Below are positions 1 to 64,000 of a stretch of DNA of 64,000 bases, piece by piece. The translations under genes were made by a program, and so were the position numbers. This DNA comes from Nemertoderma westbladi (taxonomy: Eukaryota > Animalia > Xenacoelomorpha). The notes beneath the pieces were generated by a model. It did no database searches. It worked only from the letters and a program-made list of their open reading frames with translations, and was not told where the DNA came from. The first letter of the stretch is position 1, and each line of letters opens with the position of its first letter. The stretch spans positions 8,714 through 72,713 of the forward strand of contig JAUCBJ010005384.1 in assembly GCA_032718475.1 (NCBI GenBank), read 5' to 3'.

Positions 1-1120
1 ACTGTACCTCGGCATTGGAAGTTTTGATTTCAGCCGATCAACATCAATATTTTAGCTCCAAACTCCAGGTACAGTATTGTCCTATGGTGATCAGCCATTG
101 ACCAAATCATCACCCTTGTGGAGGTTTCATCCTCATGTTTTTAATGGTTTATTAGTCATTGTGCCAAGATCCCGTGTTGCCAGCAACCTACCATTGCTTC
201 CTTCTAAGAGCCATTTAACTTATGTAGTAGTGATGCACACCCAACCCATATCATATTAGGTCATCTGGGGTATGATAGCACCCTTGGTAAAATTCGCTCT
301 CGCTTTTGGTTTCCTCGAGGCCGTTCACTGGTACGAAAGATAATATTGTCCTGGTTGTCATAGATATCGGGTACTTCCATACAATAGGGCAGAGTCAGCA
401 TTGAAACCATTTCGGACTCTACCAATTACTCCTTTCAGAACTTTGGGCATTGACTTCTTTGGCCCTCTCTATCTGAAGGATAGCGATATGAAAGCTCCAA
501 CCACTCTTATAGCTATCTGAAATTCATTGGGTCGCCTAGTTTGACCATTGATCAAAACAGAGATCCACTCAGATAATACAGAACACTTCGCAAATTATTA
601 GTGATGCGCCAACTCAATCGATTGGCGTTTTATTCCCGCTCGGATCCCAGAATGGGGTGGCTTCTATGAATGCCTTATCAGTATTATGACATTCTCCCTA
701 CGTTCTGTATGTCGGAAAGTTAAGTTGACCATGCATCAATTAGAAGCTGTGTTATGTGAAATTGAGGCTATTGTTAACCTCCAACCCTTCACTCCTATAT
801 CTGATGACCCAGAGACAACCCCATCAAGTTTCCTTTATGGACAATCACCAGCTGATATTGGTATTGAACTTTCTACTATTGACTCTCCTGCTTTACGGGG
901 TGCGTTGAAAGTGCGTGATAATACGATTGTCAGTTTTGGCGCCTGTTTTCGAAGCATTACCTGGAGAATTTGAGCACATGGCGCACCACTGGATCAAGTG
1001 GTACTTCGCCCACCTTGTGGGCTCTTGTCTTAGTTTAAAGTCGAGAACTAACCGCTCTATTATTTTTTGGAGGTTTCTACTCCAACTAAATCGCGGTTCG
1101 AATGACGGTGCTGTTTGATT
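1..1120 (+). mobile_element. Degenerate BEL/Pao LTR-retrotransposon integrase remnant
   Basis: Frameshifted fragments translate to Pao-type integrase motifs: GHLGYDSTLGKIRSRFWFPRGRSLVRKI, PFRTLGIDFFGPLYLK, WRFIPARIPEWGGFYE and LEAVLCEIEAIVNLQP. Many stops and frameshifts. Confidence 0.75.
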
Positions 1121-1211
1121 CTGTGGGATCAATAGAATATCAATAATAAAAAAAATCAGGGGCTAATAAAATGGCAGCTGGCTTTGAAATTAATACTCCA
1201 TATCTCAAGAA

Positions 1212-1272
1212 CCTGTGGCCTAGTGGTTGTTGTCTCGGCTTCCACCTCGAGGTCCGAGGTTCAAATCCGACA
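1212..1272 (+). promoter_or_regulatory. tRNA-derived Pol III head (A box and B box)
   Basis: A-box-like TGGCCTAGTGG (1216-1226) and B-box-like GGTTCAAATCC (1258-1268) at tRNA-like spacing. Not a clean cloverleaf. Confidence 0.7.
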
Positions 1273-1314
1273 CCACGCTGAAGATACTGAGTAAGGTCGA
1301 AACGCGTACGTGGT
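1272..1314 (+). ncRNA. Minimal type I hammerhead ribozyme
   Basis: ACCACG-CTGAAGA-T-ACT-gagtaa-GGT-C-GAAA-CGCG-TA-CGTGGT: 6-bp stem I, intact CUGANGA and GAAA core, short stem II, palindromic ACGCGT stem III and a GUA cleavage triplet (cut after 1308). Confidence 0.85.
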
Positions 1315-2025
1315 TTGGAGAGATATGAGATATTAATTTTAAGAAAAATTACGCGATTCCTAAATTTGTACACTACCCGGTTAAAAAGTACGCATGTGAT
1401 GGGATTAGTCCTACAATTGCGCCAATAAAAGATAAGTTATTTTCGGTAAAATAAACTTATCATTCGAGGTTAAGACCCCTAGATTCCTTCCTACTGATGC
1501 TTTTTGGCAGACTGTACAATAAGCCTCACCAACATTTCGATTTATAGTTATTATGTAACAAACAAAAGAAATTAGTCAATCATTTGGAAAGAAGTGTCTA
1601 ACGGTTTATAATGATATAACATTCCTTTGTTTTTAGGGGCTATTCCAAGATTATTAATTTATTAATAAGATGATTGGCATAAATCAATCCTTTCAATAGG
1701 GTAATTACTAATACATCTACATATATTTATTTATTTGGTTTTTTAATTATTCCTAATTTCCTTTGATTCGGAGTTACAACAAAGATATTTATTATTAGAA
1801 AGAAAGGCCTAACACAGCATCACTATCAAAATATTATTATCATTGGTCACTTATGACAAAACCTGAGCTGAAATGGAACTTAACATGTGTTCCAGATTTG
1901 ATTCATAAATCAAGGTTTATTTATCTAAAGTCTAAGATTTATCTATCAAACTTATTCTTTCCAAGTTATTGTCATTCCCATTTAATAAAAATATCCATCC
2001 AATTTATTGTCATTTGACTCACAGA

Positions 2026-4410
2026 ATGTTAAATGAATCAACTTCTCTTAACCAAACTCCAACAAATAGACTTCATGGATGGAGACTTACTGTGTTGGTG
2101 ATTATATTGATGACCTTTCTGTTAATACCAGGATGGGGCATGAACCTACTGGAATCATTTTTCCCTATCGTTGTAGAAAAGCGTGGCTGGTCTAAGACCC
2201 TCATTGGTTTGTTGTTTGCAATTTATCCCCTCGTCCAGGTTATTCTTTACATTGTTTTCCCACATTCCATCACCAACTGGGGATCGCGAATTTCTTTAGG
2301 AATATTTGGCGTCATAGGAACAACATCTCAGCTGCTTTTTGGATTTGTAGAATATATTCCCAACAACATGGGGCATATATTGACCTGTTTTTTGCTGCGA
2401 CTGATAATAGGAATTGGTTTAAACCAAGGCGATACCTAATACAGGCCATGACATGGGAGGCCTATGCAAAATTAGCGGAGGCCGACTTTGTAGAACCGTT
2501 AGGAACCATAGAAGTGCGTACCATTTGATTACCACATTTGATTACCTATCCTAACTTTTATCAGAGAATCTTTTAAGACAATTTTTGTTTTCAATAGTTT
2601 GCTACTTTTCCATGGGAGACCCATTATTTTTACGTTGACCGAAAAAAGGAGTTATTTGTAGAAAAAAATTTTCTCAGTTTATAGAGAGAGTTCATATACT
2701 GACTGGTATTATGATGTTTTTTAGAGTGCTAATTACATATTATAAGGTCACATACTCGTTGGTTAGGATACTTTCTTGCTTTTCAGCACCCCAAGTATTG
2801 CACGAAAAGTGCTGGAAGTCAAAAAATTTCATTAAAAATTAAAGTTAAATTTTCACATGAGATTTTGGTTTTTGAAGTTTTTGGCTGTTTGGAGTTGCTG
2901 AGTTCAATCGAATATGTTTCAAAATTATAAAGTGTCGGTTTTCAGATCCTAGACAAGACACGAAAAGTGCCTGTGACCACGCACGGATAAAATTTTTTCA
3001 TATATTAAATTAAGCTAATTGTGGAATTGACATATAATATTTAAATTAATAATGCAATAATAATAATTATAAGTTTTGAGTTGTGTAGGTTTCAGAACAT
3101 AAATTTCATCTTTTTCTTTGTGCTTTTGGCATCCAACGTTGTCATTTGCTGTTCACAATAATTGTTTAAAAATATATTTACAATTATGTTGCTCGCTTTC
3201 GTTGGGATGCTCCAAAGCCATATATGATTCCGAAAGAAATTCAATGGCTTTCCTTAGTCTCACGCGACACATTTTTGATAAGTCCACGCTTTGAATCCAA
3301 ATGTAACAATACACAATCAAATTGACAAGGTGATCTGAAGGATATTGCAACTTTCCTCTGTTCAGGAAACTAATAAAGTCCGTTACTACCGTACATGTTA
3401 CTACCGTACTACAGTACCGTACAACAGTCTGACAGTACAGTAAGTCAGTAAGTAGGTCGGCCTCCGCTAATTTTGCATAGGCCTCCCATGTCATGGCCTG
3501 TATTAGGTATCGCCTTGGTTTAAACGTATGTTACACTTACTCCTACAACTTATTAATGGAATTGATGCCAAACCACAGAAGCTTCTTAGCTGGAATATCT
3601 ATTGTAATTGCCGATGCGGGATATGCTATCGCGCCAGTATTTGGATCCTCTTTGTTCGCTTCCCTGGGTTTTGAATATCCATTTATCATATCGAGTTTGA
3701 TGTTTCTCTCTGGTGTTCTTTACTGCTGGTACGAGGCGCCTCCTTACCTTTACGATAGACATGAATCTAATGAGGAACGACCAACATATCTTGGATTGTT
3801 GAAGAACCCAGCAATTACAATAATCTATATTATCCACCTCTATTTTGCGATGACGGTATATTTTATATTGGCTTATTACGCCTCTTATATTCACAGCTAC
3901 TATCATGTCAATCAATATAATATTGGTTTAGCGTATACGATTCTGGAGGTGTCTAACTCATCTACAGGTTTCTTAGTAACTGTTTTGATTAAAAAGTTAA
4001 ATTTCAAGACAATTTACCCAACTGTTATTGGTGCAACGATACTGTTTGGTTCAATGCAACTAGTAGGGCCGACTGAGATACTTGGTTTACCTCACTCCTT
4101 AGCCCTGTCACTTAGTTCGATGGTCATCCTTGGATTGGGAGCTGGGATAATGCAGATTCCAGCGTTTGAAACACAAACTCGTCTGGCAGTGAGGGTCTGC
4201 GGTTTCCCTGACAATATTGATACCAGGGCTGTTCTCCAACAAGCCCTTAGAATTTCATTTTCCGTAGGTTTCTTACTGGGCGCCGTTATTGGCGGTATTC
4301 TAAATGATTATTTCGGATTCCAAATTGCTGCTTCACTTCTTAGTCTGATGATTTTGCCTTTTCTTATCACCCTAATAGCCTTACTCGCTTGTGGATATGT
4401 TGATCAGTAA
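2026..4410 (+). pseudogene. MFS transporter (SLC18B1-like) interrupted by a DNA transposon
   Basis: Two hydrophobic ORFs (2026-2424 and 3526-4410) join in frame (...RLIIGIGLN/VCYTYSY...) after removing 2425-3517 and one TSD copy, giving about 427 aa with an MFS-like multi-TM pattern. No introns needed. Confidence 0.8.
2425..3517 (-). mobile_element. Non-autonomous P-element-like DNA transposon
   Basis: 62-bp TIRs (CAAGGCGATACC... at 2425-2486 and 3456-3517) and 8-bp TSD GTTTAAAC (2417-2424, 3518-3525). Internal minus-strand remnant FISFLNRGKLQYPS resembles the P/THAP9 transposase C-terminus. Confidence 0.85.
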
Positions 4411-4461
4411 AGTACTGTAAGGCCACATTCACTATCTAAATATCTATCTTTAATCGGAATG

Positions 4462-4806
4462 TTAAATTGATGCTGCATTGAGATTGCTTCCAAAGCAAAG
4501 GCCAAGGTTGAACATACATACATCATCCAGATAAGCAGATAAGCAGACAAAGATAACCAGATGTCGGACTTTCTTAGTTGACAACTCTTCAATTATCCTT
4601 TTACAGAATGGTCTCCATGGTCCCACAACCTTTACCGGACCCATATTGATTTCAAGTGGCAGTTTCTCAATGGGAATCCTGATGCGATTTAATAGAATTC
4701 TATTGTATAGCTTTGCAGCAATCGAGATCAATGAGATTTCCTGAAAAGAACCATAGAGTGTTAGGTTGCCCTTCTTGGGGACTGGCACCAACTTATTTGT
4801 TTTCAT
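4462..4806 (-). mobile_element. RTE-like LINE reverse-transcriptase fragment
   Basis: VPVPKKGNLT...ISLISIAAKLYNRILLNRIR is typical of early non-LTR RT subdomains. Degenerate. Confidence 0.7.
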
Positions 4807-5510
4807 TTCTTGTGGGACTCTTGTTGTTCAGGGGTGGGTTGCTGGACGCGCTATTAGTGGAAAAGCGCTATTAGGATTAAAAGGGCTATTAGCACAAATA
4901 GTGCTATTAGTAAATAGCGACTTTAAAAAGCGTTGCCTGAAACATTATTAATAGCCCTTTTTACTAATAGGATTATTAGTGCTAATAGGGCTTCTTTAAT
5001 AGCGCTATTAGTAATTAAATAATAATAATACCATCTCGTCACTATAGCTCTATCACTATTTCTAGAATTCAAGTTTGAGTATTAAATATTAATTGTAAAA
5101 GATAAAGTCCCTACAAGTAGTCCACTCAATCGAGGAAAAAAGATGGGGGGGGGGGGGGGGGGGGGGGGGCAAACGTCTATCAAAACTAATTCGCTAAAAC
5201 TAAACTCCTTAACTTAAAATTAAAACTTTTATAACATAATGACAGCTATACTTTTGTGTTTAAAACTTGATTTATTTATTTACATCATTTCATACAAATT
5301 ATTTGTACTGTAGGCCTATGTATTACGGTCCTACAGTATTTCGATCTGCGTTCGAGCATAGAAATGTATAAAATTTGACTAGAAAATAAATTTTTCTGTC
5401 ACTAAAATTTGCGATAGGAAGGAAATATATTATGGGTCTTAGCTAAATTTACTGGACCAAATATACGAAAGGATATTCTCATTATACCACAGACTAACTT
5501 AGACATTAAG

Positions 5511-5580
5511 ATGGCGAAAAGAAATCGAAAGCCAGCATGGAATGATAAAGAACGAGCCTGTCTAGTGGAATGCTTTAGAC
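5511..5580 (+). pseudogene. N-terminus of Harbinger Myb/SANT-like DNA-binding protein
   Basis: MAKRNRKPAWNDKERACLVECFR fits the first helix pattern (R-K-x-x-W/F-x-x-x-E-x-x-x-L) of trihelix/Myb-SANT proteins. Truncated. Confidence 0.6.
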
Positions 5581-5629
5581 CACCCCCGCGTCAATAAATA
5601 ATATAATAAAACTAAAAAGTTGAATTAAT

Positions 5630-8290
5630 ATTTATTTATTTTTATTTATTTATATTCGTACATGGCAAATCAAATATATATATATGAATAATGCACAGTA
5701 CACCAATAATGAAAGTAATGGTTATATAACCTAGCACAAAAGTCTATATTAGGTAAGTAATATAATACCACTAAAATTAATAAGAGGAATGATTAACGCT
5801 TAATAAGATGATACGTAATTCACAATATCAAGTAACTCTGCTCTGGAGAAGCCTTCAACAGACATATTATCTCCGGCGAGTACATTACATAGATCCTTAC
5901 ATACACCAATTCGCCACAAGTTATCACTAGAAGTTCTAGAATATACCAACACAGACGAAACACATTTAGCATTTAGGTTAAATAAATTATCAATATTACA
6001 AACATTGGCAATGCGCCTTAGATTTAACCCAGTTCTCGTTCTACAATCAAATTCCGTTAGATTAGCTAACAAGCGAATGCACAATTTATTAGAAGCACGT
6101 AAACTCAATGTAAAAGATACGAATTGTTTACAAAGCATAACCCAAGGATGACAAAAATCTACTATATTCTCAACAATGAAACGGTGAGAATTAAACGGTA
6201 ATCCCCAAACCCGCCTAATATTTTTATTCCATGTAGTAAGTACTTGAGTGCATTGCGGTGACCACAAGTCCCACAGTGGGCTCCCATAAAAATTCATACA
6301 GTACAGACGTTGCACACGGGATAAGACACCTGGCGAATCGAAACTAAATTCCTGTCTCAGATAAGCCAGCTTCCCATAGACAATCACAATCCGGAAAATT
6401 CCGCTTAAAAATTAAAGATCCATGCTCCAACAAAAAATGTTCTTGTATACAAACTATTTGGCAACCGAGCAGAAGAGATTTAATAAACTCAATTTTATCT
6501 AATGCAAATCCTGTCGAGTTAATAGAGGAAATACAAAAATTTCCTATTGTGGTGTTATTTAGGATAGCCATTTCAAAAGAGTATATTTAAAGAAACACAT
6601 AAACAAATCCAATATAAATAATTATGAAACAAAATTAAACGCCCCGACTCACGACCCACGGTCGGCAACTGATCCTGCTCCGCCCCCGGTGATATTATTC
6701 ACGCCCCTGACAGTTTCAGTTGAGTTAGTAGGTCTGAAGTTACCTCCCGCTGGGCGCCCCGCATCGTTGTTGGAGGAATAGCGCCACCGACGAACGCAGA
6801 CACCCACAGGCCACGTTGTAGGGTTGAGGGCCGCTTCTAGGTCGTTCTGTTTAACCGTAATCTTAAAACTGGCAGTGCGAGCGAGCGAACTCGATTTAAG
6901 TTGCACATCCGCACCTGCAATTGCAATGTTGCGGCTTGACAACCACGAAACAATATCCTCAGGCGTGGTTGAATGAGTACACCTAAACATGAAGATGTCG
7001 CATGGCGCTGCTGATAGCCTGGAGCTACCAGCCCCTCCGTTGCCACCCCCAGCGTTGGCGGTCCCAACCACGAACGGTTGTCGACGCCGACGTCGATTTT
7101 CCACGAGCGTGTAACCCTCGTCTAACTCCGCTGGGTCAGACTCGACCCGTGGTCGCTTGGCGCTACCGGACCGACCGGGTGTCGATACTGCAGTAAGCGA
7201 TGGTCGTCGAGACAAATTAATTCTATTCAATGTACCGGTAGGAGCATTGGGCGGATGATTGGACTGCCCGGACGTTACAGAGCTACTGTATAACTGCCTG
7301 TTTAGTGACGGTGGTTGGGCCAATGTCATCGAAGGCATACCGGTAGCGGTCGGGACAGGCCTCCCGATACCTACTGGGATCCCGGACACAGAAGGGACAG
7401 AGACCACTGGCTGTGGAGGAAATGGACATGAAATTCTGTTAAGTTGAGACATTAAACGTGATTCTAGACTGCGTAATTGATTATCAACTGACTTCTGTAA
7501 GTCATCTATCTTATCATTAACCAGTTCCAACTGAGTTGTACGTTCTAACTCCGATACACCGCCGTCACGGCCCCCGGCACTCTGGTTGATTGAAGACGAC
7601 GTTATTTTAGGTAAACTCAATGCATCTAATGCTAGAACGGCAATAGTTGGCTGCTTACCAGCCAAATCCAACTCACTAAGATACTGAAAAGTATCCTTCA
7701 AATTAGCGAATGCTGCAGACCTTTCAGCCGTGTCACGTCCACGTCTATGTATAAGCTGACGATCGAAAGAACCAACCTTATTAAATAGCTCCAATTTCGC
7801 TCCCAGTATTTCCTCTGGTGTAAACCTTGAAAGAATCACTGTGGATGTAACGTCGAAAGTCGATGTGGACATCCCTTGCAACAATAACGCTAAGCACGAA
7901 TTTACTATGACTACCGGTACAGGTAAGTCGGCAGCACCATCAGTACTGCCTCTGCAAGGCAGATCTTCATTTCCCACATTACAGGTACTGATATCCATTG
8001 AGTCAGGCTCAGGACTAACTACAGGACCAGCTCCGCCGTCGACCTCTTGGCCTACCTCTCCATTATCAGATGGAGACAGACAGTCGTAATATCCCTCTTT
8101 ACCATTACCGTTAACAGTTCCCCTGCCAGACCTACGGGGACGAATCGCATCACCTCCTGCGGTATTACCGCTACCGCTACAGTTCCCTCCAGGCGCAGGC
8201 ATAGATATAGATCAGTATGCAGTCAGCAGTAGTGGAGGAGATGAGGAGAACCCGGCTGCCCGGAAGCGGCCCAAGCACTGAAATATTACA
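5630..8290 (-). mobile_element. Non-LTR retrotransposon with intact ORF1, internally deleted ORF2 and a (TAAA)n tail
   Basis: ORF1 at 6649-8202. ORF2 starts at 6571 with an APE N-terminus (SINSTGF...IVCIQEHFLL) and jumps directly to an ORF2 C-terminal region (YCMNFYGSPLWDL...WNKNIRRVWGLP). TAAA repeats near 5630-5655. Confidence 0.75.
6649..8202 (-). CDS. LINE ORF1 protein (517 aa)
   Basis: Coiled-coil middle region, basic RRRR stretch and C-terminal FKITV...ALNPTTWPVGVCVRRW motif typical of ORF1 in APE-type LINEs. Confidence 0.75.
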   Translation of the reverse strand: MPAPGGNCSGSGNTAGGDAIRPRRSGRGTVNGNGKEGYYDCLSPSDNGEVGQEVDGGAGPVVSPEPDSMDISTCNVGNEDLPCRGSTDGAADLPVPVVIVNSCLALLLQGMSTSTFDVTSTVILSRFTPEEILGAKLELFNKVGSFDRQLIHRRGRDTAERSAAFANLKDTFQYLSELDLAGKQPTIAVLALDALSLPKITSSSINQSAGGRDGGVSELERTTQLELVNDKIDDLQKSVDNQLRSLESRLMSQLNRISCPFPPQPVVSVPSVSGIPVGIGRPVPTATGMPSMTLAQPPSLNRQLYSSSVTSGQSNHPPNAPTGTLNRINLSRRPSLTAVSTPGRSGSAKRPRVESDPAELDEGYTLVENRRRRRQPFVVGTANAGGGNGGAGSSRLSAAPCDIFMFRCTHSTTPEDIVSWLSSRNIAIAGADVQLKSSSLARTASFKITVKQNDLEAALNPTTWPVGVCVRRWRYSSNNDAGRPAGGNFRPTNSTETVRGVNNITGGGAGSVADRGS

Positions 8291-8379
8291 AGAAATAAAT
8301 AGCACAAAATATAAAACTATCAGACTTAGTTAACTATATAAATATATCTATAAATATATAAATATAATTTATATATTAA

Positions 8380-8619
8380 TTAATCATATCTCTTAAAATC
8401 GTCGCGAATGAAATCTGAAATGTCTATAATAGCTGATTTATCAAACCGAATCCTTTGGATAAGTTCTTTGTCACTGAAAACCTCAAATGGGTGGTCTTTA
8501 CTTTTTAATACGCGCTCACGATTTAACTGCATTTGAGTTATGTTGTCAAGCATCAACATAGAATGCACTGACATATTAATAAACAAACTTGCATGTCTAA
8601 GATACCGAATTAAAAACAT
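8380..8619 (-). pseudogene. HARBI1-like Harbinger transposase N-terminal remnant
   Basis: RERVLKSKDHPFEVFSDKELIQRIRFDKSAI matches the N-terminal pattern of Harbinger nucleases. Confidence 0.65.
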
Positions 8620-9140
8620 AGGAAATAATATATTTCTAGAATCTAATTAGGGTAATATATCGCCATGGAGTCAACCCTCTACGTTTTTTGGACTTCGTAG
8701 CTTTAAGTTACTTTTAATGATCATTATAACTTCTAATATTTGTTCTAGTATAGTATGATTATTCTAGAATATATTTGACATTAAAACATTTTATATATTC
8801 ATTGTTCTAGAACAAATGTGGCCACAAAAAATGGGATATTAATGATGTTATGGTTAAATATGTTAAATATATAATGCATTATTGTTATAGCCTTTAATTG
8901 CAACTAAAAGGTGCTTCGAAGTAACTTTTAACCCCTATTAGTGGCTCCATAGAAAATAATTGTCTTACTAAAAGCGCTTTTAGCAGACTAAAAGCGCTTT
9001 TAGGTTAAAGGGGTTTCAAGCGAAATTATTAAGCTAATAGCGTTATTTAAAGTTTTTTAGAAGTGCTTTTAACCAATAGGGGTTAAGTAAGGTGTCCAGC
9101 AACCCACCCCTGTACATTTAGTATTGTATTTTGTGTTATT

Positions 9141-9224
9141 GTTTACGTGGTAACTCATGACGGCGTTAAGTAATGTCACACTAAGGGGACATTACTTAAC
9201 GCCGTCATTGGATACCACGTAAAC
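9141..9224. repeat. 84-bp near-perfect palindrome (mini foldback/MITE)
   Basis: GTTTACGTGGTA..ATGACGGCGTTAAGTAATGTC pairs with GACATTACTTAACGCCGTCAT..TACCACGTAAAC. Confidence 0.8.
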
Positions 9225-9346
9225 TATATTTGGATATTTGCCTGACAGCCACATAGGCCTACTACATTACCTACCGGTAGGCGGGGTACATTGCTCGGTA
9301 CATGTCTACTATGATGGGATAGATGAGCTTTAAACACTCTGGTATT

Positions 9347-9556
9347 TTACATACCTCTTATGGGGACACAATCTGGACACGAACTGGCACGATTGATCTT
9401 AATGCTCTTTGCAGCAGTCTTCACTTCAGCAAAGGAGATATCGCCAATGGGTATACATGGGAGTACAGACTCAGAAAGCTTTTGTGCCCCAAAGTTCAGG
9501 CATAACCTGTCATTATTTAGGAGCTTTTCAAAGTGAGCCTTCCTACCATTGATCAC
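9347..9556 (-). mobile_element. RTE-like LINE fragment (pre-RT region), probably the upstream part of the 4462-4806 fragment
   Basis: HFEKLLN...ISFAEVKTAAKSIKINRASSCPDCVP precedes RT domain 0/1 in LINEs. Same strand as the fragment across the Harbinger element. Confidence 0.6.
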
Positions 9557-10329
9557 TATAGCAAAGGTTTTATCTGAGACTTACAGCCCACAAATACTAT
9601 AGTTTTTTAGTACAGTCGAATCGATTGGACTAAAAAACTACAGTATATATTTAAAGCACAACTGCTACTCAAGGAGGAACTGCGATGGAATAGCTAAACT
9701 TAATCTTCACTTTTTGTACTGATTTTGGTGAGAATAAGCCTACCGATTGTAATCGATTGACTAGCTAGTATATTCTCATAATATTTCCCACAATCTTGAA
9801 CAAATTCATGTTTCGGTTATATTACCTCAATTTTATTTGGAATTGTATATCGCCGTCTCCATGACAGCTACTGTATGAATAGAAGCACTTCAAACTTATA
9901 ATAGGCATTCCTTACTGCGGTTGTAAATGGTTATGTTTCAACAGTAAATAGACCGTTTTAGACGCGGTAAAAAATGTTTAGGATCCCAAAGTAAGTGTGA
10001 CATGTTGCCAATGGCAACGCCTCAAGCTAATTTAGCAAGGTTGCTACATATTATTAAAAAATCTAAGTTAAAACATGTATAACTTGCATTTAAAATGTCA
10101 ATGCGTTGTCTCATTGTATGTTGGTTGAAAGATTACAGTATGCCTGGGTAGATGCTAGACATGTGTGAAGTTGGTAAGACTCTGCAGTCAGTATATATAA
10201 CTATATTCCTGTATATATAGTGGCAACGGACGAAGGGTTGGTTGGTTTTTGTTGAAAATGTGTATGTAGACATTGATTATTATAATTAGGGACCACACCA
10301 TAGCAACGGGGGGTCTTTACCATAGCAAC

Positions 10330-10875
10330 AAGGTATCAAGAATATTTTCTGAACAGCCAATTGGAATACCAAATGAATACCAAAACACAAAAGTAAAATT
10401 TGTCCAATAGGGATCGGGGAATCACTAAGACGGGTTATTGGGAAGTGTATGGCTGATGCAACAGGTGGTGACGTGCAAGAACTGGGGGGTGTCGACCAAC
10501 TGTGTAATGGGTTGTCTGTCGGAATAGAGTCTTCTATACATGTCATTAGAGACCTCTGGGATGAACACACCTGTCAGGGATGGTGAGTGTTATTAGTCGA
10601 TGCGAAGAACGCTTTCAATTCCATCAATAGAATCACAGCTCTGTGGAATATTCGAATATTCTGGCCTCGTTGTGCTCGATTCTTTTTTAATAGCTACCGA
10701 GGTTACTCAATTCTGGTTCTCCATGGGCCTTCCGGAACTCTCCATTTACTTAGCAGAGAAGGGATCACACAGGGAGACCCACTGTCAATGCTGAGATATG
10801 CTGTCGCTGTCTACCCCCTTATCCTAGAAGTGAAATCTGACGAATATAATCAGGTATGGTTTGCAGATAATTCAG
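10330..10875 (+). mobile_element. CRE-clade non-LTR retrotransposon RT fragment
   Basis: [50 protein letters not shown] and QVWFADN; same motif set as the larger element at 28.5-39 kb. Confidence 0.75.
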
Positions 10876-10886
10876 AGAACACGTTC

Positions 10887-11492
10887 GTGGGGACTTCGCG
10901 CAGCACGTAGTCGGCAAGCCTTGGCATACCGTTCATATAGAGCAAATGGGGCATGTCTAGTTTGGACCCAATATCCCATGCTATAAATGTATTCATTCGA
11001 TATACAATCATATGTTAATCCGCTAGGTGGTGTCAAATTGTTATTCTGCAATTTCGTACTTACCAGTGCAGCACTGTACAGCAGTACCGTACCGGTAGGC
11101 CTATGTCATTACTTCTGAGTCTCTAGCAGATCCCCAATTAAATGTCTTAACTTTTCAATTTCGTAAAAGATAGACTTCATGATTCTCTACAAGCAACCAA
11201 AATTTCAGCTCAGGAAAATGAGGCGTTCCCGAGAAATTTAACATTTTCTAAAAACCACATAATCTGTCGTAGCTGACGTCAGACTGCATGATTTTTCACC
11301 AAACTTTACAAACTTTCTAAACTTTCTCTCTACTACTTACCTACTAAGTTTGGTTCAATTCCGAACGAGCGTTGCCGAGAAATTCGCGTTCAAACATTTA
11401 CCAGACAGACGGACGGACAGACAGACGGACATGCCCCATTTGCCCTATATGAACCGTATGCCAAGGCTCGCCGACTACGTGTCTCGCCCCAC
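10887..11492. mobile_element. Non-autonomous element with about 60-bp inverted repeats and a GACA/GACG microsatellite (MITE or DINE/HINE-like)
   Basis: CACGTAGTCGGCAAGCCTTGGCATACCGTTCATATAG...GGGGCATGTC is inverted at about 11428-11482. CAGACAGACGGACGGACAGACAGACGGAC is adjacent. Confidence 0.65.
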
Positions 11493-11997
11493 ACAGCGAC
11501 ATATTCATATGTAAACAAGGCTTCAAGAATTGGCAAAGTGAAAATTGTGCAGATTGGCCGGGAAAATAACATAGAGGCTACGGGACAAAGAAAATACTAA
11601 CCAATGGCTGGTTATTTCATCACAAGAGCTCTATACCAAAATAAACGCTAAAGGGCGTAAGTTAGTTAAGTTTAGCTAACGTAAGTTAGAGTAGTTCGCG
11701 TATTGCACAAAAACGACACATTTTTGCCGCAAAAGCTTTTACAAAGCCCCTTTGGAAACTCAACATATCTTTTTTTGTGGCAGCAATATATATAATTTTT
11801 TTATTTATATTCATTTGTTAACAATGGGCCAGCAGCTTCCTTTTCTGCATTATGTTTTTGTTTGAAGTTGAAATTTAAACTAAAATAAATTTCAGAGCAT
11901 AATATTGTGACTGTATTCTGCTGTATAATTAATTTTGAGTATTAAATTAATTATAATGTACATGGTCTGGTTCCAAATCCTGAAAATACGCCTAGAA

Positions 11998-14900
11998 AAT
12001 GATGGCGAAGGCAAATTTGGGTAATAACTGGCATCCAACGGTTTTAATCTAAATCGAGTGTGCTGATTCCGAATCCGTCTGATGCGAAGATCCATTGTGA
12101 ATTTTTGGGTCCCGTTTCACCATGGCAACATGAGGTCATTTGCAAAACACCATTTTCTATTGACTCTACAGAATTCTAACCTTGACCTACCCCCCTAAAC
12201 CGGCATCAGAGAATCCATTGAGGTACATTTTATAACCCAGTTGGCCAGTTACCATGGAAACTGTTCGAAATACGTCTTCAAATGTCGTTTTTACTGAAAA
12301 TTTAGGTGAATGTTTTGAAATTGCAATACTTTTCTAAACCATTGCCAAATACGTGTTCCCCTTGGGCTAAAATCATGAAACATTCCAAATATATTGTCAA
12401 TATGACCCTCTATAATTTTAATGGTGGCACCATAAAAAGGGGTTAGCAGTTGCCATGTATCCATGGAAATAACTAGCAAAAAATAACCTTGTGCAATGTT
12501 TCATCACTTTACATTAGTTTTTATATAAGAGGAGCAAGTTATCTGTGATCTGTGATGGCATGTTTTGCATAACAATGATAATTTTTGCATAGCAACGGCC
12601 ATTTTAGCTTATCAACGACGTGTTTTCCTTTTCACAGCGGTATTTTCACAACAAAAACATATTTTATACAGTACATAAAAGGTGTGTTTTACAATGACAA
12701 ACAACTATGTTTTTGTTCTTTCCATAGCAACGGTAAGTTTAAGTTACAAAATATAAATAACGTAGATTTTTCACTTGCTAAGGACACTAGCTATAGGAAA
12801 TATATTAAATATAAATTGTCCTATTGACACTATGGAAGTCGCAGACGACTTAAGAGAAGCGCGCCAGTTGATTATAACTTGTGTATTATTTGCCTGGAAC
12901 ATTGGCTGGACTTGCCTTTAGTAAACAATACGTTACTATGTAAAAACAATCCGTTGCTAAGGTAAACTCGTCATTACTATATAAACGTCGCCGTTGCTAA
13001 GGATAAACTTAGCGTTGCTATGGAAAAAACAAAAACATCGTTGATTGCCACTGTAAAACTCACCTTTTATGTACTGTATAAAATATGTTTTTGTTGTGAA
13101 AAGACCTATGTGAAAATGAAAACCCGTCGTTGCTAAGCTAAAGTAGCCGTTGCTATGCAAATATTATCATGGTTATGCAAAAATGCCATCACTACAGATA
13201 ACTTGCTTCTCTTATATAAAACCTTGCAAAAAACATGTTAATGCTATGAAAAACCCAATGTTCTTATGAAAAACCCCCGGTTGCTGTGGTAAACTTTCGT
13301 TGCTAAGAACATAAAGTTAATTCAAATACTGTATATTTTAGTAATTTGGTATACGTCCCATATTTTAAAATATGACCGAACTGCACTATTTCAAAAATAT
13401 TGGGAAACACAACAGTTATTCCCGTATTAGGAGAAAAGCTCCCGTTGCAATGACCATAAAACATGACTTTGTCAAATAGAATAACTACAGAAGACCCCAT
13501 ATTATCAAAAATCCTTAAATTATTAACCTCTAAAACGAATAAAATGCCAAATTGATATTGGAAATACATAAATAATAAAATATGCCCATTGCTATAGTAA
13601 CAATAGAATAATGACTTCGTTTGAGATCATGAATGTTGACTATATAACATATTGATATGCATCTGAAATACATATTGTATGACATGTTTCTGACGGATAT
13701 TCCACATATTACAAAATGTTCCCGTTGCTATGGTAATAAGAAAAGACCTGCTGCGTCGGTAAATAATTGTATTGGGTTATGAACATGAAGGGTAATTGAC
13801 TCTAAATGGATTTATTTTTAAACTGATAACTATATGTAAAGTGATGAAACATTGCACAAGGTTATTTTTTGCTAGTTATTTCCTTGGATAAATGGCAACT
13901 GCTAATCCCTTTTTATGGTGCCACCATTAAAATTATAGAGGGTCATATTGACAATATATTTGGAATGTTTCATGATTTTAGCCCAAGGGGAACACGTATT
14001 TGGCAATGGTTTAGAAAACTAATGAAATTTCAAAAAAATCACCTAAATTTTCAATAAAAACTACATTTTTTTTGAAGACGTATTTCTAACAGTTGCCATG
14101 GTACCTGGGATCATGGTACGCTTCAAATACGTAAGGGAAAGGCATGGGCAGCCTTGAATAGGCTTTCCAGGATTTGGAAGTCACCGAGAATTAATGGGAA
14201 ACTTAAGGTCCGATTATTTAGAGCAGCAGTAGCTCCAGTACTCCTCTATGGGAGTCCATGCTGGGCTCTAACCGCTGAGGACACCAAATCTCTGGATGGC
14301 ACATTCACAAGAATGCTACGCCGGGTTCATTGTGTCAAGTACAATGCACACATCTCCAACAAGACACTATATAACATTGGGGGTGTCTCATTGGTTCCCC
14401 CAAGCTTGACAATATAACAAAATCGCCTCCGCTTTGCAGGACATTGCTTTCGCCGTGAGGACCAGCCCGTGCATAATCTTGTACTTTGTTAGCCTCATGG
14501 AGTGAATAAGCATGGTGGACAGCCCATGACTTTCTTGAGACGCATCTTATAGGACACTGGCCTTAAAGATGCGGATGATCTAGCAAATGTCATGGGTGAT
14601 AGAGAGTTGTGGCGGCGCAATTTTGTCGGCAAGACGGCACAGCATTATTAAAAATGCAGCTGCAATGCAGCATGCCAATCCTAGTAGTAGTAGTAGTTAT
14701 TACATGGTAGATCTAATGATATATTTATTAATGACATATGATATATGATATATGATATATATAATGATATATATTAATGATTATTAATGATATATATAAT
14801 TTATAACTCGGTTATAAAATGTACCTCAATGGATTCTCTGATGCCGGTTTAGGGGGGGTAGGTAAAGGTTAGAATTATGAAGAGTCAATAGAAAGTGGTG

Positions 14901-15050
14901 TTTTGCAAATGACCTCCAGTTGCCATGGTGAAACGGGACCCAAAAATTCAGAATTGAGCTTGGCATCAGACGGATTCGGAATCAGCACAGTCTATTTAGC
15001 TTAAAACCGTTGGATGCCAGTCATTACCCAAATTTGCCTTCGCCATCATT
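11998..15050. mobile_element. Foldback-type element with long inverted arms
   Basis: About 12000-12520 is inverted at about 13830-14100 plus 14805-15050 (right arm split by an RTE insertion). An inner inverted pair lies at about 12520-12740 and 13010-13220. Non-coding. Confidence 0.75.
14104..14696 (+). mobile_element. 5'-truncated RTE-clade LINE (3' end) with (TAG)n tail
   Basis: KLKVRLFRAAVAPVLLYGSPCW...RLRFAGHCFR ORF2 C-terminus, ending in TAGTAGTAG. A close copy lies at 35944-36543. Confidence 0.85.
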
Positions 15051-15218
15051 ATTTCGGCAAAAAGGACTAACATCATCCCAATAAATTATGTTATCACCCC
15101 ACGCAAAGCTACCATATTGAATTAGTGCATCAACATTGAATGTAATATTATTTGTATGTAATAAACGAATGTATTATACTTATTCCATTACAGTATTTAA
15201 GACCAAGACCAAGATTTA

Positions 15219-15260
15219 GACCAAGCAGCAGCTTGGTCTAGTGGTGACATTCCTGGGCTT
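15219..15260 (+). mobile_element. 5' fragment of tRNA-derived SINE
   Basis: GACCAAGCAGCAGCTTGGTCTAGTGGTGACATTCCTGGGCTT is identical to the head of the SINE at 39047-39243. Confidence 0.7.
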
Positions 15261-15520
15261 CCAAATATACATATACAAATGCATATTCCAGATTATGATG
15301 CATTTATTAAATAGAATAAAATAGCCTCGCGCAGGTGCATAACCATGCAAAATTTGAACGCCCATATCTCAGCTATTTTTCAACGAAATTCAAATTGCGT
15401 TACATATTTGAAATCCTTGCAACAGTTTTCCATTGGTACCAACAAACAGCTATAAGGTAGAAGAATAACTGCGGTGTAACTATTGTAATATCGCTGGATA
15501 CACTTTTTTAAACGCTTGTA

Positions 15521-16228
15521 CAGTACAGGCCACCAGAAAACGCAGATTTGTACAATTGTGAACACATTTTATCAAATGTGTACCAGTGTAATGTAATGTT
15601 GTTGAACGGGACAATTGAACATAATTGAACATAATTGAATTGGAAACAACCAAAATTTTTTCGCCAAAGGATACAATTGAATACTTTTGAAACGCTTAGT
15701 AATCGGGAAACTCTCTGTAGTTTGCCGCGAACTGTCACTCACTGCAGCTGGAAATGCGATAAGGATTTTGTTTACCTTTATAGTGTGCGGTTAATAGTGT
15801 CTAGTAGGCAGGCCTATAGTTAGTGAGGTTAAGACATCTTCTGGTGTTTCTCTGTGCCCTCTCGGTGTCAGACTAATGGCGCGACATCTCCCTGCACTAA
15901 ATTAATTATTCAATGGTCTAGGCTCCTCCATCCACATACCCATCCACTCCCATACACTCCATGAACCTCCATGTGGTCTTGTATGTAGTTCTTTCTCTAC
16001 CAATACAGCCCATGTCGGCAATGTTACGCCCTGGGGGCTCTCTCATCTACCTGATATCAGACATACAGGCGCACCGCACACAAAGCCTTTGTGGGTCCCA
16101 GCAAGTTATCCCCCTGCTGTGTGATCTAGAAGATAACTCGCCATAACCTGACAATCAGATGACTTCAACAAATGTGTTCACATGTGATCACATTGGATGA
16201 AATCTGCTTTTTCTGGTGGCCTGTACTG
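15521..16228. mobile_element. Tc1/mariner-type non-autonomous element
   Basis: About 29-bp TIRs CAGTACAGGCCACCAGAAAA(C/A)GCAGATTT flanked by TA on both sides (15519-15520, 16229-16230). Confidence 0.8.
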
Positions 16229-18310
16229 TAGCTAAAGATTGAAAGCAAAAATAAAAATTCTGGCTCACCCAGTCAGTGGTCGGGAGGTGAAACGTGTTCT
16301 AGAAGAGAAATCAGTATCAAAATTGAAAACTAACACTTGTTCTATAACATTTATAAATAAATTAGCAACAACTGGCTAGAATTAGAAAATCTCCTTAAAT
16401 ATTCTTTCAAATACGAGTTTTTGAATGGGAGAATCTTTTAGGCTCGATAAGCCAAGGTGTTAAACAGGGGCGATCAGGAGCGCGTTATTACTGCCGCACT
16501 ACTACTAAATACAAAACTGCTTCTCACCGCTGCATGGCGCTAACCTGGCCGTCCGCTAATATATTTTACTAATTTTATACGGCTCCTGCAAATTGCTTGT
16601 TCCTTTATCTTCCGATCGCTCGACAGAGAGCTAACTGTTCGAATCTATGAGCCACGCGGGAATAACCAAAACAATAAACCCGAATCGCCTCCCTAAGCTA
16701 CTTAAAACGAGTGTGGGAGAGTTTACACTCAGCATGTTCACTTATCGCCTAATCGCAAATACTGGGGTTCACTAACAGAATTTATGAATGTGAGAATGTT
16801 TAAATTAACTTATAATGACTGAATGACCTATTGTGACCAATCGTGGTACTGTATTTGGGTCTAAATTTGCCTTTGGCTGGCTTTAGGCCAGCAACTTACT
16901 ACTGTATACTGGATGCTGTTATCAGCTTGTTGCCCGCTATTATCAAATAATTGCCTAGCGTGAATAGTCTACAGTCTAATTACTTAAACTACTCTCCGCT
17001 ATGCTGCGTACAACTACTACTTATTTTAACGCTAATTAACTACAGTCATAAATACGGAACAGCGTACTAATTACTAAATGTTCCAGAATACGCAATTCTA
17101 ATTTATTACGTACTGGGTTACACTAGGAACAGCCTAAATACTGTATTATTTTGACCTAATCAGCAATTATTAAACGTAAACTAAGAAATAGAAATCAAGC
17201 AAGGGAAAGGCGCCTATCTAAGCATTCACAATCAAGAATCAGGCACACCTTAGCAACACACAAATCAGCGTAGCAATCAGCTAGTAGTACGGTACTGCGT
17301 TGACTACCAGTCAGCTAGTGTACTAAAACCACACAGTAGCATATCAGTATACCAGTATAGTATGCAATCAACAATTCACAAATAGCAATTAGTAGTTGAT
17401 AATTGGCAGTGTAAGACACGGAGGCCTCTCCCGGCTACATATAGGCTTCCTAACTAACCCAAGTCCTGCCCCCTAACACTACAAATAGAGACAAAATCTG
17501 GATCGTCAGTCCCCTATTATTGTACCGGCAACCGGTCTTCCGTCCCCACTGACTACCTCCCGACCACAACGGTGACCCCCCGCCAGCGTTGCCCGCTTTT
17601 GAATCCTCTGCACTCCTTTCGTCACTACCCCCCAGTGCGCCCGCCGCGCCTACCGGTACCTTAGCCCTCCATTAGAACGAATAGCTACCATAGCGGCGCA
17701 TGCATTCACAAACAGCCTGGCAGTCTAAGGAAATCCCGTGGGATTATCGCATCTTAAATCACATAGAAAACTATTAATCAAAGGTAGAAATCATAGTTCG
17801 AGGTTGAAATTTGCAGTAACCATTATTAATTGAGAAAATAAAGCAAAGAATTTAAAGCAGAAATCAGAATTTACAAATAATTACAAATTATTGCAAGCGA
17901 AAAAGGTTGAAAACGAGATGCACAGAAAAAACAGGGTAGAACAGGTTGAGAACAGGTAACACATACCGGAAATACAGCCAATTTATAGGTGATTCAACAG
18001 GGATGATGCAATAATCGTCTCATTGGCTCATCAATCCACGCCACCACTAGACCAACCTTGTGGTGTTCTATGTTGTATGGTGGAATTGTGTGGTGGAATG
18101 GATGGCTCGCCCCTGATGAGGAAGGTCGGGGGAGGGGAGGTAGGCCTAGTGGAGAGTGAGGGATTGGAGAGATAGTGGACCTGTGTACCGGTAGTGGAAA
18201 TTAGAGGTTTCAGGGTTTTGGTGATTTATCTGGTTGGTATTGAAGAGATTAAATACAAAGATTGTTTATTGACAGACTTCCGCCATTTTCCCACAAGCTA
18301 TCACCGCAAA

Positions 18311-19240
18311 ATGTCAGATTCAGACAACGAAGGAAATGTTGCTGGAAACGGAGTAGTGTCCGGTACCGGTGCTGTCACGACTTGTGCCGGTAGCAGTAGA
18401 CCGCGGTTAAGTGTAAAATTAGATGGGATAATTGAGAAGTTTTCTGGACTAGATTGTGGACAAGATTTTGCAGAGTGGGCCGCAAAGTTTGAAATTGTAG
18501 CTCGATTACAAGGTTGGACTGACAATATGGAAGTTTATTTTCCTTTGTTTTTGACTTCTAGTGCATTTGTGGTTTATCAGCAAACGCCGGATGAAGATAA
18601 AGAGAGCTGGCCAGCGATAAAGAAGCGTTTAAACGATGCCTTTTCGGTAACTCAGTCTCAAGCCTACCAATTATTTAAAACACGCATTGTGAAACCGGGC
18701 GAATCTTACGATGTTTATTTAGCGGAATTAAGGAAGTTGTTATTGCTTTCTGGTGTAACCGACGTCGATTCAGCTACGCCTATTCTTCGGGGACAGTTTT
18801 TGGCAGGTCTACCAAGTAATGTAACCCAACATCTAACAGCTGCCATTGAAGCTGAGGGAGTTGAACTGCAACTTTCAGAGTTAGTGGCGCGTGCTAGAAG
18901 AGTATCCGGTATGTTAAAGAAAAAAGATGCTGGTAATGGTACTTACGATTGCGTTGTAGGTGCCATCGAACGGCAGGGGAATGTTGGTGTACGAGGGAAT
19001 GGTCCAATCCTAGCTGTCTGCTGGAATTGCAGTGAAGTGGGACATATTGCCCGACAGTGCCCCCGGGGTCAGAATCGAGGAAGTGGAGCGCGCGGTGGGA
19101 TACAATGTTGCGGATGCCGAGGGTTTGGTCACACGCAGCGTGAATGCCCAACTGTCCAATGGAAGTTGGGTTCGGAAAACTTTTCCAGGGGGGTGTATTC
19201 GCAATCCGCGGTCACCCCCCGCACTTCCTTCCAACCGTAA
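18311..19240 (+). CDS. gag: Gypsy Gag with two CCHC zinc knuckles
   Basis: CWNCSEVGHIARQC and CCGCRGFGHTQREC knuckles. ATG lies 15 nt after the 5' LTR. Confidence 0.9.
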   Translation: MSDSDNEGNVAGNGVVSGTGAVTTCAGSSRPRLSVKLDGIIEKFSGLDCGQDFAEWAAKFEIVARLQGWTDNMEVYFPLFLTSSAFVVYQQTPDEDKESWPAIKKRLNDAFSVTQSQAYQLFKTRIVKPGESYDVYLAELRKLLLLSGVTDVDSATPILRGQFLAGLPSNVTQHLTAAIEAEGVELQLSELVARARRVSGMLKKKDAGNGTYDCVVGAIERQGNVGVRGNGPILAVCWNCSEVGHIARQCPRGQNRGSGARGGIQCCGCRGFGHTQRECPTVQWKLGSENFSRGVYSQSAVTPRTSFQP

Positions 19241-22200
19241 CATGTCAGTTAACATTTCCTTGTAATAAAGGAGATATTTTTACGTTTACAGCCAGGTTGG
19301 ACACGTTTTGTACAGAGTCTTTAATAACTAAGAAGTTGTTGCTTAACAATTGTATTAACTTTCGGTGTTCAGAATTTAATAATACTCTTGGAACATTAGG
19401 GGATAGTGTAGCCGTACATGGTAGTGTGTGTGCTCATATCAATGGTATAGATGGAACTGATACAAGTGTCGAAATATGTTTGAAGGTTGTTGACACTGAG
19501 TGTTTGTTTGGTGTGGATATATTATTGGGGGCAGATTGTCTAACTATTTTTGGAGAGTTAAATGTAGTGTATGACCGTGACATGGGGGTGTGTAATCTAA
19601 AATTGCCATTGATGCATGAGTGCGTACATGGTACCCAAACTAAGCTGCTTGGGGCCCTTAATAATGAGCGTAGCAAGCCTTTTGTCGCTGCTGCAATGTC
19701 TGATAAGTCTGGTGGCAGTTGTGAACAATCATTACTTAATGTCAATGCTAAAGAGTGGTACCCAAAATGTCCATTGCAGACGGTATATAACCATAGTTTG
19801 TTGTCACAAACTAATCGGTTAGGAAAATTTATTCGTGTAGAACAATTTTTGAATGGTGATATATGTTTGCATGATAAAGATTTTAATGTAACATGGCATA
19901 ACATCGATAAGCGGTGGGTTCTAGAGTGGAAGTGGATATCAGGAATTCCACCTGTTGGTCATATAGGTTCCGGCCTAGGTGAATATAACATTAAATTTCT
20001 GATAGACAGCTAGACCTATTTAGTGGTGAAGTGAATAAGTGGGTTACCAATGGTTGGATGGTTAAGCATGACCCTCAGGTTCATGGTGAGCTTAAAGGAG
20101 TACTACCCCTAATGCCAGTTCTACAGGAACATAAACCGACAACTCCCGTACGGCCTGTGCTAGATTATACCCTATTAAACAAGTTATTGTGTGCTGATCC
20201 CGGTCGGCAAGTGGCAGTTTGTAGCGAGTCAGTTAGAACATGGCGTAAAATGGGTAACAATACCAAACTTTTAGACCTATCTAAGGCTTATCTACAGGTT
20301 CATGTAGTTCCATATCAGACTGTGTATCAGGGGGTGATTTGGAATGATGAAGTGTATATTATAAATCGAATGGGATATGGGCTCGAAATCGCTCATAAAG
20401 TTTTACATGCAATAGTTTCATTTATTTTTGACACCGGTGGTTACACCATGGAACAGGTTGATAAGTATGTGGATGACATCTATGTCAATGAAGATTTAAT
20501 AAGTGTAACTGAGGTTCGTGCGTTACTAATGCGGTTTGGTTTAGAAAGCAAGGACCCTGAAGGTCCCCAAACAATGAGTCTTCTGGGAATGAATATTTAC
20601 CAAGATCCTTGTGGTGTGCTACAGTGGACAAGGAAAGATAAAGATACGTTAGCATTGCCTAGTAGGTTAACCAAACGAGAAATATTTTCCTGGTGTGGGA
20701 AATTAGTGGCCCATTACCCTGTTGTTAGTTATATTAGAGTTTGCTGTGGGTGGTTAAAACGTCTCTGCGACAATCATTGGGATGATCCAGCTAATTATGC
20801 TGTGAAAGAACTTGCTATTGATTTGTATAACATGGTCAGGGATAACAATACAGTGCGTGGAGTTTGGTCTGTGCAGAACACTATCCATAGTAAAGTAGAG
20901 TTGTGGGTGGATGCCAGTGATATAGCCAAAGGTGTTGTACTTGAAATTGATGGTAGTGTTGTTGAGGACGCACGCATCCTGGTTACGTAAGGCAAAGGAT
21001 TTTTCGCATATCAATGTAGCTGAGTTGGACGCATTATTGGAGGGCATTAATCTCCTTGTAAAGTGGAATTTGGTTTGCAAACGGTGTCTAATATATACGG
21101 ACTCTGAGGTAGTGTATAATTGGATGCAACAGATGTTGAATAACACTTGCAGGTACCACATTGGCGGAATGACAGAAGCAGTAGTTAGACGCCGATTGCA
21201 AATAATAGAGGAAGTCATTGACAGTTATGATCTAGAATTAACAGTTAGCAAAGTATCTTCCAAACTGAATAAGGCAGATAAGTTAACGCAGATTCCAGAG
21301 CGTTGGCATAAGATCACTAAGCAAGTAAGATTGTGTGGGGGGGTCTTTGCAGCTCAAGTTGTTGAAAGTGTTCCTATATCAAGAATCCTCAAACAACAGT
21401 ATTTAGATACTGTACTAGCGGAAGTGCGAAATACTATTCTGAACGGCAGCTGGGGCGATATGTGTAGTGATAACCCATATAGAAACTTGGACAAGCAACT
21501 GTCCATAGATCAGAATACAAAGTTATTGGTACGGGAAGTGAAAGTACCTCCAGATGACATTGTTGTAGTTCCTGTTGTTCCGGAATCTTTACAATTAAGC
21601 ATAATATCGCATTGTCATTCATCAAGTGGGCATGCGAGTTGGGGATTGACTAGGGAGAAACTCAGAAGGGTTTGTTATTTCACATGTATGTCTGCCAAGT
21701 GTCAACTGTTTATTAGCAATTGTAAATCGTGTTCTCTCGTGAGTGTCAAACGTCATATCAGTAGCTTCCCTTCAGACCGTACAGTCATTGCAGATAAGCC
21801 CTGGCAAGTTGTTTACGTAGACACTCTCAAAGCTGATAATCGGAATATCTTAGTAATGGTCGATTTTTTGACTAAGTGGATAGAAGTAGAGATGCTGAAA
21901 TCAATGAAAGCTGGTGATGTTGCTGATGTGTTTCTAGACAAATGCCTTTTATGGGGACCGCCTGAAGTCGTAAGGAGTGATAAAGGGAGTGAGTTTGTCA
22001 ATGGAATTATTGAGAGTATCTGGAAAGTTTTTAAAGTTAAAGCAAGACATGGCGCAGTAGGTAATCCCCGAAGTCAAGGGGCTGTAGAACGTTGTCATGG
22101 AACCATTTTGACAATATTACGTAAAATTATCAGTGATGAATCTGACAATTCTTGGGAAACAAAGATTAAGTGGGCCCTTCATGCTTACAGGAACCGTCCA

Positions 22201-22854
22201 ACCACCACCACGGGTATTTCCCCAATGAGAGCATTTTGTGGCTGGGAGGGTCAACAGGTAAATTGCGGTTCTATGAATGGTTACAGTTGTAACACTTGGA
22301 TTGGTCGTCAGTTAGTTGAGGGTGCAAAGATAACTGATTATGTAGAGCAAAAACTGTCGAAACTTGATTACGTGCCTAACAACGAAAATGTACGACAGTT
22401 TGAAGTCGGTACTCGTGTATATTGGCATAAGGGTTTGAGGCTTGGTAAGAAGGATACACCATGGATGGATGGGTGGAGAGTTAGTGCTGTGCTGGGGCCG
22501 TCGAATTATGAGATTTCACATGATTCACCTAATCGTAGAGCAAAGGTGGTGAATGTCGACGCCATCAAAGAGGCAGTAGGAAGTGGTAATGTGTTGCATC
22601 ACGGTAGTGCTCGTGGTAGTGATCCACCAGTGGGAACTAGGGTCGTCGAGGCAGTCACTTTGAATGGAGAGTTAGAATTAGGTGACTTAGTTTTACCAAA
22701 CATAAGTAACAGTCAGATATCTTGCACTCAGCCTGAAGTATCTACTGTTACAACAGATGTCGCGAATGAGTCCTCGAGTAGTGATAATGATTCACAAGTG
22801 GTAACAAAGAGTGGACGTGTTATAAAACCACGCAGTTATTATGGATTCACGTAA
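19174..22854 (+). pseudogene. pol: Gypsy Pol (PR-RT-RNaseH-integrase), frameshifted near 20010 and 20970
   Basis: LDTFC (protease), PVRPVLDY, LDLSKAY and YVDD (RT), WVDAS and HINVAELDA (RNase H), H-H-C-C zinc finger and VDT/SDKGSEF/GAVE integrase core, split over three ORFs. Confidence 0.9.
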
Positions 22855-23749
22855 ATGAGTTGTGGATGTATTTCTTGTAGCCAAACACAATTCCAGGGAG
22901 GGTTGTGGTGTTCTATGTTGTATGGTGGAATTGTGTGGTGGAATGGATGGCTCGCCCCTGATGAGGAGGGTCGGGGGAGGGGAGGTAGGCCTAGCGGAGA
23001 GTGAGGGATTGGAGAGATAGTGGACCTGTGTACCGGTAGTGGAAATTAGAGGTTTCAGTTTTGGTGATTTATCTGGTTGATATTGAAGAGATTAAATACA
23101 AAGATTGTTTATTGACAGACTTCCGCCATTTTCCCACAACCTGGAACAGCTGGGCCAATAGGGAAGCCGGATTGTGAACCTAAAGGCTCCCAAAATCGCA
23201 AATTATTACCATATATGGTAATGGTTGCGTTACTTAATTTCGCGATATTTAAAGCACATTACGTACAATCTAACATAAAGCCAATTTGAAAACAAATATA
23301 ATAGAAATTGATGCAAATACACGATTAATATCAATTAATACAAATAATAACAAGCTTACATTAAGGTTTTATAGGAAACTTGCTACAGTAATGTTATTTA
23401 TTTATGTTTTATTACAAAATTACGTATGTAGGGCTACATACTATACAAAATGGATAAGATCTACAAATATGGATATTTTATTTTTCCCTATCTAACTATG
23501 GTTGCATGTCATTATGGCTTATCTAAATATTCTATATGATATGGCTGATAATATTACAACCAAATGGGCTGATAATAGTACACAGCGCCATATATCGTAA
23601 CACCGCTCCAAGGGAAACAAGCAATGTTTCCCTCCAATAATTGTAGAAGAATATAGGGCAATGTAAATAACAAAATAAAATTTACTTCCAAATATCTAAT
23701 AACTTGGTCCTATAATAGTTCTAATATTTACAACTATTGCCATAGGTAT

Positions 23750-23915
23750 TGCATAATGATTTACATACGAATTAAATTTACAAAATATTATCTCTCTCAC
23801 TGCATAATGATTATTACATACAAATTAAATTTACAAAAATATTGCCTCTTTCACTGCATAATGATTATTACATACAAATTAAATTTACAAAATATTGCCT
23901 CTTTCATTTACAAAT
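23750..23915. repeat. Three tandem copies of an about 53-bp AT-rich unit
   Basis: TGCATAATGATTATTACATACAAATTAAATTTACAAAA(A)TATTGCCTCT repeated three times. Confidence 0.8.
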
Positions 23916-24777
23916 TGAAGGTCTACATAATAATATAAAAACCCTGGCTAGGGCAGGTGAAAGGAGTATGCCAAACCCGCAGGTTTGTCTCCCCAGTCAC
24001 CTCCTTCGCCTCTCTCTGCTAATATTCACTCTTACTATAATATAAAATTCTAGAATATATGAATACGACTAGTATATATGAGTCCAGTCGATAATTTTAA
24101 CAAATGCTACGATATACATCAGAGCGACGATGATGTATATGTCTAGAGTCTGTTGCTCCGTGATACTATCGCATTATCGAATTGCTCCTGGTTTCTTCGG
24201 GCTCGCTCCTCTTTTTCGCCCCCTCCCCAGATACACTAATTTTCCTCCTGTGGACTCAGTTGACGGTGACGTGAGGTGTCACTTCCCGGAACCGGCGAAG
24301 ACGTTCCCTGAGCACTGACTATCTCTCTACTGGTGCTCCTCCCTCAGCCTCGTCCCATTTGCCGTGTCCCTGCGGGCGCCTCCACCAACTCCTCTTTCTG
24401 CAATTGCAGGCGCGCCCTTTCAGACGCGCCTTGTGCCCTTCGTTGCAGTCTTTGTGCATCAATAATCGAATGATACTGCTTGTCCTTGACCTGACGCTTG
24501 TCTAGGACTCCTCCTTCCTCTCTGGTACTTGCCGCGAACTGTGAGCTCCGGCTGTTGTCGCTGTGGGCGCCGCGGTTCGTTGCTCCTCTACTCGTTCGGC
24601 GGTCAATGACCCCACCTGTACGTGAGTCAACAGGAATTCGTTGCGGTATTGTATAGCCGCCATCCTCCAATCTCCTCGCGCGTGCACCACCTTTCTCGTC
24701 TCCGAAAACACTCCTCTGGTTATTCTGTCACTAATAGCAACAAAATTCTAGGTATATTTATTGTCCATGTTCAATTG

Positions 24778-27075
24778 TCAGAAATATGATCTAATGACTA
24801 CGACTCCTGTGTTCTGTGGAAGGTCTTGTGCAGTTAGTATTAGCTCCTGATATTGCGGTAAGGATTGCAAATACGGTTCATTTGCGACGTGTGATGGAAC
24901 TACCGCCCAGAACCCATATCCTGCTTTAAATGGCAACCACCGCATTTGCGCCTGGATGTGGTAGTCAGCCACACCCTCCCACTTGTCTAACATCTCCCGG
25001 AGGAGGTTGGTACTATGATTCTTGAAAGAATCATCATGCAGTTGACATTTCGCACTACGGTGTCCCTTTACTCCACAATATCCAAACTGAGAAATGAAGA
25101 CGGTGCATATATGGAATGAATGGTCAGTCTCGTTGCACCAACGGCAAACCTTATGCGCCGCCTCTACTACAGCATCGCATGACTTTTGACTATGCCTTGT
25201 GCTGCCGCACAACTTGCATCTACGCGCTTGTGGAAACCAGGCCCTCTCGTATATGAGGTCTCCAATCGGCTTCGCACTCCCTTCCTTCCCAATGTCTAAA
25301 ACAATGTCGTCCTCTCCGGTCAAAGGTTGTCGATCCGGAACAAAGTAATCATCCTCAACTTTGTCCTCGATCTCCAATATTTCCTCTCGCATCCGTTTCG
25401 GATCAGTCTTCTCCACCGGGAGATCCATTCCGAACACCTCCCCTAACATCTCGGGCCAACCGTCTCTAATGGGTCTATCTGCCTCAAAGTGGACGGGAGT
25501 ACCAAACCCGCGGGTTTGATTCCCGAACCACTTCTCCAAGGCCTCTGGCGTCGGATACTCCATCAAAGGTCGGTCTCCCAAATCTCCGATGTTCTGTCGA
25601 TATACTCTTTCGAATATCGCTAATCCTTTCCTAACCATCGACGTGTTTTCAAGCGATTGGTTGAAGAACGGGGTTAAGAAACGCTTCATCACGTCGGATT
25701 GGATTCTTCTTTTCGAACGAACGTATTGATCTCCTCCAAACACCAATGGATGACGTTTCAGAACTCGCACAACGATATCTGCGACTAAACAAGTTACCGT
25801 GTTCGACTCCAGCACCAAATAATATTGCAGCGACGCACGGGGTGGCGCGCAGATGTTCCAATACACTAACGCTTGCCGCATGAAGTGGGATTTGAACTCC
25901 GCTCCCGGCGGCGTGTTATATTCACCGTACGCCTCCTCGTATTTCTTTTGCATCTTCAACTTGAAGTCCCAGTTGTACAACAAATGCGCTATAAAGCCCA
26001 TACCAGTCTTAGCAGAGCTTGGGTACTCCCTATAAATTCCAATATCCTGTGCCCATAGCAACAATAGTTTGGTGTCGACAAACGGTCTCGGCAATCGATC
26101 CTCCAAATCCGTCATGGCGTTGAAGTCACTCTCCAAATCACTTTGGACTCCTGATCCCACCTTGACGTAATCCTGGTTGAGAATCGCCTCTCTAACTTTC
26201 TTGGGTAACATCCTGGCGTTGATACGCTCCACTCTGTGCATACCCCCTCGCCTACATACCTCCAAGATCTGCTCCCTAGGATCCTTCCCTCGCCGATATT
26301 GTGTTGTTATGATGGGCTCCGGTCTCTCTTGGTCTGCCCTCACGCGCATAAATACGTGAGTCACGCCATCAGCTGCGCGAATTTGAATGCACTTGCTAGT
26401 TAGGCACTCTTGGTGGGACCCTCCCTCGTTGTCGTAGAACATTATGTGCCAATCCTGTAGGGATTCCTCCGTCTTTCTCCATTGACGCTGGATCTCATCG
26501 GATGGGGTCCACATGCGCTCGATAGCCCTGTGGTCATCATATTGGGTATAGGAACCCTTCCTCCTCAGCCACACCTGATCTACCTCCTCGTCGCCTGGGA
26601 ATGTAGCCACCACGACCCATACCTTTATATACTTCTCCAACCAACCAAATAACTTGCTCTCCTTCCCCGGAGCTCCGATCTTGTCTAACGTATCGTAATC
26701 CGTTATCTGCATTGGGACGTCACGCAAGAACTTCGCGCATAAAACTTCCCGTAGGCAGTCGACGTTCCAATGATCCGACAACGTCACCATCGGCAAGAAT
26801 CGAATGGCTTCTCGCGACTCCGGGTGATCTACCAATATCGCAGGTTCGTTGCCGTCGGAATAATACACTGGTTGGGGTTGAGATACAGCCTGTGGAACCA
26901 TTCCAGTCACTCTCCTAGTTTCCTCCTGATGTCTATCCGCCGTCTTATTATACTCCACTATCCGCTCTTCGAATAACTGCTTCGCTTTCGCCGCTCGCTC
27001 CTCCTGCCGCAACGAGTCTATATCGTCCTGATGCTCAGGCGTGAGCTTTCTCCCTCGGTGAGGCGAAGTGAACAT
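24778..27075 (-). CDS. Orphan 765-aa protein: putative DEDDy (WRN/EXD2-like) 3'-5' exonuclease plus C-terminal zinc knuckles
   Basis: Long uninterrupted ORF with motifs FYDNEG (ExoI), ILNQDYVKVGSGVQSD (ExoII-like), FVDT and QYYLVLE (ExoIII-like). Knuckles CKLCGSTRHSQKSC, CRWCNETDHSFHIC and a degenerate YCGVKGHRSAKC. Confidence 0.6.
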   Translation of the reverse strand: MFTSPHRGRKLTPEHQDDIDSLRQEERAAKAKQLFEERIVEYNKTADRHQEETRRVTGMVPQAVSQPQPVYYSDGNEPAILVDHPESREAIRFLPMVTLSDHWNVDCLREVLCAKFLRDVPMQITDYDTLDKIGAPGKESKLFGWLEKYIKVWVVVATFPGDEEVDQVWLRRKGSYTQYDDHRAIERMWTPSDEIQRQWRKTEESLQDWHIMFYDNEGGSHQECLTSKCIQIRAADGVTHVFMRVRADQERPEPIITTQYRRGKDPREQILEVCRRGGMHRVERINARMLPKKVREAILNQDYVKVGSGVQSDLESDFNAMTDLEDRLPRPFVDTKLLLLWAQDIGIYREYPSSAKTGMGFIAHLLYNWDFKLKMQKKYEEAYGEYNTPPGAEFKSHFMRQALVYWNICAPPRASLQYYLVLESNTVTCLVADIVVRVLKRHPLVFGGDQYVRSKRRIQSDVMKRFLTPFFNQSLENTSMVRKGLAIFERVYRQNIGDLGDRPLMEYPTPEALEKWFGNQTRGFGTPVHFEADRPIRDGWPEMLGEVFGMDLPVEKTDPKRMREEILEIEDKVEDDYFVPDRQPLTGEDDIVLDIGKEGSAKPIGDLIYERAWFPQARRCKLCGSTRHSQKSCDAVVEAAHKVCRWCNETDHSFHICTVFISQFGYCGVKGHRSAKCQLHDDSFKNHSTNLLREMLDKWEGVADYHIQAQMRWLPFKAGYGFWAVVPSHVANEPYLQSLPQYQELILTAQDLPQNTGVVVIRSYF

Positions 27076-29695
27076 GGTTCAGGGACTCGAGAGTTCCAAA
27101 CTTGCGGGTTTCGTACTCGAGTCCCATGCCGCTTCGCGCCGCACCTCTAGGTCCTTATAGGCTCGGTAAAGCGAAATGGCCGCCACCGTTTCTATCAAGA
27201 CGGGTGTCGAACAGGGTTTAATCTCCGTATATGGATCTAAAGTCGTAACGTCGGCATAATGGGTCTCAGAGGTCTCTTTCCGCTAAATTCGATACTGATC
27301 ATCGGGTTGCTCATCGGGTAACCTCCCTCGTTATATCTAAGAAACTGGTGAGCTTGACATCGCGTTAATATCGGCTCAGGATTCTGCTCGTTCAGTCAAT
27401 CGGGAATCGCTACGTCTTGCTTATTCATGCATTCGCCGCATTTGTAGAACAACTTGTATACACTTAAAACCTTTGGCGTCTCCTGATCCTCGCCTCGAGT
27501 CCTCCGGTAAAGATGCATTCCATCGAATTAATCCCGGACTGCAGGTAGCGGTTCATCGTGCCGTAAATACATGTTCATATGATATAGACGGGCGATTTCC
27601 TCGTCAGGGTCGCGCTAATGTCGCACACATCAAGAGCAAAATCGTAGGGATAACGAGTGCGATACTCCCTTCGTAGAACCTCCATGCGGTCTCCCAACGC
27701 TCGCATCCGTTCCCTCCTCAACTCCTTCTCGTACGTGGGGTTATACTTCCCATTCAACTCCATTACCGATCTCCCGTGGTAGTAAACATTGGAATCCTTA
27801 CACCCATGTCGGGCGAATGGTAGTTCTGCTTCCTCTCTGGTGGTGAAACCTCTCCTCGGTTGTGCTCTAATTTCCTTCTCCATATTGCCGCGTATATATA
27901 CATAATTAGTAACTAATAGTAACTAATTACACTGTGGGTAAGTCAGTTAGATGATGCGGAGGGACAAACTTCCCGAGCTACCCGGCCGCCTTCCAGCAGT
28001 TGAGGTTCGGCTTTCTAGATCCCGTCTCATTCCTAACTACCTTCTTTGATGCCCAAGCTACTCCCCAATACTTGTACTAGACTACAGTAGTTAGAAAGGA
28101 CAATAGTTTTGGCGCTCGACTATACCAAACCCACAGGTTTGATAATCGAACACCTCACTCCACTGCAAACTACTGAGTGGGGTCTGTGTACGCCTCTGGT
28201 GCTACTAACCTTTAGCACCTTGGTTGTTGTACTGTTTGCACCAATCTGTGGAAGTTACTGAACTCAATTTACACTCCTACATAATATAGCCGTCACCATA
28301 GTGTCGAGATACTATTTTCCAGGCTTCACGACTTTCAAATTACTGTACATCTATAGACGAATTCTAGAACGCGTCTATATGCAGCGTTTGGAATTGTTTT
28401 GGGTTCACTTCTAATATTAAAATTTTTGATTTTCCAAACATTTTATGAAAAAATTTAATTTTTGTTTTGATACCCACCAGACAAATTCTCAACACAAATC
28501 ACCACAAACCCGCTCCTATGCATTTCCTAGTATTTGCATACGAGGAATGCATACGAAGTGAATTTTTGTTCTAACACTAATTTTGGTTTGAGGCAGAAGA
28601 CAAATTATAGTCTCCTGTCTCGATGCGTGTCTCCCACGTCCAATCAGGACGTGGGTATTATACCATTCCTTACCGAACCTGTCAACACAGGGTCGTCGGA
28701 AGACGAATGCGATCTAACAGCGAATGTTTCCATCGGTAGCGACGATTTCCTCCCCCTCCATCATTCGTCTTCGTCTCACGCACAAACTTCTACACCGGAT
28801 GAGGAGGACCCCGAACTAACGGGAAACATAAACTCATTCACCTCCGATTTACCAGCCTACCCACCCCAGAGCCTAGCGTTCAACTGGAATGGAATTCTGG
28901 GCGAATGCTTCGAGTCTCGAGTAAAGAAGGCATATGATGAAGTGGTTCACTGGGGATCGCATCTGTTTGAGGTTCCTTGCACACAGGTAGGTCGGCAATT
29001 CATCTGCACGATCACCAGACTGTTGAAGGCTTTCAGTGAGAAATCAAATCTGGAGGGTGTGGCTATGATTGCACCAAAACTCCTACTACACGCGGCGGTA
29101 AAGACTCCAGAAGGTTTTGGTTCTTCGGGAAGCATTAGCCAAACACTCAGGAGAAGGTTGGAACTCTGGAACGCCAGAGAGATCAGCGCCTTGGTAGAGG
29201 AAGGAAGGGCGATTCAGGCCCGGAGGGGTGGCAACCATTCCGTCAGAACGGACGCTGATAAACCCAGGAGGGATTTTGTATCAAGGATGAACACAGGTCA
29301 GATCGCCGCAGCGGTGGATTTATTAACAAATGGAAAGGGAGGTTCAGTCACAGACACGGTTGGGGTAAAACAGTTAAGGATATTCTGAGGGAGAAAAACC
29401 CTGCACCAGCAACCGTGGACCCATCACTAATCAAAACCTCATGGGAAGACAGTTTGAGTTTCCACCCAACCATTTTCGATGCGATTAGGGGTGAGGCGAT
29501 CCTGTCTGCCTCCCTATACACACAGGGAACGCCCAGACCATCTGGTGTAGACGCTGATGGGTGGAGGCGAATGTTGATGGCTTTTGGAAAAACCTCAAAC
29601 TATCTCAGAAACGCGGTGGCCGCAGTTGCGCAACGTCTCGCTACTGAATATATCGATCCCAATAGCATGTTCGGATTCAATGCCTGTCGTCTGGT

Positions 29696-30892
29696 TGTAC
29701 GCGCCTTTGAAGACCTTTAGCAGTTTAACCTGCCAACCTTACCTTACCGTGGTTTAACCTTACCTTGGTTTATAAATAGACTTTAACATATGACAAGTAT
29801 TTAATACCAATAAACACAACATTAGCCGAAGCCAGCCTAGTGCGCGTCCATTCACCCGCTGGATATACCCGGGAGACTGGATTCGGAGGGCTTAGATTTT
29901 ATTGCAGTGTAAGCTTACTGTATTATTCGATTGATCGTTAATAAATAATTTCTGACGAATATTAATCACTTTCGGGAAATATTAACAGTTCCTTTAGGAC
30001 GTGGCGCTCTATCTAGGTAAACAGAGATATGACTTATACTAAACACAACGGTAAGAAGGTAAGGCTTATGATTCACGTATGAGGCGCATTCTTTAGGAAA
30101 TGCTTAGTTATCAGCCACAATCATGCACACTACCGGTACCGCACAATACTGCACACTAATCTGCCGACCGTCAATGAATTTTATCATACATAAAGAGAAC
30201 AGCAATTGACTCATGTAGTGCCTATCAAATAGCATTAAATTCACTACAACCACGATAATATAAGTCGCAATCGCTATATGTAACCTGTCTCTCTAACCTG
30301 TAGTGTATCAAGAAAATTGGGAAATTTGGGTTATTTATCGATGTTCTCCAAATAATAATATTCAACCAACTGATACAAACTGATAACAACAGTAAAAAGC
30401 ATTAAGACGGTAGGTTAAGATATGATATGATTGGTACTGTAAGACTGTACCGCTGGACCACTGATAACAGTTATACGTTCTATAATCTAAGCCTACTAAT
30501 GTTTCTTCTAAAGTCTGAAACGAATTGACTCTAGAGCCGGTGTTCTTGGCCTAGATAGAAAAAACAAAACTCTAACACTGTAAGACTGAACACGCCTAGT
30601 ACGATCTGTAGAATATCTCCACGTCTGAAGTAAAAATCGCTCTGATTGGCTGTTAAGCTGAACAAAGAACCATGTGTCCAACGGCCGTTTCCATGCCAGC
30701 AACCAGCTGTTAGATGTCGTAATCTGAATCATCAAGGCTACACTGTGCTAGAGGATTTGACGCATTGCGGGTTTTGTGTCTTGCCATGTCCTCCAAAGCA
30801 CACATATAGAAGAACAACTTTTATGTCCGTTAAAACACCCACACGGTACTTTGCGGGCAAGGGGACTGATTATATCCGTAAAAGCTTTTACA
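29696..30892. mobile_element. Solo LTR (1197 bp)
   Basis: TGTA...TACA termini with 5-bp TSD CTGGT (29691-29695, 30893-30897). Removal rejoins CRE RT text NACRLV/PLDKTPGVRPIG. Confidence 0.85.
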
Positions 30893-31912
30893 CTGGTACC
30901 ACTAGACAAAACGCCAGGTGTGCGGCCCATCGGCGTGGGTGAAGTCTTGAGAAGAATCATTGGAAAATCGGTAATGAACTGTGTTTGGGTTGATTTAGAA
31001 AAAATGGCAGGCAACACCCAGTTGTGTGTGGGGCAACTTGGGGGAATTGAGCATGCCATTCACGCCTTGCGCGACACCTACAACACACCTGAATGTGAGG
31101 GAATTTTACTTTTGGATGCAACAAATGCCTTTCAATGCTCTGAACAGACATCTCACACTGCTAAATGTTGAATACGTATGCCCCGCTTTGCAAACTGTCC
31201 TTGTGAATACTAATAGGGAACCAACCCCCTATTTGTGGCAAACGAGGTTATGTGGTCGGAGGATGGCTCAACCCAGGGGGACCCACTAGCTATGGCAATG
31301 TACGGAATTGGAACGTTTCCTATGGTAAAGAAACTTGGTGAAACCGGGACACAAACTCCCCCAACAATCACAGCAGACTCACAGGGTTGTCAGCAAACCA
31401 CGGTACCGGTACACCTAGGAGGCGTACAGCAACCCACGGCACACACAGGGAGCGGGCAGCAGCTCACGGTACACCCAGGGGTCGGTCAGCAACCCACGGT
31501 ACACCCAGGGGTTGGATAGCAACTCACGGTACACACAGGGGGCGGACAGCAACCCACGGTACACCTAGGGGGTGGACAGCAACCCATGGTACACACAGGG
31601 GGTGGTCAGCAAACCACGGTACACCCAGGGGGCGGACAGCAACCCACGGTACACCCAGGGGGTGGACAGCAACCCATGGTACACACAGGGGGTGGAATGC
31701 AACTCACGGAATACCCAAGGGTTGGACAGCAACCCACGGTACACCTAGGGGGTGGACAGCAACCCACGGTACACACAGGGGCGGTCAGCAAACCACGGTA
31801 CACCGAGGGGGCGGACAGCAAACCACGGTACACCCAGGGGGCGGACAGCAACCCACGGTACACCCAGGGGGTGGACAGCAACCCGCGGTACACACTTGGG
31901 GTGGACTGCAAC

Positions 31913-34248
31913 CAGTGCCGGATTAACATTAAGGCATATAAGGCACGTGCCTTAGGGCCAGCCGAAAATCCGGGCCATTTTTTCTCAGCGAGTCATTCCT
32001 GTGAAAAAAATATTTTTATCTGAAAAGTCCGGAAACAGAGCAAGAAAGTGCATCTTTCGACTACTTGTCTACTTCCTATCACTAGATTTGTGATAGAAAG
32101 TGCAAAATTCTAGCTCAGTCAACCGACAGGTGCTGTGTTATTAGTTCGAGACCTGATGGCAGGGAAATAATAAAACATGGGCAGTAATACTTTAAAGTGC
32201 TAATTACAGTATGAACAATGGAGAATTTAATTTTATTTATTTATGGGGAAATATTTGTAGTTATGCTCTTAAACTTTCTAGAACAACCAAATAATGACAT
32301 ACTGGAAATAATGTACATAGTAAATGTATGGCGTGGAGATATGGTAGTGAGAAATTAAATTTTTTTTACCGGAAACTAGTTTTATAAATAAATATAGCCT
32401 ACAGTAGGTAAAAAATAGATAAAAAAAAGGATAAATTAGTTGTAGATAAAATAGTTGTTGATAAAAAAAAAACGTGTCAGAAATAACTTCCTGTCACTAC
32501 TGTAATTTTATTTAACCGAAATTCAGATATTCTGCCCTCGTTTATTGAATTTTGCATTCGATCCCATTTTAGGTGCAATTCAAAAACTTTTGGACAGCAC
32601 AATTGAATTGGGGTAAATTAAAATTAGCGACAAAAAGTGCTTATTTCCGAGACTGTTCTCTTATCGAAGAACATTACTTTCTCAGCAAGTCCAAATATAG
32701 ATCAAAAATATTATATCTTTGCACTAAGCCCACACTTTTGGTGTATTATATTTCTCAGCCTGTAAAGATAAAGTACCCTGCGAAAGTAAAAAAAAGTAAA
32801 TTTTCTTCGGCCGCTAGGCCAGGGATTACGCACAAAGTCTGACGACTTATTTCCAGTGCGGCCCCCCAGAACTTTACTCCCCAGAGGAAACTCTAGTACT
32901 CATTTAGCTACCACTTAAGGATGCAAGACAGAGATGCGCCCGCCCTGGCTGGTCCCTTTAAAGCAGTCGTGCCGAAACGAAAACTGCCCTGGTCCATGTG
33001 AGGATCGAAGCCACGACCTCCAGGAGATGTGAATTCAATGCAACCACTTCACCAAGGTGGAACCTACAGCAAATAAATAACACATTCCCACGATTCGATC
33101 AAAATTGCTAAATGCCTACAGGAGCCAGTCAGCCTTAAGGGGGCCAACTATAACCCACACAGAAATGAATTTTTCGAAAATTTACACAATTTTTTGTAGT
33201 TTGATAGAAGGGCTTTCATAAGGTGATGTCGGTTTTCAACATTGAATTATTTTTTTACTTCAAAACTGCTCTTTTCAACAACATAATATTATATTGCTGA
33301 TATTTATGATTCTCTGTATAAAACAACCTTTTTATCAGTTCGTTGATTTTGACTTTTTTCATCTCTAAATTACCTACTACATATATACTATTTTATTTTT
33401 TACTCAACTGTCATCCAACATACAAAAATGTTCAGCAGCTTTAGGTATACTATCGTTGGTTTTGTAAAACATGGCCATTTGGATCTTCTAGAACCGATTT
33501 TGTAACTGCTACACTTTGTCTATCACTAAATATTTGATTCCAAAAATATAGCCCGGAAATACTAAAACCCCCCATAAATTTTCAAAAGCAATAATTTTGT
33601 GCTAAAATTATCATAGAAGATAGCCTACATTTTTACGTCCATTTTACCAAAGTCTTGCACCAAGAACTTCAATGCAGTATGACAGATCCTTAAATGAGCT
33701 AATTAATATATAAATGCCGCAAATTTATAGAATTTTTGAAGAAAAAACCGACCTTCTCAAAAAGTGCCATATTTTTCGAACAAACGGTTTATGAAGTTAC
33801 TGTATCTATACTCAGTTTTAATAGTATATATAAGATCACAGATAATTGTATTAAAGTTTCAGAATAGTAGCTTTATAAATAAAACAAATAGATTTGGAGT
33901 AATGGTCCCATTAATATATTAAAAATTAAAGCTTGAGAAATTCTACCAAAACCATTACACATTTTATAGCAAAGGTTTTATAGGCATATTCCGTTTAGTA
34001 AATGTTAAAAATTCTTGATGAAAACTATTTTTGCGAAGTACTTATTATTAAAGTTTTAAGTACTTATTTGCACGCAGTAATCCGACGAAAATAATTTATA
34101 TTTCCTTCGCAACATTTTCACATTTTCAGTTGTTTTTTTTAGCAGCTTTTTCCTTTGAAAGGGTTTGCGGAAAAATATCAATTTTCGGGCCATTTTTGGA
34201 AATTACTAAAATGTGCCTTAGGGCCACCAGAGGCTTAATCCGGCACTG
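31913..34248. mobile_element. hAT-type non-autonomous DNA transposon
   Basis: 14-bp TIRs CAGTGCCGGATTAA / TTAATCCGGCACTG and 8-bp TSD ACTGCAAC. Subterminal GTGCCTTAGGGCCA occurs near both ends. Confidence 0.9.
32830..33060 (-). mobile_element. tRNA-derived SINE
   Basis: Minus-strand A box TGGTGAAGTGG and B box GGCTTCGATCC, followed by a body with CATCCTTAAGTGGTAGCTAAATGAGTAC. Confidence 0.65.
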
Positions 34249-35943
34249 ACTGCAACCCACGGTACACCCTGGGGGTGGACAGCAACTCACGGTACACACA
34301 GGAGGCAAACAGCAACCCACGGTACACCCTGGGGGTGGAATGCAACTCATGGAACACCCATGGGTTGGACAGCAACTCACGGTACACCTAGGGGGTGGAC
34401 AGCAACCCACGGTTCACCTAGAGGGTGGACAGCAACTCACGGTACACCCAGGGGGTGGACAGCAACCCACGGTACACCCAGAGGGTGGACAGCAACCCAC
34501 GGTACATCCAGGGGGTGAACTGCAACCCATGGTACATCCAGGGGGTGGACTGCAACCCATGGTACACCCAGGGACAGGACAACAACCCACAGTAGACCCA
34601 GGAGGCGTACAGCAGCCCACCGTACATCCAGGGGTTGGACAGCAACTCACGGTAGACCCAGGGGGCGGACAGCAACCCACGGTACACCCAGAGGTTGGTC
34701 AGAAACCCACGGTACACCCAAGAGGCGTACAGCAACCCACGGTACACCCGCGGGGTGGACAGCAACTTACGGTACACCTAGGGGGTGATCAGCAACCCAC
34801 AGTAGACCCAGGGGTTGGACAGCAACTCACGGTACACCCAGGCGACGGACAGCAACCCACGTTACACCCAGGGGGTGGACAGCAACCCACCGTACATCCA
34901 GGAGGCGGACAGCAACCCATGATACACCCAGGGTGTGGAAAGTAACCCACAGTATACCCACGGGGCGGACAGCAACCCGCAGTACACCCAGGGGGTGGAC
35001 AGCAACCCAAGGTAAACCTAGGGGGTGGAAAGCAACCCACAGTACACCCAGGGGGTGGACAGCAACCCACGGTACACCTAGGGGGTGGACAGCAACCCAC
35101 GGTACACCCAGGGGGTGGACAGCAACCCAAGGTACACTCAGGGGGTAGACAGCAACCCACGGTACACCCAGGGGGTGGACAGCAAACCACGGCACACCCA
35201 GGGGGCGGACAGCAACCCACGGAACACCAAGGGGGCGGACAGCAACCCACGGTACACCCAGGGGGCGGACAGCAACCCAAGGTACACCTAGGGGGTGGAA
35301 AGCAACCCACAGAACACCAAGTGGGTGGACAGCAAACCACGGCACACCCAGGGGGCGGACAGCAACCCACGGAACACCAAGGGGGCGGACAGCAACCCAC
35401 GGTACACCCAGGGGTGGACAGCAACCCATGGTAGACACAGGGGGCGGACAGCACCCACGATACACACAGGGGGCAGACAGCAACCCACGGTACACCAAGA
35501 GGGTGGACAGCAACCTACGGTACACCAAGGGGGCGGACAGCAACCCACGATACACACAGGGGGCGGACAGCAACCCACAGTACACCAAGTGGGTGGACAG
35601 CAAACCACGGCACACCCAGGGGGCGGACAGCAACCCACGGAACACCCAGGGGTGGACAGCAACCCACGGTACACCCAGTGGGCGGACAGCAACCCAAGGT
35701 ACACCTAGGGGGTGGAAAGCAACCCACAGAACACCCACGGGGCAGACAGCAGCCCGCAGTACACCCAGGGGGTGGACAGCAACCCACGGTACACCTAGGG
35801 GGTGGACAGCAACCTACGGTACACCCAGGGGGTGGACAGCAACCCAAGGTACACCCTGGGGGTGGACAGCAACTCACGGTACACCAAGTGGGTGGACAGC
35901 AACCCACGATACACACAAGGGGCGGACAGCAACTCACGGTACA

Positions 35944-36543
35944 CTACTAGGATCGGCATGCTGCATTGCAGCTGCATTTTTAAGAATGCTGTGCCGGCTT
36001 GTCAACAAAATTGCACCGCCACAACTCCCTATCACCCATGACATTTGCTAGATCATCCGCATCTTTAAGGCCAGTGTCCTTTAAGATGCGTTTCAAGAAA
36101 GTCATTGGCTGTCCACCATGCTTATTCACTCCATGAGGCTGCCAAAGTACAAGATTATGCACTGGCTGGTCCTCACGGCGAAAGCAATGTCCTGCAAAGC
36201 GGAGGCGATTTTGTTCTAGTGTCAAGCTTGGGGGAACCAATGAGACACCTCCAATGTTATATAGTGTCTGGTTGGAGATGTGTGCATTATACTTGACACA
36301 ATGGACCCGGCGTAGCATTCTTGTGAATGTGCCATCCAGAGATTTGGTGTCCTCAGCAGTTAGAGCCCAGCATGGACTCCCGTAGAGGAGTACTGGAACT
36401 ACTGCTGCTCTAAATAATCGGACCTTAAGTTTCCGATTAATTCTCGGTGACTTCCAAATCCTGGAAAGCCTATTCAAGGCTGCCCATGCCTTTCCCTTAT
36501 GTATTCGAAGGTCCTCACCTGACTTCCGGATCCATGATCCCAG
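35944..36543 (-). mobile_element. 5'-truncated RTE-clade LINE inserted in the minisatellite
   Basis: Open 165-aa ORF2 C-terminus (35980-36477) with TAG tail. Same family as 14104-14696. Confidence 0.85.
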
Positions 36544-39046
36544 GGGGTGGACAGCAACCCACGATACACCCAGGGGGTGGACAGCAACCCATGGTACACA
36601 CAGGGGCTGGACTGCAACCCATGGTACACCCTGGGGGTGGACAGCAACCCACGGTACACCTAGGGGGTGGACAGCAACCCACGGTACACACAGGGGCGGT
36701 CAGCAAACCACGGTACACCGAGGGGGCGGACAGCAAACCACGGTACACCAAGGGGGTGGACAGCAACCTACGGTACACCAAGGGGGCGGACAGCAACCCA
36801 CGATACACACAGGGGGCGGACAGCAACCCACAGTGCACCAAGTGGGTGGACAGCAAACCACGGCACACCCAGGGGGCGGACAGCAACCCACGGTACACCA
36901 AGGGGGCGGACAGCAACCCACGGTACACCCAGGGGGCGGACAGCCACCCACGATACACACAGGGCAGGGGGCGGACAGCAACCCACGATACACCAAGTGG
37001 GTGCACAGCAACCCACGATACACACAGGGGGCGGACAGCAACCCACGGTACACCTAGGGCGTGGACAGCAACCCAGGATACACACAGGGGGCGGACAGCG
37101 ACCCACGGTACACCAAGTGGGTGGACAGCAAACCACGGTACACCCAGAGGGCGGACAGCAACCCACGGTACACCAAGGGGGGCGGACAGCAACCCATGCT
37201 ACACCAAGGGGGCGGACAGCAACCCATGATACACACAGGGGGCGGACAGCAACCCACAATACACCAAGTGGGTGGACAGCAAACTACGGTACACCCAGGG
37301 GGCGGACAGCAACCCGCGGTACACACAGGGGGTAGGCTGACCCAGGGGGCGGCAGAGGAACGTCACCTTACACAAAAATGGTTCGCAGATGATGGCAACG
37401 TTGCTGGTGGACTCCAAACTTTAAGAGAATACTGGGAGAAGGTAAACGGAATTGGCCCAGGATATGGATATTTCCCTAACTCGGTGAAATCGTACCTGAT
37501 TGTGAAGGATGAGCATAGAGCGAGGGCGGAGGAGATCTTCGCAGGATCCGGCATTCAACTGACAGATGGACATAGGGTGCTAGGGTCCGTCATAGGATCC
37601 CAGAGGGCCTGCCAGGCATTCATATCGGAGTGAGTGGATCAGCTATGCGAGCAGTTGGTGCGACTGAACGATTTCGCCAATGCAGACCCCATCCCGCATA
37701 CAGCTGCCTCATAAAAGGCATGCAACCAAAGTTAACATACTTATCCAGGACCATCCCAGGTTTTGCAGACAAGCTTGGCGCAGTGGAGGACTACATGGTG
37801 GATGACCTGATACCAACTCTGACTGGAAGAGCACCCCCCGGAGCTGTTGAGAGGGAACTGCTCGCTCTGCCCCTTAGAGAGGGTGGCCTCGCGATATCCC
37901 ATCCTCAAGACCTAAGTGAGTGCTACACCGCATTGAGAAGGATCTGCGAACCCCTCGAATCCCTTGGGTCAGTCCAACCACGTATGCTACAGCGGCCTAT
38001 AGTTCGGGAGGTGACGCGAGAAAGGGAAGAGAAACTTAAAGTGAAGGCTGTAGCTCTAAATGAACAGCTGTCAGAAGACTCAAAATACCTCCGGGCACTA
38101 TCACGAGAGAAAGGAGCCTCATCGTGGTTAACAGCTATACCAATTCTTAAATACGGGTTCGCCCTACACAAAACCGCCTTTCGGGATGCCCTGTGTTACA
38201 ATATGGATGGCTGCCACCAAGGCTCCCCTCTCATTGTGTATGTGGCGAGGAGTTCTCCATCTCTCATCCCCTACATTGCCCAACGGGGGGATATCCCAGC
38301 ATCCGCCACAATGAGATAAGGGACTATCTAGCCGAACTGTTGAACGATGTCGCCCATGATGTGGAGAGCGAACCACACCTCCAACCAGTGGAAGGCGAGC
38401 AGTTCCGACTCGCAAGCACTTCCAGAGACCTAGACACACGGTTGGACGTAGCAGCATCCGGGGTCTGGGGGGGGGGGGGGGGGGAGGTTTGAGAGAGTTT
38501 ACATCGATGTAAAAATATTTAACCCGTTGTGCGCCTCTAACCCTCGATCGATCAGCGCCTCATACAACAAACACGAGCGGGAAAAACGCCGAAAATATGA
38601 GGACAGAATAAATGAAATCGAACACTCTGCTGGTTTTTGCGCTTTCGTTATGGCAGCAACGGGCGGGGCTAGTCGAAGTGCTCACGCACTCATCAATCGG
38701 GTATCTCTCCTCCTCTCCGCAAAGCGGGACACTCCATACTCCCAGACAGTATCCCTGGTCCGCACGAGGCTAAACTATGCCCTGTTGCGGTCTTCTGTAA
38801 TGTGCATGCGCGGGGCCCGCATACCCAAGACCCGTCGATGTCCTCAACCACTGAGCGAAACCGGGATCCTCTGTGCGGTGACAGAGGGCCGGGTTTGATA
38901 ATGGAACTTTTGGGGCGCCAAAATAACTCGATTTATGTATTATATTAAAGTAACTATATTAAAATCTGGTATCATTGTGCTTTTTATTATTAAAAATTGT
39001 TAATAAAGATGTTGAGTGAGGAGGAAAAAAAAACAAAAAAAAAACA

Positions 39047-39243
39047 GTAAACCCTTCCACTCTGATTCCCAAGTTGCCTTGGTTCCCATTTATCGACCAC
39101 TGAAGGATGAAAGCCAGGTTTGGGTTAGGCTGCAGCATTTAAAGCACTGTGCCCAAACAGTGCTGCCCCATCTAGGGAACGAACCAGTGCCTCCTGATTG
39201 AAAGCCCAGGAATGTCACCACTAGACCAAGCTGCTGCTTGGTC
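39047..39243 (-). mobile_element. tRNA-derived SINE
   Basis: Minus-strand A box TGGTCTAGTGG and B box GGTTCGTTCCC, with central CTTTCATCCTTCAGTGGTCGATAAATGGGAACC. Confidence 0.7.
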
Positions 39244-39479
39244 GTCGCGTAGCAGATAGGAGTAGCGCCCACCCCTACCTTCGGGTAGCAGATATCGAAA
39301 GAGGAACCTTAGGGTCGCCTCCGGCTTCGGCAGACTGTTTGATTGCTTGAAGGTTCTAAAAAACATGGCAAATTCTTTCTACTGTAATTATATGTTATAG
39401 TTTATTATTTATGTTAATTAACTACAGTATTTACATCATTGTGTGCAAAGTAGCACTTCGCAGCGTTATGACCAGAGTT

Positions 39480-40238
39480 TATTTATGTACCGAGCGAGCG
39501 CAGCGAGGGAGGTTTACATAAATAATGTAATTTTGTTACATTATGTCAACTTTAGCTTTCGGTATGTGAAGAAAGGATTTTAAGGATACTCTCATTTAAA
39601 CATTTTAATCATGTACTAATTCGAATATAAGTGAAATTTATACACAGTATTAATTAAACATTATTTATATCTATCTAATTAAAGTTTATTGTTGTTATCT
39701 CCTTCGTGGATGTGATAAATCTTTGATCCATCGTCGACTGAAACAAACTGAGTCTCCGTCTGTGTCCGTTCAGTGCACTGTACACTGTCGCCATATTTTC
39801 TTTGCTCATTTTCTCATAAATGTCTTCTATAGGACGTATGGAATACACAGTCTTACACGTTAAACAATTATTTACATACAGCAGCTAGTCCTGTCACTTC
39901 AAACTGGACGCACGCATTATACAAACACGTGCTGCTTTATTGAATAAAAAGCACACATTAATATAAATGGAAATAATACATTCTGGAATACGGTAAATGA
40001 AGTTGTTTCCATGCCATTGATTACTTTGCAGCGTTCCGTCCTATAGGCCGCAACGCTGCAAAGTAGTACTTTGCAGCGTTACGAGCAATTCACAAGAACG
40101 CTGTTAAGTTGACATAATGTAAGAAAATAATATTACTTACGAGAACTCAGTGCTTGGAGCTACAGCTTGGATCGACTACAAACATTACTGCAGATTCCCA
40201 ACTTTTTGTAAAATCTATCATCGTTAGTACATAAATAT
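39480..40238. mobile_element. MITE-like element(s) with nested inverted repeats
   Basis: Outer TATTTATGTAC/GTACATAAATA, inner ACATTATGTCAACTT/AAGTTGACATAATGT, plus internal TGCAAAGTAGTACTTTGCAGCG palindromes. Confidence 0.5.
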
Positions 40239-40907
40239 ACCGTTAAATAATGACATATTATGTTATATTATTGTTAAAGTTCATATAATAGATTCAACAT
40301 TCATTAATTAACATTCGTTAAAGATCACCCATGTTGGTGTACAAGTATTCCATTAGGAAACATAGTGAACGTGTTTACTGTGGAAGATCACTCATGGTGG
40401 TGAACAGGCATTCCTTGGCTTAACTAGCCTAAAAGATTCTCCCATTCTGCCATTTATTACAGTTTTTTTGTTATACATCCACACGACAGTGTGAGTCGGA
40501 TGAGTAGAGTTTATATGTATTTGTTGCCTAGGTTTCTTCTGTTTCTGGAATTGTGTTTATTTATTAATATTGTGCTCCGCGATTTGTTCTCAAATAGGCA
40601 TACTGATTTGCCGGTACTGTGTTGCGCATTGTGTGATTGAATAGTAGGTCAAGTAGGAATAAGTACCGTATGTACTGTACCACTAATGATCTGATCTACC
40701 TAAGTTCGCTAAAAATAATAAATATTGGCTAATAAATAAATAGAGAAAACATTAATAATAATATATGTACAAGTTCAGAGTATCAGCTGCTTTGTTGCCC
40801 TAGCAATGTGTAAACAAAGAGCGATAATTAAAGATAAACAGATAAAAAGATAAACAGTAATGTCACCCTATTGTTTAGCAAATCAGATTTGAGAATAAGC
40901 GAGAACA

Positions 40908-41390
40908 CATGAGGGTACCTACTTTTGCAGTTTTCCCCCCACATTTTAAAAATTTTCCTAATGGTGATTTTACTGAATTATTTCATGTGTAAATGTTCTA
41001 TAAACGTCTAAATGTTTTCTTTAAATGTCTTCTAAATGTTTTCTAATGAAAAATTTTGTTTTTTCAACAAAATAAATGTTCTAGAACATTAGCTATAAGT
41101 AGCTAATTTCAACAAATAATTAACATATAAATTAATTAGTTTATAATTATTAAAAAATAATGTTTACGTATCTATGATAGCATTGTTCATTTGAAAAATT
41201 TTGCAGTCAAAATTTTTTTTTAATAGCTAATGTTCTAGAACAAGATTTTGATAATAGTTTTATTGGAAAACCTTTACAAGATGATTAGAGAACATATATA
41301 CATGCAATAATCCATAAAATGTATTGTTATAAAATGTTATAAAATTTTGAAAAATGTGGGGGAGGGGGGACTGCAAAAGTACCCACATGA
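40908..41390. mobile_element. MITE
   Basis: CATGAGGGTAC..TACTTTTGCAG..CCCCCACATTTT is inverted at the right end as AAAATGTGGGGG..CTGCAAAAGTACCCACATG. Confidence 0.6.
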
Positions 41391-42066
41391 TAAACACACA
41401 ATATTGCAATGTTCAATAACAATACGGTAGTTCTATGGGGTCTACAGTATGCTGGAAATGAGTCGTGAGATGTTCTTTTCTATTTTTTCATATTTGTTAC
41501 AAGGGGCTTTCCTTGTTTTTTGAGTTTCCACACTCATTGCCTCTACAATAAGGAAAGTCGACGACTAAATCTGTGCAACTATGTACTATGTATATTTTTT
41601 ATACAGTAGCTACGATTTTACTAAGGAAAATTTATTAAAATTAATAAGATGGAAAACAACGAAAATATATTAAGTTTCTTTTTTCATGCCGTTTCTATCT
41701 AATTTAATGATGCTCGCATGGCTTTTGGTGATGTAATTTTGTAAGAGTTATCTTTCTTACGAATACTGGAGTACAATTTAATGTGAAATATACATAATAA
41801 AAATGAATCCCTCTCCAGGGGAAATTCGATGCAAATAAAGGCTGATTACTCTCAAAAATAAAACTGTATCCTGTTCTATTGTGTTTAGTTTATTGTTTTG
41901 GTTAAAATAACATGCCACTGTAACCTGCTCCTTTCCCTAAATTGACAATTTAACATTGAGGCGGGAGATGAATTCGCCAAGGCGGTTTTGACGTCCAGTT
42001 TTCCACCATGTCTCTTTAGATTACACAGTGAAGGAGTTAAGTCATGATATACTTAAAATATATTCA

Positions 42067-44168
42067 ATGAACATGATGAATAATATCATTAGATCAATAT
42101 TAAATAAAACAAGACGATTGCAAATACGATTGGGTCTTATAACTATCCTCATAAGTCTCGTGTTCGTCTTGGTCATTATCAAAATACCAAAATCCGAAAT
42201 CGTCAGCCTCAGCCTCATTATCGACTCGTCCAACCTAAACATATCATGGATGACTTACGACGACAAGGGTTACTACGTCCCGAATGTTGTCCACTTTGTT
42301 CAGTTCGATAACGGGAATATTTCATTTCCTATGGCTCTCTGCATTCTGGCAGCCTCCCGAAACATTAATCCTACTGTTATTAAAATTCACACCAATGTGC
42401 AATTGACTGGACCTTATTGGATGGAGGCATCGCGCAGACTTGGAAAGCGAATAAGTGTTAGCATTAATATTTAAAATTATTACCTATCTTTAATATAATA
42501 TTTGATAAAAGCAACGGCCGATTTACACGTGGCAACTTTTAAAGCAACTTGTAGAGCAAGAGAAACCCAGGTTGCCGATTAAGTTGCTCCGGGTAAACAT
42601 GTAAGTTGCTGAAAAAGTTGCCATAAAAGTTGCTGTTAAGGTTGCCAAGTGTAAACTGCGATCAAATTAAGTTGCTCGAAAAAAGTTGCTAGATGCCGAC
42701 AAAGTTGCTCAAAAAGTTGCCACGTGTAAACCGGCCTTTAGTTGATATTGTTGATAAGTGGATATTTAATGTACAAAGTAGATAAAGTATATCAACGACA
42801 ACGGACATGTAGGGACGCCATATTAATCGCAATATAATCAAAGCGAATATTATATTGGTGAGGTAATTTTAAGCAATATAAATTTCAAGCACATCTACTT
42901 TAATGAGGGCGTTCATATACTTTACAACTGTGTAACTTAGTTAGGTCGGGTGCCATCTTCGCCCACGTCCATCCTTCACCCGATTGTGAGAGAGGATCAG
43001 GTTACAGAGACGGCTTTTTCTAACCAAAGCAATAAACGATGTTGTTAACACTCATTTTGAGAGCGAAGATTGGACACGGGTGTAGATTGGACGCGGGCGA
43101 AGTTTGCTCCGTACCCATTTAGTTATGGCTACCGGTTGAGGAGAGTGAGTAGTTTGGCTCTAAAAGTTTATCTCACTCCACTTTTTAGGTTGTCCCGGCT
43201 AAAAAACCAACAGAAATATCGGGGAAACCAGTAAGGGTTGTGCAACACGCTTCTGATATATTCCGAATCCAGCTATTGATAGCGGAGGGGGGAATCTATC
43301 TGGATAACGACGTACTAGTGGTTAATAGTTTCCAGAGGTTCAGATCCCTCAATGTCTGCTCAATAGGGCTGCCAAGGGATGTAGACCCTGAAGCATTTAT
43401 TGGCAATCAGATATTGGTGTGCCCGCCCGGTGACTCATTTATGCGGCAATATTTGGCGACATATGAATCGAAGTTTGATGATAGTTTGTGGTACTACAAT
43501 GCGGGTGAGTAGTAAAACTAATGCTATTATATATTTTCTAACGGCTTCTTATCAACAATGTAATGATTACAATATGACGAGCTCATATTAGAAATAGAGC
43601 AATAAAAATAAGAGTCTGTGAAAGTATGGAATGTTCATTTTGCAGCATTCAGCAATGGCAAGAAATTATCAATTGGAAAAATTTAATGATGATTATACGT
43701 ATCATAGTCGCTCTCTTTTTATCCAGCAATTTTTAACAAACATAATCAACCAGTACATCCTCACCTGCAACAAAGATTTATTCATCATTATAATATAACT
43801 AGGGCCATCATCTGAAGCTATCACACCAATCCCCCCATTCATAAAGATTGTGAGGAATTTTTAGCATTTTAGCAATTGGGGATGGATGGTGTGGCAGCCT
43901 GTAATAATAGACCCTCGTGGCAAAAATACATAAATTGTATTGTGCAGGTAAAATGTTCCTTCTTTGTTATGTGTTAGGCGAAGTTCCCACCGTAGACCTG
44001 ATACTGCCACACCCAGAACTCGTGAATGCTGTGCCCGATTCACAATTCGGAGTCTCTCTCGGCATCTGTGGGAGACTCTTCACGGCAGTTTCCAAGCCAA
44101 AGTGGAATCTTTGGAGAAACTACATCGCAATGCATCTGTTCTACAACTGGAGAGAGTCGTTGGCTAAG
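42067..44168 (+). CDS. DXD sugar-binding glycosyltransferase (alpha-1,4-GlcNAc/Gal-transferase-like); three exons seen, last exon not located
   Basis: Exons about 42067-42456, 43189-43504 and 43948-44168 with GT-AG borders and matching phases (0 and 1). Type II TM anchor, VPNVVHFV and HASDIFRIQLLIAEGGIYLDND motifs. Start Met uncertain. Confidence 0.85.
42516..42736. mobile_element. Intronic PIF/Harbinger-like MITE
   Basis: TIRs GGCCGATTTACACGTGGCAACTTTT / AAAAGTTGCCACGTGTAAACCGGCC with internal AAGTTGC repeats. Confidence 0.75.
42945..43116. mobile_element. Intronic MITE
   Basis: Imperfect TIRs CTTCGCCCACGTCCA / TGGACGCGGGCGAAG. Confidence 0.55.
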
Positions 44169-45797
44169 GTAATTGCAGTTAACAGTTATATCCAATACAT
44201 TTTCCGTTTTGTGTAGAACTTGACAGCATCGCGATACTTGAAAGATTTTAACTCACGCTGTCTGGCTGTCAAGTAGCGATACTTAATTAATCTACATAGG
44301 CAGAATAATACTCGTACTTGGGCCCGTAACAAGGAATTTTTTAGTTGGGTTTGGGTAGGAGGGGAAAATCAGGGTAAATTTTAAAAACAAAGCCTACTCT
44401 AGTATATAGGCCTATTATGTTAATATATTTTTATTACAACATTATTTAATCGCCACGGATTCTGTGAGCGGAAGACGCCAATAATTCCGTCAAAATCATC
44501 TGCACCTATCATACCAGAATCAAAGCAAATAAGTGTCAATGCTTCCATCGGAATGCTTCCGCAGTTTCGACGTTTACCCTATAAAATTATGTAATTGAAA
44601 AAAAATGGAAAACTTAAAAAAAGCGTAGAACTACACTAACAATACTGCAATAATACCAGCCTCAACACAAGATACACTACAACTAAACAGCACACAACAC
44701 ACTATGTGACGGGATCCGAGAGGATCCCGGTTAATCCGGTGTTGGTTGTGTACGCGTCCCCGCCGTACCGTGATGGAAAAGAGTTTGTGTTGCTCCGACG
44801 TTATTGTTAATATATGAAATACAGTATAAATAGGATGATAGCAGATAGCAGTTAATGATGGTAATGTACCGGTAATATGGTGACGGCGGTGACGGTCCTA
44901 ACTGTCACCGTACTGCCTGACTGTACTGGGATAACTGAATGAAAGCTGCATCGACCGGTAATATATATATTGCACAGTTGGCCATATTGCAGTATTGCTA
45001 CTCAGCCGATGCTTCCCCCCTGATTGGCTAATATCCCTGTTGGCACCCTTTGGAGTGTTTCCCTTCACTCCTTGTGTTCTCTCTCGGTTAGGGGTTTGGC
45101 CCCTGACCCTCGTTGTGTGTTTCTCCTTCCCATTTTGTTGGGGTGGCACGAGTGGTTGATTACCCAACCTCGTGGCCCCCAATATTGCTTAATGGTTTAC
45201 TTTATGGGGTTTGGTGAGGCGGAATTGATTCGCTAACACTCCCCCCATGCTATCTTCCCGGTGAGAAGATAGCATCAACCTCTAAGTGCGCTTCAATTCC
45301 GCTGGAACTCGATCTATTATCGGGTGTGGGGTGCAGTTATTTTCTTGGAGTCGGCTTTCCAGGCCGCTCCCTATGGGTATGATCTCACTACCCTCTGGCG
45401 TCTCGTGTCGGGCCGATCGTGCGCTTCTCTCACCTCTCCCCACACCTGAATCGCACTCTTCTCTCTCGCCAACAGTTCCTTTCACTATCTCCTCTCTACT
45501 CCCTGCCACTCTCTAAGGCCCTGACCTCTAATGCTACCCCTGTGCTATCATACTATCTACCCTATCTAAGGTCTAACTTGCTAACTATCTAACTTCTCTA
45601 ACTCTAACTAACTCCTAACTCTACTAACTACTATCTCTACTCTCTGCTAACTCTTACTACTTCTAGCTCTAACTAAAAGCCTCTAACTTTCTACTAACTC
45701 TAATTAGAACTCTCTAACTCTCTACTAACTCTAGCTAGCTCTAATTCTAACTCTACTAACCACTAACTCTTTTCTAACTCTGACTAAAATCCTCCAT

Positions 45798-46285
45798 CTA
45801 CGTGGCGCTTGTGGTGCCCACAACCATTCTACTACTACTTCTACTCTGCTACTAACTCTCTACTTCTACTAACTCTCTCTAACTCTTACCAACTCTTCAA
45901 CTACGTGGCGCTTAGGGTGCCCACAACCCCTTTACTACAATTTCCATCTACGTGGCGCTTCCGGTGCCCACAACCTCTCTACTACTGCTTCTAACTAAAA
46001 ACCTCTTACTAACTCTACCTCTATCTATGTGGCGCTAACGGTGCCCACAACCACAACCGGTACTACGTACCCTCTTACTAACTCTACCTCCATCTACGTG
46101 GCGCTAACGGTGCCCACAACCACAACCGGTACTACGTACCCTCTTACTAACTTTACCTCCATCTACGTGGCACTAACGGTGCCCACAACCACTCTACTAC
46201 TACTTCCGTCTACGTGGCGCTTGCGGTGCCCACAACCTCTCTACCACTACTACTTTCTACGTGGCGCTTCCGGTGCCCACAACCC
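45798..46285. repeat. About eight dispersed copies of CTACGTGGCGCTnnnGGTGCCCACAACC in C/T/A-rich low-complexity DNA
   Basis: Direct inspection of the BEL element internal region. Confidence 0.8.
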
Positions 46286-46600
46286 CCCTACTACTACTCG
46301 TGGCATGACAATATGCCACACTCCCTTACCCCGCCGCCTTCTAACTTACTCTCTTATCTTCTAACTACTTCTTACTTCTACTAACTATTATTTTAATTAT
46401 TTAATTATTTATTAATATTTATTTAAATTAAATAATTAATTTTTGTGGGAAGGGTGTCTCGCCCTCATTCCCACCCCCCTCAGTCCAAAATATTGGACGA
46501 CTAAACCTCCTAATTAGGGCGATTCTTCCAACAGGCACTCTCCCACTGCTGCTCTTGTAGGTCCTGTAGGACTCGCTGCACTCTCTTCGCCAATTCCATC

Positions 46601-49600
46601 TCACCAGGAATTGGTTCTCCCTCTTCTGCCACCCTGAAATCGGGTCTCTCCGCCGCAGTCTCCCACCAGCAGAATGAATAGAAAGTGAAAGAACAGGCAG
46701 AACAGAAGGTACAATAGTAGTCCTATCCCCTTCCATCCTGCCTTCCTTCTCGACTTCCCCCTTGTCGGTATGCCTCCAAACCTGACCTGCATCTCTTCCG
46801 GACACTCCTCTGGACACTCCCCCGGAGTGTTGTCCTCCGGACACCTCGCCGTCCGCTCCGCTCCATCTCCATACCGATGCTTGCTGGGAAGCCTACTCTC
46901 CTCTGCCCACTTTCTTACTGTCACCTCCCTATCTGGCTCTACTACCTCTTGTTTCTCCTCTACTTCCTCTGCGTCTTCGGTGCCTGGTATCATGCACCCA
47001 GATGTCTCTGTCACACTGCATATGATATTGGTCTTAACTGGGCCGCTAAGCGTCCATCCGAACGGCGTGAGGATCGCCGTCGGGTCCCGCTGCCTGTCTT
47101 CGCCGAAGACCGTCTTCATCCTCTCATGGGCCGTCGGGCAGTCCATTCCTACTATAATGGACACCTTCCTAACGTCCACCTTTGGTATTGAGAAATCGAT
47201 ACCGTCCAGGAATCTATACTGCTCGACCTCAATGTTGGTTGGTCGCCTAGCGTTGATATTTATCGATTCTATGACGTGGATGGGGTCGATCGTCGCCCCA
47301 TAGTCGCATCCCGGTGCAATCGCTGCTATCCTGCACCGCCCCGTCCTCGTCTCCAGGACCTCATCTTTACTCGAGACGGTAGATACCGCCATTCTATTCG
47401 GCCTCGTCTTTAGCCCTATCTCTTCGGCCACCCAGTTCTCCACCAGCGTGAAGGCTGCTCCGCTGTCGACCAGCATTAATGTCGTTACTGATCGACCGCC
47501 CTCTCCTGATATCTTTACTGGTACTACCCCGAGTAGTACTTTTCTCTTCTTCTTCTCTTCTGTCATGCTTCTAGCTGCTGTTTGGCCTCCAGTCTCCTCC
47601 TCTCTTGCTGCTGTTTCTCTACACTCTCCGGGTCTGTGTCCTTCTACCACACATCGATGACATAGTCCGTTTGCGTCTGTGTAGGCTACACGATCTTGTT
47701 TGGGCAACGCTTGCCAGTGCTTACAACTCCTGGTCTTATGGGTTCCGTCCCGATGTAATTGACATTTGAATCCTGGATTATAGCGTTCCCTGTATAGTCC
47801 CTCACGTATCGCGCCTAGGTTTATATGTACCGATTTAGTGTTTTGGTTGTCTGTATTCGGCCTACTGGGTATGTTGGGATTATGTTTATTTATGTTGTTA
47901 TTTTCTTTCTGTCCCTGCCACGGTGTGGCCCTACTACCAGCTAACCGTGGACTAGCAGTCCCCTGTGTGGCCGCATGTGGTAGTGACTGTCCCACTCCCG
48001 AGAATGGGTCTGTCGGATTATGTTCGGGTTTAGGCCTGTTGTATTCGATCTTTGGCGCCTTCCCCAAACTATCCTCGCTATAGACTGGATCTGTTATTAA
48101 CTCAGCTTCGTAGTTTAGGAAGCTTGACATCTCTTCTAAACCTGGTTCCGCACCCTTCTTATCTCGAGTGGAGAAAGCGATTTTTCTCCACTTCCTTCTT
48201 AACCAGATCGGCAGTGCCTGCGCTATCGTGGTGATGTTGTTAGACGCGTTGAGTTCGTATGGTGCGTCTAGCGTCTTTAACACGATTAACGCCTTCTCGA
48301 CCTTGTTCGCAAAGGTCCTTATGCTAACGGGATTATCCTGTAGGCCACCCGATGTTATGCCTCTCAGGGTTTGCTGGATGATCTTGGCTGGGTGCCCGTA
48401 TTCCCTATCTAGCGCCCGCCATGCTGTCGTGAAGCCGCCCTCGATGCCCTGGTATTGCCTCATGATGTCGTATGCTGGGCCTCCTGTATATACTTGCAGA
48501 TACTTTAGGCACTCCGCCTGCGTCAAGTTCTTTGTTAGTATTTCATTACTATACATACGCCGAAACTGTAGGTATTCTTCTGGCCTACTCCCATCGAATT
48601 TAAACGGTTCCACGGGTGGTAACTTGATCCTAGTTTTTAACGCATCGATTAATGTGGCCATTCCCATCGCTTGCGCTTCTAATGGGTTCGATGGATGTTG
48701 TGTAGTTTCTCCTGTTGGGTGCGGTCCGTCCGTCCTATCTGTTGACTTTGCTTGTTGCGTCGGATATATCATTGGGGGTAACGGCCCCTTCCATATTTCC
48801 GTGTCGCACGATCTGCTCTCGTCCAAGGGGTTCGATGTTCTCGCTCTTATTGGGGTATATTGTTGATATTGTGATGGGGGAATGTCACCCTGCCCCCCCC
48901 CCCCCCCCACCGGTATGTTTAGTACTGGGGTTGATGTTAGTATATTGGGGCCCATGCACCTATCCGCAATAATTCCCCCCTCCCCTGGATATATGTAATG
49001 TCCTTGTGTATTATAGTCATGCTGCTGTACCGGTACCGATATAGGCCTATCTGCTTCTTGCCTACCTACCGGTATGTACTCCGCGACTTCCGGGTTTAAT
49101 CCCGTCGTCCGCGCTACCCTATCGCCTACTCTATCTCTCCCAGAATGGCCTATAATAGTATGTGCAGTAAGGCCTACAGTATGTCCTGCAGTCTGCATGT
49201 GCCCTTCCGAACCGAAGTTTATTCTTCGCGAATCTCGAATCTCCCCGCGACTACCGTACTCTCGATCGGCAGCTATATCCCGTCGGGAAGCTTCTCTTCG
49301 ATCCCCTATCCTGCTCTCGTCTTCGTATCGGTACATCCTGTACCCCTCTCTTGGCGTGTGGTGCGTTTCTCCGGGGCGACGGCAATCTCCCGAAGTCCGA
49401 CCCCACTGACTCCCTAATTCCCTCTCTACTATCGACGGCTCGCTATCCGTCCTCGCTCTCCTATCGTCCGTGGCGACACTTCTTCTACTATCTTCTCTTC
49501 TTCTCTTTTCGACCTCTCGGTTAAACTCTACTAATCTTCTTCTATCTTCAACCCCTCTATTAAACTCTACTAATCTTCTCTCTTCTGACTGGGCTCGACG

Positions 49601-49822
49601 TTCCGTCGCTCGCCCTCTCGCGACGTCAACCTGTCTCTCTCTGCTCGATCGCACGCCGCTGGGGATACTCGCAATCCCCCTATTACTCCCCATCGCCGGG
49701 TGTTGCGGTTTACCTAATTCGGCCCGCGCATTATCCGCCGACGCCTGTGGGACACTCTCTGCCCCCCCTCTCTCGCTACTAATCTCTCGCGGTGGGGTGC
49801 CCGTAGCCCCCCCCCCCCCCAC
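46601..49822 (-). CDS. gag: BEL/Pao Gag-protease polyprotein (true start probably upstream across a frameshift)
   Basis: FDGSRPEEYLQF...CLKYLQVYTGG (Pao gag/DUF1759-like), CQLH...HKTRSC and CHRCVVEGHRPGEC knuckles, LVDSGA aspartic protease and AILTPFGWTLSG. Confidence 0.85.
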   Translation of the reverse strand: MGGGGATGTPPREISSERGGAESVPQASADNARAELGKPQHPAMGSNRGIASIPSGVRSSRERQVDVARGRATERRAQSEERRLVEFNRGVEDRRRLVEFNREVEKRRREDSRRSVATDDRRARTDSEPSIVERELGSQWGRTSGDCRRPGETHHTPREGYRMYRYEDESRIGDRREASRRDIAADREYGSRGEIRDSRRINFGSEGHMQTAGHTVGLTAHTIIGHSGRDRVGDRVARTTGLNPEVAEYIPVGRQEADRPISVPVQQHDYNTQGHYIYPGEGGIIADRCMGPNILTSTPVLNIPVGGGGGQGDIPPSQYQQYTPIRARTSNPLDESRSCDTEIWKGPLPPMIYPTQQAKSTDRTDGPHPTGETTQHPSNPLEAQAMGMATLIDALKTRIKLPPVEPFKFDGSRPEEYLQFRRMYSNEILTKNLTQAECLKYLQVYTGGPAYDIMRQYQGIEGGFTTAWRALDREYGHPAKIIQQTLRGITSGGLQDNPVSIRTFANKVEKALIVLKTLDAPYELNASNNITTIAQALPIWLRRKWRKIAFSTRDKKGAEPGLEEMSSFLNYEAELITDPVYSEDSLGKAPKIEYNRPKPEHNPTDPFSGVGQSLPHAATQGTASPRLAGSRATPWQGQKENNNINKHNPNIPSRPNTDNQNTKSVHINLGAIREGLYRERYNPGFKCQLHRDGTHKTRSCKHWQALPKQDRVAYTDANGLCHRCVVEGHRPGECRETAAREEETGGQTAARSMTEEKKKRKVLLGVVPVKISGEGGRSVTTLMLVDSGAAFTLVENWVAEEIGLKTRPNRMAVSTVSSKDEVLETRTGRCRIAAIAPGCDYGATIDPIHVIESININARRPTNIEVEQYRFLDGIDFSIPKVDVRKVSIIVGMDCPTAHERMKTVFGEDRQRDPTAILTPFGWTLSGPVKTNIICSVTETSGCMIPGTEDAEEVEEKQEVVEPDREVTVRKWAEESRLPSKHRYGDGAERTARCPEDNTPGECPEECPEEMQVRFGGIPTRGKSRRKAGWKGIGLLLYLLFCLFFHFLFILLVGDCGGETRFQGGRRGRTNSW

Positions 49823-52800
49823 CCGCCACTTCTAACTTCACTATCTCCTACTACACTTCTACGTCCCTCTTGTCGGACATTTTCTACCCCCCTTCTCTCT
49901 CCCCTAATCTTCCGTGATGGGGCTCCTGTAGCCCCCCCCCCCCCCCCACTCGCCCCCCCCCCCCACCCGTACGGTTGCTGTACGTACTGTACGTGTACCG
50001 CATGCTCTGTTCTCTTGCCTCACACTCTTCGCGTTCACTCTCTTGCTCCTTCCTTCCCCTCAGTCGCCACTCTAATTCTTCCATTTTTAATTTATATGCC
50101 ATGCATTCACTCTCTCGCACCCGTCTTTCTTTTGCGGAGGATGTAGCGGACTTATCGGTTGCGACGGACTCCCGCCGCCCCTCCGTCCTACTAACTTTCC
50201 CCCGCTCTCCAGGGTTCTCGCTGACCGACGAGGCCAAATCCTCGGAGCTAACCTCAGATTCGCCCTCGTGCGGTCCCGCCCAACCCACTAACTTAACTTC
50301 CCTGGCATCGACTAAGTATGGCCCTATGTACACTACACCAGGCCCCATACCCCTACAAACAGTTCGATGGCAACCCCTCTTGCTCTCTCGCTGGCTAGTT
50401 CTCCCTGCCCAGAATGCACTAGGTAATCAAAGTATCTGTTCGACTCACCTAGTCATCTCCTCAACTTCACCTGGTCTATCTCAGCTCCTCCTCTAGTTTC
50501 TTTCAGTTGTTCCCGGGTCGCGGCGTAGGCTCGTCGGAGCCGGACAACCCCGACGTCGACATATAATCTCTCCCTCTGGGTCCGACGTCGTACCGTCGGC
50601 TCCACCGTTGCCGTTCCGGTGGGCCGTTCGTCGCCCTCGGCCTGTGGCTGGCCGGCGACATCGGCATATCGACCGCCGCCCTGTGTCGACTCGTCTCTCT
50701 CCTCTCCCGACTCGTCCTCTCGCTGTAGACGGCCCCCTTCATCTTAGATCGCCGGATCGTTCGTCGACGGATCTGGCGTCGTGGGTTGATACCGTCTCGC
50801 CATGGCCTCGCGGATCGTTAGATCGTCGTCCGGGGTCCGCGGCGGTGTCGTCTTTCCTTCTCTACTCATCTGTCTGTGTCTGGCAGTTACAGTTCGGCAG
50901 GCCTAGAGTTAGGACTGTGACGGGATCCGAGAGGATCCCGGTTTATCCGGTGTTGGTTGTGTACGCGTCCCCGCCGTACCGTGATGGAAAAGAGTTTGTG
51001 TTGCTCCGACGTTATTGTTAATATATGAAATACAGTATAAATAGGATGATAGCAGATAGCAGTTAATGATGGTAATGTACCGGTAATATGGTGACGGCGG
51101 TGACGGTCCTAACTGTCACCGTACTGCCTGACTGTACTGGGATAACTGAATGAAAGCTGCATCGACCGGTAATATATATATTGCACAGTTGGCCATATTG
51201 CAGTATTGCTACTCAGCCGATGCTTCCCCCCTGATTGGCTAATATCCCTGTTGGCACCCTTTGGAGTGTTTCCCTTCACTCCTTGTGTTCTCTCTCGGTT
51301 AGGGGTTTGGCCCCTGACCCTCGTTTTGTGTTTCTCCTTCCCATTTTGGGGGGGTGGCACGAGTGGTTGATTACCCAACCTCGTGGCCCCCAATATTGCT
51401 TAATGGTTTACTTTATGGGGTTTGGTGAGGCGGAATTGATTCGCTAACACACTAGCACTAGACAGATACTATACTGCTATATGCATATTACCGGTAATAC
51501 AATTAATTGTGTGCAGCCAGACAGTAGGTAGAAAGCAAAAGTACAGTACCGTAGGGCCTACCACCTACATACAGTCCGCTATCAGTTCACCATTTGTTAT
51601 ACAAATCACAACACATAAAAGGCGGGGGAGAGTTGCAGAAACATCCATTTCGGTAATAATACACAACACAATCTACAGGTACGTATACTTTACAGGAGGA
51701 CCAGTGTTCGATGACTGTAAGGGTGCAGTACTGTACTGTAGTAACAGTGTTGGCCTACGGTAGGTATTTAAAATGAAAGTAAATTCCAATCTGAGTTTAA
51801 TATGTACCGTTGTTTGATTACTGCCAGGCTGTGTACACTGTAACAGAGCAATAACAGTACTGTATACTGCAGCCTATTACAAGTACATTACATATAGTAT
51901 TGACAGTGGAACAATCAATGTTTAAAGAAGACGCATGGAACCAGAAAATGGTTGTGTACAATGTTAAATTATTACTGATGAAGTAAAATTGTCTTCAAAA
52001 AAATTAATAGGCAAAACCCACGTTAGGCTAGGCGGCACCTGCCTTCGCCTTTGGGTAGGCCTATAGGCATGAAATGTTAAAAGCATTTGGTACAGTAGAT
52101 CATGACATTTTGCTAGGTAGGTTTAGGCCTGATGGGTGTAGGTTCTACAGTATTGGTTCCAGTCATACCTGTCAGATAGAGGTCAAACTGTAGTCATTAG
52201 CATATCGCAGTCTACTGTACAAGAGATTACCTGTGGTTTACAGCAAGGTAGTATTAGGTCCTCTACTTTTTGTATGCTTTAAATTATATGATAAGTAGTA
52301 TAGGCCTACTGTAGATCCCGATTGTACGAGTGGTTGGTTGATAATAAGCTATCCATTCACTGTGGTAAGACTGAAATAATTTTATTGGACTGCTGCTGTA
52401 TTCTTATCTTAGAAACCCATTTACTTTGAAACAACCGCTATCTGCGAAATTTACAATTAATAACACAATAACTACAGTATTTAAGTGGTGGCAAAAAGTA
52501 GGCTTTTTTGACGAGCGTAGCGAGACAAATAAAAAAGCAAGACAAAAAACGTTTTTCCACCATAGCTATCGATAGCTATAGCTATCATACAGCTATCACG
52601 ATAGCTATCATGTGTTCTATAAAACTTATAAAAAATTAGCAAAAACTAGCTAGTATTAGAAATTATCCATTTAATATATTATCTACATATTTAAATGTAA
52701 ATACAAATTTAAATCTACTTATTTAAATTAATATCATGGAAACATTACTTTTTGTGCTGACATAAAAAGTCTTTTTATGTCAACTTGTTAACGACTATTT

Positions 52801-55111
52801 ACTAAAAAAGTGACTTACAACAAATAAATATAATAATGTACTTACCATATATATAATACCGGTATGAATTGTATGATTATTAACTACGTTTTTATTACAT
52901 TTAAGGAATCGTATAATGACACTCGTGATCACACGCCAGAAACTATCCGCAAACACCCATCGGCTTTCGCTGAAATCGCGAGAATTATTTGGTACAACAA
53001 CATGGGAGAAATAATTAATTGATGATGATATTAAAACGCAGCAAATCTCTTGGATGACGGACAAAACATCTGTTACACCAACCAAATAAAGTACTTATGT
53101 TCCCTGCTGCTAGTCTGCAATATAAAATGCGAAGCAATTGATTTGACACGTGTAGGCCTACGTGTTTCAAAAATGCAATAAAATAAAACGTTCCTATAAT
53201 AACTAATATTGGTTTTACTTAATAACATTTTTCGAGATTTTATTACACGAGTCTGGCAGAACAATCACTGTGTCAAGACCACATTATCCGCTGGAGCTCT
53301 GCAAACCGATTTTAAATAATTTATTCTTAATGGTTACATTTGTTATCCTCGCATACAGTAGCTGCCAAGAACGTACAGCCTATAGGTCGGAACGCTGCAT
53401 AATAATAAATATCTTAGAAACAATCGAGTTCTGGAACTTTTTTTGTGTATTCCCTATTCGCTGTGGCCAAGGTGTCCTAAACTATAGGCCGGCCATGCAA
53501 CCGGAATTTACTCGATAACTTACTATGAGGGTCAAAATTACATAGTAAATATAGTGGAAATTTCATGTTATTGTAATTGTGAAAATCAATAATTTTTTTT
53601 ATAAAAAATATAATAAATTTTTCCATTTTCATTTTTGTTCCACCAAAGAATGTCAGCAACTTAATTACACTTATGATTTTCTAAAATGTTCACTGTAGTC
53701 CGGCAGATATATGCGGTTTTTTCACTGAATTTTTTGCATCGGCGTATATAGTAAATGTTTTGGGTGATTTTGGTAAGAAATTTTATTGTGATCAATATTC
53801 CGACTGATGCCTAGGTTGTATCATTGAGGAATTTGTGTAATTATCAATTTAAATAATTGTCACCAGGAACGGTTAAGATAATTCATCCTGTTCATTCAAC
53901 ATGATTCAATTACAATTAAACTTTACAACACCGGAATCACCATCTTATGGTAAACTTTTATGACAATTTTCATTTCAGTCGCGTCAAATATTTATGTAAA
54001 TTTAGTTTCTCTATTTTTTTTGGCTGAAAGTTGAAATTAATACATCTATTTTAATTTTGGAAAGGTTTTTTTAAATATATTAACCTATAGCCATGAATTT
54101 AGGATTGATGCAATGGTATTTTATTAAATTATTTTTTTAAATAAATTTAAGTAACAAATCTTGATTATCGTTACGATAGAGAAGGCCTACATTTTAGAAT
54201 TTGAAACCGGGGCTGTTCCCATTGGAACAATAGTGAGTAAAAAACGTTCTGGAACACACCCCTGTAGGTCCGAAAATCGTATTGCTTTTGCAAATAAAGT
54301 CATGACCCGGTGTAGAATTTTGTAACTTTTAGTACGGGCTCTGGCGGCGTTAAGCGCAATACCTTCAGTAAATTAACGAGACTATTATTTTTGGATGGAG
54401 GACCATGTTAGACGTCAGAACACAGTTGGTGATCGGTATAGCTAATTTGCATTCTAGAACTACAGGCCAAAAACAAGCTAGCTAGCCGACCCCTACCTAA
54501 CTCTATGTTGGGCCCTCTGGTTGAATATAAATGCAATCAATTTTTTCAAATGAACATTTTTCTTATAGAGGGAAGACCGGCGATTAATTTAAATACAAAT
54601 ATATCGCCACTTTAATTTTTTAAATGCGATAAATTTACATGAGAACAAAATACTTTCACTTTTTTAAGAAACCAACATTTACATTAACTGCCATAAAATG
54701 TAGCTACTTTGGTTTAACACGTTCAAACATGTATCAAAATTTGCGCTAATTATTTCTGCATTCACCCATGCAACTCATTTTGGATGAGTACTAAATCCTC
54801 CTAGTCAATTAGCCCGATTATTATCGGGGAAACGATAATCAGAGAATATTCAGAGAAAGTATACTCTCTGACATTTGGAAATATTTACTACAGTTACTAA
54901 GGTAACTAACTATTCTGTGAACGGCACTCCCTTACTGTACATGTATTACCTTGCGTTGTGTAGTTTCTAGGCGACTGACTGTATACACTAAACACGCAGG
55001 CACAATCAAGTCGTTTTAAAGCAGCCCCCTGTGTTTTTTTTAATAAGAGTTAGTAGTTTACAGTATGTACCGCCGATGTTCTTAAAAATTTAGCAATCTA
55101 AAAATAGAGTA

Positions 55112-57753
55112 TTGTGTAATGACCATATTTATATATTTAATAGCATTTTTCTTCACCTAGGGGACTTTCACTTTATGAGGGAATGTTTCGGAATTTTAGG
55201 AAAATTAATATCAGGCTCTGGGTTTGAAGACATCATATATCAGTCAGGGATTTGTACAGATGGGGCGATAAGTAGCATTATATCAACTTCACCACATTAC
55301 AACCGGTGTTGGTACATACATAGCCATTTTTCATAGGCTTATGTTTGAACGATTTGTAATAGAACAACCAGAACTGGAGTGGAGGATATCGAAATCAAAG
55401 CAAAATTTAGGTACTGATCTCGCAAATGAACAATGCGAATACGACAAATACATTTTGCAGCAGTACAGTAAATTTACTAATGACTGCAAATTAGAGGTGT
55501 TTACGGTATTACTCCTATGTTTTGGACAACTTGTTACCTTGAAATATACACTGCAATCCAAGCTCTTCACTGCGCAGTGCAAACAAATAACTACCATTTG
55601 AGATTATATGCATGGAAGTATCTTATAGCATGGGCGTTTTCACTAAACAAACAAAACTATTCTCGATTTGGCTCATATTACATCAGAAGTTTAGAGACTA
55701 TAGACATATCTCACCCAGGTTGCCGGCAAATTATTCAAGAAAAGGGTTTATCTGTCCAGGCTCAGGACAAATACTTATGCCGCACTTCCATAGATCAACG
55801 AGGGGAGCAGACCATAAACAAAGATGCTAAAGTAGCTGGTTGTATCAAGTACTTTGCCACAAATGAAGATGCAGTACGTAAATGGACATTGAATCGAGCT
55901 GCACAAGCAGAAAACACCAAAGCTCTGTGCGAAATGGCTAATATTAAGCGACACTCTGAAGTATACAAATTACTCCGTCCTTCTGGCATTAATATTTTAA
56001 TCTGAAAAATTCATCCAGCAAATTTTAAACGTGATGAAAACAGAGTATCTGAATCCTTTTGAACTTTGTTTAAAACCCGACAAGCTTTACAATTTGAGTT
56101 CTGGTATTCCAGTAAAAGAGGAACAGGCAATTGAAATATTGGCTGTAAAGAAAAATGGAATAGAAGCATGTACAAAATTTACTACTGAAAGATTGGATAA
56201 CTGTAATGTAAAGTTTTTTGACCCCATAACACGCATGAAGGTAACATTGTTCAAGGATACGGGAAGAAATATTCAGATTAATGGAGCGGGGAAGACTAAA
56301 GTTGTAGAAGTAAATCGCAATATATTAGGTGCTCTTCTGGCACACAGTACTGCATCGGGAAAATTAATCGATTTTAAAAAAGCACTGGAATATCCACTTA
56401 GTCCTGTACCTCTGTCAGTCGCATATCCAGACGGATCACCAAGAAAGACGACAAAGAGTCAACTCATGGATATTGTTCTATCATATAATGAAAACCAAAT
56501 GACCAAAAATCAATTCGAGGAAAGTAATTTGAATGGTAATGTGAAGTGCTATATGCTCGATCTTATAGCAGAAATTAGATCCATCGTGTCGTCTGGCAAA
56601 ACCTATGAAGATCTTGTGTTTGGAATTTTGAAGAAGATTCCAAAAGGAATAGACCGCATTGACTTAATTGCAGACACCTACAATGATAAAAATTCCATAA
56701 AAATTACTGAGAGGCAAAGGCGAGGCACTTCGACAACCATACTCATTAAGTCACCGAAATCGATGCTGCCAAGAAATTTGTCTGATTTTCTTCTCAACAG
56801 TGCCAATAAAAATAGACTTATTGATATCATACAAGAACATAATATAGTATTCAACAAAGAGAGAATAATTGATGACCTCCAATGTAAATTTATATTATTT
56901 TCAAAGTACTGTTCATGTAGTAAGATTGATAAAGATTCTGTTAACGAAGTTGAGTACTTGCAAAGCAATCAGGAGGAGGCAGATACTAAAATCATTCTAC
57001 ACACTCAAGATGCTTTAAAACTTGGCTATTCACCAATACTAATACGTTCTCCTTCTGGGGATATTGATATTACTTTACTGTTAGTACATTTTTTTCGACA
57101 TCCTCACGATCAAAACGTTATTTTAGATAATGGAAGGAACAAATCCCGCAAGGTATTGCGAATTAGTGATTTCGAAATGCCAACAGAACTAAAAGACTGC
57201 ATACTAGGAGTACACGCTTTTACAGGAAACGATCAGGTTTCATCATTCTTTGGAAAATCTAAAAAACGCTGTTGGAAGATAGCTGAAAAGCGTTCGAACT
57301 TCAGAAGATTATTTGCCGAGCTTGGAAGCTCGATAATATTAACTGCAGAGACGGAATTGGTGTTAGAGAAGTATGTGTGCTCACTGTATTCAACCAAACA
57401 AGAACAACATTGGACTGTCAATGAGCTTAGATACCAGATTTTTAATTTGCACTGCCTAAAGAAACATAGATGCCATGACTTGTCAACAATGCCCCCTTGT
57501 AAAAGAGTACTTAGTCTCCATATAAAATGAGCCAACTATGTTGCTTACCTCTGGAAAGCATCACTAAATAATATTATCGCGATAAATAGATTCACAGATC
57601 ATGGCTGGAATGATGATGGATCCATCCACTGGTCGGATGAGTATTTCCCTTATGACATCAGCAATATTTTGATAAATTGTGTCGAGGAACAAGAAAGCGG
57701 CAAAGATAGTGACGAAGATAGTGAAACGAGCGATGAGGATGAAGCAAGTGATT
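55112..57753 (+). pseudogene. Academ transposase with XPG/PIN-like nuclease region, 5'-truncated and frameshifted
   Basis: LGDFH, HYNRCWYIH, NYSRFGSYY, DQRGEQTINK, QEEADTKIILH, SGDIDI, HAFTGNDQVSSFFGKSK and MPPC...LHIK*ANY motifs over several frames. Confidence 0.8.
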
Positions 57754-58386
57754 AGTTTAGGACAACTTCCATGATTCATTTGGCATTATTGCCAATGCAT
57801 TTACATTATACTGTATTAGTAGTAATATATTATATTTATTGATAATTACTAAAATTAAATAGTTAAATAAGCAGCAAAGTTCTGACGACAAGGCAAAAAG
57901 GCAAATCTGATTGCACTACCGGATGCTGTACTTACTACGTATATGTGGAGACATACTGTAGGACAGTGAAGTAGAACATGATGTTCGTCCTGTACAGCTG
58001 AGTTGTCGCACTGACAGACTAATGAAGAATTCTAATGAAGAATTAAGTAACTTATAACTAGGAGTGTTTGCATTCTTACATAATTTGAATATACAGTGGA
58101 AAGGAATATCCATCCATATCTATGTTCTTAAGCATTTATGTAATAAAATTTTTCATAGGCTTAAGAATACGTTACCTTAATGGTGGAACCCCCAATTCGA
58201 CTAAACAGAGTTCTATAAGAATTTGTATACGGACATTTAATAGTATTTTACCATCCTACACGCCTTCCAATGTTGATATATTTATTACCTTACAGAAAAC
58301 TATATAAGATATTAAATAAATGTTATAGTACATTATGATAATGCTCTCCATAGTGAAAAATATCAACTGCCCCTATTGGGGCTCGA

Positions 58387-58430
58387 ACTCGGTACCTAGG
58401 TTTCAAACTTCCGGTTATCATCAACCGAGT
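58387..58430 (-). ncRNA. Minimal type I hammerhead ribozyme, C3U variant
   Basis: Identical to 58756-58799 except core TTGATGA (position 58424). Confidence 0.75.
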
Positions 58431-58755
58431 GTGTGTCCTAAGACCACTGAGCTACCAGGGCGGTAGAAGATTTATTCACTTTGGAGTGGGCTATCATATA
58501 TAGGCCTTTTACAGTCACTCATAGGAAAGTACAACGTTATTCCCGTGCTCTGCCAGAAATGGCAACCATGCCTCAAAGAATAACTATTATACAGTGTTGT
58601 AGAAACCACTGTAACCCCGTATGCCGGCCATGCCTGTTAATTAATTATAAATGAATTGTTGTAGGGAGGGTGACGGCGAATTAAATAAATGTTATAGTAC
58701 ATTATGATAATGCTCTCCATAGTGAAAAATATCAACTGCCCCTATTGGGGCTCGA

Positions 58756-58799
58756 ACTCGGTACCTAGGTTTCAAACTTCCGGTTATCATCAGCCGAGT
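58756..58799 (-). ncRNA. Minimal type I hammerhead ribozyme (intact core)
   Basis: Minus strand ACTCGG-CTGATGA-T-AAC-cggaa-GTT-T-GAAA-CCTAGG-TA-CCGAGT: 6-bp stem I, palindromic ACCTAGGT stem III and a GUA site (cut between 58762 and 58761). Confidence 0.88.
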
Positions 58800-60355
58800 G
58801 TGTGTCCTAAGACCACTGAGCTACCAGGGCGGTAGAAGATTTATTCATACCTTTCCTTTAATACACCCGATTTACTGATATACCTACTTACTTATAATGT
58901 AATATATTCATTGATTGCATGGCATTTCTGTTCTGTACGTTTCGTTTATGGCAAATTATATTCCCTCTGGTAAACAAAATTTGTTGCTGTTAAATAAATA
59001 ATTATAATTATATTGAAGAAATGACAATTTATTTTAGTAAATATTATTTTCCTAATTGCTAAGAATATTATAACTTTGCTTCGGTTTTTGTCACAACATA
59101 ATAAGCTACTGTAGTAGAAAAGTTTGAAAGCGAAAGTATAAATTCTGACTCTCAGAATATCAGTTCCATCTTTGTATTATTTATCTAGGGAGCCCACAAC
59201 CGGAGTGCCGCCGATTAATTGTTCGGGTAACACTAGATCTTTGAACAATGAGTACAGTTCAGGAGGATCTGTCATAAGAATTTGCAACGATCTGTGACTC
59301 AGTTTATGTATAAGCGCATGAATTTTGTATAATACATTAAAAAACAATTAATATAATGTAAGGAATCGCCTACACTGGTACACAACATAGGCCTACAGTA
59401 CATATAGTTGCCTAGTAACTGTAGTAAATATTTCCAAATGTCAGAGAGTATACTTTCTCTGAATATTCTCTGATTATCGTTTCCCCGATAATAATCGGGC
59501 TAATTGACTAGGAGGATTTAGTACTCATCCAAAATGAGTTGCATGGGTGAATGCAGAAATAATTAGCGCAAATTTTGATACATGTTTGAACGTGTTAAAC
59601 CAAAGTAGCTACATTTTATGGCAGTTAATGTAAATGTTGGATTCTTAAAAAAAGTGAATGTATTTTGTTCTCATGTAAATTTATCGCATTTAAAAAATCA
59701 AAGTGGCGATATATTTGTATTTAAATTAATCGCCGGTCTTCCCTCTATAAGAAAAATGTTCATTTGAAAAAATTGATTGCATTTATATTCAACCAGAGGG
59801 CCCAACATAGAGTTAGGTAGGGGTCGGCTAGCTAGCTTGTTTTTGGCCTGTAGTTCTAGAATGCAAATTAGCTATACCGATCACCAACTGTGTTCTGACG
59901 TCTAACATGGTCCTCCATCCAAAAATAATAGTCTCGTTAATTTACTGAAGGTATTGCGCTTAACGCCGCCAGAGCCCGTACTATTTTAGGGAAATCCTCA
60001 ATGATGCCAGTTGGGTATTGGTCGGATTATTCATGACAACAGTATTACCTACCCGGAAGTTAAAACATTTACTATACTTCCATGAACGGTATAATGCAAT
60101 AGTGTGGTAAATATTGTGCTAAATAATTATCCTATTGAATCAGAAAAAAAAATTATAATTGTAGTTTTATAATATATTAAACCATAAATTTATAGGCCTA
60201 TCCAATATCCATGGCAGGCAATGGCTGGCAATATATTTAGGCCTTTGCTACCTAAATTATGCTACTGTTTGACGTACGACAAAAATAGACTGCAATTTTG
60301 TCATGGTCATGTAAACTAAATCGTATTTTAGCCTAAAAATATAATAATATTATAA

Positions 60356-61393
60356 ATGGATGCGACTGTTACTTTTGCTGTTGCTATGGTTTTACTGGCG
60401 TGTACGATTAACGTAATATTCTTGGAGCATATGATCCGATACGACCCAGGGGCTGGCCCACTTATAACGTGTCTGCAGTTCCTATTTGTTGCTCTGGACG
60501 GACTTGTATTCGAAACAAAATTCCTCACCAAGAAACCAAAAATTCCGCTTCTTCAATATACCAAACTCGTTATAACTTTCTTTCTAGTGGGTTTTTTCAA
60601 CAATTACGCGCTAAACTTTAATATATCGATGCCGCTTCACATGATAATTCGATCTGGATCTTTGGTTGCCAATATGGCTTTGGGAATTTATCTTAGACAA
60701 AGAAAATACGCCCTGCTTGCAGTTATTATGATAACATTGGGGATTACAATGGCTTCAATAGCATCAGCAAAGACTACAACATCGACAGCAGTTACGTCTA
60801 CGGCTACTCCTACTGATAAGGAAGACATGGAACCGTTATTACGGTGGTTCATCGGACTTTCCATGTTGTTATTCGCGCTGTTTTTATCGGCTCGACTTGG
60901 TATTTACCAAGAGGTTTTATTCGAAACTTACGGGAAATATCCAAGAGAAGCTTTATTTTACAACCACGCGCTACCGCTACCGGCATTCCTCTTTATATTA
61001 CCAGATTTATACCGAAACTTGACGCTAATCAACGACTCCGATCCTCTGTTTCAACTATTCGGTATACAAATACCGACAATGTGGATGTCGATGTTTGCGA
61101 ACGTTGTCACCCAATATATTTGTATAAGATGTGTGTTTATTCTAACCTCAACGTGCACATCTCTCTTTGTAACTTTGGTAATAACTTTAAGAAAGTTTAT
61201 TAGTCTAGTGTTCTCAATAGTGTATTTCAGAAACACTTTTACTGAGTGGCATTGGGTGGCCACTGTATTAGTTTTCTCTGGGACTCTTTTGTTTTGCGGT
61301 GTCTTCGAGTTTGCGTACAGACGAAAACCTGTACACAAAACCGTAACATTGGAGAATGTTACTGAGAAGGAACTTATAACGGCGAGACATTAA
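60356..61393 (+). CDS. SLC35B4: UDP-xylose/UDP-GlcNAc nucleotide-sugar transporter (345 aa, intronless)
   Basis: NNYALNFNISMPLHMIIRSGSLVANM, LSARLGIYQEVLF, EALFYNHALPLP and TLVITLRKFISLVFSIVYF are characteristic of SLC35B4/YEA4. Confidence 0.92.
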   Translation: MDATVTFAVAMVLLACTINVIFLEHMIRYDPGAGPLITCLQFLFVALDGLVFETKFLTKKPKIPLLQYTKLVITFFLVGFFNNYALNFNISMPLHMIIRSGSLVANMALGIYLRQRKYALLAVIMITLGITMASIASAKTTTSTAVTSTATPTDKEDMEPLLRWFIGLSMLLFALFLSARLGIYQEVLFETYGKYPREALFYNHALPLPAFLFILPDLYRNLTLINDSDPLFQLFGIQIPTMWMSMFANVVTQYICIRCVFILTSTCTSLFVTLVITLRKFISLVFSIVYFRNTFTEWHWVATVLVFSGTLLFCGVFEFAYRRKPVHKTVTLENVTEKELITARH

Positions 61394-61460
61394 TAATTTA
61401 CCAATACCAAACAATAATAATTTAGAATAAATTCGCTGGAGGAATTGTCTCTCTCTCTCT

Positions 61461-61692
61461 GGGTGAGTACAAAACAAAGACCCAAGACTTGCATAATCTT
61501 GTACAGTAACACGTGTTAACTTTCGTTTATTGTTTTGGTTCCCCCAACACGTCTCTGTAACCTGCTCCTTTACTAACCTGCTCCTTTAAATGGTAATGAG
61601 ACCTAACGCTCTTTGGGCCCTAACGCGACTTTACCTCTTTGTTTTGTACAGAACGGGCTATAAAGTCTTGGGTCTTTGTTTTGTACTCATCC
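61461..61692. mobile_element. MITE inserted in a CT microsatellite
   Basis: 30-bp TIRs GGGTGAGTACAAAACAAAGACCCAAGACTT / AAGTCTTGGGTCTTTGTTTTGTACTCATCC. Confidence 0.8.
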
Positions 61693-62262
61693 CTCTCTGT
61701 CCCTCTCTAAGTCTGACTTACTGTCAATATGAAATAACTAAAATAGTAATTTGTGACTGTTATTAAGTTGTTGTTAATGTTATTAAGAAAGTACACTGCT
61801 GGAATTTTCGCTAATCTGGTTTTCGTGGTCGGCGATTTAATGTTTGGCGAAATCTAATCTCTATCTGTCAGGAAAACACATTTCTTTGAAAAAGACTCTT
61901 TTTCTCACAAATATTTTCAAAATTGAGTTAATTAATCTAACTTTTTTTCACTAATTTCGAGAAAATTTGTTAAAAAGGTTTTTTTTTAAGTAATTTTGTT
62001 TCTGAAAAAAAAATTGTTAACTAATTTTTTAACTGATTTTTTTTCTCAAATAAAACAATATATTCGATATAAAAACGTAACGGAAAACACTATTTTCCAC
62101 TCATTTTCTTTAGCAAAATTCAGTTATTCGCTCGTTGGCATTTTAACACTCGCTTCGCTCGTGCTAAAAACCTGCCAACTCGTATAAACCTCAACCATTC
62201 GGACAGAATAGTTGAATTTCGCTAATTTGAAAATGAGTGAAAAAAAAGCGGTGTTTTCCACT

Positions 62263-62317
62263 TACTAGGATCGGCATGCTGCATTGCAGCTGAATTTTTA
62301 AGAATGCTGTGCCGGCC
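62263..62317 (-). mobile_element. Very short 3' end of the RTE family
   Basis: Matches the RTE 3' terminus (GCCGGCACAGCATTC...GCATGCCGATCCTAGTA). Flanking TTTTCCACTTACT is duplicated at 62254-62266 and 62341-62353. Confidence 0.75.
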
Positions 62318-63326
62318 ACAGGTGTCTTTTCACAAGTGTCTTTTCCACTTACTTTTTTTTATCGAATAATAGTCCTTTATTCGGTAAAATAATATTTATT
62401 TGAATATTTTATCAAACATGCTCTTCTTATGAATTCACAAGAACCTGTACACTCCTAAAGTAAGTACTATATTTGCCCCATAAATTAAGTTTCATTGAAC
62501 TTATTATTGCTTGAAAATTCCAAACACTTGAATATCCATCAGTAGCCATCACTAATTGTTGCCCGTTTGTTGTTAGCGGCAGCGAGATAAATAAACACAT
62601 TGGAACTCATGGAAACGAAATGTAGATTGATTAAAAAAAATTAATAGCTATACAGTCACATTAAAATAAATTAGAGTAAATTGGTTGTAAATAAGGCGAT
62701 CTACAAGAAGTTTAAAAGGCCTTTGTACCAAGGCCATCGTAAAGTACACGATGGCCTTGCATGTACCCGCGCAAGAGGCACGACTATAGTTACTGCCTGA
62801 ACGCGAAATTGATAAAAAATATTTAGAAATGACCCTTTTAATTAGGGGGGGGGGGGGGGGGGGAGGGGGGGACCCTACAGTATATTGAAAATTATCAAGC
62901 TGTATTGGGATCAAATCGATTAAAACGCACATAATGCCTACTCTTTGTATAGATAGATAGTGTTTTAGGGTAGGCCTACCCCTACAGTACTACTGTACTT
63001 CGCCCTGTCGACAACCCCTGCCATTTTTTTAACATTAAATTTTTTTGTGTTTTTGATTTTTTTTTTGATAATTATGAATGTTCTAGAACCTTAGTAGCTA
63101 GTGTTTTCTTTACTAGCTAGTATTTTTTGAAAATAAAAAATATTCTTATTTTTATTAACATTATTAGTTATGGTAGTGGTAGCTAGTGTTTTTATGAAGA
63201 ACATTGAATTTTTTACTACAGTAGCTAGTTATAGTAAGTATTTAAAATGTTTAAAACTTAACTTTTTAATGGTACCAGTACGTTATTTATACATGTAGGG
63301 TTTGTTGGTTGGTAAACAAGGATGTA

Positions 63327-63465
63327 GGACAATTCGGTCCCGGACAATTCGGTCCCAAAACAATAAATAAATGGGACCGAATTGTCCGGGACCGAATTGT
63401 CCGGGACCGAATTGTCCGGGACCGAATTGTCCTGGGACCGAATTGTCCGGGTCCGAATTGTCCGG
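63327..63465. repeat. Inverted array of a 15-bp unit (MITE-like)
   Basis: GGACAATTCGGTCCC twice, then its reverse complement GGGACCGAATTGTCC about six times. Confidence 0.8.
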
Positions 63466-64000
63466 TTCCTGATAGCAAATTTTTAGTGCTTTTTTGATAT
63501 TGGTGAATGTTCTAGAACATTAGTAGAGATATTTAAAATACTGTATTTTTTTTTATTTTTGTTATTGTTAGTGTTCGAGAACATTATTATATATTATTTA
63601 TTAAGGTGTAGCTAGTGTTTTTTTTACTAGCTAGCATTTTTTGAAATTATAAATAAATTTGTGAAAACATTGATATTTGAGAATTAGGCCTAAACTGTTG
63701 CTGATTATATTAATTACCAAAAATATTGATGATATTATAACAGTCCCTGAATGAGATCCAGCTATTATCTAAGATAATAATTTAGGCTTGTTAACCAACC
63801 AACAACACATACAATATACATACGCAATATATAAAAAAATTAGTTTTAAACATTATAAATACATACTATCACTAGCTAGTAAATAATTCACAAGCTCCAT
63901 AAAAACACCATAGCTACCATAACTAATAATGTTAAAAAAAAAAGGTAAATTTTTTTATTTTCAAAAAAATACTAGCTAGTAAAAAAGACACTAGCTACTG

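What the first reader, a model, noticed from the sequence alone, without database searches (positions are those of the whole stretch)
1187..1339. Second, unrelated tRNA-head plus hammerhead unit closed by a 20-bp flanking helix
Seen: A box (1216-1226) and B box (1258-1268) are followed at once by a minimal hammerhead (1272-1314; CUGAAGA, palindromic ACGCGU, GUA). AAATTAATACTCCATATCTC (1187-1206) can pair with GAGATATGAGATATTAATTT (1320-1339) to enclose the unit. Established: the order promoter-then-hammerhead resembles Sm-alpha. Inference: this genome has at least two independent Pol III-hammerhead families with different topology, both using GUA sites and a mismatched first pair in stem II.
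Basis: partly seen in the sequence, partly recalled or inferred. Interest (0 to 1): 0.72.

Follow-up and report, generated by a model that had tools for sequence, protein, structure and literature searches.

The report
Decayed copy of tRNA-hammerhead repeat
This stretch is one mutated copy of a very abundant non-coding repeat of an animal genome that joins a tRNA-like piece to a hammerhead ribozyme motif, a design known from blood-fluke Sm-alpha elements; the ribozyme in this copy is probably dead, and self-cutting and spread by copying through RNA are predicted and untested.

Summary
The A box (1216-1226), B box (1258-1268), a type-I hammerhead (1272-1314, GUA 1306-1308) and an imperfect 23-nt inverted repeat (1184-1206 / 1320-1342) are all present, and the repeat exceeds chance (1 of 2000 flank shuffles).

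The 153-nt "unit" is not the mobile unit. Contigs of three DNA runs show that 1138-1493 as a whole is a very high-copy repeat. Summed depth is 10^5-10^6 against about 25-90 in the flanks in run X1, and 2308 contigs were laid.

The window copy differs from the family majority at eight places, and four of them damage the ribozyme. The majority has CUGAUGA and a canonical 4-bp helix II (GACC/GGUC). So the "mismatched first pair of stem II" is private to this copy.

The family hammerhead is the canonical metazoan type-I form with a 2-bp palindromic helix III, which is expected to need dimers.

The closest known kinds are the Sm-alpha/Sj-alpha SINE-like hammerhead retroposons and the animal non-LTR retrozymes.

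At least about 50 nt of family sequence, including the left helix arm, lies upstream of the expected Pol III start. The simple "own promoter plus closed unit" model therefore does not fit.

A second, unrelated tRNA/hammerhead family at 58.3-58.85 kb is also high-copy.

Verdict: a new member of a known kind, of moderate interest.

The parts
1138..1493 (+). This locus's copy of the high-copy repeat family. It is solitary and differs from the family majority at 8 substitutions. It probably lacks about 15-20 nt at the 5' end and the TAATAAA/A-rich 3' end seen in other copies.
   Evidence: summed contig depth is 1.5e5-8.2e5 (X1), 1.1e5-5.8e5 (X3) and 0.9e3-6.6e3 (X5) over 1140-1499. The flanks read about 24-244 (X1) and 32-77 (X3). 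Loose ends at 1138/1145 and at 1483/1493 show what other copies carry beyond these points. Only one copy lies in the window. Fold: -93.6 kcal/mol, z = -2.99.
1184..1206 (+). Left arm of the internal inverted repeat (the 'closing helix').
   Evidence: It pairs in the MFE of the whole element, with 23 pairs between 1183-1206 and 1320-1343. No variant at 10% or more in the family.
1320..1342 (+). Right arm of the internal inverted repeat. The family majority has C at 1340, which turns the G1186.U1340 wobble into a G-C pair.
1213..1279 (+). Degenerate tRNA-like module. It has a 5-bp acceptor-like stem (1214-1218 with 1273-1277), a 5-bp anticodon stem, an 8-nt loop with 'tcca', and weak D and T arms.
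   Evidence: ARAGORN finds it only at -ps80 and finds nothing at default settings.
1216..1226 (+). A box, TGGCCTAGTGG.
   Evidence: The consensus TRGCNNAGTGG is recalled general knowledge.
1258..1268 (+). B box, GGTTCAAATCC. The family majority has the canonical GGTTCGAATCC (1263 A>G).
1272..1314 (+). Type-I hammerhead motif. Helix I is 1272-1277 with 1309-1314. The core CUGAAGA is at 1278-1284. Helix II is 1285-1288 with 1295-1298 and here reads U.C, A-U, C-G, U.G. GAAA is at 1299-1302. Helix III is A1302-U1307 and C1303-G1306 around the GC centre of the palindrome ACGCGU. H17 is A1308, so the predicted cut lies between 1308 and 1309.
   Evidence: Control hammerheads L001 and L002 get Rfam HH9 hits of 27-28 bits; this copy gets none.
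1428..1464 (+). Hairpin in the 3' body. It is the best inverted repeat of the element and holds a TTTT run at 1440-1443.
1154..1164 (+). 5'-proximal strand that pairs with about 1470-1483 in the predicted fold, so the two ends of the element are brought together.
   Evidence: 11 pairs between 1150-1169 and 1465-1490.

Best explanation
Positions 1138-1493 are one solitary, mutated copy of a very abundant non-coding repeat of about 360-375 nt, and the family likely spreads as an Sm-alpha-like SINE/retrozyme-type retroposon.

Shown:
- The repeat carries, in its middle, a degenerate tRNA-like module with A and B boxes.
- The 3' acceptor strand of that module (CCACG, 1273-1277) is at the same time the 5' strand of helix I of a type-I hammerhead.
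- The family majority has an intact core (CUGAUGA), a 6-bp helix I, a 4-bp helix II with a 6-nt loop, and a 2-bp helix III on the palindrome ACGCGU.
- This copy carries four private changes in and next to helix II.

Inferred:
- In intact members the A/B boxes would recruit Pol III.
- The hammerhead would cut after GUA (equivalent to 1308), mainly when two copies pair through the palindromic helix III. This would trim multimeric or read-through transcripts.
- The RNA would fold into the self-paired form that includes the 23-bp internal helix.
- A borrowed reverse transcriptase (from a Penelope-like element or a LINE) would insert cDNA copies.
- The window copy is predicted to be a non-cleaving relic.
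For: 1. High copy number with sharp ends. On window 900-1600, 2308 contigs (X1), 805 (X3) and 50 (X5) were laid. Summed depth rises from tens to 10^5-10^6 only between about 1140 and 1499. A 441-nt contig of X4 spans 1138-1493.
2. Majority letters, X1 figures: 1282 A>T (254,710 of 254,796), 1285 T>G (254,736 of 254,796), 1288 T>C (253,933 of 254,796), 1289 G>C (254,796 of 254,796), 1263 A>G (216,401 of 216,523), 1256 G>C, 1231 T>A, 1340 T>C. These restore CUGAUGA, G10.1-C11.1, C10.4-G11.4 and the canonical B box.
3. The hammerhead secondary structure scores -1.6 kcal/mol in the window copy and is not its MFE. In the majority version it scores -6.7 kcal/mol, and helices I (6 of 6 pairs) and II (4 of 4 pairs) are part of the MFE of the whole element.
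4. Covariation. Over the window copy and two metagenome hammerheads with the same helix III (L001, L002), 32 of 33 pair cells are standard pairs and 5 of 11 pairs change on both sides. The single unpaired cell is this copy's 10.1/11.1.
5. L002 also carries a tRNA-like A/B-box module about 25 nt upstream of its hammerhead.
6. The helix dimensions match the 'canonical metazoan type-I HHR': helix I 6 bp, helix II 4 bp, helix III 1-2 bp with a 2-4-nt palindromic loop, active as dimers (PMC4209133 passages).
7. Sm-alpha is described as a promoter followed by a hammerhead, apparently Pol III-transcribed, cleaving multimeric transcripts in cis or trans (PMC6765202 passages). It has a tRNA-like head and more than 10,000 copies (PMC2770079 passages).
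8. The element is predicted to be strongly self-paired: z = -2.99 for the whole element and z = -4.2 for the core.
Against: 1. The family sequence begins at least about 50 nt upstream of the start site expected from the A box, and about 20 nt more in other copies (loose ends). A TTTT run lies at 1440-1443, before the 3' end. A transcript from the element's own Pol III promoter would therefore lack the 5' leader, the left helix arm and perhaps the last 50 nt. The retroposed RNA must start elsewhere.
2. This locus is a single unit. Only a few single-contig 'goes back' joints (for example 1408->1151) were seen among the listed joints. The tandem arrangement described for Sm-alpha and retrozymes is thus not shown for this family.
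3. No target-site duplication was found at this copy.
4. No Penelope-like RT or GIY-YIG domain was found in the window's long ORFs: 16 of the 57 ORFs of 120 aa or more were scanned at E<=0.001, and 7 of those 16 were re-scanned at E<=1.
5. Rfam gives no hit to this copy even at E<=10. The control hammerheads reach only 27-28 bits against a gathering score of 52.
6. Cleavage, Pol III transcription and retroposition were not tested.
7. L001 and L002 were fetched with a motif that fixed the core and 3 of the 4 helix II pairs. Only helix I and pair 10.2/11.2 are free evidence.
8. Copy number comes from summed contig depth, which the tool says is not a copy number.
Confidence: 0.68

Rival explanations
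1. Promoter-independent retrozyme. The family would be a Penelope-dependent non-LTR retrozyme whose RNA is made by read-through or from tandem neighbours. It would be cut by hammerheads at two sites, joined into a circle by a tRNA ligase, and copied from the circle. The tRNA-like piece would be a structural remnant or a handle for tRNA enzymes, not the promoter. The internal helix would be part of the rod-like circle.
For: - The family sequence and the left helix arm lie upstream of the expected Pol III start.
- The two ends of the element pair with each other and the whole RNA is strongly self-paired, as described for retrozyme circRNAs (PMC7229834 sections 13 and 14).
- The size of about 356-375 nt is within the 170-400 nt given there.
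- 'Opposite strands' and 'goes back' joints exist among family contigs. Partial tandems and inverted copies are typical of Penelope-like insertions (PMC8557442 passages).
Against: - Copies share fixed ends at about 1138-1145 and 1483-1493, with the cleavage site in the middle. Ends at the cleavage site, or permuted ends, would be expected from circle-derived copies.
- This locus is one unit with one hammerhead.
- The canonical A and B boxes are kept in the majority, which suggests they matter.
- The review states that retrozymes seem to have no promoters (PMC7761336 passages), so this family would be atypical either way.
Confidence: 0.2
2. Miniature inverted-repeat DNA transposon. The 20-23-nt arms would be terminal inverted repeats that bound a 153-nt mobile unit.
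For: A significant inverted repeat flanks the tRNA-like/hammerhead core.
Against: - The repeat family runs at the same very high depth well beyond both arms, from 1140 to 1499.
- Contigs bridge the outer edges of the arms: the X4 contig covers 1138-1493, and X1 and X3 pieces cover 1230-1346/1354 and 1299-1460/1471.
- No TSD lies next to the arms.
Confidence: 0.02
3. Chance co-occurrence of short motifs in single-copy DNA.
For: - Rfam and default ARAGORN do not recognise the copy.
- Only one copy is in the window.
Against: - Very high copy number in three DNA runs from three studies.
- The majority restores the canonical hammerhead and B box.
- The motif combinations are expected 0.05-0.11 times per window.
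Confidence: 0.01
4. Exapted host element. The copy would serve as a regulatory or RNA gene about 540 bp upstream of the start codon of the MFS transporter gene (ORF 1936-2439).
For: Its position between a decayed integrase pseudogene (250-1020) and the MFS exons.
Against: - The copy carries private mutations that weaken the ribozyme and the B box.
- There is nothing locus-specific about it.
Confidence: 0.03

Closest known systems
Sm-alpha / Sj-alpha SINE-like hammerhead retroposons of Schistosoma (Ferbeyre et al. 1998 and Laha et al. 2000, as summarised in PMC6765202 and PMC2770079; the original papers are not held)
   Same: - tRNA-type A/B-box module followed directly by a type-I hammerhead.
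- Unit of a few hundred nt.
- Very high copy number.
- Short helix III.
- Non-coding.
   Different: - Sequence relatedness could not be tested, because no Sm-alpha sequence was at hand.
- The tRNA-like part looks Gly(UCC)-like with an 8-nt loop, whereas Sm-alpha is Gln-TTG-like (PMC2770079).
- The module sits about 75-95 nt inside the repeat, not at its start.
- Most evidence here points to dispersed single units, not arrays.
- A 23-bp internal helix brackets the tRNA-like/hammerhead core.
- The organism is unknown.
Metazoan non-LTR retrozymes (Cervera & de la Pena 2020, PMC7229834; review PMC7761336; Li, Clavereau & Pollet 2026 preprint, doi 10.64898/2026.07.22.740005)
   Same: - Type-I hammerhead.
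- Unit size in the 170-400 nt range.
- GC below 50%.
- Predicted highly self-paired RNA.
- Thousands of copies.
- A Penelope-like element is a plausible partner.
   Different: - The locus is a single unit with one hammerhead.
- Copies have fixed ends that are not at the cleavage site.
- The family carries a tRNA-type promoter module, whereas the review says retrozymes seem to harbour no promoters.
- Circular RNA is not shown.
Minimal hammerheads in pseudo-LTRs of Penelope-like elements (Cervera & de la Pena 2014, PMC4209133)
   Same: Palindromic helix III, implying a dimeric active form. Dispersed single motifs.
   Different: - PLE min-HHRs have a long helix II (7-8 bp), a short helix I (4-5 bp) and an extra nucleotide before 10.1.
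- This family has 6-bp, 4-bp and 2-bp helices, the 'canonical' type.
- No PLE ORF lies nearby.
Ordinary tRNA-derived SINEs
   Same: A and B boxes, non-coding, and an A-rich/AATAAA 3' end in other copies.
   Different: - The tRNA-like part is not at the 5' end.
- The element holds a ribozyme.
- No TSD is seen at this copy.
- No LINE-like tail was identified.

Membership tests
Hammerhead ribozyme, type I | Conserved core: C3U4G5A6N7G8A9, G12A13A14, A15.1-U16.1, and H17 at the cleavage site. | tested here: met
   CUGAAGA 1278-1284, GAAA 1299-1302, U1307, A1308. N7 = A in this copy and U in the majority.
Hammerhead ribozyme, type I | Three helices, with helix I open and the G10.1-C11.1 pair. | tested here: inconclusive
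   Helix I has 6 of 6 pairs and helix III has 2 bp on a palindrome. Helix II in this copy is U.C, A-U, C-G, U.G. The family majority has 4 of 4 pairs including G-C at 10.1/11.1.
Hammerhead ribozyme, type I | Match to the Rfam hammerhead clan models. | tested here: not met
   No hit at gathering score, at E<=10 on 1100-1420 or at E<=1 on the whole window. Intact look-alikes L001 and L002 score 27-28 bits (HH9, E about 1e-4), below the gathering score of 52.
Hammerhead ribozyme, type I | Self-cleavage 3' of H17. | not testable with these tools
   Needs in vitro transcription of monomer and dimer constructs.
Sm-alpha-like SINE hammerhead retroposon | tRNA-type Pol III promoter boxes directly upstream of the hammerhead. 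| tested here: met
   A box 1216-1226 and B box 1258-1268, with helix I starting at 1272. The feature is described in PMC6765202.
Sm-alpha-like SINE hammerhead retroposon | High-copy dispersed or tandem repeat of a few hundred nt. | tested here: met
   (depth, and 2308/805/50 contigs laid). A tandem arrangement is not shown.
Sm-alpha-like SINE hammerhead retroposon | Sequence homology to Sm-alpha/Sj-alpha. | not tested
   No Sm-alpha sequence was available from any tool, and Ferbeyre 1998 is not held.
Sm-alpha-like SINE hammerhead retroposon | Pol III transcription and multimeric transcripts cut to unit length. | not testable with these tools
   No RNA evidence was obtainable.
Metazoan non-LTR retrozyme | Head-to-tail repeats, each with a type-I hammerhead. 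| tested here: not met
   One unit and one hammerhead at this locus. Only rare single-contig 'goes back' joints were seen in the family.
Metazoan non-LTR retrozyme | Self-paired RNA of 170-400 nt, expressed as circles. | tested here: inconclusive
   Size and predicted self-pairing fit. Circles cannot be tested here.
tRNA-derived SINE | tRNA-related head at the 5' end of the element, A-rich or LINE-like 3' end, and TSDs. | tested here: not met
   At least 50-75 nt of family sequence precedes the A box. There is no TSD. Other copies end in TAATAAA and A-rich sequence.
MITE (DNA transposon) | Terminal inverted repeats at the ends of the mobile unit, with TSDs. | tested here: not met
   The family extends beyond both arms.

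The most novel reading that the evidence does not exclude
tRNA-like modules are selected, recurrent partners of type-I hammerheads in animal retrozyme-like retroposons, not accidents.

This one genome holds two unrelated high-copy families that fuse the two parts in different ways:
- a hammerhead welded to the tRNA's 3' acceptor strand;
- a hammerhead nested in the anticodon position.

An unrelated metagenome contig repeats the first design.

In the first design the same five nucleotides (CCACG) can close either the tRNA-like acceptor stem or hammerhead helix I. The fusion would then act as a folding switch that gates self-cleavage. The tRNA mimicry could also supply Pol III transcription, or recruit tRNA-processing and tRNA-ligase enzymes, to otherwise promoter-less retrozymes.
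Probability: 0.15. Interest if true: 0.7.

Novelty: new member of a known kind. Interest (0 to 1): 0.38.

Why it matters
Apart from the schistosome Sm-alpha/Sj-alpha elements, the papers I could read describe animal hammerhead repeats as promoter-less (PMC7761336). Here a very abundant family outside that description joins a tRNA-type promoter module to a canonical type-I hammerhead. A second, unrelated tRNA/hammerhead chimera lies in the same 64 kb.

If the boxes work, they would answer how at least some retrozyme-like repeats are transcribed. If they do not, the repeated tRNA mimicry needs another explanation.

For annotation, the practical point is that this locus is a dead copy. The real unit is about 2.4 times longer than the reported one.

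Tried and rejected
- Whole genome: none is held for this window, so no genome-wide copy set, consensus, subfamilies, TSD survey or partner search was possible.
- Collection scans for other copies:
  - The 24-mer 1290-1313 gave 0 hits in metagenome contigs, 0 in genome contigs and 0 in viral contigs.
  - A degenerate hammerhead motif gave 2 metagenome loci and 0 in genome contigs.
- RNA evidence: no RNA holder was listed by the look-up of sequencing runs. X4 is only guessed to be RNA, so its 441-nt contig says nothing about expression.
- Read laying used contigs only, so no molecule starts or ends could be read (table 6: none).
- Papers:
  - Ferbeyre 1998 (PMC108972) and Lunse 2017 (PMC5785218) are not held.
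  - The supplement of PMC7229834, which may hold mussel and other retrozyme sequences, is too large to read.
  - Supplements of the 2026 preprint were not seen.
  - A full-text search for four 12-nt motifs of the hammerhead found only unrelated primers.
  - Searches for papers joining hammerhead, SINE and tRNA or Pol III gave only the schistosome case and reviews. This is no proof that the family is undescribed; Repbase and Dfam could not be searched.
- Taxon: the protein atlas look-up of the UAA transporter ORF gave only 'Eukaryota, commonest Arthropoda'. The organism stays unknown.
- Statistics: a self-duplex shuffle test timed out. When re-run it was uninformative, because long bulged duplexes dominate (12 of 200 shuffles scored at least as well). 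It was replaced by local-alignment tests.
- In the whole-element alignment test the best inverted repeat is the hairpin 1428-1464, not the closing helix.
- The sigma-70/terminator scan is irrelevant to a eukaryote.
- No TSD was found.
- No Penelope-like domains were found in the window ORFs that were scanned.
- L002 has no comparable closing helix (score 5.5). The helix is therefore family-specific and not part of the shared design.
Full report
**1. What is in the sequence**

- TGGCCTAGTGG at 1216-1226 fits the type-2 Pol III A box. The consensus TRGCNNAGTGG is recalled.
- GGTTCAAATCC at 1258-1268 fits the B box.
- Four bases later a type-I hammerhead begins.
  - Helix I: ACCACG (1272-1277) with CGTGGT (1309-1314).
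  - Core: CUGAAGA (1278-1284).
  - Helix II region: 1285-1298.
  - GAAA: 1299-1302.
  - Helix III: A1302-U1307 and C1303-G1306, on the palindrome ACGCGU.
  - GUA: 1306-1308, so the predicted cut lies between 1308 and 1309.

The motif combinations are rare.
- CTGANGA-N6-30-CGAAAC occurs once in 64 kb, against 0.11 expected.
- AGTGG-N25-45-GTTCRANNCC occurs once, against 0.05 expected.

The flanking inverted repeat is real.
- It is best drawn as 1184-1206 with 1320-1342: 21 matches, one G.T and two single-base bulges.
- The duplex energy is -19.7 kcal/mol.
- Only 1 of 2000 shuffles of the two 60-nt flanks reaches its score.
- The 153-nt stretch folds with z = -4.2.

Standard detectors do not see this copy.
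- Rfam gives nothing at gathering score, nothing at E<=10 on 1100-1420 and nothing at E<=1 on the whole window.
- ARAGORN finds no tRNA at default settings.
- At a relaxed threshold it draws a degenerate cloverleaf at 1213-1279 with an 8-nt anticodon loop holding 'tcca'.

**2. It is a copy of a very abundant, longer repeat**

No genome is held for the window. I therefore looked for public runs that hold 1100-1420 and laid the contigs of four of them on 900-1600.

In three DNA runs of one coded organism, from three studies, summed contig depth behaves as follows.
- X1: tens in the flanks (about 24-244), rising to 1.5e5-8.2e5 between about 1140 and 1499.
- X3: 32-77 in the flanks, rising to 1.1e5-5.8e5.
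- X5: 0 in the flanks, rising to 0.9e3-6.6e3.
- Contigs laid: 2308 (X1), 805 (X3) and 50 (X5).

The tool warns that summed depth is not a copy number. The contrast of three to four orders of magnitude still leaves no doubt that 1138-1493 belongs to a very high-copy family.

Contigs bridge the outer edges of both helix arms.
- The X4 contig covers 1138-1493.
- X1 and X3 pieces cover 1230-1346/1354 and 1299-1460/1471.

So the arms are internal to the repeat and are not its ends.

Loose ends show what other copies carry beyond this copy's limits.
- Upstream of 1138/1145 they continue for about 20 conserved bases.
- Beyond 1483/1493 they carry TAATAAA and then A/T-rich, poorly agreeing sequence.

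This copy is thus slightly cut or diverged at both ends, and the full unit is about 375 nt. Only one copy lies in the window. No target-site duplication is visible.

**3. This copy is decayed**

One search lists eight places where nearly all family depth reads another letter than the window:
- 1231 T>A
- 1256 G>C
- 1263 A>G
- 1282 A>T
- 1285 T>G
- 1288 T>C
- 1289 G>C
- 1340 T>C

For example, in X1 254,710 of 254,796 read T at 1282. The remainder of about 86 is of the order of the flank depth, so the window's letters are probably those of this locus alone.

The majority therefore has:
- the canonical B box GGTTCGAATCC;
- CUGAUGA;
- a helix II of G-C, A-U, C-G, C-G closed by a 6-nt loop.

The window copy has U.C, A-U, C-G, U.G.

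I applied the majority letters by coordinate in a script, without printing the sequence.
- The hammerhead secondary structure improves from -1.6 to -6.7 kcal/mol.
- In the majority version, helices I (6 of 6 pairs) and II (4 of 4 pairs) belong to the MFE of the whole element.
- In the window copy, helix II is lost (0 of 4 pairs).

Consequences:
- The copy is predicted to cleave poorly or not at all.
- Seven of the eight private changes fall within 1231-1289. I have no explanation for this clustering.

**4. Kind of hammerhead**

The family has a helix I of 6 bp, a helix II of 4 bp and a helix III of 2 bp on a palindrome.

This is exactly what Cervera and de la Pena call the canonical metazoan type-I hammerhead. 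Its weak helix III makes it work as a dimer (PMC4209133 passages).

It is not their PLE-type minimal form, which has a long helix II, a short helix I and an extra base before 10.1.

**5. Relatives elsewhere**

The family-specific 24-mer found nothing in the metagenome, prokaryote-genome and viral collections. A degenerate motif for this kind of hammerhead found two metagenome loci.

- Both loci get sub-threshold Rfam hammerhead hits (HH9, 27-28 bits, E about 1e-4). This serves as a positive control for the silence on the window copy.
- L002 carries a tRNA-like stretch with A and B boxes about 25 nt upstream of its hammerhead. It resembles the window's module in the T-arm region.
- L001 shows no such head.

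Over the three sequences:
- 32 of 33 hammerhead pair cells are standard pairs.
- 5 of 11 pairs change on both sides.
- Slid controls give 21-36% of cells paired.
- The only unpaired cell is this copy's 10.1/11.1.

Caveat: the search motif fixed the core and three helix II pairs. Only helix I and pair 10.2/11.2 are independent evidence.

L002 has no comparable flanking helix.

**6. Anatomy and likely working**

The tRNA-like acceptor stem (1214-1218 with 1273-1277) and hammerhead helix I (1272-1277 with 1309-1314) use the same CCACG. The ribozyme is therefore welded to the 3' acceptor strand, and the two folds exclude each other. In the predicted MFE helix I wins.

The whole element is predicted to be strongly self-paired (-93.6 kcal/mol, z = -2.99). 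The fold contains:
- the 23-bp internal helix;
- a hairpin at 1428-1464;
- pairing between about 1154-1164 and about 1470-1483, which brings the two ends together.

The closest described system is Sm-alpha.
- It is a promoter followed by a hammerhead and is apparently transcribed by Pol III.
- The ribozyme frees units from multimeric transcripts in cis or trans.
- Single copies are unable to propagate (PMC6765202 passages).
- It has a tRNA-like head and more than 10,000 copies (PMC2770079).

I take the same scheme as the most likely one here. Four observations count against a simple transfer.
- At least about 50 nt of family sequence, including the left helix arm, lies upstream of the start site expected 10-20 nt before the A box (recalled rule).
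- A TTTT run lies at 1440-1443, inside the element.
- Copies have fixed ends that are not at the cleavage site.
- Arrays are not evident.

The retroposed RNA therefore starts upstream of the element's own promoter. The closing helix can form only in such longer RNAs.

The retrozyme reading is the main rival: read-through transcription, cleavage, ligation to a circle, and a Penelope partner (PMC7229834 sections 13 and 14; PMC7761336; preprint abstract and passages).

No Penelope-like domains were found among the ORFs scanned in the window: 16 of the 57 ORFs of 120 aa or more, of which 7 were re-scanned at E<=1.

**7. Surroundings**

- Upstream (250-1020, + strand) lies a stop-ridden integrase-like pseudogene.
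- Downstream lie exons of an MFS transporter (1936-2439 and 3481-4410).
- The window also holds LTR retroelements and an intronless UAA-transporter ORF.
- The organism is a eukaryote, evidently an animal-type genome. The atlas look-up gave no finer placement.

**8. The second family**

On the minus strand, a 168-nt unit occurs twice, 369 nt apart: 58311-58478 and 58680-58847, with one difference, C>T in the core of the lower copy.

- It is a tRNA-like shell: acceptor GCCCTGG.../...GGGGC, an A-box-like TAGCTCAGTGG and a T-loop GTTCGAGCCCC. ARAGORN detects it only with -i -ps80.
- A hammerhead sits where the anticodon arm should be: core at 58793-58787, palindrome ACCUAGGU, GUA at 58764-58762.
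- It is also high-copy, up to 2.0e5 against 284 in the flanks in X1.
- A contig in X1 (side 153) and one in X5 (side 21) join 58312 directly to 58848. This is an empty site lacking the 535-bp block.
- The family majority has C-G where both window copies have U-A at helix I pair 58797/58758. This is consistent with a compensatory change, but it is unphased.
- Its U.U at 10.1/11.1 is not contradicted by the majority.

The shared 'mismatch' does not.

**9. Novelty and verdict**

In my searches of the held library, papers joining a tRNA-type promoter and a hammerhead in a repeat concerned only schistosomes. The retrozyme review says such elements seem to lack promoters. I could not search Repbase or Dfam or name the organism, so the family may already be catalogued.

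Earlier notes of this scan report a similar 'tRNA-promoter retrozyme family' in another genome (e1-9924037). That note is a lead only.

I file the finding as a new member of a known kind. It is a real, abundant Sm-alpha-like tRNA/hammerhead retroposon family, seen here as a dead solitary copy. The welded acceptor/helix I strand and the internal helix are family-specific features.

Interest is moderate (0.38). The bolder reading, that tRNA mimicry is a selected partner of animal hammerhead repeats, remains open at about 0.15.

Noticed in passing
window 58311-58847 (- strand): Second tRNA-like/hammerhead family. A 168-nt unit occurs twice, 369 nt apart, and the hammerhead (core 58793-58787, GUA 58764-58762) is nested in the anticodon position of a tRNA-like shell. 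The family is high-copy. Contigs in X1 and X5 join 58312 to 58848, an empty site lacking the 535-bp block. The majority shows a C-G for U-A change at a helix I pair. The lower copy has T for C3 in the core.
   Followed up: partly
L002 312-445 (metagenome contig): An unrelated environmental contig carries a tRNA-like A/B-box module about 25 nt upstream of a type-I hammerhead with the same ACGCGUA helix III. Upstream lie about 60-nt tandem repeats (L002 60-240).
   Followed up: partly
window 1231-1289: Seven of the eight private substitutions of this copy cluster in 59 nt (the tRNA-like 3' half and helix II). Only one lies in the other 297 nt. The cause is unknown.
   Followed up: no
window 1290 (loose ends): Some family-related contigs (12 in X1, 8 in X3) share the hammerhead 3' half but have another upstream sequence without the tRNA-like strand. 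This may be a relative or partner element from which the ribozyme and body were taken.
   Followed up: no
window 15219-15264 and 39198-39243: An inverted pair (98% complementary) of another tRNA-head-like repeat (GCTTGGTCTAGTGG...GGGCTTCCAA), probably a further SINE family.
   Followed up: no
window 31300-32000 and 34150-37300: Long arrays of a 30-nt minisatellite, with 74-96 aligned copies.
   Followed up: no
window 63327-63403: A near-perfect long hairpin gives sub-threshold hits to several miRNA-precursor models on both strands (38 bits, E 5e-5). It lies in a region of nested inverted repeats (63093-63999) and is probably a MITE-like palindrome.
   Followed up: no
window 24778-27078 (-), 6649-8211 (-), 56001-57530 (+): Long open frames of 766, 520 and 509 aa have no Pfam match even at E<=1.
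   Followed up: partly
window 1095-1104: A B-box-like GGTTCGAAT lies just upstream of the element in low-copy sequence. Depth rises to about 244 at 1068-1091 in X1. It may be a fragment of another tRNA-related repeat.
   Followed up: no
window 5145-5170, 38473, 49800-49945, 62850: Long poly-G/poly-C runs lie at several repeat borders.
   Followed up: no

Follow-up and report, generated by a model that had tools for sequence, protein, structure and literature searches.

A retrozyme-like insertion whose hammerhead motif is nested in a tRNA-Lys-like scaffold, between its A and B boxes

In engineered tRNA-hammerhead chimeras, which are laboratory constructs that cleave in trans, the ribozyme sits in the anticodon arm, between the A and B boxes of the internal promoter. 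The element described here shows the same nesting but is natural and mobile and is predicted to cleave in cis or as a dimer. Metazoan non-LTR retrozymes follow a known route in which tandem units of 150 to 450 bp give RNA circles through ligation by RtcB, a step shown in vitro for the axolotl and mussel retrozymes (PMC7229834), and animal retrozymes have been linked to Penelope elements (bioRxiv 10.64898/2026.07.22.740005). According to a 2020 review, retrozymes seem to be promoterless (PMC7761336), and a term search of the animal-retrozyme preprint returns no mention of tRNA, Pol III, or promoter (bioRxiv 10.64898/2026.07.22.740005). Schistosoma's SINE-like repeats Sm-alpha and Sj-alpha combine a tRNA-derived Pol III promoter with a type I hammerhead in a repeat of about unit length that needs tandem copies to propagate (PMC6765202; PMC2770079), with the promoter first and the ribozyme behind it, judging by the box order in Fig. 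6G of the review (PMC6765202). Finally, the pseudo-LTRs of Penelope elements carry minimal hammerheads that have a palindrome as stem III and an additional U after A9 and that are set in partial tandem direct repeats (PMC4209133).

The present element, known from sequence, resembles each of these natural systems in part. With the metazoan retrozymes it shares a short, non-coding, head-to-tail unit (369 bp, 42% G+C, against less than 50% for retrozymes) that occurs in hundreds of divergent contigs, one type I hammerhead per unit, a palindromic stem III, a multitude of copies, and Penelope-like insertions (PMC7229834; bioRxiv 10.64898/2026.07.22.740005); it differs in the tRNA-type A and B boxes that surround the ribozyme. 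It has the promoter-type boxes and the type I hammerhead of Sm-alpha and Sj-alpha, but the predicted cut falls between the boxes, so that the B box lies behind the cut instead of the whole promoter lying upstream of the hammerhead, and stem I and the B box have letters in common. Compared with the Penelope pseudo-LTR hammerheads, it has the palindrome, the extra U, and the partial tandem form but no ORF between the repeats, no G10.1-C11.1 pair, a short stem II, and a tRNA scaffold (PMC4209133). Full-text searches of the open literature turned up no natural element whose ribozyme is enclosed by the two boxes, and the family may be catalogued in Repbase or Dfam. The nested layout is likely a new form of the retrozyme/Sm-alpha kind, while the route through a self-cut RNA circle is known.

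The window, that is, the whole stretch of 64,000 nucleotides of Nemertoderma westbladi that was analyzed, carries the element on its minus strand, to which the coordinates below refer unless stated otherwise. A repeat search confirmed the two 168-bp direct repeats with a period of 369 that had been reported in the earlier note, the upstream one (copy 1, with an intact ribozyme core) at 58680..58847 and the downstream one (copy 2, with U at core position 3) at 58311..58478. The lower bound of the latter needs correction, however, since its letters 58311-58312 match the repeat but belong to the flank, which leaves an insertion of 535 bp (58313..58847), or 1.45 units. These limits are visible in an empty site: when contigs of four sequencing runs (X1, X2, X4, and X5) were compared with 58050-59100, one X1 contig (depth, 652.7) and one X2 contig joined 58312 directly to 58848. 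Two letters (TA on the plus strand) fit both sides of the insertion, and a longer target duplication is absent.

The insert is thus longer than one unit, and the predicted cut site is crossed twice. Its start lies 17 nt ahead of tRNA position 1, and its end, 43 nt past the second run of five T residues (T5), is outside the reach of a terminated Pol III transcript. A single letter differs between the two repeats, at core position 3 (C at 58793 and T at 58424), and both carry, at 58758, 58737, and 58723, an A that few other members of the family have; the majority letter at these places accounts for 83 to 100% of the depth. The double crossing of the cut site together with the rare letters in both repeats points to one template read for more than one round or, alternatively, to an uncleaved multimer of near-identical units; shared rare letters would be expected of one template read twice. 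The empty site and these shared letters make an unusually clear case, at the sequence level, that one template was copied over more than a unit.

Contigs matching the insertion region numbered 926 in X1, 79 in X2, 753 in X4, and 3 in X5; the contigs on this stretch from X5, presumably an RNA run, had depths of 3 to 17, and this run was left out of the results. Summed X1 depth over the unit ranged from 17,317 to 185,195 against 653 on the flanks, figures that express abundance and not copy number. Divergent contigs bridge the junction from spacer to head (e.g., X1 records 2, 4, 5, and 6), and one contig (X2 record 12) bridges that from tail to spacer, so that the unit is arranged head to tail elsewhere too. 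Loose 3' ends are spread over 58707-58634 (in copy-1 coordinates), an AT-rich tract past the T5 run. Of 26 joints in total, 15 were listed, and 6 of these connect opposite strands, a figure that may partly be explained by repeats or by the closing helix discussed below. What we see at this locus is a recent insertion of an abundant non-coding repeat.

The ribozyme motif of copy 1 is a minimal type I hammerhead at 58756..58799, composed of stem I (58799-58794 with 58761-58756), CUGAUGA (58793-58787), stem-loop II (58786-58774), GAAA (58773-58770), and the 8-nt stem III palindrome ACCUAGGU (58770-58763), with the predicted cut at 58762/58761. The A box, the hammerhead strands, the palindrome, the GUA site at 58762/58761 and 58393/58392, and the B box overlapping stem I were all found as previously proposed. 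A complete CUGAUGA hammerhead had been claimed for each repeat, which holds for the upstream copy but not for the downstream one (58387..58430), where T at 58424 places U3 opposite G8. Pairing of C3 with G8 is needed in the hammerhead core. The copy 2 hammerhead is therefore likely impaired, and with its second ribozyme in this state the locus is likely a weak source of new copies. Elsewhere in the family, C is read at core position 3 in 77 to 100% of the depth, and the core elements CUGANGA, GAAA, and UH are present in copy 1 and most other copies. The two consecutive units at the locus have one intact core and one U3 core; Li et al. 2026 judge activity by the presence of a full hammerhead in both of two successive units (bioRxiv 10.64898/2026.07.22.740005). 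A U3-A8 covariant of C3-G8 is known, the G10.1-C11.1 pair of stem II is described as highly conserved, and minimal hammerheads are poorly active even as dimers (PMC4209133). In the present element the place of G10.1-C11.1 is taken, depending on the reading, by A-U behind the extra U or by U.U, and among the variant rows listed no major variant supplies the canonical pair.

Chance alone does not readily produce such a motif, as a hammerhead with a stem I of at least 5 bp and a palindromic stem III was found in 0 of 150 shuffles. The window has only three hammerhead-like motifs, and these coincide with its only three A-to-B-box pairs, namely, the two repeats and an element near 1216-1314, although A-to-B pairs count for little on their own (0.64 per shuffle on average; at least three in 6 of 200 shuffles). 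The palindrome forms a self-duplex of -11.4 kcal/mol, and the predicted minimum-energy co-fold of two ribozyme stretches is the dimer through it, at -29.0 kcal/mol versus -7.3 kcal/mol each. The variant data, which are per-place shares from contigs and not haplotypes, with 40 of 64 variant rows listed, show only two rare rows in the 19 core and palindrome positions, both below 1% in X1 and X4 and at 18% and 30% in X2, with one contig each. Stem I, with 6 bp, falls in the range of 4 to 6 bp for minimal type I hammerheads, and its pair 58797/58758, U-A in the window, is replaced in most copies by C-G or U.G (58797 C in 56 to 100% of the depth where placed on copy 1 and 0 to 30% where placed on copy 2; 58758 G in 83 to 100%). 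Loop II varies at 58781, and a change at 58426 that breaks stem I accounts for 47% of a low depth in two X1 contigs.

The scaffold around the ribozyme (58737..58830 in copy 1 and 58368-58461 in copy 2) resembles a tRNA-Lys, with six of seven acceptor pairs and two of five T-stem pairs. Its A box lies at 58813..58823 (58444-58454 in copy 2), and its B box at 58748..58758 (58379-58389) overlaps the 3' strand of stem I. When both scaffold ends were matched to tRNAs in viral contigs, tRNA-Lys was found at 32 of 35 loci, with 2 tRNA-Arg and 1 tRNA-Met. In the tRNA-Lys alignment, the GGU before the cut corresponds to the GGU of the variable loop, with the cleavage triplet on tRNA positions 46-48, the cut after position 48, and stem I where the T stem would have its 5' strand. 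In this register the anticodon arm has given way to the ribozyme, which has taken over positions 46-54. The original proposal that it replaces the anticodon/variable region is therefore right for the anticodon arm but not for the variable region, whose GGU is kept as the cleavage triplet. With the cleavage triplet and stem I overlapping positions 46-54 in this way, few changes can couple a tRNA gene to a ribozyme. ARAGORN, run as a check on tRNA-gene recognition, found 0 genes, and with its weakly paired T stem the scaffold is no functional tRNA cloverleaf. It has the tRNA-derived A and B boxes of a classical SINE; the copy ends are unlike those of a SINE, given the start 17 nt early, the length of 1.45 units, and the two shared letters. 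Position 58739 is changed in 48 to 88% of the depth, which breaks acceptor pair 2-71 unless changes in its partner went unseen.

The first reading missed a T5 run resembling a Pol III terminator (58725..58729 and, in copy 2, 58356-58360), which starts 32 nt behind each cut and also lies within the closing helix. It is the only run of at least four T residues per unit, is not rarer than expected by chance (P = 0.39), and shows no variants among the variant rows listed.

The pairing of flanks suggested earlier as an extension of the closing helix proved to be part of a longer helix, in which an upstream arm before tRNA position 1 (58472..58500) pairs with a downstream arm (58701..58729; 58332-58360 in copy 2) over 27 to 29 bp, joining the two ends of the predicted monomer. 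Over 58472-58498, 22 of 27 pairs form, a score reached by 2 of 1,000 shuffles. The listed variants keep or restore pairing at all four helix pair positions that they affect, with U-A changed to C-G at 58478/58723 and three mismatches closed elsewhere in the helix. Most spacer variants outside the helix break their predicted pairing, which means that the circle does not have the form of a conserved rod. We regard the repeat as mobile and its RNA structure as selected, given the nearly invariant core and palindrome and the changes in step in stem I and the closing helix, although the helix could partly be a relic of an old inverted duplication. Since one of its arms precedes tRNA position 1, the helix is impossible in a plain Pol III transcript with one head; it can form in read-through RNA, in the monomer, where it would bring the ends together, and in the circle. 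All in all, the analysis supports the proposed retrozyme-like element with a ribozyme between A and B boxes, and the proposal gains from the empty site, the family's abundance, the two pairs with compensatory changes, and the conserved end-joining helix.

A 9-nt segment (58806..58814) complementary to the stem III palindrome is predicted to block the ribozyme fold. In the whole scaffold it pairs with the palindrome at a predicted probability of 0.97, and the predicted probability of stem I is 0.02 with the segment and 0.86 to 0.98 without it. The segment is apparently absent from many other copies: 17 X1 contigs pass from 58805 directly into 58815 on the A box side, although this is a low-agreement consensus of loose ends. 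Ribozyme masking by pairing is described for plant but not for most animal circles (PMC7229834), whereas the present element is predicted to be masked. If the predicted fold is right, the segment may protect the circle or merely weaken the subfamily at this locus. The overall folding is unremarkable relative to shuffles (z, -0.5 to -2.0; circle z, -1.07).

We consider it probable that the element, with its hammerhead motif inside a tRNA-Lys-like promoter, is a retrozyme and that Penelope-type enzymes copy it from a circle or a multimer. RNA spanning two ribozymes would be cut by dimeric hammerheads, and we hold self-cleavage to be likely, slightly more so than the later steps. The product would be a non-coding monomer of 369 nt, cut to cut (58393..58761), with 5'-OH and cyclic-phosphate ends, which the host tRNA ligase RtcB would close into a circle. 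A Penelope reverse transcriptase would then prime in the AT-rich tract and copy the circle past one unit into new sites; both the circle as copying template, as suggested by the form of the insert, and the Penelope-type partner enzyme are likely. The weakest step would be the Pol III start at the element's own boxes. Judging from the sequence, transcription from these boxes with one T5 read through has a little less than an even chance, the alternative being host read-through, and one read-through per transcript would be enough. A cut between the boxes would leave a linear monomer with a split promoter, and the promoter would be regained only via a circle or multimer. For the question of how animal retrozymes are transcribed, a family with Pol III boxes around the ribozyme is of direct relevance.

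The strongest alternative keeps the same retrozyme and differs only in the source of transcription. The tRNA part would be a relic or a minor promoter, and monomers would come from read-through from the host or the transposon, while the A and B boxes would give at most a 105-nt RNA ending at T5 that might act as a dimer partner in trans. We regard this as a serious possibility, if one with a somewhat poorer than even chance. It is in line with the position of T5 directly behind the scaffold, as T5 brings Pol III to a nearly complete stop in human cells (PMC8466645), with the reliance of retrozymes on read-through according to the review (PMC7761336), and with the erosion of the scaffold, in which acceptor pair 2-71 is broken by the 58739 change and the T stem has two to three of five pairs. 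On the other hand, letters come and go in the linker that separates the A box from stem I while the two boxes persist, the A box even in copies without the linker behind it (loose ends at 58805), and the variant rows listed include none in 58748-58757. Also, the extent of the insert is just what is needed for a minimal promoter, a unit, and a ribozyme, and a second family in the window likewise couples boxes with a ribozyme.

Much less probable is an origin as a pseudo-LTR or internally deleted remnant of an autonomous Penelope-like element that acquired a tRNA promoter and whose linear partial-tandem transcripts were copied with no circle involved. The partial tandem form, the inverted and truncated neighbors, the variable ends, and the palindromic minimal hammerhead are all traits of Penelope elements, for which inverted truncated copies are described (PMC8557442), and uncleaved multimers could yield the same insert. 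However, the insert is without an ORF of at least 80 aa, contigs bridge both junctions as one 369-bp unit, and the helix joining the monomer ends is conserved.

It is more improbable still that the element is a tRNA-derived SINE or satellite whose hammerhead is a non-catalytic look-alike made from an anticodon loop and an intron-like insert. Such look-alikes do exist: a general hammerhead-plus-B-box pattern, which hit 2 loci in viral contigs and at least 119 in metagenome contigs, gave intron-bearing tRNAs at 59 of the 121 loci listed, CUGAAGA being the anticodon loop of tRNA-Phe and therefore caught by the pattern. As many as 54 of these 59 tRNAs have CUGAAGA and 14 have five or six of the six "stem I" pairs; the window copy itself can form four of five anticodon-stem pairs, stem II is atypical, and the Rfam hammerhead check returned 0 matches at the gathering score and 0 at E values up to 10. 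Nevertheless, the change often seen at 58797 leaves stem I paired and disrupts the anticodon-type pair, the variable region has 3 nt versus 5 in 59 of 59 intron tRNAs, the C of CUGAUGA is at index 38 versus 31 to 33 in 35 of 37 intron tRNAs, and the tRNA-Lys loci that match the scaffold ends do not have CUGANGA as their anticodon loop. A palindromic stem III is present at 1 of the 121 loci listed and is lacking in the intron tRNAs, and the combination of A box, full stem I, and palindrome does not occur among these loci; the insertion, moreover, is circularly permuted and longer than one unit. A shorter-loop pattern gave eight loci, none with an A box or a palindrome, and the family pattern gave 0 in prokaryotic genomes and viral contigs, but these collections hold little animal DNA and such blanks say little.

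We rejected descent from an intron-bearing tRNA-Phe, as the likeness is largely built into the search pattern and the ends match tRNA-Lys. A bolder extension of the retrozyme reading is that a tRNA gene was turned into a self-splitting mobile element, with a hammerhead made partly from the variable loop and T arm, ends that resemble tRNA halves and are joined by the host tRNA ligase, and a Pol III promoter rebuilt upon closure of the circle; we hold this to be rather unlikely. If true, the element would be a SINE for which circular RNA is an obligatory stage, and there would be no clearer case of a retrozyme whose own promoter lies within its ribozyme domain.

The second family lies on the plus strand at 1140-1493, around the hammerhead-like element near 1216-1314, and has the Sm-alpha layout, with the hammerhead after the B box and a helix that closes the domain of tRNA and ribozyme. 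Its summed X1 depth is 108,000 to 763,000 versus approximately 160 to 520 on most flank bins, with contig counts of 1249, 51, and 832. With the listed variants (approximately 99 to 100%), the core reads CUGAUGA, stem II has 4 bp including G10.1-C11.1, and the T4 run is removed. No sequence likeness between this and the 369-bp family was found. One animal thus offers two promoter-ribozyme layouts for direct comparison.

The 369-bp repeats are inserted between the broken ORF (55136-57752) and the right terminal repeat of a host DNA transposon of 5654 bp (54330..59983, plus strand), which is a candidate Academ element and which is context and not part of the retrozyme. It has 580-bp terminal inverted repeats that are 99% alike, TAG ends, and TTT on both sides. 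Its ORF matched no Pfam family and no relative of solved structure, and it has 21 longer homologues that are unnamed or hypothetical. The window also encodes a distant transporter of the SLC35B4 type, with at most 54% likeness to the 120 proteins listed.

A second tRNA-headed hammerhead repeat, very abundant, is present in the window at 1140-1493 on the plus strand. On that strand, its A box lies at 1216 and its B box at about 1258, followed by the hammerhead core at 1278, with cleavage predicted after 1308. The domain is closed by a long helix in which about 1186-1210 pairs with 1316-1340. Stem II is damaged in the window copy but canonical in most copies, as read from contigs aligned on the window. 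The order of promoter and then ribozyme is the layout of the Schistosoma Sm-alpha repeats.

False ribozyme matches can arise from prokaryotic intron-bearing tRNA-Phe genes, which account for 59 of the 121 listed loci that matched our hammerhead descriptor in metagenome and viral contigs (for instance, L112, L059, and L019); 14 of these tRNA-Phe matches form 5 or 6 of the 6 stem I pairs. ARAGORN called Phe at just 1 of the 12 such loci tried, and most were missed or mislabelled.

The DNA transposon at 54330-59983, likely an Academ element, ends in TAG and is bounded by terminal inverted repeats of 580 bp, with 3-bp flanks outside them. Its ORF is broken and truncated, and the 21 homologues, none of them named, are all longer (894-1578 aa). 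The window also holds an intronless sugar-nucleotide transporter gene of the UAA family (60356-61393, plus strand). Its identity is at most 54% to every protein among the matches listed, which points to a fast-evolving or poorly sampled animal lineage.

Elsewhere, the elements at 18058-23142 and 44705-51215 are likely young LTR retrotransposons: both have gag/pol-like ORFs, and their direct repeats are nearly identical. Nested inverted repeats with arms of 206, 235, and 179 nt occupy 11990-15058, and a 568-nt arm at 14121-14688 has its inverted counterpart at 35943-36510. At 31407-37332, a 30-nt unit forms three tandem arrays of 17, 57, and 26 copies, which are interspersed with reverse-transcriptase-like fragments.
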